Shown: piece by piece, positions 1 to 34,877 of the stretch
Layout of the letters: each line of letters opens with the position of its first letter
How positions within the stretch are numbered: the first letter of the stretch is position 1
Virus record (IMG/VR): IMGVR_UViG_3300029928_000026
Reading direction: 5' to 3' (one strand)
Origin: a virus
Length of the DNA stretch: 34,877 nt
Position numbers and translations under genes: made by a program
Notes under the pieces: generated by a model
Database searches by the model: none
What the model saw: the letters and a program-made list of their open reading frames with translations, nothing else
What the model was told of the DNA's origin: nothing

Positions 1-431
1 GCGTCGGCGCATCCGTCCGTATGCACCATGAGGGACAATCCGAGGTCCAGCATGACCTCGAACATCCCGTCCTCGCACGCGTTCACGCGTCCGATGTCCA
101 TCAGCTCCCTGAGCGTCCTTCTGTCCATCTTCTCCATATCGTCGGATTCCAGAACCGCTCCGAGGATGTCGGTGCCCTGCGCCTTGTCCTGACCGACCGC
201 ATTGTATCCCATCCTGTAGAGAGCCGATCTGATGAGGGTCAGCCATGCTCCCGCTGTGCTGATGTTATCCGCAATCCAGCGGAACGACTCGATGTCCGAA
301 GTCCCCGATTCCTGCATGAGGTAGGCGTCCTGCACCTTCTTCCTGTCTTCCGAAGGGGAATCGAGGTAGAAATTCACTGCCTCGTCCGCGTCTTCGAAGG
401 TCTTTCCCAATACGATGTATCTCATAGCCAT
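1..431 (-). CDS. Hypothetical protein, truncated by window edge (>143 aa; MAMRYIVLGKTFEDADEAVNFYLD...)
   Basis: Absent from ORF track (no stop in window). Manual translation is open from ATG 431 to base 1. AGGAG SD and a GAACA-type upstream module at 432-471. Confidence 0.8.
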   Translation of the reverse strand, partial: MAMRYIVLGKTFEDADEAVNFYLDSPSEDRKKVQDAYLMQESGTSDIESFRWIADNISTAGAWLTLIRSALYRMGYNAVGQDKAQGTDILGAVLESDDMEKMDRRTLRELMDIGRVNACEDGMFEVMLDLGLSLMVHTDGCAD

Positions 432-482
432 TTCTGTTCTCTCCTTGTTATGTTCTGTTGGTAAATGGTTTGGATTGATGTT

Positions 483-680
483 TCAGTATCCCGAAGGAAC
501 CTCTCCGTGCTTGTCCCATGCGACGGACCTGCCGTCGAGCAGATCCATAAGGACATCGACGTATCTCTCGCGCTCGCATCCCTCGGAGCAGTCCGCAGCC
601 ATGCGGAAATGGTCCGAGGCCTCCTTGAGGCTCGGCCACTCCACACGGTTGCCGTAGCATACCGTCGAAATCATCGGCAT
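483..680 (-). CDS. Small hypothetical protein (65 aa) with a C-S-E-G-C-E-R-E-R-Y motif
   Basis: C-terminal part of track ORF 483..1031. Start re-called at ATG 680 (AGGAG SD), overlapping the stop of the upstream gene. The SEGxERERY motif resembles a small family I recall from phages/ICEs. Confidence 0.75.
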   Translation of the reverse strand: MPMISTVCYGNRVEWPSLKEASDHFRMAADCSEGCERERYVDVLMDLLDGRSVAWDKHGEVPSGY

Positions 681-1024
681 CGTTCTCCTGCGCCGAAGGT
701 ATCGTTGCCTTGTGATTCGTTCTCGATGGTGAACAGCTCCACTCCGAGAAGCCCTTCTCCGACATTCTTCTCGGTCTCTCTCGCCTGATGCATCATGCTG
801 TGCAGGGTGTATATGACGAACCTGCGACGCGCGTCCTCGTCCTCCAGCGAGGTCCACATATATTTGAGGGGAAGTCCGAGGATCTCTCTCATTCTGGATA
901 TGCAAAAATTCGAGATGGCCCTCCTGTCCTCTGCGGAACAGAGGGAGTAAGCGTTCATCGCGGCGTCGATGTTGTTGTACATCCTGCTCATGACATAGAA
1001 TCTGATTCCGATGTTTGTTGACAT
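671..1024 (-). CDS. Hypothetical protein (117 aa)
   Basis: GGTG SD-like site and BRE/TATA promoter upstream; in register with neighbouring genes. Confidence 0.7.
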   Translation of the reverse strand: MSTNIGIRFYVMSRMYNNIDAAMNAYSLCSAEDRRAISNFCISRMREILGLPLKYMWTSLEDEDARRRFVIYTLHSMMHQARETEKNVGEGLLGVELFTIENESQGNDTFGAGERCR

Positions 1025-1055
1025 GTCTCACACCTTGTATTACGTTGTATAACTA

Positions 1056-1086
1056 ACGTATATTAAAAGGTTTAGTGAAAGGGTTT
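1056..1086 (-). promoter_or_regulatory. Archaeal-type promoter (AAACCTTTTAATATA) preceded by a second AAACCCTTT copy
   Basis: Minus strand reads aaaccctttcactaaaccttttaatatacg, about 30-45 nt upstream of ATG 1024. Confidence 0.6.
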
Positions 1087-1089
1087 GCA

Positions 1090-1108
1090 GAGGTCCCGAA
1101 GGGACCTC
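1090..1108 (-). terminator. Perfect 8-bp hairpin GAGGTCCC-N3-GGGACCTC overlapping the stop of the Gp88-like gene
   Basis: Inverted repeat seen directly; terminator function is inferred. Confidence 0.45.
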
Positions 1109-1754
1109 AGAGGATGGTCTGGAACTCCTTGGAGGAGTGGCCGTGGTATCTCAAGGCGATGCGCCTGAATGCCGGCTGGCTGGCGTACCAGTCGTCCTCG
1201 GTGCCGTCCACCCATCCTTCCGGAAGCCTGAAGTCCTTAGGGACCACGATGGCCTGACGGTCCGAGTCCTCGATGAGGCGGTCCTCCAATCCGCCGTAGC
1301 TCATGACCACGGTGAAGTTGTCGGGCAGCTCGGTGCTGTGCATCATGTCCACCATCTTGGTGTATGCGTAGAAGCGCACCTCGGGGAACAGCCTCATGAG
1401 GTCGATCCACCCGTCCAGGTACTCCTGGCAGAAGAAGTCCCCGCTGTCGTGGATCCTCACGTAGGCGGTCTTGTGCATCCTTCTGGCCTGCACCCTGTGG
1501 ACCATCAGCTCGCCTTGGAGCTGTTCCCATAGGGTATCGTCGTCGAACATGGCTCTGTTCTCCTGGTAGGCGTTCAGGACGACCGAGAACATCTGCCTGC
1601 CCTGCTGGGCATAGCAACCCTCCTTGCACTCGTTTGCGTTCGGGCAGGTGTAGAGTGCAGGCATGCTGAACGATGCCAGCTTCATGTCGGGGTGCTTCCC
1701 CATGGTTGCGTCCATCTTTGTGTTCCCCTTGCTCAATGCGTTGTCGTAGCTCAT
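1107..1754 (-). CDS. Gp88-like protein (radical-SAM-like Fe-S fold), 215 aa
   Basis: TCPNANECKEGCYA (CX5CX3C), VRIHDSGDF, RFYAYTK and NFTVVMS motifs match the phage GP88 family. Start re-called at ATG 1754 (GAAGGT SD). Confidence 0.8.
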   Translation of the reverse strand: MSYDNALSKGNTKMDATMGKHPDMKLASFSMPALYTCPNANECKEGCYAQQGRQMFSVVLNAYQENRAMFDDDTLWEQLQGELMVHRVQARRMHKTAYVRIHDSGDFFCQEYLDGWIDLMRLFPEVRFYAYTKMVDMMHSTELPDNFTVVMSYGGLEDRLIEDSDRQAIVVPKDFRLPEGWVDGTEDDWYASQPAFRRIALRYHGHSSKEFQTIL

Positions 1755-1843
1755 ATCTCTACCTTCTTTGTTGTTCGAAGAGGTTTGGAAGAGTTTGGTG
1801 GGGGATCGGTGTTCCCTCCTCGCACCCGATCCCGCGATTCCTG

Positions 1844-2254
1844 TCAGACCTGCACCTTTGCGATCTTCGTGTGGCCCTTCGTGTTCGCAAGGCGAAGGCC
1901 CAGCAGATTGGAGATGCGGCCGTTCCACGACTGTCTCGACAGCCACTTGTCGCCTCTCGCGGACACCGCGCGCACCGACCAGACGTTGGTGCCGTCGTGG
2001 TGGTACGACCGCACCTCCAGCGTGTTCTCGGAAGTCAGGAAGTATTCGACATCCGATATCCCTCCTCCCATCCATGCGACCTTCTCCAGATCGTCCGCGC
2101 TGCCCACCAGCACGGCGGTCATGCGGGGACCTTCCCACGTGCCGATGACCCCGTCCATGACGAGAGGGGTCTTCTCGCACAGGGCTTCGGCGTAGTACAT
2201 CGCCTGCTCGCGGGACAGTCTCTGAGTCTTCTCCTGCATATCTGTTCTGTACAT
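1844..2254 (-). CDS. Hypothetical protein (136 aa; contains SYHHDGTN)
   Basis: C-terminal part of track ORF 1844..2821. ATG 2254 lies 9 nt after AGGAG. Confidence 0.75.
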   Translation of the reverse strand: MYRTDMQEKTQRLSREQAMYYAEALCEKTPLVMDGVIGTWEGPRMTAVLVGSADDLEKVAWMGGGISDVEYFLTSENTLEVRSYHHDGTNVWSVRAVSARGDKWLSRQSWNGRISNLLGLRLANTKGHTKIAKVQV

Positions 2255-2316
2255 TCTGCATATCTCCTTGTTCTGTTCTTGAAATGGTTTCGTAAAGGGT
2301 TTGAAGTGGTGTCCGT

Positions 2317-2661
2317 TCAGACGATCCTCTTCTCGGCGGCGTAGGCGTCGCTGTACCACAGCGTCCTGACGACCAGCTCGTCGAACCGGTTTCTGGCTTC
2401 CGACTCCGTGAAGTCGTACTCTCCGTTCGACCACCATGCGCGAGGGGTGCTGTTGCCGTCGTCGTCGGGAATGATTCCGAGGTTCTTCCCGATGACGTAG
2501 TCGCCGGTGGCTTCGCGGCGACCCATACATATGAGTTCGAAACCGTTTGAGATGCCTATCGCGCATATCTCGACCGAGAAGTTCCAAAGGGATCCCCTCT
2601 CGGCGAGGATGTCGATCATCTTTCCGATCTGCTGCACGTCTGCTCCTGCTCCAGTCAACAT
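2317..2661 (-). CDS. Hypothetical protein (114 aa)
   Basis: Start re-called at ATG 2661, 9 nt after AGGAG; conserved upstream module. Confidence 0.75.
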   Translation of the reverse strand: MLTGAGADVQQIGKMIDILAERGSLWNFSVEICAIGISNGFELICMGRREATGDYVIGKNLGIIPDDDGNSTPRAWWSNGEYDFTESEARNRFDELVVRTLWYSDAYAAEKRIV

Positions 2662-2760
2662 TTTCCATGTCTCCTTGTTCTGTTCTTGAAACGGTTTGTT
2701 CTGTTCGGTTGTTCGGTGGGGAGTCGGTGTTCTCACCTCGCACTCGACCCCGTTCGATGC

Positions 2761-3117
2761 TCACTCCTTCCAGCCTTCCTCCGTCATCCAGTTCTTGATC
2801 CACTGAAGATAGTCGGGACACGGCTCGACGTCGTACAGGACCGCCAAGGTCAGCTTGACTGCATTCGTGAGACTGAATCTTCCATACATCATCGACTCAT
2901 TGTCGATGACATCTTTGAGAATCCCGTTCAGGCGGATGTCCGCCTTGTCCTTCGGAACCATCCACGAATGTCCGTCCAGATAGTCCGACAGGTACAGGTA
3001 CAGGTCCTTGTCCTCCCTGTGAACCCACATCTCCCTGTAGAATCCCGCAGGGCAGCCGATGTAGCCGCTTACCGCTTCCTTCAGTCCGTGGACTTTGAAC
3101 TTGCCTATGTATATCAT
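2761..3117 (-). CDS. Hypothetical protein (118 aa)
   Basis: AGGAGGTG SD; ATGA overlap with the upstream gene stop. Confidence 0.75.
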   Translation of the reverse strand: MIYIGKFKVHGLKEAVSGYIGCPAGFYREMWVHREDKDLYLYLSDYLDGHSWMVPKDKADIRLNGILKDVIDNESMMYGRFSLTNAVKLTLAVLYDVEPCPDYLQWIKNWMTEEGWKE

Positions 3118-3446
3118 TCCTCGCACCTCCTTTCTGCGCAGTCCATGTCGAACCCGCATATTCTGAATGCTATGATGGACGGCTCTCCGTCGAAGGTGAT
3201 GCTCTTCATCGTCCATTGGTACCCAGGGGTTCCGCGGAACCTCCCGCCTGTCCGATTGATACGGATTGCGATCACCCTCTTCGTTGTTCTGAGCCGTATG
3301 AAATCCACATACGGGTCCAGCCCTTCGGCGATGCACTGCGCCTTGTAGCCGTCGATGAACTTCTTGAGCCACCTGCGGGATTTATAGTACTTGCATATCA
3401 GACCCTTGCGAGGGTCAAAGCAATAGACATTGTACTCTTCGCTCAT
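3114..3446 (-). CDS. Hypothetical protein (110 aa)
   Basis: GAGGAGG SD; coupled to neighbours. Confidence 0.7.
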   Translation of the reverse strand: MSEEYNVYCFDPRKGLICKYYKSRRWLKKFIDGYKAQCIAEGLDPYVDFIRLRTTKRVIAIRINRTGGRFRGTPGYQWTMKSITFDGEPSIIAFRICGFDMDCAERRCEE

Positions 3447-3447
3447 C

Positions 3448-3810
3448 TCAATCCTCCTCCTCGAACGAGTATGCCTCGAACAAGTACGGACACTCGTCGT
3501 TCCATGCGACTCTGAAGATCCCGCTGTAATCGACGGCGATCAGTCCGACATCCAGTCCGTCCGCGCAGTGCGGATCCCCGATATCGACGGTCGTCAGCCC
3601 GATGTTCAGTCCGTCGGGGTTCTGCTCGCACAGAACCTGGCACAGGCGTGCCATGCCGTACTCCGCGTCATCCGCGGGGTCGCGGTACCCTCTGGACATC
3701 ATCTCCTTGATCGCGTCCCACAGTGCCTGTCTGTTGAACCAGTGGACGTAGATGCCCACGGTGACGGTGGTCCTGACTCCGGTCGATACGATGATTGCTC
3801 TGTTTCCCAT
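3448..3810 (-). CDS. Hypothetical protein of the MGNRA...IYxHW...YGxARLxQ phage/MGE family (120 aa)
   Basis: N-terminal MGNRAII, GIYVHW and GYRDP..YGMARLCQV pattern recalled from phage/ICE hypotheticals; GAGGT SD. Confidence 0.75.
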   Translation of the reverse strand: MGNRAIIVSTGVRTTVTVGIYVHWFNRQALWDAIKEMMSRGYRDPADDAEYGMARLCQVLCEQNPDGLNIGLTTVDIGDPHCADGLDVGLIAVDYSGIFRVAWNDECPYLFEAYSFEEED

Positions 3811-3916
3811 TTCAATAACCTCTTTTGTTCTGTTCTTTCAAGGCGTTTGTCAGATCGGTTCTTGGCTGTGGGGTCGCTGTTCTCTCATCGTCAGCCGACC
3901 CCGCGCGGTCGCGGAC

Positions 3917-4330
3917 TCACCACCACATTTCGGAGTCGTCCACGTCGATGTCGTAGCCGCCGTCTATCTTCAGGATGTCCATGAATGTTCCGATGGCGTC
4001 CTCGACCTCGTCCGCGACCGCTTCATCGATGTCGTCGTCGGACGTCGTTCTTGCATCGATGTGCAGGTCGATCCACGCGGTGAAGGTGCGCACGGTCTGA
4101 AGGTTCTCGACTCCGTTCCGTCCGAAGTCCTCGACCTCATCGGAATAGGTCACATCCCACGAATCGAAGATGTTGTCCGCTATCTCCGTGCTCTCCTTCC
4201 TGACGGCCTTCTCGAAGTCGTCGGTCTCCGTGTTGGTCCTGAACTCGACCTTCACGTTCACGCTCGTGACTCTCCAGCATTCGCCTGCATCGAGTCTCCA
4301 GGTTCCGTCTTCCCAGCTCTGCTGTGCCAT
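3917..4330 (-). CDS. Highly acidic hypothetical protein (137 aa)
   Basis: C-terminal part of track ORF 3917..5386. ATG 4330 follows GAGGT. 37 D/E versus 11 K/R by my count. Confidence 0.8.
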   Translation of the reverse strand: MAQQSWEDGTWRLDAGECWRVTSVNVKVEFRTNTETDDFEKAVRKESTEIADNIFDSWDVTYSDEVEDFGRNGVENLQTVRTFTAWIDLHIDARTTSDDDIDEAVADEVEDAIGTFMDILKIDGGYDIDVDDSEMWW

Positions 4331-4428
4331 ATCTCTTACCTCTTCTGTTCTGTTCTTGAAACGGTTTCGATAGAAGGTGTTGGCTGGCGGGTCGCTGTTC
4401 TCTCCTCGCACACGACCCAGTTCATGAT

Positions 4429-4758
4429 TCAGTAGTACGACGACTCGTACTCGGGCTTGCCCTTCCAAGGGTATGCGTTCGCAAAACTGCTGATGCTCAC
4501 CGCCTTGTAAGCGGTGTTCACTCTTCTGCGCATCGGCGCGGACCTGATGCGGGACTTGTCTGGAACCACATATCCCGACATGGGGCCTATCGATTCCGAG
4601 CGACGCGACCCTATCTCCTGGATGACGACCGTCTTCGCGGTTCTGTCCAGGACGATGTAGAAGTCCGTGTTCGTCTGCTCGTATCCCCACTGGGACACAA
4701 GGACGTCTCCGACGTCGAATCCGTCGTTCATGCTCACTGCCGCCTTCTTTGCTGCCAT
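4429..4758 (-). CDS. Hypothetical protein of the GDxLxSxWGYEQTNxDFY family (109 aa)
   Basis: WGYEQTN motif and C-terminal W-K-G-K-P...S-Y pattern recalled from phage/plasmid hypotheticals; GAGGT SD 7 nt before ATG 4758. Confidence 0.8.
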   Translation of the reverse strand: MAAKKAAVSMNDGFDVGDVLVSQWGYEQTNTDFYIVLDRTAKTVVIQEIGSRRSESIGPMSGYVVPDKSRIRSAPMRRRVNTAYKAVSISSFANAYPWKGKPEYESSYY

Positions 4759-4784
4759 TTTCATTACCTCTTCTGTTCTGTTGT

Positions 4785-4802
4785 GAGGGGAGTCCTCCCC
4801 TC
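4785..4802. terminator. Hairpin GAGGGGA-N4-TCCCCTC just after the stop of 4810..5538
   Basis: 7-bp perfect stem; same stem family as 22209-22226 and 34693-34710. Confidence 0.5.
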
Positions 4803-4809
4803 GGGGTGT

Positions 4810-5538
4810 TCACCAATCGAAGCTCCCTGAATCCCATGCGGTATCCTCGGGAACCGCCAGCCATATCGTGCGCTCGCCCTCGTCCTCGAACGGGCTGACG
4901 ATGCGCGCTCCTCCGACGTTCTCCGCCTGCTCGATGAACGTCTTGACTTCCTCTTCGCTCCTGTGTCTCGTGTGGGACAGGATGACTGGGGGATCGCTCA
5001 TCGCCACGACCTTCACCGTGTAAGTCTCCATCGGAACGGCTTCGAGCTGGGTGAAGGTGTCGCCTGTGTACCTGACGGTGTACCAGTTGAGCTTCTCGTC
5101 CAATCCTCTCGAAGAGTCGAGATGGTCTACCAGCTCGTGGAACGGGAAGATGGCCGCGCCGTCCTCCGTCTCGACGAATGTCAGGATGTCCTGCGAGTCT
5201 GCGCACTCTATCCCGAGGTACTTGGAGCCTGTGTAGCTCCATCCTGGAAGAATCAGCCCATCGACGAGATCGACATCCTGAATCAGGATGTCGTCGATGC
5301 GCTGGATGACCGCATCGGTCAGCACTTCGGGTCTCAGGACCTTGCTGGGCTCGACGACCCTGCCGTTGAGTTCGAAGTCGGACCATTCGTAGTCCGCGTA
5401 GTCGCGGACTTCCTGCCAGCCCATCCGCGCGACAAGGCGTGTCGCGTAGGCGCGGCGTATCTCGTCTGCATTGTTGCAGACTACGAGGGATTCGCCGGTC
5501 GAGTTGTTGCGGATCATGTACTTCATTGTTGCCTTCAT
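4810..5538 (-). CDS. Hypothetical protein (242 aa, acidic)
   Basis: AGGAG SD, conserved upstream module, typical codon usage. Confidence 0.8.
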   Translation of the reverse strand: MKATMKYMIRNNSTGESLVVCNNADEIRRAYATRLVARMGWQEVRDYADYEWSDFELNGRVVEPSKVLRPEVLTDAVIQRIDDILIQDVDLVDGLILPGWSYTGSKYLGIECADSQDILTFVETEDGAAIFPFHELVDHLDSSRGLDEKLNWYTVRYTGDTFTQLEAVPMETYTVKVVAMSDPPVILSHTRHRSEEEVKTFIEQAENVGGARIVSPFEDEGERTIWLAVPEDTAWDSGSFDW

Positions 5539-5642
5539 TTCTATTTCTCTCCTTGTTCTGTTCTTTTAAGGCGTTTGAATGGCGGTTATCGGCTGGGGGG
5601 TCGGTGTTCCCTCCTCGTCATCCGACCCCGTTCACTGCGTCG

Positions 5643-6131
5643 TCACTCGTTGCGAACGACCTTGTAGTTGCGGTAGCTGGTGGTGTACGCCTTCAGCTCC
5701 TTCATGAAGGACTCGGGCATCCGCTCATCAAGGCGTTCCAGTCCGCGCTTCGTCTTGAGCGTTCCGATGAGCGCCGATAGACGGGCTTTCTCGTTGCGTC
5801 CGATGAGCTCCTCCCCGATGTCGATGGCGAGCTTCCAGTACATCGGATGTTCGTCCAGGAAGCCCTTGAAATCGGTCTTCTCCGCATGAGCGATGACGAG
5901 TTTGAGATCATCCGCGTTCACGGTGGTGATCTCCTTCTTGCCGACCTCTTCGAGATAGGCGACGATGCCGTCTATTTCGGCGGTGGCTTCGTCCTCCTGC
6001 GCCTTGAAACGCTCGGCGTTCTCGTGGGCGATGCTCTTCTCTCTGATACGGGAGTTGAGCATCTCCATAAGCTCGGAGTCCGAGAGCTGGGAGTAGTCGA
6101 TTTCGGGGGTGCTGGTCTTTTTCGTTGCCAT
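5643..6131 (-). CDS. Hypothetical coiled-coil protein (162 aa)
   Basis: Start re-called at ATG 6131 (GAGGT SD); heptad-like charged N-terminal half. Confidence 0.8.
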   Translation of the reverse strand: MATKKTSTPEIDYSQLSDSELMEMLNSRIREKSIAHENAERFKAQEDEATAEIDGIVAYLEEVGKKEITTVNADDLKLVIAHAEKTDFKGFLDEHPMYWKLAIDIGEELIGRNEKARLSALIGTLKTKRGLERLDERMPESFMKELKAYTTSYRNYKVVRNE

Positions 6132-6242
6132 TTTTATTACCTCTCTGTTCTGTTCTTGAAACGGTTTCATCAAAGCGTTTGAACGGCGGTTGTCGGGTGG
6201 CGGATCGCTGTTCTCTCATCGCAGCCGACCCAGTTCCGAAGC

Positions 6243-6413
6243 TCAGCTTCTGTATCTCTGGTCTGCGGTTTCGAGATAGCACCCTTGAGATGCCATCTCG
6301 CGCCTTACATCGTCCTCGATGTCCTCGTGCGAACGCCTGTCGAATCCCGTCTGGCGGTTGTAGATGTCGTTCACGACGTCTTGTATTTCGCACCATGTAA
6401 CACAGCCTGCCAT
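6243..6413 (-). CDS. Small hypothetical protein (56 aa; MAGCVTWCEIQDVVNDIYNRQTG...)
   Basis: Below the track length cutoff. Manually translated; GAGGT SD 7 nt upstream; fills the gap between promoters and the next module. Confidence 0.7.
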   Translation of the reverse strand: MAGCVTWCEIQDVVNDIYNRQTGFDRRSHEDIEDDVRREMASQGCYLETADQRYRS

Positions 6414-6516
6414 TTTCTCTACCTCTTTGCAGATGTCCTTTCAGACAAACGCGGTTCGGGGCGCGGGGGGTCGCGGGTGGATCCGTGTTCGCGCTCGATG
6501 CCGTCTCGATTCCCTG

Positions 6517-6583
6517 AAGGGTTAAAAGGTTTCAACTTACACAAGTCATAATTGTATTGTTAAAGGGTTTAGATAAGAAGTTT
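6517..6583 (-). promoter_or_regulatory. Tandem leftward BRE/TATA-like promoters (AAACCCTTTAACAATA; AAACCTTTTAACC)
   Basis: AT-rich boxes at 6555-6570 and 6517-6532, upstream of the leftward array. Confidence 0.5.
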
Positions 6584-6785
6584 AGCCGATTGTGACGATA
6601 CAATCGGTAGCGGTTGGGTGATGAAATTCCAGTATGCGCGGTCTCGACTCTCCATAGTCGAGATAAACCGAGATAGCGTACTTGAGGATGCGGTGAACGT
6701 CGGACAAGTTCGATACTATGCAGTCGTCGAACTCGTGGTATCTGTTCGCGTTGTCGATGCTAAAAATCTGAATCGTGTACTTCAT
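6582..6785 (-). CDS. Hypothetical protein (67 aa, lower GC)
   Basis: GAGGT SD 7 nt upstream; upstream AAACTTTTTAACCC TATA-like box near 6847-6860. Confidence 0.7.
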   Translation of the reverse strand: MKYTIQIFSIDNANRYHEFDDCIVSNLSDVHRILKYAISVYLDYGESRPRILEFHHPTATDCIVTIG

Positions 6786-7111
6786 TTCAATTACCTCTTT
6801 TAGTGTGAGCTAAGAAGTTTGTTGAATGTTCATTTTTTTTAGAATGGGTTAAAAAGTTTGTTGGATGTGACACATCCGCAGGTTATAGGATATAACTATG
6901 TCTACTCGATATCGAGTAGACATAAAGCCTTGTCGGGTTGTCAATCCGACTCTTTTCGCACTTGCGACGTGTCCGAGGCTTTTAGACACGTGCGCGTTCC
7001 GCGTGTATATGCGCGTGGCGTGTACGTCACGCGTCTTTTACGACGCATGGCGCGCATACCGTGCATCACGCGTTTTTTAGACGCATGACGCACGCCACGC
7101 ATGACGCGGAT

Positions 7112-7196
7112 AAATCGCGTCGTCATTCGACGGCGCGATTTAGCCTAAGAAGGCTCGCGTTACTGAGTCAGTAATAGACGTATCTGACTTGACTCA
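7112..7196. repeat. Cluster of inverted repeats in the strand-switch region
   Basis: 13-bp stem at 7112-7141 (one G-T pair, 4-nt loop); AGCCT/AGGCT at 7142-7155; TGAGTCA/TGACTCA at 7164-7196. Confidence 0.7.
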
Positions 7197-7375
7197 ACGG
7201 GGCGGACATAGCTCTCATATGTATATAAATGTAATTATTTGGTTTACATTAGCCTATATAACATACAAAACGTAACATATGGATGTTATGCCATGCTATT
7301 GTATAGCACGCCTACGTGTCGCTATACGGGTCAGGGGGGATCTGGGTATGCGGGGTTGTAAAAATCCCTCGCGTC

Positions 7376-7467
7376 GAAAAATCAACCCTATATAGCTCGA
7401 AAAATCAGCCCTATACAGCTCGAACCACCGGTCCTATACAGCTTCGCGGTCCCGCCCGATATAGCTC
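7376..7467 (+). repeat. Four imperfect 23-bp tandem repeats with core CCCTATA(T/C)AGCTC
   Basis: Units start at 7376, 7399, 7422 and 7445; further CCCTATAT-like cores at 7472, 7493 and 7517. Confidence 0.8.
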
Positions 7468-7524
7468 CGCACCCTATATCGCGCAGCCGAATCCCATATA
7501 TAGGCGGAAGGACTGTCCCTATAT

Positions 7525-7794
7525 ATGGAAGACAATGGATCCGTCGCATCCGGGCCCGCGGCAGACGACCGCAGGGTCTACTGGTGTCCGACATGCAGGG
7601 CATGGTACCTGGTCAGAGGCGATTCGCGTCCGGTGTGTCCCACGTGCATGGCGCCGGCGAGCACCTATACATGCACGAGATGCGGGAAGACCTGGACGCC
7701 CCGCCGCGTCGATCCCCCGAAGCACTGCTCCAGATGCAACAGTCCGTACTGGAACCGCATGAGGACGGCCGCCCACTCCAAGAGGAGGGCCTGA
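7525..7794 (+). CDS. Double zinc-ribbon protein (89 aa)
   Basis: Four CxxC pairs. C-terminal CxRCGxxWxPR...PxxCxxCxSPYW motif recalled from archaeal and archaeal-virus Zn-ribbon proteins. TATA-like CATATATA about 25 nt upstream suggests a leaderless mRNA. Confidence 0.8.
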   Translation: MEDNGSVASGPAADDRRVYWCPTCRAWYLVRGDSRPVCPTCMAPASTYTCTRCGKTWTPRRVDPPKHCSRCNSPYWNRMRTAAHSKRRA

Positions 7795-7795
7795 C

Positions 7796-8029
7796 ATGGC
7801 CGCAGGAGGGTGGAGGGTCCTGGTGACATGCGCGTCGGACGGGACGGTCATGGTCAAGGAGCCGTGCGCGTCCGAGGCCGAGGCGCAGGCGTTCGAGTCG
7901 CGCTTCATCGCGGACATGGCGTCCTCGCCGTCCCCGTGCGGGGCGCTGCGCATCGCCACCGAGCGCCTGGAGACCGACGGATGGGCGGTGGTCAGGGCGA
8001 GGCTCCTCATGACCGGAGGGAGCGAATGA
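7796..8029 (+). CDS. Hypothetical protein (77 aa)
   Basis: Operon-like spacing (1-nt gap; ATGA overlap downstream). Confidence 0.65.
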   Translation: MAAGGWRVLVTCASDGTVMVKEPCASEAEAQAFESRFIADMASSPSPCGALRIATERLETDGWAVVRARLLMTGGSE

Positions 8030-8442
8030 CTCCGAGGAGGACCGCGGGGGCGGCGGACGACGCCATCCCCCCTGTCGTCCCGAGGGGATGCGTCCTCGTG
8101 TCCGTGCCCAAGGGCGACATGAGGAACGAGGGCGGAGCGAGGAGGTTCTGCACGGCGGTGCTCTACGCGGAGATGCTCCGCCTGAGGGGCGCCGCGGAGG
8201 TCCTGATCGGGGACACGTGCATGCTCGTGGCGGTCCGCGCCGAGCTGCAGGGCGACTGCAGGAGGTTCGAGGCGGAGGCCGCGTCCCGCGTCAACACCGT
8301 GAAGGCCACCGACGTCGAGGAGGCCCTGAGACGCGCGCCCATGCTGGAGGAGGCCGCCTCCGCGTGTCCCGACGCCGTCGGATGGAGCTGCCTGACCGGG
8401 CTGCTCGACGGCATGAGATTGAAATACGACATATGGAGATGA
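8026..8442 (+). CDS. Hypothetical protein (138 aa)
   Basis: Start re-called at ATG 8026 (GGAGG SD; ATGA overlap). Confidence 0.65.
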   Translation: MTPRRTAGAADDAIPPVVPRGCVLVSVPKGDMRNEGGARRFCTAVLYAEMLRLRGAAEVLIGDTCMLVAVRAELQGDCRRFEAEAASRVNTVKATDVEEALRRAPMLEEAASACPDAVGWSCLTGLLDGMRLKYDIWR

Positions 8443-8448
8443 CGTGTC

Positions 8449-8814
8449 ATGGCGGACAGCACATCCAGGAAGAGAAGGAGAACGGAGGAGGAGACCGTCC
8501 CCTCCCCCGAGCAGACGACCATACTCATGGAGGCTCGCCCCGAGGCCGCACAGGCTCCCGAGGCCGCCTCCGCACCCGCTCTGAGCGCGGACCCGTTCGC
8601 GGGGGTGGTCCCCGACGCCGAGAACCCGACCATGGTCGAGTACACAGGCATCGGCGGACCGACCAGGTGGATCGTGGATGCGACGGGAGTGGAGACCGCG
8701 TGGAGCAGGTGGCGTGCGTTGCACCCCGACATGGCCCCGGGGGTCTTCATGGACAGGCTGAGGGAGCGCGTTCCCGCGGTCAAGGTCAGGTCCCTGGGCA
8801 TACTCAGGCTCTGA
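8449..8814 (+). CDS. Hypothetical protein (121 aa), disordered N-terminus
   Basis: GGAG upstream; followed by a terminator. Confidence 0.65.
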   Translation: MADSTSRKRRRTEEETVPSPEQTTILMEARPEAAQAPEAASAPALSADPFAGVVPDAENPTMVEYTGIGGPTRWIVDATGVETAWSRWRALHPDMAPGVFMDRLRERVPAVKVRSLGILRL

Positions 8815-8820
8815 CCCCTG

Positions 8821-8853
8821 CCCCCGCCGGTGCATGCCGACGGGGGATTTTTT
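8821..8853 (+). terminator. GC hairpin followed by T-tract
   Basis: CCCCCGCCGG-tgcatg-CCGACGGGGG (one mismatch), then ATTTTTT. Confidence 0.65.
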
Positions 8854-8867
8854 AACCATGGTCGGCG

Positions 8868-11800
8868 ATGCGAGAGCATATGGCCGACGATGACGAGCTC
8901 GGAGATGAGCAGACTAAAGTCAAGGTTCCCGGACCGGATATACCGCACCTCAACAATTCTAATGATCATAAGACAGGCGACGGTGTCGAGAACGTCGCTC
9001 CTGCGAATCAGACCGGCGAGACCGGCAAACAAACCGATTCTGCAGAGCAGGCCGTCGCTCCTGTGGATCAGACCGGCGAGACCGTCGAAGAAGAGCAGGA
9101 GGACGGCGCTGGGGCCGATGCGGAGGTGAATCCTGTCGAGACGGAGGTCCAGGCGAAGGCCCATGTCGAGGAGCCCCCTGAAGTCGAGGGGCCCCCTGCT
9201 GAGTACACATCGACCGAAGAAGCGAAGGACAGATCCGAAGAGGAGGAGCAGGACTCCGAGGAGAGGCGGCAGGACGAGGAGACCTACGGATCGCAGGACG
9301 ACTCGCGGTTCGACGAGGATGCCGGGAGATACTACGACGAGGCGAGGCGCCGCAACAGGTGGATGACGACGGAGAACGCCCTGAAGACCGCCGCGGTCAT
9401 GCTCCCCGGAGTCGCCGCGCAGGGTCTCGGAGAAGGCATCGGAGCGGTCACCAGACTGGTGGACGGCTTCCTCTCGGGAGGGGCGCTGAGCATGCCGTCC
9501 AGGGTGCTGGCGGAGGCCATGACCGGCGCGGATACCGCGAAGCGTCTCGGAGAGGCGTCCGCGCAGGCGTACGGCATCGCGGCGAACGCCGACAGGGAGG
9601 CTCTGAAGGGCACGTATCAGGGGCGCATGCTCGAAGCCCGCGACAAGGCGGAGATGATGGGCATCGCAAGGGCGCATGCGGTCATCGCGCAGGCGGGCGG
9701 GGAGGACCTCTCGCAGCTGGACGACGCAGGGCTCGACGGCGTGGAGAGGAGGCTCGGCGCGAGGCGTGCGGAGCTGATGCGCAGGCTGAGCGAGGACCAC
9801 GCGGCCAGAGAACGCAACAGACAGCAGTACAGGGACGGCGACGCCGTGATGCAGTTCGCAGGGCTCGTGGGCGGAGCGGACGGAACCATGAAGGCGTCGG
9901 AGCGCAGGGAGGCTCTCGCGGAGATCGCATCAATCGACGACGTGACCAAGGGCATCGGGACCGCCAGACGCAGCCTGAGGTCTCAGGAGAGGGAGCAGGC
10001 GCGTCAGCAGAAGGCCGCGCAGGCGCAGGCGTACGAGGACTACTATCAGAACAGCGCCCAGCCGTCCCAGCGCCTCGTCATGGACATGCTCGGACGCAAG
10101 GACATCGAGTGGGGGGCGGACGGGCTGCCCGTGGACCGCAACGTGCTCGGCAGGGCCGCCCGCGCCCTGCTGAACAGATACAGGAGCGAGACGAACCCCG
10201 ATCCCGCTCTTGCGCGCGCGGCCGCGATATACGGAGCGGCGTACAGGTCCAGAGGCGAGTCGTCCGAAGCGGAGCGCAGGAGGCTCCTGAGAGAGCAGAA
10301 GGAGGCGGACAAGGCTGCGAAGCAGAAGGCGTATGACGATTATTACGGCAATAAGGCGACGCCCGAGCAGAGATACGTCATGCGGCACATCCTCGGACGC
10401 AACGATGTGGATTGGGGAGACAACGGATTCCCTGTGGATAGGAACGTCATATACCGCATCGCACGCGGACTGGACGACTACGCGACGGCGAATCCCAACA
10501 ACGCGGATGCCGGGTATGCGAAGCAGATGGCCGGGAAGTATTGGACCGAATGGTACAATCATGCTCCCGATGAGACCAAGGCGCGCCGTGCCGAGGCCGA
10601 GCAGAGGAGGCAGGCGCGTCAGCAGAAGGAGGCGGACAAGGCTGCGAAGCAGAAGGCGTACGAGGACTACTACGCCAACCGGGCGGACGACGGCCAGAAG
10701 ACGGTCATGGATCTGCTCGGACGCAGAGACATCGACTGGGACGAGCGCGGGTTCCCTGTGAAGGACTCGGACCTGAACAGGGCGTACAGGAGGCTGAACC
10801 ACGACATACTGAACGAGCCCGACCCGCAGGCGAGAGCATCCCTGGAGAAGCTGAGGGACGCCTACTGGGCCGAGAAGCAGGCCCGTGCGATCACTCCCGA
10901 GAAGAGGGCGAAGCTGGAGGAGGAGAGGAAGCGGAGCGAGGCGTACAGGCAGTTCTATCAGAGTCTCGCGGACGACGATCCGAGGAAGGTGCTGATGGAC
11001 GCCTTGGGCGATATCGAGATCGACTGGGGCGCGGACGGCCTCCCCATGGACAGCAGTAAGCTGCGGAAAGCCGCGCTGGCCCTGACGGAGAGGGCGAACA
11101 GGACGAGCGACCCAGTCGAGGCGAACAGGCTGAACGGCTACGCGAAGAGGTTCACGGAGCAGTTCGCGCATCTCAAGGAGACTCCGGACGACAGGCTGAG
11201 GAGGGAGCAGACCGAGCAGGCCGAGCGCGACTACGCGAACGCGTACGGCGCAGCGGACGACTACCAGAAAGCATGGTTCGACAGGGTCAACGCCGGCAGG
11301 AGGACGAAGGCCGCGCCGCAGTTCGACGCCGAGGGCCTTCCCGCGGATCCCAGGATGCTGAACAGGTATGCGGTGTTCGCCAAGGAGCAGGCGGATGCGG
11401 CGACGGATGATGCCGTCAGAAGGGAGTGGAACGCCCGCGAGGAGAAGGCGAAGGCGAGGATAGGCACCGAGAAGATCCGGAGCAGATTGAATCCTGAAAA
11501 CAGGAGGCTGTTCGACACGGATGCCACGCAGAGGATGTACATGAGCATTCCGGGCGTGGGGGACGACAGGCTTGAGAACACCGAGCCGGGAGCCCTCCCT
11601 CTCGACAGCAGGAACTGGGGCAAATGGATCGGTCACCTCAGGAACAGGGGCGATATCGAGGGCGCGACGCTGGCGGAGCTCAACCGCGCGTGCAGGAACG
11701 CAGACCTTGCGGGCAAGTGGCCCGAGGTCAGCAGGAACGTGCGCAACCTCATGAGCAGGCTGGATGATGACGAGAAGGGCTTCATGGCCTCCCCTACGTT

Positions 11801-14330
11801 CGAGGGCGTGGATGATGTCATCTCGGCGCATCCCGAGCTCGCGGATTCTCTGAAGGGCTATATGGCGACCAAGACGGACTTGGCTCTGAGGGGAATCAAG
11901 AGCCGCGACGGAAGGCTGGGTGTTCCTCAGAACCTGTATGACAAGCTGTCGGGACAGCTGATCAGGGCGAAGACCAGAGTAGACGAGGGAGAGAGTCCGC
12001 AGAAGGTCTACGGCGATCTGATTGCGAGAGCGAGATATGCCGATCTCAGGTCCAGGACCATGATGCAGAACGGCATGGATGACAAGGCGAACAGGATCAG
12101 GGAGCTGCTGATCGAGAACCAGCAGATGGACCCGCAGGTCAGAGGCAGGTGCGAGAGATTCCTGAAGATGTACAATCACCTCTACGATTCGGATCCGTCC
12201 AGAGGTGCGATGCTCCCCGAGGGCGCGGACGTCGAGATGTATGCGAACAGGCTCAACGGAATGAGACGTTTCGCCAAGACGCTCGCAGAGAGCGCCGCGA
12301 AGAAGCAGAAGGCCGCGCCTGCCGGTGCAACGGGCGCCGCGGCCAATGCCGTCAATCCTCCGGTTCCGCAGGTCGTTCCGAAGCAGACGGTTCAGACCAC
12401 GGCACGGACTGCTGTCAATCCCATGGGGTCGTATCTCAACAATATCGGCAATTTCTTCAATCCCCCTACGAGGAATGCGACGCAGGCATGGCAGAATATG
12501 AAGAATGCGCTGGACTCTATGAATGTCTATTATCTCAAGAATGCGACGAATACTTCGAACAACATGCCTCCCAGTCTGAAAGAAGTGAGCGATGACACTC
12601 TGACAGAGATAAGAAACGGATTGGATGGTCTGATCACATCCAAAACCACTGCAAAAGGGGAAGCTATCGATGAGAAGACATTGGAAGAGCTGAAACATTA
12701 CAAAGCTCGCATTGACAGGATACTCGAATCCAGGCATGCGTCGATTACGGAAGACAACCCGATAGGGTGGATGCCCGAGGGCAGAGAAATGCCGGATGTG
12801 TCGCGCGAGAACAGATACAGGCATAGAATGGCTTCTAGATCGAAGGATAATAGTAATGACCTTGCCAACCCGGATAATGCCAAAAATGAACATAAGAGGC
12901 TGATTGCTGTTCTGAATGACACTCTGAATGATAATGACGGGAACGCCATCGATGTGAAGAGCATGGACCGCGACGGGCGCAAGGAGCTGCTGAAGAACAG
13001 ACCCGATCTGCTCGATGCCATCCTGGACCTGGGCGCGTTCAGCAGGGCGGTCTATACGACTGCCAGGGGGAAGCTGCAACAGGAATCGAAGGTGAAAGAC
13101 AAAAAATTAGAAGCAATGGCAGGATATATTTCTCCGAATACCTCTGCGGAGGAAGAGAACTACGCATTGAATCTGATGGATGTCCTGTACGGTCAGCCGG
13201 ATGTGAGGAAGAAGGAGGCGAAGACAAGGACAGGCAAGACTCCGCAGCCTAATGCCGTCGTGGAACCGGAATCAGGCTATGGAATCACTTCCAAGACGAG
13301 AGGGGTTGAGGTATCGAACCTGCTGTACAAGCCCGAATCCGACAAAAATGTCAAAACCGGCAAAAAGGTTACGAATGCACAGGAAGCTCTGGATCTCATC
13401 AAGGAGGTTCGCGGAACATGGGATAATGAGAGCAAGAACAGCAAGCTGTCGAAGTTCAAAAGAGAAGTGCAACGGATGCTCTATGACGAGAAGTTCCATG
13501 ATGCCGGCATTCCTCTCACCAATAAAAATGTCAGAAAGAAGTTCGCGGAACTTCTGAACAGTGATGAGAACAAAGACATCAAAGCCTGGCTGGAGAAGGA
13601 CAACCCGTACATCAAGGTATCCCCTGACGACATATCTCCTGACGACATATCTCCTGACGACATATCTCCTGACGACATATCCTATGATGACAATATGAAA
13701 TATATCGCGGATCAGACCAAGAGCAAGAGCTATTTGTATGATTACATCAAGGAATATGTCGAATCGGATCCCGATAAGTCTGAATCACGTGCGAACGACA
13801 TCGCATCCACACTCAGAACGGATGGTTTGGCAGGTCTGTACAAACCTATTTTGAGCACCGTGGATGACGATAAAAGGAAAAGGGTTGCCACAAATATTCT
13901 GGATGCAAAAAAGAATCCGGATCTGGATTTAAACAAATTGAATCTCTTCAGAAACGGGGAGAAGTTCAAGGATGACGTATTCAAAGAATTAGTAAACAAC
14001 AATTTCAAGGAATTAATAGACTATGTAGGCGGCAATCAGAAGGGGTATGAGATCGCAAACGATATCATCGGTACATACATGAAGAATGTCCTTACCGATG
14101 GAGACGCGGACACCGCCGATGGCAACGCAGGCGGTGCCTTTGGCAAATCCGCCTCCAAGCCATCCATCCTGGACGGGCTCTCCCGTGCGGACCGCATCCG
14201 CGTGGCGTCCCGCATCATCAAGGCGAAGCGCCTCGGAGCCGCTGTGGACCCGAGGCTGTTGGAAGAATCCATGAGCATCGCCAAGTCCGCTACGAAGGGC
14301 TTCCTGTCCAAGTACGGATTCCGTGGATGA
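8868..14330 (+). CDS. Giant (1820 aa) charged, alpha-helical repeat protein of unknown function; possibly an internal virion/ejection protein
   Basis: Uninterrupted 5.4-kb ORF with acidic N-terminus, five to six ~100-aa repeats and a K/N-rich C-terminal third. No catalytic motif recognised. Start may be ATG 8880. Confidence 0.85.
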   Translation: MREHMADDDELGDEQTKVKVPGPDIPHLNNSNDHKTGDGVENVAPANQTGETGKQTDSAEQAVAPVDQTGETVEEEQEDGAGADAEVNPVETEVQAKAHVEEPPEVEGPPAEYTSTEEAKDRSEEEEQDSEERRQDEETYGSQDDSRFDEDAGRYYDEARRRNRWMTTENALKTAAVMLPGVAAQGLGEGIGAVTRLVDGFLSGGALSMPSRVLAEAMTGADTAKRLGEASAQAYGIAANADREALKGTYQGRMLEARDKAEMMGIARAHAVIAQAGGEDLSQLDDAGLDGVERRLGARRAELMRRLSEDHAARERNRQQYRDGDAVMQFAGLVGGADGTMKASERREALAEIASIDDVTKGIGTARRSLRSQEREQARQQKAAQAQAYEDYYQNSAQPSQRLVMDMLGRKDIEWGADGLPVDRNVLGRAARALLNRYRSETNPDPALARAAAIYGAAYRSRGESSEAERRRLLREQKEADKAAKQKAYDDYYGNKATPEQRYVMRHILGRNDVDWGDNGFPVDRNVIYRIARGLDDYATANPNNADAGYAKQMAGKYWTEWYNHAPDETKARRAEAEQRRQARQQKEADKAAKQKAYEDYYANRADDGQKTVMDLLGRRDIDWDERGFPVKDSDLNRAYRRLNHDILNEPDPQARASLEKLRDAYWAEKQARAITPEKRAKLEEERKRSEAYRQFYQSLADDDPRKVLMDALGDIEIDWGADGLPMDSSKLRKAALALTERANRTSDPVEANRLNGYAKRFTEQFAHLKETPDDRLRREQTEQAERDYANAYGAADDYQKAWFDRVNAGRRTKAAPQFDAEGLPADPRMLNRYAVFAKEQADAATDDAVRREWNAREEKAKARIGTEKIRSRLNPENRRLFDTDATQRMYMSIPGVGDDRLENTEPGALPLDSRNWGKWIGHLRNRGDIEGATLAELNRACRNADLAGKWPEVSRNVRNLMSRLDDDEKGFMASPTFEGVDDVISAHPELADSLKGYMATKTDLALRGIKSRDGRLGVPQNLYDKLSGQLIRAKTRVDEGESPQKVYGDLIARARYADLRSRTMMQNGMDDKANRIRELLIENQQMDPQVRGRCERFLKMYNHLYDSDPSRGAMLPEGADVEMYANRLNGMRRFAKTLAESAAKKQKAAPAGATGAAANAVNPPVPQVVPKQTVQTTARTAVNPMGSYLNNIGNFFNPPTRNATQAWQNMKNALDSMNVYYLKNATNTSNNMPPSLKEVSDDTLTEIRNGLDGLITSKTTAKGEAIDEKTLEELKHYKARIDRILESRHASITEDNPIGWMPEGREMPDVSRENRYRHRMASRSKDNSNDLANPDNAKNEHKRLIAVLNDTLNDNDGNAIDVKSMDRDGRKELLKNRPDLLDAILDLGAFSRAVYTTARGKLQQESKVKDKKLEAMAGYISPNTSAEEENYALNLMDVLYGQPDVRKKEAKTRTGKTPQPNAVVEPESGYGITSKTRGVEVSNLLYKPESDKNVKTGKKVTNAQEALDLIKEVRGTWDNESKNSKLSKFKREVQRMLYDEKFHDAGIPLTNKNVRKKFAELLNSDENKDIKAWLEKDNPYIKVSPDDISPDDISPDDISPDDISYDDNMKYIADQTKSKSYLYDYIKEYVESDPDKSESRANDIASTLRTDGLAGLYKPILSTVDDDKRKRVATNILDAKKNPDLDLNKLNLFRNGEKFKDDVFKELVNNNFKELIDYVGGNQKGYEIANDIIGTYMKNVLTDGDADTADGNAGGAFGKSASKPSILDGLSRADRIRVASRIIKAKRLGAAVDPRLLEESMSIAKSATKGFLSKYGFRG
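13621..13680 (+). repeat. 4 x 15-bp tandem repeat (CTCCTGACGACATAT) encoding (SPDDI)n
   Basis: Seen directly; one further degenerate unit follows. Confidence 0.95.
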
Positions 14331-14335
14331 CCTTC

Positions 14336-14356
14336 ATCCCGGGACATCCCCGGGAT
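14336..14356 (+). terminator. Hairpin ATCCCGGG-N5-CCCGGGAT after the giant gene
   Basis: Perfect 8-bp stem 5 nt after TGA. Confidence 0.5.
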
Positions 14357-14408
14357 CCAAACCTATTTCCTCCATTTCTGGGAATATCTTGCCTGTAAAG
14401 GATGGAAA

Positions 14409-14647
14409 GGTTACATGATCGGTTACATCGGTTACATCCGGTTACAATAACATGTAACCTGTTATCTTTCGTAACTTTATATAAATCTTTCTTTATTTTT
14501 ACTTCATAATATTTAATATTAATTATAGTTATATCCATCGGTTACAAAGTTACATGATTTTGGGAAAACTTTCTGAAAACATTTCCACCATGAAGAATCG
14601 CACAGAAAAGTTTCCGAAAATCATGTAACCGATGTAACCGTGTAACC
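14409..14647. other. Putative replication origin: GGTTACA iterons in both orientations around an AT-rich tract
   Basis: GGTTACA at 14409, 14421, 14430, 14440, 14540; TGTAACC at 14453, 14624, 14633, 14641. 14481-14530 has 5 G/C in 50 nt. Imperfect inverted repeat of about 33 bp (14539-14571 / 14607-14640). Lies upstream of the helicase operon. Confidence 0.75.
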
Positions 14648-14839
14648 GGGAGCCGACCGTTCGGCAAGATTGATAAGGAGCGGACGCGATATGCCATCGA
14701 CCTGTGCATACCCTCGGCTCCGCACTCATGAGGTTCCTAAGCGCCCGAGGGTCACTGCCGCCCCAATCGGATTCAACTGATATAGCCTGATAGAATGTTT
14801 TATATATCATCCGATACATGTAGGTCATGTCTCACACAA

Positions 14840-14878
14840 GGGTCGGCGGGTTGTTGTCTACCTTTTTCCCGCCGGCCC
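14840..14878. other. 11-bp stem hairpin (GGGTCGGCGGG / CCCGCCGGCCC) upstream of the ParB-like gene
   Basis: Inverted repeat with one G-T pair and a 17-nt loop; role unknown. Confidence 0.45.
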
Positions 14879-14945
14879 GAGACCGTTTTCCATGACCTCG
14901 CCCCGGTGTTCTCAGGCGGATCCATAGCACTCCATTAAATCCGAG

Positions 14946-15725
14946 ATGCGCGATGGCAGGAGCATGACGCGGAAGAACGTTCTGACACCCGCTCCCATCG
15001 AGGAGGTCCTGCCCGAGGACAGGATCGAGACCACCTACGTCCGTATCGACGACCTCAAGCCGTACGAGAACAATCCTCGTTTCAATGACGATACCGTTCC
15101 TCTTCTCATAAATTCCATCGAAAGCTTCGGATTCAAGGTCCCGCCCGTCGTGATGCGCGACGGAACGCTCATCACAGGGCATACGAGGATCAAGGCCGCC
15201 AAGGAAGCAGGACGCAAGGCCATCGCGTGCATCATCGCAGAGGATTTCGACGATGCCAAGTCCAAGATGTTCCGCCTCGCTGACAACAAGACGCAGGAGG
15301 TGTCCTCATGGGATTTCGACAAGCTCCCGTTCGAGCTGGACGGCGTGAAGGACATGGGGTATGAGCCGGAGGACTTCGGATTCACCCCTCTGGACCTGGG
15401 GGCATTCGATGACGAGGACGCGGACGAGGACGGAGACGAGGGCATGGTGGCGCCCCCGACGAACATGGACATGCTGGAAGAGTCGGAGTTCATCAGCACG
15501 TCCGTGCGTCCCGGAGATGTGATCGCCATGGGCAAGGCGGAGGTCGTATGCGCTCCTGTCGAGCTGGACGATGTGATGGAGCTGCAGAAGAGGAAGACAT
15601 CCCGTCTGCACGAGCCCGATCCCGAGAAGTGCGAGGCTCTCGCCCGCGGGTGGATGGAGGAGACCGGAAGGCGCCCCGTACTCATGAGAGAGGGTTCTCC
15701 CGTGAACGGCTTCTTGGAAGATTGA
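14946..15725 (+). CDS. ParB/Srx-like N-terminal domain protein with a vestigial DNA-methylase-associated C-terminus
   Basis: IDDLKPYENNPR, SIESFGF..P, GHTRIKAA and RLADNK motifs are typical of phage ParB-like proteins. Start may be ATG 14964. Confidence 0.85.
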   Translation: MRDGRSMTRKNVLTPAPIEEVLPEDRIETTYVRIDDLKPYENNPRFNDDTVPLLINSIESFGFKVPPVVMRDGTLITGHTRIKAAKEAGRKAIACIIAEDFDDAKSKMFRLADNKTQEVSSWDFDKLPFELDGVKDMGYEPEDFGFTPLDLGAFDDEDADEDGDEGMVAPPTNMDMLEESEFISTSVRPGDVIAMGKAEVVCAPVELDDVMELQKRKTSRLHEPDPEKCEALARGWMEETGRRPVLMREGSPVNGFLED

Positions 15726-15742
15726 CATAATCCTATATATAT

Positions 15743-18283
15743 GTGAATGGTATCTACGGTATAAGGGTAGACCAGATGAACTCCGATACGTTGTACAGCC
15801 AACTCGTCGATCTCGGACTGGGAGTATCGCGCGAAGGATCAGTATATGACTGCCAGGGAGAATATGCGGTTCTCGGGGACAAGCAGCTAATCTGTGCGAA
15901 GGGCAAGATAAAGTACAGAGATATCGGAGAGATATCCTATGTCCCCATGGACGGAACGCTGACCATGTTCATCAAGAACGGCGGCGAGGTCGTATGCAGA
16001 GTATGCAACGGATTGGATCTGGATGAATCCAGCTACCCCACCATTCCCTGGTTCCCCTGCACTCCGAAGAGCTTCAAGGAGCTGGTCACGGACATAGGGC
16101 TGCAGGAGGTGCAGTACACTCCGCCCGCTCCCAGATCGAGGGAGGGCACGGTCGTCAGGGATCTGTACGGGAAGGACGAGCTGCCTCCGTTGCAGGCCCC
16201 GACCACCATCTCATCCCTGGTCGATATGATGCCGGCGATGTTCGGAACGGATTTGGAGAAGTGCTTCTGGTATGACGAGCTGACAGAGAAGCAGATGGTG
16301 GACACGGCGGCCTTCGGCAAGGACATGGGCATCAGGCCCATGAGCGATGAGCTGATGTGCATCTACCACGATTGCGTCGAACGCAAGCTTGCGGCGATGG
16401 GCGCCTCCGGACGTCTGCCGTCCACTTCTGTGCGCGATGAGGCTCTGAATGTGATGTTCGCGGACAATCACCGCAATCAGTTCCGCGAGTGGCTTGAGGA
16501 CCTCCATTGGGACGGCGTTCCGCGCATCTGCACGATGTTCCGCGACCTGTTCGGAGGAACCGCTCCCGCGCTCCGCACCATGTCAGGGAAGACCACTGTC
16601 GATGAGGAGAAGTATCTCGCGGATGTCGCCGAGGCATGGATTCTCGGGGCCGTCGCCCGCGCATACGAGGAGACGAAGCACGAGGTGGTCCCTGTGTTCA
16701 TCGGAACCCAGGGAATCGGAAAGGGAACCGTGCTGAAGTACCTGGCGGGCAAGGACGAGTGGTATAGGGATACGACGGTGGATTTCAAGGACCCGGGAAG
16801 GTTCCTCGATTCCATCCGCGGAGCCATCATCGTGGAGCTGGGAGAGGGAGTGCAGCTTGATACCGACGATCTCGGCACGCTCAAGGCATTCATCTCCAAG
16901 TCCTCGGACCATATGAGGAAGGCGTACGCAAGGCACGATCAGGTCTATCCGAGGCATTTCATCATGGCGGCGTCATCCAATACGGACACGCTATTCAACG
17001 ACCCCACCGGAGCCAGACGCTTCTATCCCATCTACTGCGACCCCGCAGTTCAGAGAGCCCACGGCAAGGTGATCCCATCTCACGGAAGGCCTCAGAAGCT
17101 TCAGGAAGAGGTCGAGCAGATATGGGCGGAGGCCAGATACCTGTATATGGAAGGTCACAAGTGGTATATCGCGGATGCCGAGGCCAACGAACGCTCCGTG
17201 CGCATGCAGTCGTTCTGCTCCACCGAAAGGGAATCTGACATCATCGCCGAATACCTCGACGACCCTCTCAACGGATTCGCCGATACAGGCGCCATAGTAT
17301 CCAAAGCGATCGTTCTAACCAAGGTGTTCGGACTGGACCCCCCGTTCATGCGCATCCCTGAGGATGTGAACAGGGCGTGGAAGCAGTGGACGTCGTTCTG
17401 TCCCGGCTGGGAGAGGGTTCCGAATCCTGTGAAGCTCAATGGAAAGACCACGAGGGTCTACAAGCGCATCCACATGCCCGACGACATCCCCAAGAGGAAG
17501 ACGTTCAACATGGTCGATGGAGGTTCGTACGAGGACGCTGTCGAGAATGCCGACAAGGATGTGCCTGATTCCGATACGCACAGGGATGACGACCCGTCGG
17601 GAGGGGCCGACCCTCCTGTCGAGCCTGAAGAGCCCAGGGATGAGCCTGAAGAGACCTCCGACGGCGGCATCCCTCCGCTGGATGAGGGGACATTCATCCA
17701 TATGGTGAACGATCTCGGTGCCGCGACCGCGGCATCCGAACCCGAGGACATCACGAATGTGGTGACGGAAGAGGACAGAGAGGTCGAGAAGGCATACAAC
17801 GAGGCGGTTCGCATCCCCAAGGATGTGCCGCTGATCGAACTGTGCTACGACCCGATGTATTCACTCCGTGGCAAGTCCTCGGCGGAGCTGGAAGCCGCTA
17901 TGGAGGAGGACCGTGAGACCGCTCGCAGCAATATCGAACGGGGCAAGGACCCGAAGGTATGCTCTGCGGAGCGTGTCAGCATGTGGAGGGATGCGGAGCG
18001 CCTTGCGAAGGCGGCAGGAGCCGATCCCGATGTGATGTACGATACATCGGAATATGTTGCAATGGACGACCCTGTGCCGAAGGGCGTGTACGAACCGCCG
18101 ACCCCTCCGACCCCTCCCGCCGATCTGATACGGGCATGGGCGGAAGGAAGAGGATATACCGACGGGACCGTGATACCGAGATCGTCGGTATCCGAAAGGG
18201 ATGCCGATCTTCTGCTAAAGGAAGGGTTCGCGGTGATGTCTGCTCCGGGCAGCCTGCGTCTGGTCAATCTCATGCGAGGCTAG
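15743..18283 (+). CDS. VapE-like SF3 helicase (replication initiator/helicase) with long acidic C-terminal extension
   Basis: Walker A GTQGIGKGT, Walker B IVELGE, then RKAYAR, SSN and DPTGARRF, all matching the VapE family. Start GTG 15743 or ATG 15776. Confidence 0.85.
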   Translation: MNGIYGIRVDQMNSDTLYSQLVDLGLGVSREGSVYDCQGEYAVLGDKQLICAKGKIKYRDIGEISYVPMDGTLTMFIKNGGEVVCRVCNGLDLDESSYPTIPWFPCTPKSFKELVTDIGLQEVQYTPPAPRSREGTVVRDLYGKDELPPLQAPTTISSLVDMMPAMFGTDLEKCFWYDELTEKQMVDTAAFGKDMGIRPMSDELMCIYHDCVERKLAAMGASGRLPSTSVRDEALNVMFADNHRNQFREWLEDLHWDGVPRICTMFRDLFGGTAPALRTMSGKTTVDEEKYLADVAEAWILGAVARAYEETKHEVVPVFIGTQGIGKGTVLKYLAGKDEWYRDTTVDFKDPGRFLDSIRGAIIVELGEGVQLDTDDLGTLKAFISKSSDHMRKAYARHDQVYPRHFIMAASSNTDTLFNDPTGARRFYPIYCDPAVQRAHGKVIPSHGRPQKLQEEVEQIWAEARYLYMEGHKWYIADAEANERSVRMQSFCSTERESDIIAEYLDDPLNGFADTGAIVSKAIVLTKVFGLDPPFMRIPEDVNRAWKQWTSFCPGWERVPNPVKLNGKTTRVYKRIHMPDDIPKRKTFNMVDGGSYEDAVENADKDVPDSDTHRDDDPSGGADPPVEPEEPRDEPEETSDGGIPPLDEGTFIHMVNDLGAATAASEPEDITNVVTEEDREVEKAYNEAVRIPKDVPLIELCYDPMYSLRGKSSAELEAAMEEDRETARSNIERGKDPKVCSAERVSMWRDAERLAKAAGADPDVMYDTSEYVAMDDPVPKGVYEPPTPPTPPADLIRAWAEGRGYTDGTVIPRSSVSERDADLLLKEGFAVMSAPGSLRLVNLMRG

Positions 18284-18285
18284 AC

Positions 18286-19650
18286 ATGACCAGATGGAAG
18301 CTCGCAGAGCATCAGAAGGACGGGATATATGCGATAGATTCCAATGGGAGCATACTCCTGAGCTACGACATGGGTCTAGGCAAGACCGCCACCGCTCTGA
18401 TGTGGCTCATCAGGCAGTTCAGGATCCATCGTTTGGAGGACGCATTGGTGATCTGTCCCGCATCGCTGGTCCCCAACTGGCTCGCGTCGTTCGATACGAT
18501 GGCCAATTTCGAAGGAGTCGGTCCCGCGGACGTTGCCGAACTGAAGAAGCGTGTCAAGGTGACATCGTTCCAGAAGACCTACAAGGTCGATAAGAGGGTT
18601 GTCAAGCATCGCAACGGAACGACCTCGGTCAAGAAGACCACCGTCCTGCGCGAGGATGTGGACAAGCATTGGGGAGCCATCATAGTGGACGAATCGCACT
18701 GCATAGGCAACCATGAGTCCAAGCAGACGAAGGCGTGTCTCGCGCTTGCAAGGCTCACCAAGCATCATATCCTCCTGTCCGGGACGCCCGTCTCCGGAGG
18801 GGGCGGGTCGGAGGACTTCTCCAAGCTGTACGGACAGATGAAGTTCCTCGATCCCGATATATATCCCGATTGGAAGGCGTTCTGCGCCCGCTACGTCGCC
18901 ACATACGACTTCTGGGGAAAGCCATCTTCGTATCATTCTAAGGAATGCAGGAGGCTCTTGGAGGACCATGCCGTGGTTGCTCGTCTGGAAGACTGCTTCG
19001 ATATGCCCGGCAAGGCCGAAGAGAGCATGCCGTGCGAGCTCGCGGAGAAGAAGGCGTACAACGATGTCCGCAGAGGGAAGACTCTGCCGTACGGAGTGGA
19101 GATCAAAGCCGCGGGAGGGCAGTATCCCAAGATGCTTCAGATATGTTCCGGCTCCATGAAGAGGGATGATGGCACGATAATGACGTTCCCCTGCTCCAAG
19201 GATGCCGTTCTCAAGAGCCTGCTGCAGGGAACCGACGATGCGGTCGTGGTGTTCTGCAACTATCGCGCCAGCATAGATCGTGCAGAAAGCATCGCCAAGG
19301 AGGCGGGACGCGATCCGCTCGTGTTCGACGGACGCTCCAAGACCCCTACGTGGAAGGATTTCCAGTCCGGGAAGGGGGATGTGCTGATCTGCCAGTATCA
19401 ATCAGGAGGAGTAGGCATAGATCTCTACAGATCGCACACTATGGTGCTGTTCGAGCCCACATTCTCATCCCTGCTGCTCACGCAGGCTCTTGCCAGGACG
19501 TATCGCAAGGGTCAGGAGACCCGTTGCATGTATTACTTCCTGACAACCGTCAAAACCGTCGAGGAGAAGGCATGGGAGACGGTTCGTTCGGGCAAGGATG
19601 TGACGGACAAGCTGATGTCGGATTGGGCATCCAAGGGATTATACCTATAA
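18286..19650 (+). CDS. SNF2-family (SF2) helicase, 454 aa
   Basis: YDMGLGKT, IIVDESH, LSGTP, QSGGVGIDL and QALARTYRKGQ motifs. Start re-called at ATG 18286. Confidence 0.9.
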   Translation: MTRWKLAEHQKDGIYAIDSNGSILLSYDMGLGKTATALMWLIRQFRIHRLEDALVICPASLVPNWLASFDTMANFEGVGPADVAELKKRVKVTSFQKTYKVDKRVVKHRNGTTSVKKTTVLREDVDKHWGAIIVDESHCIGNHESKQTKACLALARLTKHHILLSGTPVSGGGGSEDFSKLYGQMKFLDPDIYPDWKAFCARYVATYDFWGKPSSYHSKECRRLLEDHAVVARLEDCFDMPGKAEESMPCELAEKKAYNDVRRGKTLPYGVEIKAAGGQYPKMLQICSGSMKRDDGTIMTFPCSKDAVLKSLLQGTDDAVVVFCNYRASIDRAESIAKEAGRDPLVFDGRSKTPTWKDFQSGKGDVLICQYQSGGVGIDLYRSHTMVLFEPTFSSLLLTQALARTYRKGQETRCMYYFLTTVKTVEEKAWETVRSGKDVTDKLMSDWASKGLYL

Positions 19651-19660
19651 TTTTATATAG
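19651..19660 (+). promoter_or_regulatory. TATA-like box (TTTTATATAG) upstream of the recombination genes
   Basis: AT-rich intergenic box about 60 nt before ATG 19720. Confidence 0.45.
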
Positions 19661-19719
19661 GTTGATGATATACATTGTATTGCACTCAATCAAGTGCATA
19701 AGAGAACAGAGGAAAGAAT

Positions 19720-20634
19720 ATGACAGAAGAACAATCGGTCGCACCGGTTTTCAACAAGAAGGATGCGGCCTCGTTGTATAAGAAGGTCAACGAGCTGAGG
19801 GCCGACCTCATGACCCGCGACTGGACGGACGACAAGTTCCTTCAGATCGGGTCCGGCGGCTACAGATTCCTTTCGACCGACAAGATGCTGAAGACCGTAT
19901 CCCCGCTGATAGCGATGCACGGTCTGGAGCTGCGTGTGGAGATCAAGGAGCTCCAGCAGAGGGATGCTCTCGACAGGATGCCTCAGCATTGGACTCTGAG
20001 GGCCGATGTATCCCTGATAGATGTGGATACAGGCATGGCGGACACATCCGTGGTTTACGCGGAAGCGGCAGACAACGGAGACAAGGCTCTGCGCAAGGCG
20101 CACACCATGGCGATCAAGCAGTGGATTCTGTCCAAATTCCTGATTGCCGACGGAATCGACGAGCTCTACGAGACGCCTGAGAAGAGGTTCAAGCCGAAGA
20201 CCGAGGAGGAGCAGCAGGAAGCCAAGAGCCGCGTCCTGTCCATGGGAGAGAAGCCGTCCAAACCCGAACCCGAAGAGCCCAAGAAGACTGTCAAGAAGAA
20301 GCCTTCCGAGCCCAAGGAGGAGTCCAAGGCTGAAGGAGAGGCTCCTGCACCTGTCGAGGCTTCCAAGCCCGCAGAGAAGCCTGCAGAGGCTCCTGCGACG
20401 AAGTCGCCTGAGAACGGTTCCGGTGTATACGTTCATGGAATCGAGGTCAACAAGTTCGTTGCGGAGCTCTCCAAGCCTCAGTTCAACATGATCGAGAAGG
20501 CTGTCGAGGGCAAGATGCAGCTCCGTGACGCGGGAGCGTTCGGAGAGGACGAATACAGCATGATGCTGAAGCATCTCGGTGCCATCGAGACCAAGAACGA
20601 TGCGATGTCCTTCATCCGCATGTACAGGGAGTGA
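19720..20634 (+). CDS. ERF-family ssDNA annealing protein (304 aa)
   Basis: YRFLSTDKMLKTVSPL...HGL and AADNGDKALRKAHTMAIKQWILSKFLI match the ERF pattern; P/E/K-rich linker follows. Confidence 0.75.
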   Translation: MTEEQSVAPVFNKKDAASLYKKVNELRADLMTRDWTDDKFLQIGSGGYRFLSTDKMLKTVSPLIAMHGLELRVEIKELQQRDALDRMPQHWTLRADVSLIDVDTGMADTSVVYAEAADNGDKALRKAHTMAIKQWILSKFLIADGIDELYETPEKRFKPKTEEEQQEAKSRVLSMGEKPSKPEPEEPKKTVKKKPSEPKEESKAEGEAPAPVEASKPAEKPAEAPATKSPENGSGVYVHGIEVNKFVAELSKPQFNMIEKAVEGKMQLRDAGAFGEDEYSMMLKHLGAIETKNDAMSFIRMYRE

Positions 20635-21698
20635 GCAGGATGGATCAATATCTTCCTCCGAAGGCGGGATTCACAGTGGATGGCGATGTCATCCGTACCG
20701 ATGGTTCCGTCAAGAGGAAGGTAACAGGCACCACGATGGGCGGGATACTGGACTGCTCTCCGTGGTCCTCCCCGTTCCAGGTGGCATGCCAGCTGCTCGG
20801 ACTCGCCGACAAGGACCTGTCGTCGAAGCCTGCCATCATCGCAGGCCAGAAGTGCGAAGAACCCATCATCGCCTATGCAGGAAGGGCATATGCCGACAAG
20901 GGCCTCTTCGTGCCTGCAAGAGAGATCTATGGAATCAAAGAGGGAGGTCATGAGAACTGGCCTTCCGACTTCGATGACGAGATATTCGCAGGGCATGTGG
21001 ACGGCATCGTGGTGGATCCCGACGGAAACGACCACATCCTCGAAGTGAAGACGTCCAGCAACATGGACATGTGGGCGGAGGGAGTGCCGGAGCATTACTT
21101 CTGGCAGGTCGCGCTGTACAACGAATTCGTTGCGAAGTCCGATACGGCGTATGTCCTGCTCGGAGTGATGGACCCCGAGTCTCTGAAGGACCCGGACGCA
21201 TGGGTTCCGAGCGAGAGCAACACTGCCCTGTTCACTCTGAACATCGACAGGGATGCGGTCCGCGAGAAGCTGGACGAGGTGCGTGCGTGGTATCACGAGT
21301 ATATCGACGCATTCGCCACGCCGCCCTGCAATTCGCTCAACAAAAGAGACATGGAGCTGTTCATGAGGCTCTCGGGCATTGCGGACGACTCGGAATCCAT
21401 GGAGAGTCTGCTGGATGAGTATTCTGCGGTGAAAGGCAGAATCGATGCTCATGAGGCGGAGATAGAGGACGATTACGAGACCGCTGATGCGCTGAAGACG
21501 CGCATCAAGGATTGGATGGTCGCCCATAACGAGGATGTCCTGATGTCCAGGAACAAGGGATTCCAGGCCAAGATGGTCGTCAAGGAGTCCAAGGTGCTGG
21601 ATACGCGCCAGATGGAGCTCCATGGAATCGATCTGGCTCCATACTGGACGGTCAAGACCACCAAATCATTCACGGTGAAACCGGTAAAACGCGATTGA
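20631..21698 (+). CDS. YqaJ / lambda-exonuclease-like viral recombination nuclease
   Basis: GTTMGGILDCSPWSSPFQV, GHVDG, LEVKT and PEHYFWQV motifs; C-terminal coiled coil. Start GTG 20631 or ATG 20640. Confidence 0.88.
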   Translation: MSRMDQYLPPKAGFTVDGDVIRTDGSVKRKVTGTTMGGILDCSPWSSPFQVACQLLGLADKDLSSKPAIIAGQKCEEPIIAYAGRAYADKGLFVPAREIYGIKEGGHENWPSDFDDEIFAGHVDGIVVDPDGNDHILEVKTSSNMDMWAEGVPEHYFWQVALYNEFVAKSDTAYVLLGVMDPESLKDPDAWVPSESNTALFTLNIDRDAVREKLDEVRAWYHEYIDAFATPPCNSLNKRDMELFMRLSGIADDSESMESLLDEYSAVKGRIDAHEAEIEDDYETADALKTRIKDWMVAHNEDVLMSRNKGFQAKMVVKESKVLDTRQMELHGIDLAPYWTVKTTKSFTVKPVKRD

Positions 21699-21733
21699 AA
21701 CGATTTCGAGAATATAACAAAGAGGTATCAGAA

Positions 21734-22204
21734 ATGGCATACGAAGTAGAAGAGTGGGAATTCAGTCATGTGAACGATGCAGAGCTCGTCAGGGATCAGG
21801 TTCCTGACGGATGGAGGGATGTGAAGATCGTCACAGCCTCCTATGACGATACGGGCAAGTACTCCATCCGTGTCGAGGACCTAGATGGATCCCACGCGAG
21901 CGAGTTCACCAACTACTATCTGCTCAAGTCCGGCGAGGACGGATCAATCCAGAAGAACGCCATGTCCATCGGGTCTCTCAAGACCCTCGGAAAGGCGCTC
22001 TTCGAGATGGAGGATGGATTCCCTCCTGCACACTGCATCATCGGCGGAGTCGTCAGGGCGGAGATCAAGCACAAGGTCAGCAACAAGACGGGCAGGCAGT
22101 ACATGAACATCTACAAGTTCGCTCCTGCACCCGAGGCCATGGTGCTTTCGTACAGCGACATCGACCAGTACTACATCCCTGATGGGGAGGAGACATCCGA
22201 GTGA
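21734..22204 (+). CDS. Putative ssDNA-binding OB-fold protein (DUF669-like), 156 aa
   Basis: Position after annealase and exonuclease; VPDGW..VKI and ..VRAEIKH...YMNIYKF pattern; acidic tail; GAGGT SD before ATG 21734. Confidence 0.6.
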   Translation: MAYEVEEWEFSHVNDAELVRDQVPDGWRDVKIVTASYDDTGKYSIRVEDLDGSHASEFTNYYLLKSGEDGSIQKNAMSIGSLKTLGKALFEMEDGFPPAHCIIGGVVRAEIKHKVSNKTGRQYMNIYKFAPAPEAMVLSYSDIDQYYIPDGEETSE

Positions 22205-22208
22205 AACC

Positions 22209-22226
22209 GAGGGGCTCAGGCCCCTC
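22209..22226 (+). terminator. Hairpin GAGGGGC-TCAG-GCCCCTC
   Basis: 7-bp stem, 4 nt after TGA. Confidence 0.5.
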
Positions 22227-22247
22227 AATATACAGGAGATGCGAGAT

Positions 22248-22664
22248 ATGAATCCTAACACGACACTCTATTTCATCAACAGGATCAGGCGCGTAGGAAA
22301 TTCTCTGTATCTGGTCATCCCCCATGCGACAGGATTGGATGAGGGCGAGCTCGTCACTGTGGCCATCCGCGATGTGGAGAGCGGCAAGACTGCTCTGGTC
22401 AGGGACAATCTGGTATCCACAGGCAATTCCATCAAGATACGCATCCCCTCCAGGGTGCAGGATATCCTGAAGAAGGATATGCTGGTTCAATGCGGCATCC
22501 GCATAGGTGCCGGGAATCCGAGCAACCTCGTATGGGAGTATACTGGGAAGACCGGATACAGCGTGAGCGAGGACATGAATGTCGGAGGCAAATACATCCT
22601 CCCGGACATGGATTCGAGCGACATCTACCCTGGAATCGCCGGAGACCGCGATGACAACTCCTGA
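22248..22664 (+). CDS. Tandem AbrB/SpoVT/MazE-like (swapped-hairpin) DNA-binding protein, 138 aa
   Basis: Two repeats: RIRRVGNSLYLVIP..GLDEGELVTVAI and NLVSTGNSIKIRIP...KDMLVQCGI. ATG 22248 lies 9 nt after AGGAG. Confidence 0.7.
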   Translation: MNPNTTLYFINRIRRVGNSLYLVIPHATGLDEGELVTVAIRDVESGKTALVRDNLVSTGNSIKIRIPSRVQDILKKDMLVQCGIRIGAGNPSNLVWEYTGKTGYSVSEDMNVGGKYILPDMDSSDIYPGIAGDRDDNS

Positions 22665-22944
22665 GGGAGAGATCAAGGATTCCATCTGCGCATACCTGCG
22701 CAGTCTGTCTCCCGAGCTGTGGTATTACAGAGCGCAGGGGGGAGCATACGGGCATCCGGGAGTTCCCGACCTCGTATGCTGTCTCAAAGGCAGATGGGTC
22801 GGACTCGAAGTCAAGACTCCCAGAGGACGTGTCAGCGGATTCCAGGAATCCTGTCAGGAACAGGTGCGCGAGGCGGGCGGGATATACGAGATCGTTCGCA
22901 GCGTGGACGATGTCAGAAAGGTTTTAGAACCGCTTATGCGATGA
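22651..22944 (+). CDS. VRR-NUC domain nuclease (97 aa)
   Basis: PEGEIKDSI, GVPDL, GLEVKTPRGRVS..Q and GG.YEIVRSVDDV motifs; start re-called at ATG 22651. Confidence 0.9.
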   Translation: MTTPEGEIKDSICAYLRSLSPELWYYRAQGGAYGHPGVPDLVCCLKGRWVGLEVKTPRGRVSGFQESCQEQVREAGGIYEIVRSVDDVRKVLEPLMR

Positions 22945-23065
22945 CACATCGCATTCATTGACATGGAAACCTCTTCTGAAACTTCTTATCTCAAACGCGG
23001 CTTCGACGGGTAATTAAATTGATTTGGCATTCGATCACCCGGACTTTCGCTCATCGAAGCTGCGA

Positions 23066-23080
23066 CCTATTTTAATAATC
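23066..23080 (+). promoter_or_regulatory. TATA box of the virion operon (TATTTTAATAA), probably leaderless at ATG 23099
   Basis: TATA-like box about 25 nt before ATG 23099, which has no SD. Confidence 0.55.
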
Positions 23081-23098
23081 AGATTCCATTTGCAGGGC

Positions 23099-23887
23099 AT
23101 GGTCGTCGAAGAGCTTCCGGAACCCACGTACTGCTCGGTACGCGATGTAGAGGATGTTCTTTCTCTGCCTGACCCGAACGATCCGATGGGGATATTCAGA
23201 TTCAGCGACGTGTCTGTTCCTTCATACGAATACGTCTGCAAGCTCATTCTCGGAGTAGAGGATGAGCTTGACCGTCGTTTGGGACAGGCGTGGAGGGAGG
23301 TCCGTGTAAGAGATTATGTCACATCCATCAAGACCTATGAGGGCGATAGGAACGGATGGAGGATGGAGATGTACCGCAACGGAGGAGAGTATATCCAGCT
23401 CCATAAAGGTGCCTTGGCTCTGGACCCGACCAAAGGAGACAGGCTCTGGTTCAGGACCCTGTGGAACACATGGTACGATGTCACGGATATAGCATCCAAT
23501 CCTCCTGAATTGGACGGATACGGAGATATGCCCATGCCGTACAGGATGTTCAGATGGTGGATGGACGGCGATTCTGGAAGGCTGTTCCTCCGCTCCAATC
23601 CGATTCTGACACCGCATGTGAACGCGGTGCGTATAACATACCGCTGGGGACAGGAGAAGGATGAGAACGGTGAGAATCACATCCCGTTCGGGATAAACCG
23701 TCTCGCCAGTCTGATGGTAGCCAAGAAGATCGTGGTCATGGATGTGTACGCGGTCAAGGTCGGAGCAGGAGGAGACATCTCCGGTGTCAGGAATGCGCTC
23801 CTGCATGAATGGGATGTGGAGATCGGCAATCTGATGTCTACATATCAGAGGTCGGGAAGCGTGCATTCCCTGCTCCGCGGGAGCTGA
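23099..23887 (+). CDS. Head-tail adaptor (SPP1 gp15 / HK97 gp6-like) with insertion, 262 aa
   Basis: TYCSVRDV at the N-terminus, NAVRITYRWG and IPFGINRLASLMVA; position at the start of the tail operon. Confidence 0.7.
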   Translation: MVVEELPEPTYCSVRDVEDVLSLPDPNDPMGIFRFSDVSVPSYEYVCKLILGVEDELDRRLGQAWREVRVRDYVTSIKTYEGDRNGWRMEMYRNGGEYIQLHKGALALDPTKGDRLWFRTLWNTWYDVTDIASNPPELDGYGDMPMPYRMFRWWMDGDSGRLFLRSNPILTPHVNAVRITYRWGQEKDENGENHIPFGINRLASLMVAKKIVVMDVYAVKVGAGGDISGVRNALLHEWDVEIGNLMSTYQRSGSVHSLLRGS

Positions 23888-23889
23888 GC

Positions 23890-24381
23890 ATGATACCGGA
23901 GACGCCCTTGTTCACGGACGATGCCAAGGTCCTCGGAGAGCTGCTCCGCAGAGAGTGGTCCCTGCCTCCTGGGAAAGAGCCGTCCATCGCATACGATGTC
24001 CGTTCATCGGTCACGTCGTCGCGCTATGCGTCCGTCTTCATCTACATGGTCAACAGATCCACTCGCATAGCATCGGTGGATTACAACCAGTTGGAGAGGG
24101 TGTCGCACCTGGCGATAAAGGTGAATGCCACATACAGGGAGAATTTCTTGGAAGTGGTGCAGGAGATAGAGCGCATCATCATGTCGTGTCGCAGGGCAGG
24201 AAAGACCAATCTCGGAGGATATACGTATGTCGAAATGACATCGGAGCGGTTCTCCAACGATCTGTCAGGATACTATTCCTGCACGATCGAGGTCCGCATG
24301 ACGTCTCACAATACGCCGTTGCACACGGCGGGGATGGCATCTCCTGTGAATGAAGCGGTGCATGAAAGGCAACCATATTAA
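23890..24381 (+). CDS. Tail terminator / tail completion-like protein (163 aa)
   Basis: Size and position between adaptor and tail tube; alpha/beta pattern ending YYSCTIEVRM. Confidence 0.6.
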   Translation: MIPETPLFTDDAKVLGELLRREWSLPPGKEPSIAYDVRSSVTSSRYASVFIYMVNRSTRIASVDYNQLERVSHLAIKVNATYRENFLEVVQEIERIIMSCRRAGKTNLGGYTYVEMTSERFSNDLSGYYSCTIEVRMTSHNTPLHTAGMASPVNEAVHERQPY

Positions 24382-24407
24382 AAACAGATAGTGGAATCGG
24401 GATTATC

Positions 24408-25523
24408 ATGACAGGCGTTAGGCAGTCGTTCGTATTCTGTCGGGAGGCCGATGGATTCGATATGGGCAAATCCGAAGAGGACAAGTGGGTGGCTCCGCCT
24501 CCCGGGTCGTTCTTCAGTTCCACCCATACCCGTAGCGTGACCAAGGTATACACGGAAGGGAGCAAATTCCCGGATACATTCGCATACGGTCAGCTGTCGG
24601 GATCGTGGGAATGGACATTCCTTATGGATTACGATTATCTGGAACCGCTTCTGCTGGCTTTCGAGGGAGAAGGCGGGGGAGAGGACGTATCTTCCGGTGT
24701 ATTCGAGTTCACTAAGGCCAACAACAGGCGCGTTCCGAGCTTCTGCGTCCGCGGGAAGATCCTCAATAGGATCACCGACGGAGCATGGGAGTCGGAACTC
24801 AAGGACGAGACCTATATCCTCACGGGATGCGTGGTCAAGACCATCAGGTTCTCCAAGTCCGCGGGAGCATCGCAGGTGCAGGTCAGCATGAGCGGATTCT
24901 ATGCGAACGAGCATATGGATCTCGGCAATCTGGACAGTACAGATTACGTCGAGTACGAAGGACATCTGGTGGAGTTCCAGTGCATGTTCGCAGGCAATGA
25001 GTACGTCGCCAATACGGAGTCGCTCTCAGTCGGTGTGGAGAACACCGCATCCGCGATATATTCCACCTGCACTCCGATAGCCAGCAATTTCGCTGAGGGG
25101 CAGGCATCCCTGACCTTCGGAACCATGTGCTATTCCAACGATCCTACGCATTACAAGACCAGAATGTACAGCGGAGGCAGAGATAAGACCGCTCTGTATC
25201 CCAATCACAAGAATCTCGGTCCGATTCCGCTGGTGGCCCTCAAATCGTACAACGCCGAGCAGGTGAGCTATGATGAGAACGGCAGATGCACTGTGGATTT
25301 CGATGCCGCCTGGGAGAAGGCGACGCGCACGGCGGAGTTCAGGCTGACAGGTGTGGCCATAAAAGGTCTCACACGCCAGAAAGGAGATGGAAGTAAGCTC
25401 CAGGATCAGATAAACAGCACTGACATTCTGAAGATCGTGCTGGCAGTCAAGAGTCCCGCATATACGGCACTCAAGCTCACATCGAGAAGCGATGTATGGT
25501 CCAAGGGGCCGCATACGATTTGA
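24408..25523 (+). CDS. Major tail (tube) protein, 371 aa
   Basis: Synteny; beta-rich sequence with two halves of similar pattern (GQLSGSWEWTF / GQASLTFGTM). Confidence 0.7.
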   Translation: MTGVRQSFVFCREADGFDMGKSEEDKWVAPPPGSFFSSTHTRSVTKVYTEGSKFPDTFAYGQLSGSWEWTFLMDYDYLEPLLLAFEGEGGGEDVSSGVFEFTKANNRRVPSFCVRGKILNRITDGAWESELKDETYILTGCVVKTIRFSKSAGASQVQVSMSGFYANEHMDLGNLDSTDYVEYEGHLVEFQCMFAGNEYVANTESLSVGVENTASAIYSTCTPIASNFAEGQASLTFGTMCYSNDPTHYKTRMYSGGRDKTALYPNHKNLGPIPLVALKSYNAEQVSYDENGRCTVDFDAAWEKATRTAEFRLTGVAIKGLTRQKGDGSKLQDQINSTDILKIVLAVKSPAYTALKLTSRSDVWSKGPHTI

Positions 25524-25554
25524 AACCCTTTGCAGATGACGCGAGTTGATACAG

Positions 25555-25950
25555 ATGGATTACGAGACGAAGTACGAGATCGACCTGACCGAATATGGAA
25601 TGCCCGGCAAGATGATCGTGGTTTCAGCACCTGATTTCGGACGCAAGGTGAGAGCCAAGAACATGAGCACCTGCAAGGCGAAGTTCTCCCGCGAGGGGAG
25701 TACATCCACCGTTACGGAGATCGGAGCCGCAGATCAGGAGATCATCAATCTGATGGCGTATATCGAGTCTGCTCCGTTCCAGCTCACTGTTCCCGGATTC
25801 ATGGGTTTCATGACTCAGCTGGATGCGGTCCGCAAGGGGAATGCGGACAGGCTGTACGACATCCTCATGAGTGATGCAGGAGCTATCGTGGAGGGCGATA
25901 GCAGCCCTTTTGCAGATTCACAGGCTCAGGAGACCGCGAGTTCGGAATAA
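25555..25950 (+). CDS. Tail assembly chaperone (gpG-like), 131 aa
   Basis: Between tail tube and tape measure; contains slippery heptamer C CCT TTT at 25905-25911. Confidence 0.75.
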   Translation: MDYETKYEIDLTEYGMPGKMIVVSAPDFGRKVRAKNMSTCKAKFSREGSTSTVTEIGAADQEIINLMAYIESAPFQLTVPGFMGFMTQLDAVRKGNADRLYDILMSDAGAIVEGDSSPFADSQAQETASSE

Positions 25951-26165
25951 GGCTGTTCCAGAATGCCATCTCCTCCGATGAAGGGATGAGCGGGGAGATG
26001 GCTCGCCTGTATGCCAGAGGGGTGTATCTCCTCAGAGGGGGGTCGTCCAAGGATTTCGATGATCTGAACGATGAGGACATCCAACTGATGCTGGCTGTGG
26101 ACGATGGGATGCGCATGAGGCAGGTCAAGGTGCTGATGTCGATGTTTGGAGTAAAGGAGCAGTGA
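25905..26165 (+). CDS. -1 frameshift extension of the tail chaperone (gpGT-like; fusion about 203 aa)
   Basis: The -1 frame is open from the heptamer to TGA 26163-26165 (...FCRFTGSGDREFGIRLF...KDFDDLNDEDIQLML...KEQ*) and ends 1 nt before the tape measure start. Not in the ORF track. Confidence 0.75.
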   Translation, partial: PFCRFTGSGDREFGIRLFQNAISSDEGMSGEMARLYARGVYLLRGGSSKDFDDLNDEDIQLMLAVDDGMRMRQVKVLMSMFGVKEQ

Positions 26166-26166
26166 C

Positions 26167-27660
26167 GTGGCGATGGAAGGCGAGAACAGGTCATTGCAAG
26201 TGACTATCCAGCTCGGTTGCGATCGTGAGAGCATCCAGAAGCTCATAGACATATTCAGCGAAACATTCGGCCCGGGGGCTGCGACTACAGTAGAGGAGGC
26301 GGTTGAAAAAGGCATACAGAATGGAGCCGCGGGGGCCGCGAGTGCTTTAGAAAAAGTGAATCTCGGAGGAAATGTTTCTGAAGAAGCAAGGGAGAAGCTC
26401 TCGCAAGAAGAGGAGAAGAAACTGGGTGAATACACCAGGAAGGATGATGTCCGGAAGGATGATGTCCGGAAGGATGATGTCCGGAAGGATTATGTCCGGA
26501 AGGATGATGTCCGGAAGGATGATGTCCGGAAGGATGATGTCCGGAAGGATTATGTCCGGAAGGATTATGCAACCTCCACGGTTCCGACCAAAACCGCAGA
26601 CGATACCAAGGACAAGGATGATAAGAGCTGGCAGGAGAAATGGTCGCCTGTAATCATGAAAGGCGTTCAGATGGGTGCGCAGGGACTCAAGACCGTCGCC
26701 ACCAAGTCGCTCGGATTCGTGGAGATGATCTACGGATACATGAAGAGGTCCTCCCCGTTGATGCAGTCCATCGAATCACTCTTCAATCTCGCAGTCCAGA
26801 TGTTCTTCCTTCCTCTGGGAACCAAGCTTGCCGAAACCATTCTTCCCGCAACTCTGGACCTGGTGGATGCCGTCTTGGATATATGGGACAAGTTCGAGGG
26901 GAAGTCTCTCGGAGAGATGATGGAGTATGCCATCAAAGAGGGTACCAAGATGTTCGGAGAATACATCTCCAATATCGGGGAGACCCTCAAGGATGAGAAA
27001 GGCATAGTCGGATCCATCGGAAACTTCCTTGTGACTTTGGGGGAGTTCATAGAGAACAAGGGAGAATCCATCATACAGGCGATTTTCAACACCGCATCTC
27101 TGATTCTGGATAATTTCAAGGAGTTCGTATCCATATACATAGGACTAATGACGGCACAGATCGGAGCCACCATAGGCGGATCCAGCATACTTGGCAATCT
27201 AGTGGCGCCGATAGGAGCGCTAGGCGGAGCAGGAATCGGATTCGCGGTGGGAACCAGTGCAGGATGGAGCGCTTTGACTGTGATGGGGTATGCCGACGGA
27301 GGCTACGTGCCTTCCAGAGAAGGAGGAACGCTTGCCGTCGTCGGAGAAGGCGGAGAGGGCGAGCATATAATCCCTGACAGCAAGGCGGACGCATTCGCCG
27401 CATCCAGGATGAAGGGATCCAGCACATACAACATCACGATAAACGGCTATACCGACAGCGAGCTGAAGAGATATGTGCAGGACGTGGTCAGCGAGCAGGT
27501 GTCGTTCAGCAGGTTGAAGGGGTCGTTCCGATGGCGGGTCATGCCACATTTTCGGTCAAATGGGTCAAGGATGAAGATGACGAGATGTCTTTCGACATCG
27601 ATGAGATCACTGCGGTCGAGGTGTCGTACAATGCATCATTGTCGAACATTCCCACGATAG
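26167..27660 (+). CDS. Tape measure protein (likely ancestral end at 27531)
   Basis: Helical amphipathic core, Gly/Ala-rich hydrophobic segment and C-terminal YADGGYV...GEGGEGEHIIP motif typical of TMPs. The last 43 codons overlap the next gene. Confidence 0.85.
   Translation: MAMEGENRSLQVTIQLGCDRESIQKLIDIFSETFGPGAATTVEEAVEKGIQNGAAGAASALEKVNLGGNVSEEAREKLSQEEEKKLGEYTRKDDVRKDDVRKDDVRKDYVRKDDVRKDDVRKDDVRKDYVRKDYATSTVPTKTADDTKDKDDKSWQEKWSPVIMKGVQMGAQGLKTVATKSLGFVEMIYGYMKRSSPLMQSIESLFNLAVQMFFLPLGTKLAETILPATLDLVDAVLDIWDKFEGKSLGEMMEYAIKEGTKMFGEYISNIGETLKDEKGIVGSIGNFLVTLGEFIENKGESIIQAIFNTASLILDNFKEFVSIYIGLMTAQIGATIGGSSILGNLVAPIGALGGAGIGFAVGTSAGWSALTVMGYADGGYVPSREGGTLAVVGEGGEGEHIIPDSKADAFAASRMKGSSTYNITINGYTDSELKRYVQDVVSEQVSFSRLKGSFRWRVMPHFRSNGSRMKMTRCLSTSMRSLRSRCRTMHHCRTFPR
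26441..26560 (+). repeat. 8 x 15-bp tandem repeat AGGAT(G/T)ATGTCCGGA encoding KDDVR/KDYVR, organised as 2 x 60 bp
   Basis: Seen directly: pattern G,G,G,T,G,G,G,T at the variable base, then a partial unit. Confidence 0.95.
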
Positions 27661-29342
27661 TATACGGCGTATGGAACAATTTCACGATGGATCTGGGTAC
27701 TACCCGCACCTTCTCCATCTCATGCGTCAGAGTCACTCCTGATGATTTCGATGACGATTCGAAGAATCCGGATAGATGGTCCAACGGCAAGTGGTGGGAG
27801 GAATTCATGCACATGTGGGACTACTGGCAGAATCTCTCCTATGAGAAGGACGGATCGGGATGGCGCATCCAAGGCGGTGTCGATTTCAAGTACATACCCG
27901 ACTCGGGGACCTATGAGGAAGTGAGCGACGAGATTCCCGAGATATCGACCAATGTATTCCTGACAGGTACGATGGCGCCGAGGTTCGGTGTGCAGAAGAT
28001 GACATGGAGCATGCAGCTTCTCGAAGCCCGTGTGTTCTCAGAAGAGGATGCAGGGGCGCGTGTCACTCTGACATTCAAGCTCGATTCATCCGACAGCGGG
28101 TTCTCCCGTTCGTACCCTGTCGGGACGCAGGCATATATGCCAGAGCCTTCCGCAGAGCAGTTGTCCAAGATAACCGACGGAGGCATCGTGGTCGGATGGG
28201 ATTACAATGGGATAAGGTATGACATCGGGAAGAAACTGATCATCTCTACGGGTATGGATGGAGGCGTGTTCTATGCCATCCGGGTGTATCCCAAATACAT
28301 CTATACCCGCCTTCTGTCCAGAGTGGATGAAGACCCGATAACTGTTCCCGAAGGCTGTTCAAGGGCTGTGGTCACAGTGGTCGGTGCGGGCGGAAGAGGA
28401 GGCGACATTCAGCTGAAGGGCATCACGCAGCCGGGGGGGTCGATCAAGAACATCTGCTACTCAGGAGGAGGCGGAGGTTCGGGCGAGGTCCAGACTAAGA
28501 CGTTCACAGGTCTTGTCGCAGGCGATAGGATCGAGGTGTCCCTCGGACAGGGGCTGTTCTATACCAGCGATGAAAGATTCACAGTAGCAACGCTCAAGTC
28601 CGCATCGGGCTCTCTCAAGGGACGTCTGACAGCCAACGGCGGAGAGGATGGAGAGGATGCCACGATAGACAGCAAAGGAGGTCGCGGAGGATCCAAGTAC
28701 AATGCCGGCGGAAGCACCGACGGCAGGGCGGGAGAGCCGGGAGAGGGAAGCATCGGAATCCCCGGCAAAGGAACTGCGAAGGTTCCTTCCGATGACGAGT
28801 CGGGAGGCGGTGCAGGAGGCGGAGCCGCGGATCTGAACATGAATCTCCCTGTCTCCGCGATACTGAACGCGAAGGAGTACACTCTGGACCCCGATATCAA
28901 GCTGGACTGGAAGCACGGGCAATGGACCTACGACTCGATATATGCGGCGTATAACATCGAGGTTACAGACATCAGGAATTCGGGTACGATGTATGTGTTC
29001 GCAGGCACCGTCAAAGAAGAGGGACCGTATTGGTTCCTCATCCAGATACAGGACAAATCTCTGGGGCGCAAGAGGCTCTATAACGGCGGTGCAGGAATCT
29101 ATCTGAAGAATGAGAATTCCGATGGCAGGTCCATCAACATCAGATCCAAGGGGGGCGACGGAGTGGTGCCGTACCTGTCTAACGAGTCCGGATACAACGG
29201 GTCCGATGCTTTGAAGAATATCGGATCGTTCGGAGGGGGCGCGGGATCGGGTTCGGTAAGTGCGGCCCTCTCGGGCAATCAGACCAAGGTATACAGCGAT
29301 GCGGCAGGCGACGGTGTCGTGATAGCATCATTCCTGGAGTGA
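27531..29342 (+). CDS. Distal-tail/baseplate protein: Dit-like N-domain + Listeria-Bacteroides (InlB B)-like repeat + glycine-rich domain (603 aa)
   Basis: Follows the TMP. N-domain is paralogous to 29349..29807. VTLTF...P.P....VGW...YD...FYA pattern, then VVGAGGRGG / GGGGGSG Gly-rich beta domain. Confidence 0.65.
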   Translation: MAGHATFSVKWVKDEDDEMSFDIDEITAVEVSYNASLSNIPTIVYGVWNNFTMDLGTTRTFSISCVRVTPDDFDDDSKNPDRWSNGKWWEEFMHMWDYWQNLSYEKDGSGWRIQGGVDFKYIPDSGTYEEVSDEIPEISTNVFLTGTMAPRFGVQKMTWSMQLLEARVFSEEDAGARVTLTFKLDSSDSGFSRSYPVGTQAYMPEPSAEQLSKITDGGIVVGWDYNGIRYDIGKKLIISTGMDGGVFYAIRVYPKYIYTRLLSRVDEDPITVPEGCSRAVVTVVGAGGRGGDIQLKGITQPGGSIKNICYSGGGGGSGEVQTKTFTGLVAGDRIEVSLGQGLFYTSDERFTVATLKSASGSLKGRLTANGGEDGEDATIDSKGGRGGSKYNAGGSTDGRAGEPGEGSIGIPGKGTAKVPSDDESGGGAGGGAADLNMNLPVSAILNAKEYTLDPDIKLDWKHGQWTYDSIYAAYNIEVTDIRNSGTMYVFAGTVKEEGPYWFLIQIQDKSLGRKRLYNGGAGIYLKNENSDGRSINIRSKGGDGVVPYLSNESGYNGSDALKNIGSFGGGAGSGSVSAALSGNQTKVYSDAAGDGVVIASFLE

Positions 29343-29348
29343 ATAAGG

Positions 29349-29807
29349 ATGCTCACATTGGAATACAACGGAATCAAGATAGATTTCGGAATAATCACCG
29401 GATACAGCGAGTCGTTCAGCAAGTCTGTAGCGAAATTCCCCATCGTCGGCAGAAGCACGAGGGACACATTCGCCATCGAGTCGTCCAGCACCAGCGATAT
29501 GGAGATCAACTTCGTTCGCAAGTCTCCCGAATACTTCGATAACGACTCGATGGACAGCACCGAGTGGTCCAACTCCTACTGGGTGGAGGAGGTGGGCCTG
29601 GCGATGGACCGCTGGCAGGCGGAGACCGACGGGTTCAAGTTCAGATACAATGAGGATCGTGAGCTGTCGGGGATGCCCAGAAGGGTTCTGAACGGCTATG
29701 TGAGATCCCTGTCGTATCAGTTCAAGGCAGGAGATGTGCAATGCGTGTATGGAACCATCACGTTCTCATCGGGAACCATGTATTGCAAATGCAGAAGGAC
29801 GAGATGA
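29349..29807 (+). CDS. Dit-like / baseplate protein (152 aa), paralogue of the N-domain of 27531..29342
   Basis: FVRKSPEYFDNDSMDSTEWSNSYWVEE...DRWQ aligns with CVRVTPDDFDDDSKNPDRWSNGKWWEE...DYWQ. Confidence 0.65.
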   Translation: MLTLEYNGIKIDFGIITGYSESFSKSVAKFPIVGRSTRDTFAIESSSTSDMEINFVRKSPEYFDNDSMDSTEWSNSYWVEEVGLAMDRWQAETDGFKFRYNEDRELSGMPRRVLNGYVRSLSYQFKAGDVQCVYGTITFSSGTMYCKCRRTR

Positions 29808-29811
29808 TGAT

Positions 29812-31425
29812 ATGGCGGATACCAAGGTCGAGAAGATAACGATTCAAGGCGGAGATGCCAAGCTCGGCATGACTTCCGAGTTCACTGCGGTCATAGAGCC
29901 GGATGATGCCACGGACAAAACTCTGGAGTGGAGCATATCGAACGGGGGCGAGTACGCTTCGATCGAATCCTCCGATGGCATGATATGCACGGTCAAGGGA
30001 GTCAAGATGGGCGGGCCCGTCACTCTCACCGCGACCGCCAAGGACGGTTCGGGAGTCACGGGGTCGATAGAGTTCCATGTATCCGCGGATGAATCGATCA
30101 TCCCATCCGAGGGGTGGGGAGATTGGAAGGACCCTGTAGAACGCAAGACGTTCCGCGTGCAGATGACCGACCGCACGGGAAGCGACTACTTCGATCTGAT
30201 GTACACGGACGACAAAGGGCGCACCAAGAGCTGCATATCATCTATGGAGATCGTCGGAGGTCCCGAGGAGCCTTTCGAGCGCGTCCAGCTGACCATCCCT
30301 AAGAAGCGTCTGTACTACATCGCATCCCAGCTTGCGGAAGCCAACGGCATCCTCGTAGGATCCACCAAAATCGTGCTGATGGGAGCGATGGGCAGAGGGG
30401 TATTCACAGTGACCAAGTGCCGCTACTCCGGAAGGAAGTTCGTGATAACGGCATATTGCGATGCGGAGAGGTTCAGAGGATGCACTCTGGAGGATTCCAA
30501 TATCTCCGGAACGCCGAGGTCCATTCTGTGCTATCTTCTGTCCATCAGGACGTCGTTCGGCGTGCAGGTCGCTTATCTGGATATTGATTCCGCAGTAGTG
30601 ACGACATCGGAATACAAGGGATACATCTCGTTCGACAAGGGAGCCAACATATGGTACATCCTGCAGGTATGCGCCATGCTGATGGGATGCCGCATCTGGT
30701 TCGCGGATGACACCATGCACATCAGGGATTGCACCCGTCGTGTGAACAACCGTGCATACGAAGGCGCCGAGACGCTGGATCTATACCCCGATTCGGAGAC
30801 CGATCCGATGTACGGCCGTACCGTCGGAGAGGTGGACCTCGGAGACGAGGGTTCGGATACCGTCGTCAATTCCGTGACGATACGTTGCAGACTCGTCGAT
30901 GAGAAGGGCGAGGCTTCATCGAGGACGTACAGCGTGGGGCCGTATTACGAAGACGGAGGAACCAAGGAGGACAGCGCATCCGTATCCAAGTTCGGCGAGC
31001 GCACCGAGACGTTCAGCATTCCTGAACTGACCTGTACGTTGAAGATGGAATCGGGAGAGAGCATTCTCGAATCCGAATCTGCAGAAGCATTCGCAGTGAA
31101 CTACATCAGATATCTGAAGGAGCCTCAGCAGAGCATAACGTTCCAGCTCAAAGAAGTGCAGGAGACCGAGAATGGAGCGAGTTTCGAGTGGCTCCCCTAC
31201 TTCGACGAGCCCTCGATGCTGGATGAACTGTCGGATGAGCCGGATGAGGTGTATCTGACCAGCGAGTCGGTCTGCGGAGAGGGCAGGCTTCCCCAGAAGC
31301 TCATGCTCTCCACTCATGACAGGAGCTATCCCGACTGCACCACGACCTATACATTCGGGATGATGAAGTCGATCTCGCTGTCGGACAGCACCAGCCGTAT
31401 CATGGACGCTCTGAACAAGGGATGA
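29812..31425 (+). CDS. Baseplate hub / Tal-like protein with N-terminal Big_2 Ig-like domain (537 aa)
   Basis: TAVIEPDDATDKTLEWS...VTLTATAKDGSGVTG is a classic Big_2 pattern. IWYILQVCA..GCRIWF, VVNSVTI and SVSKFGER resemble hub proteins. Start re-called at ATG 29812. Confidence 0.7.
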   Translation: MADTKVEKITIQGGDAKLGMTSEFTAVIEPDDATDKTLEWSISNGGEYASIESSDGMICTVKGVKMGGPVTLTATAKDGSGVTGSIEFHVSADESIIPSEGWGDWKDPVERKTFRVQMTDRTGSDYFDLMYTDDKGRTKSCISSMEIVGGPEEPFERVQLTIPKKRLYYIASQLAEANGILVGSTKIVLMGAMGRGVFTVTKCRYSGRKFVITAYCDAERFRGCTLEDSNISGTPRSILCYLLSIRTSFGVQVAYLDIDSAVVTTSEYKGYISFDKGANIWYILQVCAMLMGCRIWFADDTMHIRDCTRRVNNRAYEGAETLDLYPDSETDPMYGRTVGEVDLGDEGSDTVVNSVTIRCRLVDEKGEASSRTYSVGPYYEDGGTKEDSASVSKFGERTETFSIPELTCTLKMESGESILESESAEAFAVNYIRYLKEPQQSITFQLKEVQETENGASFEWLPYFDEPSMLDELSDEPDEVYLTSESVCGEGRLPQKLMLSTHDRSYPDCTTTYTFGMMKSISLSDSTSRIMDALNKG

Positions 31426-31658
31426 GCAGATTCAGGAACAGGTCCCTTGCGGGGCAGAGATTCGGACGGCTGGTCGTGCTGGAAGATTTAGGATATAGGG
31501 GTAGGAGCAGATACTACAGGTGCATCTGCGACTGCGGACGCATCACGGATGTGCAGGAGTTCCATCTCAGAAGAGGTGAGACCCGCTCGTGCGGCTGCTA
31601 CCACAGCGAGCGGGTCGCGGAGGTCAATCGCCTCCGCAAGCGTTCCATACTGAAGTAA
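31422..31658 (+). CDS. Stand-alone N-terminal Cys domain of HNH/AP2 homing-endonuclease type (78 aa); possible remnant
   Basis: LAGQRFGRLVV, RCICDCG and LRRGETRSCGC motifs; ends with TAA before any HNH domain. Confidence 0.75.
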   Translation: MSRFRNRSLAGQRFGRLVVLEDLGYRGRSRYYRCICDCGRITDVQEFHLRRGETRSCGCYHSERVAEVNRLRKRSILK

Positions 31659-31679
31659 TGCATACTCCTACTTATATCC

Positions 31680-34600
31680 ATGAGTCAATCGGCTCATATG
31701 GACCTCTATTATGAGTTCAGCAAGGACAATAGGACCCTGTCCACCAAAAGGGGCAGGACCTACGCGGGTCAGAGGTGCGATGCGCGCAGCGCGACTCTGC
31801 ACTTCGACCTCTATCACTATGCGATGGACGAGGGCGATATGCCTTCCTACACCGAGGAATGGGATTTCGATGCAGAGGGCTACTCCGCATATATCATGTT
31901 CCGTGTGTACGATGAGAACGGATATCCGTACTACTACGGCGATTCCAGCTCCCCTAAGTTCGATGGATATACGTTCCAGGTGCCGTATGAGATAACCACT
32001 CGCGCACGCTCCGCCCGCGTGGAGTTCCAGCTGGTATTCACCAAGGTGCCGTTCAACGGAACCCTCCAGGACATAGATGCTACGGAGTATCTCCTGTCGG
32101 CAGTGTCCGGATTCGCAGTCAAGGACGAGGGATTCAGGCCTCCTATGCCTCCGCACGGACCCAGAGCCTGCGCTCCTCCCTCTCCCGTGGCCTGCGAGCC
32201 GTCCGTGGGCGGATGGATCGAGATGTGGAAGGATGCCAGCGTCCTGCTTCCTGTGGATCTGAGAGGAAGGCTGAACAGACCCGGTCTGGAGATGACGTTC
32301 ACCACCTACCGCGGTCAGTCCCAGATGCTGGATCTGAATGTGGCCACTCTCGATGCCAATGATCAGATTCCTGTCAGCGTCATTCCTACGGGTGCCGATG
32401 AGGGCAAGATTCCTGTTCTGAAGGAGAACCTCGGCGACGGAGATATTCTGTCCTACAGCGCGAAGGCGAAGGGCATCGTCGGCAGAACCGCCGTGTCTAA
32501 AGCGCAGGAACTCGAATTCAACCGCGACGAGGTGCCTCTGGCATCCGCCATCCCCACGAAGCTGAGGCTCCGCAATTCCGACGGACAGAGCTACGTTCTC
32601 CAGCTGTGCGACATGGATATGAATGTCGTCAGCGAGCTGGACATGCCCATCGAGGATGTCGTCAAGGAGGCGTATTATTCCGACGGATACATACACCTGA
32701 TCATCAATACGCCAGGCGCCGAGGATGGTCCCACCAAGGACATCTCGTTCTCCGTTACCGACCTGCTTCCCCTGTATGTTCCCGGTGACGATTATATCGA
32801 GATCTCCAAGGACAGGGTGGATTCCGAGGGAAAGACCACCTATACGGTGAAGCTCACGAAGAAGTTCTGGGATACCGTCACGGCCAAGGACGATGCGATA
32901 AAAACCATCCTCAGGAAGGACCTTGCAGCAGAGGCGAGCACCAGGGGGGCGGAGGATACCAAGCTGAGCAACCGCATAGATGCTCTTGCAGAGTCCGCAG
33001 AGGGCTCTGATGCCAGCATCAGGGAGGATCTCAGGAAGGAATCCGACCAGAGGGCCGCCAGCGACGCCTACCTCAAGGGACTCATCAAGAACAACGCGAA
33101 CGACATCCAGGGTCTGAGCGGAAGGACCGACATCCTCGATGAGGAGGTCAGGCTTCTGCCATACAGGTTCAAGGCAGGCAACGCGATAGATCTGAAGCAG
33201 ACCATCGACGAGAAATCCCAGAAGATCACTCAGGTCATCATCTCCGCACAGGTGGATGCCGAACTGAACCATTCCAGTTCAAATCCCGTGCAGAACAGTG
33301 CCGTGACCTCTGAACTGGATGCGAAGCAGGGCAAGCTGAAGTCCTCATCCACAGTGAGGGTGGAGAAGGACGTGGACGGGCTGTACTATCTGACTGCCGC
33401 CACGCAGGTGAAGGTCGATTCCTCCGTCACTGCAGATTCCACCAATCCTGTTCAGAGCAAGGGAGTCTATGAGGCTCTTGAGAAGAAGCAGGACAAGCTA
33501 TCTGTGGACGGAGAGTTCCTCGATTGGGACGGTACGAGGCTGGCTCTCAGTCTTGACAGACTCGTGGATGAATCTCTTTCGCCTACATCGGAAAGACCTG
33601 TCCAGAACAAGGTCGTGGAGAAAGCCATCAGCGATCTCAAGACGCTCAAGGCCGCGATTCCCGTATGGGCGGAGAGCGGAGTCGAGTACAATTCCGGTGA
33701 CATCGTGCTCTATCAGGGTGCGCTGTACCTGTGCATCGCCGATGCGCCCCTCACGAATCACGAGCCTCCGACCAACAAGGAGTGCTGGAGTCCGCTCATC
33801 CATTCGGGAGCTGCCGCAGTGCAGGCGGTCAACAGGCCGACATACATCTGCCAGTTCGGAAATGATAAAGACACCGAATATACGATCCGTCACGGGCTTC
33901 AATGCAGAGAGCTGGTTTGGTCCATCTATACAGCCGACAGCGAGCATCTCTATGTGAATGCCATCGTGTCCGCACCGACCATCAATTCGCTGAGAATAAG
34001 GCTCACCGAGCCTCCCGGAACCAACGGTATGGTCATCAGCATCATGCGCGTCAGGGAAGCGGCGACCAATGTCGCCGTGACAGGCCCGATCAATGTGGAT
34101 GTGACCACGCCTGCGGTCAAGTGGGTCTTCGACAGCAATGATTCAGGGATGCCCATGTACGTGCAGGCGGTCAGCGACGATAACGGCACGATTACTGATA
34201 TCGTCGGCGATGTCATACAGAACAGCTCGACTGCATTCAACCCCGTGACCATCGGATTCCAGGAGCCTCGTTCGGGAACGCTCATCCTGGCTCCTGCAAC
34301 GGCCTGCTTCGACATGGATGGCATCACGATGGTGCTGGACAAGGCGGACGCTTCCAACAAGCTCAAAGACGGAACCTGGTATCTCGTCCAATGCTTCAAG
34401 GATGGAGAGGGCGAGAGCATACTCGATGTAAGGCAGGATGAGCATACTGTGACCATCGTCACAGGCGGAGAGTCCTGGCAGGGTCTGGTGTGCCTCTTCG
34501 AGGCCACTGCGACCAAGGAGTTCTCGGACGTGTCCGAACTGTCGTATCAGCACAACAAGGGCAGATATGTCGGAGTACAGAGCTATGGCGCTGACGGGCT

Positions 34601-34688
34601 GATGGGCGCGGATTACAACTATACGGGACTCAACGTCGTCAAGGCGGACTTCAAGAAGGCTCAGACAGGAACCTTGCTGATTCTTTGA
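31680..34688 (+). CDS. Tail fibre / receptor-binding protein (1002 aa)
   Basis: BppU-like N-terminus, coiled coil, three VD..L...S.NPVQN..V repeats, a CBM5/12-like WxxGxxYxxGDIVxYxG module and C-terminal tandem small beta domains. Confidence 0.75.
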   Translation: MSQSAHMDLYYEFSKDNRTLSTKRGRTYAGQRCDARSATLHFDLYHYAMDEGDMPSYTEEWDFDAEGYSAYIMFRVYDENGYPYYYGDSSSPKFDGYTFQVPYEITTRARSARVEFQLVFTKVPFNGTLQDIDATEYLLSAVSGFAVKDEGFRPPMPPHGPRACAPPSPVACEPSVGGWIEMWKDASVLLPVDLRGRLNRPGLEMTFTTYRGQSQMLDLNVATLDANDQIPVSVIPTGADEGKIPVLKENLGDGDILSYSAKAKGIVGRTAVSKAQELEFNRDEVPLASAIPTKLRLRNSDGQSYVLQLCDMDMNVVSELDMPIEDVVKEAYYSDGYIHLIINTPGAEDGPTKDISFSVTDLLPLYVPGDDYIEISKDRVDSEGKTTYTVKLTKKFWDTVTAKDDAIKTILRKDLAAEASTRGAEDTKLSNRIDALAESAEGSDASIREDLRKESDQRAASDAYLKGLIKNNANDIQGLSGRTDILDEEVRLLPYRFKAGNAIDLKQTIDEKSQKITQVIISAQVDAELNHSSSNPVQNSAVTSELDAKQGKLKSSSTVRVEKDVDGLYYLTAATQVKVDSSVTADSTNPVQSKGVYEALEKKQDKLSVDGEFLDWDGTRLALSLDRLVDESLSPTSERPVQNKVVEKAISDLKTLKAAIPVWAESGVEYNSGDIVLYQGALYLCIADAPLTNHEPPTNKECWSPLIHSGAAAVQAVNRPTYICQFGNDKDTEYTIRHGLQCRELVWSIYTADSEHLYVNAIVSAPTINSLRIRLTEPPGTNGMVISIMRVREAATNVAVTGPINVDVTTPAVKWVFDSNDSGMPMYVQAVSDDNGTITDIVGDVIQNSSTAFNPVTIGFQEPRSGTLILAPATACFDMDGITMVLDKADASNKLKDGTWYLVQCFKDGEGESILDVRQDEHTVTIVTGGESWQGLVCLFEATATKEFSDVSELSYQHNKGRYVGVQSYGADGLMGADYNYTGLNVVKADFKKAQTGTLLIL

Positions 34689-34692
34689 AACC

Positions 34693-34733
34693 GAGGGGAT
34701 GGCTCCCCTCATTCGGAGGGGCTCCGCCCCTCC
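34693..34733. terminator. Double hairpin between convergent genes (probable bidirectional terminator)
   Basis: GAGGGGA-TGGC-TCCCCTC (34693-34710) and GGAGGGGC-TCC-GCCCCTCC (34715-34733). Confidence 0.55.
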
Positions 34734-34877
34734 TTCTCCTTAGACTCCACATACACGCGATTGACCGTCGCCTTGTACGACTCGTATGCTTCGCGGAACG
34801 CGGAGTCCTTCATGCACAGCTCCAGCACCACGCGCGCCTTCTCGTCCGCTACGCGGGTCTTCGCCTTCACCACATCG
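34709..34877 (-). CDS. 3' end of a hypothetical protein entering from the right edge (...DVVKAKTRVADEKARVVLELCMKDSAFREAYESYK...SPSE*)
   Basis: Manual translation: 56 open codons to TGA at 34709-34711; not in the ORF track. Confidence 0.65.
   Translation of the reverse strand, partial: DVVKAKTRVADEKARVVLELCMKDSAFREAYESYKATVNRVYVESKEKEGRSPSE

Follow-up and report, generated by a model that had tools for sequence, protein, structure and literature searches.

The minus-strand arm of ORFans in a tailed virus of Methanomassiliicoccales carries repeated composite cassettes, each running from the stop codon of one small gene to the ATG of the next, and sequence comparison supports the view that these modules mark exchange points between related viruses. 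The arm is probably an archaeal counterpart of the promoter-early stem-loop (PeSL) cassette regions of T4-type phages.

The virus and its ORFan arm

The window (that is, the whole stretch of DNA that was analysed) comprises 34,877 nt of IMG/VR record IMGVR_UViG_3300029928_000026 and is part of a ~82-kb tailed virus. Its nearest record, and kin, is BK063680 vir335 (Caudoviricetes; stated host Methanomassiliicoccales). The array under study occupies the minus strand of window 1-6870, with transcription to the left, away from a non-coding region at which the arms diverge; it reaches past the window, up to a C5 methylase. This is probably the early arm, position being the sole basis of the word 'early', which an earlier note on this DNA had applied outright.

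The cargo proteins are mutually unrelated apart from a weak match of M to O, and none but L (GP88) has a family in Pfam or NCBIfam, much as the earlier note had described them. Its further proposal of a host-takeover or anti-defence array finds no supporting family matches among the cargo. The annealase and exonuclease to which it pointed are encoded in the window, as an Erf-like protein and a YqaJ/RecE-type exonuclease (Table 1); they are candidate recombination machinery that may have a role in the exchange described below.

Architecture of the module

Six gaps (B/C, C/D, E/F, F/G, I/J and K/L) share a homologous ~100-nt module, whose six copies give an alignment of about 105 nt at a mean column identity of 69%. 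The order of the full module is stop codon, 9-14 nt (the range in the six-module alignment), 10-bp stem-loop, C/A-rich spacer, AAAC-NN-YTT box (single or doubled), the A/C-rich stretch AAGAACAGAACA, SD and ATG. Stem-loop and box are about 22 nt apart, and the alignment includes a conserved spacer that has no obvious signal function. The earlier claim of at least six gaps with this arrangement is thus borne out, and every module motif is well above chance in shuffle counts. The longest exact repeat in positions 1-7000 is 25 nt (15 nt or less in shuffles). With two or fewer mismatches allowed, AAGAACAGAACA has 16 matches (1.7 expected from shuffles), all but one of which (15/16) are minus-strand matches no higher than position 6157. 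AAACNNTTT has 19 matches (0.9 expected), which fall at 15 array loci and at two plus-strand intergenic sites, 21698 and 25523.

The promoter/leader part is also found without the module hairpin, in four further gaps (J/K, N/O, D/E and L/M) and not three, as had been counted before; D/E and L/M have other short GC hairpins instead.

Table 1. Coordinates of the array, its cargo genes and other sites in the window
Feature	Position (strand)	Contents
Array head, lower GC	6414..6870 (-)	AAAC boxes before A 6851-6859
Gene A	6582-6785 (-)	
Gap A/B		AAAC boxes 6562-6570, 6524-6532 (-); module relic
Gene B	6243-6413 (-)	
Module W1, gap B/C	6132..6242 (-)	hairpin 6195-6233; AAAC boxes 6172-6180, 6159-6167; AAGAACAGAACA 6146-6157 (-); SD; ATG of C
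Gene C	5643-6131 (-)	
Module W2, gap C/D	5539..5642 (-)	hairpin 5591-5630; AAACGCCTT box; AAGAACAGAACA 5554-5565 (-); SD; ATG of D
Gene D	4810-5538 (-)	
Gap D/E, short	4759..4809 (-)	different 7-bp GC hairpin about 4785-4802; ACAGAACAGAAGAGG leader/SD; no AAAC box
Gene E	4429-4758 (-)	
Module W4, gap E/F	4331..4428 (-)	hairpin 4382-4420; AAACCGTTT 4359-4367; AAGAACAGAACA 4346-4357; SD
Gene F	3917-4330 (-)	
Module W5, gap F/G	3811..3916 (-)	hairpin 3864-3903; AAACGCCTT box; AAGAACAGAACA 3826-3837; SD
Gene G	3448-3810 (-)	
Gene H	3114-3446 (-)	
Gene I	2761-3117 (-)	
Module W6, gap I/J	2662..2760 (-)	hairpin 2714-2752; AAACCGTTT 2689-2697; AAGAACAGAACA 2676-2687; SD
Gene J	2317-2661 (-)	
Gap J/K	2255..2316 (-)	AAAC boxes 2294-2302, 2282-2290; AAGAACAGAACA 2269-2280; SD; no hairpin
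Gene K	1844-2254 (-)	
Module W8, gap K/L	1755..1843 (-)	hairpin 1796-1834; putative promoter/leader diverged
Gene L	1107-1754 (-)	Pfam GP88
Gap L/M	1025..1106 (-)	different 8-bp hairpin over stop codon of L; AAAC boxes 1078-1086, 1065-1073 with TTTTAATATA
Gene M	671-1024 (-)	
Gene N	483-680 (-)	
Gap N/O	432..482 (-)	AAACCATTT 463-471; CAGAACA leader; SD; no hairpin
Gene O	3-431 (-)	leaves window
Erf-like protein	19720-20634 (+)	38% identity to vir335 Erf-like protein; Pfam ERF below cut-off
YqaJ/RecE-like exonuclease	20631-21698 (+)	
Plus-strand site	21698..21736 (+)	AAACGATTTCGAGA; A-rich stretch; AGAGGTA; ATG at 21734

The AAAC box and leader

Across four virus sequences AAAC..YTT is 3-6 times commoner than permuted motifs, and of the 53 copies followed by an ORF start, 27 stand 29-41 nt ahead of its ATG, with a mode of 36. 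Within the modules the boxes keep a fixed distance from the ATG on its 5' side, about 36 nt and, for a second box, about 48 nt; other lineages have the box in the canonical form AAACCTTTAAATA. Archaeal BRE and TATA elements are centred about 33 and 27 nt before the transcription start (PMC5316973), a geometry that a position about 36 nt before start codons fits. The AAAC-NN-YTT box can accordingly be thought of as a putative archaeal BRE/TATA promoter; tested as a sigma-70 promoter, it does not qualify. The plus-strand site at 21698 repeats the promoter/RBS design of the array, which suggests that this virus uses the AAAC-type box as an expression signal in general.

In the explanation that we favour, each box would be a promoter for host RNA polymerase, and the unit downstream of it would get its own transcript. 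The start of transcription from the proximal box is predicted to lie no more than a few nt from the ATG. Since this would place it 3' of the conserved SD, a dual mode has to be assumed, in which the SD would serve read-through transcripts and those that start from the distal box.

The hairpin

The same fold is found in all six hairpin copies: 96% of the cells of the stem are paired (36-51% when the partner is slid), five of the ten pairs have changed on both sides, and the loop, CGAGGAGRGAA, is conserved. Folding energy is modestly better than that of shuffles (z from -0.4 to -2.7), and the sense strand folds as well as the antisense strand, so that action as RNA and action as DNA are both possible. 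T-runs were looked for 3' of the hairpins and none was found; lacking a T-tract, the hairpin is not a canonical archaeal terminator. It may mark, insulate or stabilise the message of the preceding gene at its 3' end.

In the window the covariance model picks out six copies and no more, each of them on the minus strand with a score of 53-61 bits, and none in the other 28 kb. Scanned over relatives, as the earlier note had advised for a profile of the module, it finds one copy in the whole 83-kb vir335 (the W8 hairpin is the positional match of this single copy, 5' of the GP88 gene), two in the recombinants L041 and L050, and none in the lineages of L043/L049 and of L047. The family of this hairpin has expanded and is lineage-specific. 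A further sequence, at about 6478-6505, had been taken for a degenerate hairpin; what is left there is a remnant of loop and 3' arm. It folds no better than shuffles (z = -0.16) and is missed by the covariance model.

Expansion in one lineage (six copies against one and none) of a palindromic element with a conserved core might also be the mark of a selfish MITE/REP-like repeat, a hairpin-bearing unit of ~60-100 nt that spreads in intergenic sites and whose link with promoters is secondary. This we hold to be very unlikely: orientation and register are constant (9-14 nt past the stop, with fixed spacing to box and ATG), terminal inverted repeats and target duplications are not obvious on reading the gaps and the module alignment, and no copy lies outside the ORFan arm or on the opposite strand. 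Among 185,579 prokaryote genomes, none has the core 20-mer as a repeat, a result that bears on the earlier note's concern that the module might be a generic host repeat.

Gene order and variation between relatives

The order of genes is B,C,D,E,F,G,H,I,J,K,L,M,N,O here, J,L,K,G,I,B,D',O in vir335 and E,G,J,B,K,N,L,I in L043; the three lineages have the same small genes in three orders, and the rearranged units are module-bounded. G and I, which have no module between them, remain linked, and C and F, each with full modules on both sides, are missing from vir335. The comparison of relatives that had been proposed as a check has a divided outcome, in that lineages differ in order, with joints in modules, but 20 strains of the species (98-100% identical) are invariant in content and order from B to O. 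The array head is an indel hot spot, where other strains have allele X1 or X2 and L019 has lost gene A. Gene-precise deletion occurs also at a compact boundary repeat, GGAGGAnGATTGAGATG, that is distinct from the module.

Recombinant genomes and junctions

Direct comparative evidence of exchange comes from recombinant genomes of three samples, in which window-type F and D lie in a vir335-type backbone. In L041 the backbone has 94-98% identity to the vir335 type, and the insert joins window 4395..3825 (W4 3' arm, F and W5; 97%) to 5630..4834 (W2 and D; 98%). F and D are linked, in L041 and L050, by a chimeric W5/W2 module, whose 5' parent in L041 is W5; the shared part is 77 nt, and the switch lies within CGACCCC, seven shared nt in the 3' arm of the stem. 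Comparison of these sequences shows that W5/W2 recombination took F and D into another virus lineage together with their own putative expression signals. At the left joint the sequence is gcgaYccgcc, that of the W4 3' arm; this joint is common to L005, L041 and L050, which come from three samples, and the cluster of the fused ORF comprises 17 sequences.

Not every event is of this kind. Several indels and junctions have 2-10-nt microhomology, not module homology: microhomology joints are found at the X1 deletion, at the loss of A in L019, at a second, different left junction in L042 (directly 5' of W4 and outside the hairpin) and at the left joint of L041 (9/10 nt, with coding DNA). The right joint of L041 falls in D/D' coding homology, and the hairpin-less lineages L043 and L047 are shuffled equally. 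These observations, together with the stability of the array within the species, are what one would expect if modules were expression signals only, kept alike by selection, if shuffling proceeded by illegitimate (microhomology) recombination and by homologous recombination in coding sequence, and if joints landed in gaps because only such products are viable. We consider this somewhat unlikely. A chimera that switches inside seven shared nt, two independent joints in the same 3' stem arm, conservation that spans a spacer devoid of obvious signal function, and six copies against one in the sister lineage all argue against it. The proposal, already made in the earlier note, that modules serve gene exchange is upheld in that the W5/W2 chimera, the W4-arm joint and the module-bounded reordering mark modules as exchange points; several joints are of the microhomology type and not homologous crossovers between modules.

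The concentration of two joints at the same stem arm bears on the hairpin itself. Covariation in the stem, combined with conservation of the loop, is typical of structures that are recognised in single-stranded nucleic acid, and a hairpin closes each cassette, as would an attC-like site of a dedicated virus or host recombinase or nuclease in an integron-like cassette array. Such a site is highly improbable here, given that one of the two joints is microhomology with coding DNA and that the L042 joint lies off the hairpin. No integrase, tyrosine recombinase or serine recombinase was found in the scanned window ORFs (a set without the giant ORF 8868-14330 and the ORF 31680-34688), in the annotation of vir335 or in the neighbourhood of the array, and an integron attC cassette array was rejected on the lack of an integrase among the scanned ORFs and on the L042 joint. 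A broader version, in which the hairpin would be an active recombination site, cut or recognised in single-stranded or cruciform form during replication or by a virus nuclease, with exchange aimed at its 3' arm, is decidedly doubtful; if true, hairpin-targeted exchange would give an archaeal virus a gene-cassette system that resembles an integron but has no integrase.

Relation to known systems

PeSLs of T4-type phages are ~100-nt intergenic cassettes extending from an upstream stop codon to a downstream SD/ATG, and combine a host-type early promoter, shown to be active, with a terminator/attenuator stem-loop. They lie beside ORFans in hyperplastic regions, where indels and replacements map to cassettes, chimeras arise when cassettes recombine with each other, and excised mini-circles with one cassette plus cargo occur (Arbiol et al. 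2010, PMC2839356; Comeau et al. 2014, PMC4122927). The array resembles these, as the earlier note had suggested, in that a composite promoter-like/stem-loop/RBS module heads small ORFans in one divergent arm of a tailed archaeal virus. Here too the composite extends from stop to SD/ATG (six full and four partial copies), the hairpin copies are confined to the ORFan arm, changes between relatives map to modules (some events being microhomology joints) and a chimeric module exists. In contrast to the sigma-70 promoter of the T4-type element, the promoter-like box appears BRE/TATA-like; the stem-loop is placed about 22 nt 5' of the box instead of within or overlapping the promoter, and has a conserved purine-rich loop but no G-run/C-run or T-tail. 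There is no sequence relation.

The haloarchaeal myovirus HGTV-1 has, according to a review, a PeSL-like motif in which a TATA-box and an inverted repeat stand ahead of most ORFs in one arm, with shuffling only suggested (Sencilo et al. 2013, in PMC3950731). Such modules had thus been described in an archaeal virus before, of which the earlier note was not aware. In the HGTV-1 genome (NC_021328, 128-143 kb) 22 gaps have such a motif. Both are archaeal tailed viruses with an arm of small same-strand ORFs and a ~100-nt motif with TATA-like box and inverted repeat. The sequences, however, are unrelated (the hairpin covariance model finds nothing in the searched 64 kb of HGTV-1), and the order differs, being TATA-like box, hairpin, TATA-like box, GAAAGACTTAATA, ATG. 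The HGTV-1 gaps inspected have no evident SD, suggesting a leaderless design, whereas the modules here carry one. The hosts belong to different phyla, and it is for the present virus that recombinant genomes have been found.

Short conserved repeats at gene starts or boundaries, many per genome, are also represented by the SAS/ESAS of cluster K mycobacteriophages and the 'boundary sequences' of lambdoid phages, some of them near inverted repeats and with proposed roles in expression and as recombination linkers. These are bacterial, much shorter, and lack a defined composite of promoter and 3' hairpin; the compact boundary repeat GGAGGAnGATTGAGATG is their closer analogue here than the module is.

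Significance

The PeSL principle is known already (from T4-type phages, and as suggested in HGTV-1), and no new kind of mechanism is involved here. What is new is unusually direct evidence of recombination, and a third distant host group for the principle. Viruses of gut methanogens are known nearly only from metagenomes. For those of Methanomassiliicoccales the array supplies a candidate promoter/leader consensus, as well as a structured element that may act at the 3' ends of RNAs or take part in recombination, and the natural recombinants indicate that cassettes with putative promoters move between virus lineages at the modules.

Layout of the arm and its relatives

The array of small minus-strand genes is the leftward arm of the genome: a non-coding, repeat-rich region (6.8-7.5 kb) is where it diverges from the plus-strand genes, which run rightwards from ~7.3 kb. 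These specify a giant ORF product, a ParB-like protein, a VapE-type helicase, a SNF2 helicase, an Erf-like protein and a YqaJ/RecE-like exonuclease, and further large plus-strand ORFs, one with a Big_2 domain, also lie on this side. The divergent region, with its three repeat features, is a candidate for an origin or partition site; the virus itself encodes a ParB-like protein. The giant ORF has a GC content of 64-67% (about 56% elsewhere), contains short tandem repeats and varies from 1706 to 2058 aa across otherwise near-identical strains. Scanning the window against Rfam and for tRNAs gave no matches.

A single GenBank record covers 25% of the left 7 kb, at 76% identity: BK063680 / NC_134205, Caudoviricetes sp. 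vir335 (83 kb, circular, source baboon faeces, stated host Methanomassiliicoccales). Its similarity to the window as a whole is patchy, with identity ranging from 64 to 99%. Many gut metagenomes hold near-identical contigs (up to 82 kb), and in one such contig, L027, the array matches that of the window at 100% identity.

Coordinates of features in the window and in related metagenomic contigs (L numbers)
Feature	Location	Strand	Remarks
Gene G/gene H junction	window, about 3440-3465		made by the CAGGAGGAnGATTGAGATGCA motif
Patch in gene G	window 3690-3787		~100 nt; 73% identity in L046
Gene F	window 3917-4330	-	137 aa
Module W4 3' arm (3' strand of stem), F, module W5	L041 11012-11580 = window 4395..3825		97% identity
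Module W2, gene D	L041 11504-12299 = window 5630..4834		98% identity
A-B interval	window 6414-6581 equivalent, L011-L030		low-GC head of arm
Divergent non-coding region	window 6786-7530		three repeat features
Perfect palindrome	window 6897-6924		28 nt
ACGCG-rich repeats	window, about 6960-7140		
Iterons CCTATAYAGCT	window 7374-7483		23-nt period, 4-5 copies
Giant ORF	window 8868-14330	+	1820 aa
Tandem repeats in giant ORF (example)	window 13618-13681		15-nt units x4.3
ParB-like protein	window 14946-15725	+	
Gene preceded by AAAC box	window 21734	+	
C5 DNA methylase	L012/L022 15299-17800		outside window
Loss of K'	L050 4620-4700, vs L041 9170-9650		22-24-nt direct repeats
Gaps of the fourth lineage	L047 2837-3457		

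Fifteen minus-strand genes (A to O) are called in the array, which extends past the start of the window (O, four packed small genes, a C5 DNA methylase and a 342-aa gene). Description of the cargo as mutually unrelated and mostly unknown, in the earlier note, is accurate: the genes are not paralogous to one another, a weak match between M and O excepted; L is the sole one with a Pfam family (GP88), E and N match PHROGs of unknown function, and the rest have no match in Pfam, PHROGs or NCBIfam. The same note's suggestion of anti-defence or host take-over functions is unsupported, since these three collections and the ESM Atlas add nothing to GP88 and the two PHROGs. The GP88 protein as query retrieved no IMG/VR relatives. 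Genes G-H-I and M-N are packed, with no gaps. Gene F, a cassette found moved between lineages, specifies a strongly acidic protein (pI about 4.05; 37 D+E residues), of which homologues outside these viruses were not found. The C5 DNA methylase at the array end is 468 aa long in most strains and 833 aa in some; the longer form has an intein-splicing domain match, and the size difference is a presence/absence polymorphism of an intein.

The repeated module

Full modules occupy six gaps (B/C, C/D, E/F, F/G, I/J and K/L); their alignment spans about 105 nt, at 69% column identity. Each module reads, in order, stop codon, 9-14 nt, stem-loop, C/A-rich spacer (CCAGCCRAnAACC), one or two AAAC-NN-YTT boxes, AAGAACAGAACA, SD and ATG. 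The repeated module that the earlier note described is thus real, its motifs being far more numerous than in shuffled sequence (16 copies of AAGAACAGAACA vs 1.7, and 19 of AAACNNTTT vs 0.9); exact repeats in the array extend to 25 nt (≤15 nt in shuffles). Gaps J/K and N/O have the promoter/leader part alone, and gaps D/E and L/M have different short GC hairpins. A small ORF inside the module was considered and ruled out (the loop contains ATG in two copies only). In a fourth lineage (L047) the gaps follow the same plan, that is, stop, GC hairpin, AAACNNYTT once or twice, A-rich stretch, GGAG and ATG; the conserved hairpin core, CAACGGTTCTCCCGA, differs from that of the window.

The module might instead have been a generic repeat of host genomes. 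Its 20-nt core (AAACNNTTTCAAGAACAGAACA) is repeated in none of 185,579 prokaryote species genomes, and the module is therefore not such a repeat; the seven single matches, in unrelated bacteria, are chance hits. An IMG/VR search with exact module patterns returned no matches.

Exchange between lineages

Protein matches yield three different orders of the shared genes.

Order of shared array genes in three lineages
Lineage	Order
Window	B,(C),D,(E),(F),G,(H),I,J,K,L,(M),(N),O
vir335	J,L,K,G,I,B,D',O
L043/L044 (85 kb)	E,G,J,B,K,N,L,I

G..I, the only scorable adjacency of the window without a module, is retained in vir335; of the six adjacencies separated by modules, just one is (B..D). Genes C and F, each flanked by two full modules, are missing from vir335.

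Recombinant genomes locate some of the joints. L041, a 41-kb contig at 90x coverage (sample ERZ26858319), is of the vir335 type (94-98% identity) apart from an insert that matches two separate stretches of the window. The 77 nt common to both matches constitute one module, W5-like up to CAGCGACCCC and W2-like from CCAGCCGATAACC on, which places the crossover within CGACCCC, in the 3' arm of the stem. At the left joint, codon 23 of resident gene D', the vir335-type counterpart of D (gcgatccgcc), is fused to the W4 3' arm (gcgacccgcc); the right joint lies within D/D' coding homology. (That the junction is an assembly artefact is unlikely, because the same left joint recurs in L050, from ERZ808254, and at the end of contig L005, from ERZ808277, and because the fused ORF that it creates forms a cluster of 17 member sequences.) In L042 (ERZ26859194) W4 is joined 13 nt upstream of its stem, immediately behind the final codon of E, which gives this module a second junction, independent of the first.

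Within the vir335 type, L050 has precisely lost K', the counterpart of K, between direct repeats that are copies of a compact SD/stop/start boundary motif, CAGGAGGAnGATTGAGATGCA. Together with the joints at modules, this deletion implies that recombination makes use of several kinds of gene-boundary repeat, of which the long hairpin module is the most conspicuous.

Between lineages, then, gene content and order differ, with some breakpoints at the modules. Within the species the order B..O is constant in twenty strains that are 98-100% identical, and variation is limited to a few sites. In the low-GC stretch that heads the arm, strains have X1 (a gene of 112 aa), its divergent allele X2 (134 aa) or no extra gene between A and B. 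Where one allele replaces the other, the limits of the exchanged stretch are a shared box, leader and ATG (left) and the following AAAC box (right); the deletion uses ATAC(C)AA microhomology. (X1 and X2 are very divergent, low-GC genes of some strains; the window has neither, and retains the last 20 nt of X1.) One strain (L019) is without gene A, with a 2-3-nt joint adjoining two boxes, and a 47-aa gene is present in 0, 1 or 2 copies. In L046, whose array is otherwise 99-100% identical to that of the window, the divergent patch in gene G looks like a gene-conversion tract, with no module at its bounds.

A predicted promoter

AAAC..YTT is 3-6x commoner than permuted motifs (in the window, vir335, L043 and L047). 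Of the copies upstream of an ORF start, half are 29-41 nt from the ATG (mode 36), and in doublets the distal AAAC copy lies at about 43-50 nt. The same design precedes a plus-strand gene far to the right, and takes the form AAACCTTTAAATA in lineage L043. In archaeal promoters the A-rich BRE and the 8-bp TATA box have their centres about 33 and 27 nt ahead of the transcription start (PMC5316973), and on the strength of this geometry and of its own placement and enrichment the AAAC box is a predicted BRE/TATA element. The proximal box would direct initiation within a few nt of the ATG, generating leaderless or nearly leaderless transcripts, and the distal box a leader of about 15 nt containing the SD, which read-through transcripts would also use. 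A similar AAAGATTCG located 37 nt upstream of the tRNA-Met gene (5' end) of vir335 lends the promoter reading weak support. No study of transcription start sites in Methanomassiliicoccales turned up in a literature search.

The hairpin

All six copies have an identical fold. In an alignment that includes two vir335-type copies, 96% of cells are paired (36-51% in slid controls) and 5 of 10 pairs are changed on both sides, for a small sample and a structure derived from the very sequences tested. The loop, CGA(G/T)GAG(A/G)GAA, is nearly invariant. Searches with a covariance model recover six hairpins in the window (every one in the arm and in the sense orientation), one in the whole vir335 genome (upstream of the GP88 gene, as is W8 in gap K/L) and two in recombinants L041 and L050, but none in two other lineages or in the 64 kb searched of the haloarchaeal myovirus HGTV-1.

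No T-run follows the stem, and a bacterial promoter/terminator scan flagged no hairpin. Folding energies show a modest gain over shuffles, and do not assign a strand since sense and antisense fold equally well. The conserved loop and covarying stem argue for recognition as a folded single strand, which may be RNA (in 3'-end protection, processing or attenuation) or DNA.

Relation to known cassettes

The promoter/stem-loop cassettes (PeSLs) of T4-type phages are ~100-bp units that reach from the stop codon of one gene to the SD/ATG of the next, with a sigma-70 promoter and a stem-loop; they are enriched beside ORFans, and shuffling and the formation of mini-circles take place through them (PMC2839356; PMC4122927). 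The likeness to PeSLs drawn in the earlier note stands as regards architecture and association with gene exchange; promoter activity, a role for the hairpin and involvement of the Erf-like protein and exonuclease in the mechanism are its putative components.

The accompanying belief that nothing of the kind had been described in archaeal viruses was incorrect: in HGTV-1 a TATA-like box and an inverted repeat motif precede most ORFs of one arm, and have already been compared to PeSLs (review PMC3950731). Inspection of its genome (NC_021328) locates 22 gaps of ~110-180 nt with this motif, which has no sequence relation to the module analyzed here. What is new is the host group (gut methanogens), the specific module and the direct evidence of module-module recombination.

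Follow-up and report, generated by a model that had tools for sequence, protein, structure and literature searches.

A repeated, bulged hairpin as the putative 5' core of PeSL-like intergenic cassettes in a Methanomassiliicoccales virus

What one hairpin, repeated six times between the small early genes of a gut archaeal virus, does for that virus is the question raised by this locus. The window, that is, the whole 34,877-nt stretch of IMG/VR record IMGVR_UViG_3300029928_000026, belongs to a Methanomassiliicoccales head-tailed virus whose closest named relative is vir335. The initial annotation described six hairpins on the minus strand and read them as a candidate new cis-regulatory RNA motif. 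The six hairpins lie where they were noted, with copies 4 and 6 each longer by one U-G closing pair. A covariance model (R1) trained on the six window copies and two relatives was run with filters off and found these six hairpins and no more in the 34.9 kb, all on the minus (sense) strand. Scores were 57 to 64 bits (E ~1e-14), and the runner-up in the window reached 14 bits. Moreover, a search of Rfam gave no family that matches the hairpin.

Each hairpin has a 10-bp stem whose 5' arm bears a single bulged purine, capped by an 11- to 12-nt loop, (A)CGAKGWGRGAA, and the loop consensus first proposed is thus borne out. All six copies start 9 to 14 nt past a UGA stop codon, and all six are followed by an ATG after 47 to 69 nt. 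Because the gap lengths cover all three phases, the hairpin lies outside any conserved reading frame. Copy 1 (1802-1833; 57.1 bits) is 10 nt past the UGA of ORF 1844-2254 and 47 nt ahead of the ATG of a GP88-family gene (1107-1754). Copy 2 (2718-2751; 57.5 bits) is 9 nt past a UGA and 56 nt ahead of the following ATG, carries an additional U bulge in its 3' arm, and has its 5' bulge displaced by one position. Copy 3 (3870-3902; 57.7 bits), 14 nt past ORF 3917-4330, and copy 5 (5597-5629; 64 bits) have 12-nt loops, and copy 5 is the one that the single vir335 copy resembles most. Copy 4 (4388-4419; 60.5 bits) contains two U-G pairs and is complete in L049, and copy 6 (6201-6232; 57.8 bits), 10 nt past the UGA of a 56-aa ORF (6243-6413), contains one U-G and one G-U pair.

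It is covariation rather than folding energy that supports the hairpin, as copies folded singly gave weak z-scores (-0.5 to -3.1). In an alignment of eight sequences, 96% of the cells were paired, 5 of the 10 pairs had changed on both sides, and none of 500 shuffles was as good, and registers slid along the same alignment were all at most 51% paired. RNAalifold, run independently, predicted the same structure. A larger set of 10 distinct sequences (the window's six and four distinct copies from related viruses) was likewise 96% paired, with 11 double-change cells and again 0 of 500 shuffles as good. The covarying stem was therefore confirmed, with corrections to the particular changes listed at first. 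The A-U compensatory pair of copy 1 (1802-1833) stands, but the supposed G-C to C-G change within the window reflects a bulge that moves by one position (column 13 versus 14), and only the vir335 lineage has genuine flips, G-C to C-G and U-A to C-G. Where two G-U substitutions had been claimed, the sense strand has six G-U cells versus one A-C cell in the 10 distinct sequences, and the sole A-C cell belongs to a recombinant copy in L048. Hairpin orientation always matches gene direction, which agrees with the initial reading of the transcribed strand. The orientation, together with a stem preserved on the sense strand through compensatory changes and wobble pairs, indicates that the element acts as a folded RNA.

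A stand-alone cis-regulatory motif is not supported, since the hairpin is one component of a larger repeated intergenic module. The module is approximately 90 to 110 nt long and runs in the order stop codon, hairpin (the 5' core), C-rich spacer, AAACSNYTTNA box, AAGAACAGAACA, Shine-Dalgarno sequence (SD), and ATG. The box occurs 13 times versus 0.25 expected, nearly always in these intergenic regions, and the 12-mer AAGAACAGAACA occurs 6 times versus 0.09 expected. In module 6, the remainder downstream of the hairpin (6132-6200, minus strand) comprises a CC-rich flank, two boxes (6170-6180 and 6157-6167, the second within a GAAAC-C-GTTTC palindrome), AAGAACAGAACA (6146-6157), and the SD. Whole-module alignment places the counterpart regions, also on the minus strand, at 1755-1801, 2662-2717, 3811-3869, 4331-4387, and 5539-5596. 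The AAAC...TTT box is a candidate promoter- or operator-like element, although it matches the classical TATA element poorly. A module at 2255-2316 (minus strand) has box, AAGAACAGAACA, SD, and ATG without a hairpin, and thus the promoter-like half can stand alone. In strain L047, five intergenic modules (436 nt) are all identical to those of the window, whereas coding sequence is ~1.4% different, which points to constraint on the modules.

The modules separate units of one to three ORFan genes in an early operon. None of the ten flanking proteins had a Pfam match at E <= 0.01 or matched a functionally annotated PHROG family, and two matched PHROGs of unknown function. No paralogy links the flanking genes, and their order is scrambled relative to vir335, which has one hairpin copy in 83 kb. 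At the strain level, a cassette indel lies between two boxes.

The post-stop position is also occupied by hairpins of other kinds. An unrelated "family B" hairpin (4785-4802, minus strand; GAGGGGA-ggac-TCCCCTC) follows a stop in the same operon, and its homologues in L038 show a compensatory A-U to C-G change. Another unrelated hairpin, with a UUCG loop, begins within the UGA that ends the GP88 gene (1090-1108, minus strand), and GC-rich hairpins directly follow the stops of late genes on the plus strand (14336, 22209, 34693, and 34715). The more distant relatives L038, L041, and L042 are without the six-copy family but have post-stop hairpins of their own. The alternative GC-rich hairpins carry loops of 3 to 5 nt and are unrelated in sequence to the six-copy family. 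That unrelated hairpins take the same position argues for a role dependent on structure and position.

The same observation weighs against a sequence-specific, protein-binding RNA operator, since genes of the same operon and relatives without the motif do with unrelated, short-looped hairpins. We consider such an operator unlikely, though worth weighing. A protein of the virus or host would recognize the purine loop together with the purine bulge and, once bound, would regulate the translation of the early polycistronic RNA, its read-through, or its cleavage. Consistent with recognition, eight loop positions (C1, G2, A3, G5, G7, G9, A10, and A11) are invariant in 10 of 10 distinct copies and in both the window and vir335 lineages, whereas compensatory changes of three kinds are seen in the stem; between the vir335 copy and its nearest counterpart, 1 of 12 loop and 4 of 20 stem positions differ. 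The loop may form tandem sheared G-A pairs (G2-A10 and A3-G9) that close a KGWGR pentaloop, the unpaired nucleotide of the 5' arm is always a purine, and the sense-strand wobble bias suits an RNA target. Moreover, GAACA, the junction of loop and 3' arm, is ~11-fold enriched in sense intergenic sequence (27 in 1,034 nt versus 13 in 5,766 nt of coding sequence) and does not occur on the antisense strand of intergenic sequence. Loop conservation, however, is not significantly above that of the stem or module when judged against the nearest paralogue, and continuing exchange between lineages could account for the shared loop sequence. The 5' bulge, initially said to be kept, is kept in the window copies but lost from the recombinant copy of L048. 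Finally, the motif falls outside the K-loop rule, and Pfam and PHROG searches of the neighboring ORFans turned up no candidate RNA-binding protein.

A hairpin directly past a stop codon and ahead of a promoter-like box also recalls a terminator. Each cassette would be a true terminator-promoter pair if the hairpin by itself terminated or attenuated the host RNA polymerase, and PeSL (promoter-early stem-loop) elements of phages do terminate in Escherichia coli (PMC2839356). The hairpins at late operon ends fit as well. Nevertheless, no run of four or more T's was found within 40 nt downstream of any of the six hairpins, in agreement with the first impression that these are not plain terminators, and the archaeal terminators that have been mapped to date consist of U-tracts and require no hairpin (PMC8716108, PMC13675443). 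A terminator role would therefore be noncanonical. Moreover, the downstream genes keep a strong SD, as is typical of internal cistrons. We regard a hairpin-only terminator or attenuator as improbable.

How the modules behave in evolution is seen in related viruses, where near-identical genes are reordered between lineages and two crossovers fall inside the hairpin 3' arm. One module in L048 is like copy 3 up to and including CAGCGACCCC and like copy 5 from CCAGCCGATAACC on, such that the 5' part of copy 3 continues into the 3' flank from copy 5. The fused module connects two genes, each 97% identical to its window counterpart, in reversed order, and the copy 5 spacer accompanies the downstream ORF (4810-5538). 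In L004 and L048, the 3' arm of copy 4 is joined to vir335-like coding sequence at GCGA(T/C)CCGCC, with microhomology of 9/10. These are the only two independent junctions seen inside the hairpin, and another, in L049, falls outside it. The crossovers resemble routine exchange at homologous or microhomologous sequence and could follow passively from repetition, without a selected function. Recombination does play a part, then, but the folded single-stranded DNA recombination site suggested initially is not supported as a site-specific element, for the hairpin has no attC-like core. An element acting as DNA, whether an attC-like site for a recombinase on folded single strands, a cruciform, or a palindromic operator for a dimeric regulator, seems to us very improbable. 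A dimer could bind the inverted repeat, the extrahelical base recalls attC sites, and junctions do lie within the 3' arm. The arms, however, are without a GTTRRRY-type core, the junctions show no fixed cut site, and every copy is oriented with transcription. Half-sites that covary within a copy and G-T wobble on one strand are not expected, moreover, if a protein reads double-stranded half-sites. Least probable of all is a selfish or neutral REP- or MITE-like palindrome spread through intergenic regions without function for the virus, for although six copies in one lineage versus one in vir335 and an imperfect palindrome past stop codons would suit it, ten strain contigs showed no presence/absence polymorphism of the hairpin, compensatory change maintains the stem, modules are identical in L047 despite coding divergence, and the motif pattern had no archaeal match among 185,579 species, each represented by one genome.

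We favor, with somewhat better than even confidence, a reading in which the hairpins are the 5' cores of cassettes that would be an archaeal counterpart of the PeSL of T4-type phages, at once an RNA 3'-boundary element and a recombination site. As sequence comparison shows, the element is a folded RNA, oriented with transcription, in which compensatory change and wobble have preserved the pairing of the stem. Folding just past the terminating ribosome, 9 to 14 nt after the UGA, it would delimit the upstream cistron at its 3' end, whether by blocking 3'-to-5' decay, by offering a processing site, or by acting as an attenuator or insulator ahead of the next promoter-like box. The differing GC-rich hairpins after other genes of the virus would act alike. 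Among the functions proposed at first, processing or stabilization still appears the most plausible RNA function. Comparison of lineages further shows that cassettes are reordered and exchanged at the hairpin, where ~32 nt repeated in direct orientation serve as the crossover point; the 5' flank moves with the upstream gene, and spacer, box, and SD with the downstream gene. A purely structural role leaves the conserved loop positions and the bulged purine of both lineages unexplained, but that signal is statistically weak.

Known systems resemble the cassette to different degrees. Lambda boxB is, like the viral hairpin, a small RNA hairpin of early transcripts with a purine-rich loop, but it has a 5-bp stem and a GNRA-like pentaloop, pairs with boxA, and depends on N and the Nus factors of bacteria. 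The viral hairpin shares none of these traits, and the boxB-like antitermination first proposed does not fit an element of different anatomy in a virus of an archaeon. In phage T7, a family of RNase III hairpins related to one another also punctuates a polycistronic early transcript between cistrons, and after cleavage the remaining 3' hairpin stabilizes the upstream mRNA. The T7 sites, however, have long double-stranded stems interrupted by internal loops, and bacterial RNase III cuts them, whereas cleavage of the archaeal hairpin by an equivalent archaeal enzyme is putative. Bacterial REP/BIME elements, which stabilize upstream mRNA against 3' exonucleases and are recombination substrates, are likewise imperfect palindromes of 30 to 40 nt with a mismatch or bulge, just past stops inside operons. 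REP elements differ in having hundreds of chromosomal copies, a conserved GTAG-type 5' end, and RAYT mobilization, whereas the viral hairpin has six copies and no such 5' end.

The PeSL cassettes known from the T4-type phages RB49/phi1, PST, and nt-1 (PMC2839356, PMC4122927) are also composites of ~100 nt, with stem-loop, promoter-like box, and SD spanning the upstream stop to the next ATG. They too are repeated between ORFans in an early, hyperplastic region, and crossovers between copies, some inside the stem-loop, reshuffle the flanked genes. PeSL have a polyG/polyC terminator stem that sits between the -35 and -10 elements or overlaps them, whereas the archaeal stem is bulged, bears a large conserved purine loop, and is always upstream of the box. 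As the host is an archaeon, a putative promoter would belong to the BRE/TATA type and not, as in PeSL, to the sigma-70 type. PeSL have terminator and promoter activities and mini-circles, which are putative for the archaeal cassette. According to PMC3950731, the haloarchaeal myovirus HGTV-1 has a conserved TATA-like and inverted-repeat motif before most left-arm ORFs, which Sencilo et al. (2013) read as PeSL-like. On that description, both are archaeal tailed viruses with a repeated promoter-like box and inverted repeat ahead of many small ORFs. The two differ, in a comparison by description only, in host phylum and in sequence, and in the present virus crossovers within the repeat are documented directly.

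Six related hairpins, here called family A, lie on the minus strand of the window at 1802-1833, 2718-2751, 3870-3902, 4388-4419, 5597-5629, and 6201-6232 (copies 1 to 6), essentially as the initial annotation had claimed. They are imperfect inverted repeats in which, by alignment, a lower stem of 7 to 8 bp of the GGGGUCGG/CCGACCCC type is followed on the 5' arm by one unpaired purine and then by 2 to 3 more pairs before a loop of 11 to 12 nt, (A)CGAKGWGRGAA. A covariance model trained on the six window copies and two relatives recovered exactly the six copies from the 34.9-kb window, each on the minus strand with a score of 57 to 64 bits, and the next best match scored 14 bits. Single-sequence folding of the 40-mers gave z scores of -0.5 to -3.1, unremarkable for such GC-rich sequence. 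Chance is excluded for the hairpins by repetition and covariation and not by stability. In the eight-sequence alignment, 96% of cells were paired and double-sided changes occurred in 5 of 10 pairs, none of 500 column shuffles did as well as the real alignment, sliding the register dropped pairing to 36 to 51%, and RNAalifold returned an identical helix. When variants from further contigs were added, the 10 distinct sequences were again 96% paired, with 11 double-change cells and 0 of 500 shuffles as good. The proposed covarying stem therefore stands, but the G-C to C-G change reported within the window is really a one-column shift of the bulge, and it is between the window lineage and that of vir335 that clean flips occur, one of G-C to C-G (pair 12/32) and one of U-A to C-G (pair 15/30). 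On the minus strand, six cells read G-U and a single one, from a recombinant copy, reads A-C, and every copy is oriented with the direction of the genes. We conclude from the G-U bias and the gene-matched orientation that family A is read as sense-strand RNA, and less likely as a single DNA strand. The hairpin had been called a candidate new motif, and indeed no Rfam 15 family matched it at gathering or relaxed thresholds; the search gave just two chance matches (E>1), both antisense (plus strand), and the match at 3855-3898 overlaps the coordinates of copy 3. No tRNAs were found in the window.

Of the deposited records, the one nearest to the window is Caudoviricetes sp. vir335, an 83-kb circle from baboon feces with a host annotated as Methanomassiliicoccales, which one source names Classicovirus victor and which is the sole relative of the window among GenBank phage records. 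Proteins encoded in the window include a VapE-like primase-helicase, an SNF2 helicase, and one of the GP88 family, and contigs with an identical GP88 protein reach up to 82 kb. The minus-strand genes between about 6785 and 1 make up an early operon running leftward from an AT-rich divergent control region. That region, 6850-7530, holds long perfect palindromes at 6897-6924 (12-bp stem), 7494-7528 (11-bp stem), and 7111-7142, as well as repeated TATAGG/TATATAGG words, and might serve as an origin or as the main early/late switch. The proteins flanking the hairpin modules had no Pfam match at an E of ≤0.01 and matched just two PHROG families, both of unknown function. Moreover, the flanking proteins are not paralogous to one another, and thus the module has spread independently of genes. 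We note that a 56-amino-acid (aa) ORFan at 6243-6413 on the minus strand is 94% identical to its vir335-lineage homologs, whereas neighboring early proteins are merely 30 to 69% identical, and that it is absent from the L038 lineage of related viruses, which likewise has no family-A hairpins. As a candidate for a binding protein by co-occurrence, the ORF is uninformative, as only three lineages could be compared.

Each hairpin sits in an intergenic module of conserved layout. The preceding ORF ends in UGA in all six cases (window 1844-6413, minus strand), as does the ORF preceding the hairpin of vir335, and the hairpins begin 9, 9, 10, 10, 13, and 14 nt after the stop and end 47 to 69 nt before the next ATG. 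The 3' flank is C rich (CC(A/G)(C/G)CC..., CCASCC). An AAACSNYTTNA box follows about 32 to 38 nt before each ATG, with 13 matches against 0.25 expected, nearly all of them in modules, and it resembles a TATA element only weakly. The 12-mer AAGAACAGAACA occurs in six exact copies against 0.09 expected, and a Shine-Dalgarno sequence closes the module ahead of the ATG. The junction at 2255-2316 carries the box, the 12-mer, and the Shine-Dalgarno sequence without a hairpin. The pentamer GAACA is also concentrated between genes, with 27 occurrences in 1,034 nt of sense intergenic sequence against 13 in 5,766 nt of coding sequence (about 11-fold; window 1-6800), and none on the antisense strand of the same intergenic regions. 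It is found at the junction of loop and 3' arm, often in the 5' flank of the hairpin, in spacers, and in the AAGAACAGAACA box, and may act as a strand-specific motif, either for protein binding or in a leader. We further note a perfect palindrome, GAAAC-C-GTTTC (window 6157-6169), within the promoter-like box of several modules. As both strands matched in the pattern scan, the palindrome may be an operator instead of, or besides, a promoter element.

The genes of the window and of vir335 are arranged in strongly different orders. Contig L048 has a vir335-like backbone and carries the window ORFs 3917-4330 and 4810-5538 at 97% aa identity but in reversed order. In the module between the swapped ORFs, the sequence resembles copy 3 from the upstream flank up to and including CAGCGACCCC and then resembles copy 5 from CCAGCCGATAACC as far as the ATG, which places the crossover within the 3' arm. 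At the upstream end of the insert in both L004 and L048, vir335-like coding sequence is joined to the 3' arm of copy 4 at a 9/10 microhomology, GCGA(T/C)CCGCC; L049 has a complete copy 4, with its backbone junction elsewhere. In L048 (10954-11490), the copy-4 recombination also made an open frame that is called as one 178-aa gene and consists of about 20 codons of a vir335-like gene, the former spacer, and a full homolog of ORF 3917-4330. Near-identical strains differ by a cassette indel between two AAACC-N-TTTAAC boxes; a low-GC gene cassette at such boxes is present, absent, or replaced (window 6532-6552; about 5170-5345 in L028, L029, and L032). Finally, all five intergenic modules (436 nt) of strain L047 are identical while its coding sequence is about 1.4% different. 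Judging from these junctions and strain comparisons, the 5' flank goes where the upstream gene goes, and the downstream gene brings along its spacer, box, and Shine-Dalgarno sequence. Comparison of the genomes shows the hairpin to be the exchange point between the two.

Hairpins behind stop codons are not confined to family A. Unrelated GC-rich examples follow stops in the early operon at 4785-4802 (hairpin B) and 1090-1108 on the minus strand, and late genes on the plus strand are followed by hairpins at 14336-14356 and 22209-22226 and by a tandem pair at 34693-34710 and 34715-34733 after a 1,002-aa gene. Late and structural genes end in TGA-AACC and then hairpins of the GAGGGG...CCCCTC type, related to hairpin B. 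In vir335, the one family-A copy in the genome lies upstream of the GP88 homolog, as copy 1 does in the window, although the preceding gene differs. No family-A copy was found in the more distant relatives L038, L041, and L042 (GP88 about 46% identical) or in L050 and L051. Distant relatives have their own repeated GC-rich hairpins directly behind early-gene stops, and one such hairpin, homologous to hairpin B, shows a compensatory change of A-U to C-G. Thus, post-stop hairpins are the rule among viruses of this group, and family A is one sequence family that fills the role. Pattern scans of metagenomes and genomes recovered four true relatives (ERZ8082xx contigs), and the remaining matches were high-GC bacterial sequences that matched by chance and had no module. 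Scans of IMG/VR with two hairpin patterns and the GP88 protein recovered no relatives and only two chance matches in coding sequence.

For the hairpins we favor, with modest confidence, an archaeal cassette resembling the promoter-early stem-loop (PeSL) cassettes of T4-type phages, in which the stem-loop would form an RNA 3' boundary and its repetition drives cassette shuffling. In RNA, the stem-loop would be a barrier to decay, a site of processing, or an attenuator/insulator. The recombination part is shown by sequence comparison, and we infer the RNA function from where the hairpins lie, from the strand bias, and from the way in which other hairpins substitute for them.

Alternatively, the hairpin might be a specific RNA site for a binding protein, which we consider unlikely. 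In its favor, tandem sheared G-A pairs could form in the loop, whose C, GA ... GA, A frame is invariant, and the bulge, where present, is always a purine. The bulge is missing in one copy, however, and the conservation of the loop does not clearly exceed background, given lineages that still exchange DNA. Moreover, a K-turn or K-loop, the site of L7Ae, has a 3-nt bulge and then G-A on its 5' strand and a G-A abutting the canonical stem on its 3' strand. Family A fails that rule, as only 1 to 2 nt, (A)C, precede the 5' GA, an extra A lies between the 3' GA and the stem, and the pairs that would need to open, 15-30 and 16-29, are backed by covariation. A more specific version is doubtful: tandem sheared G-A pairs would close a purine pentaloop, and the stem with its bulged purine and the loop with its invariant C-GA...GA-A frame would form a specific recognition platform for a dedicated protein of the virus or the host. 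If so, family A would be a new class of archaeal-virus cis-regulatory RNA punctuating early polycistronic transcripts, control would be by cleavage, protection, or read-through, and recombination would be a by-product.

Termination by the hairpin alone is improbable. The archaeal termination signals mapped so far are U-tracts and do not require a hairpin (PMC8716108, PMC13675443); the tract consists of four to seven U and lies at the 3' end or immediately ahead of it (PMC8716108). The hairpins had been judged not to be plain terminators, and consistent with that judgment, no run of four or more T occurs within 40 nt after any copy, which excludes a U-tract terminator, whether intrinsic or aCPSF1 assisted. 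A bacterial intrinsic terminator, with a U-run directly behind the hairpin, is also excluded, as the C-rich flanks stand there instead. A DNA-level site is quite improbable given the bias toward G-U on the sense strand. The folded single-stranded recombination site once suggested did not survive comparison with integron attC sites, which have R''/R' core sites (RYYYAAC/GTTRRRY), extrahelical bases, and a linked integron integrase: the arms, GGGGTCGG/CCGACCCC, lack GTTRRRY, and the junctions are homology based. Least probable is a selfish repeat. REP/BIME elements are high-copy extragenic palindromes of host chromosomes accompanied by a RAYT transposase, whereas family A has six copies in a virus and its pattern gave only chance bacterial matches in a set of 185,579 species represented by a single genome each. 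A Shine-Dalgarno-mimicking loop (GAUGAG lacks the core in copies 3 and 6 and in vir335), a kissing or pseudoknot partner (no complementary 8-mer recurs on the early sense strand), stop read-through, recoding, or a SECIS-like element (the distances from the stops put the hairpin in all three frames), and a supposed resemblance between the loop and the sarcin-ricin loop, or between a tRNA minihelix and the stem with its CCA flank (no Rfam match), were each set aside.

To our knowledge, Methanomassiliicoccales viruses of the gut are known almost solely from metagenomes, and we know of no account of how their early transcripts are organized. Family A provides a defined, covariation-supported RNA structure absent from Rfam. 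It also offers a concrete case in which to ask if a hairpin can shape an mRNA 3' end with no U-tract behind it in archaea, in which termination appears to depend on such tracts. From genome comparison, the junctions give direct evidence of ORFan cassettes being shuffled in an archaeal tailed virus, through crossovers within a repeated stem-loop/promoter-box module. Stem-loop cassette shuffling has been demonstrated for T4-type phages (PMC2839356, PMC4122927), and in the haloarchaeal virus HGTV-1 it is, at least as summarized in PMC3950731, only suggested, from the resemblance of a PeSL-like motif. The window modules match the PeSL cassettes described for T4-type phages (PMC2839356, PMC4122927) in both architecture and behavior: the stem-loop lies within a conserved intergenic unit that runs from the upstream stop to the downstream ATG with a Shine-Dalgarno sequence at its end, the unit is repeated among ORFans of a plastic (hyperplastic) early region, and recombination among copies, as in the L048 chimera and the copy-4 junction of L004 and L048, reshuffles the genes that they flank.
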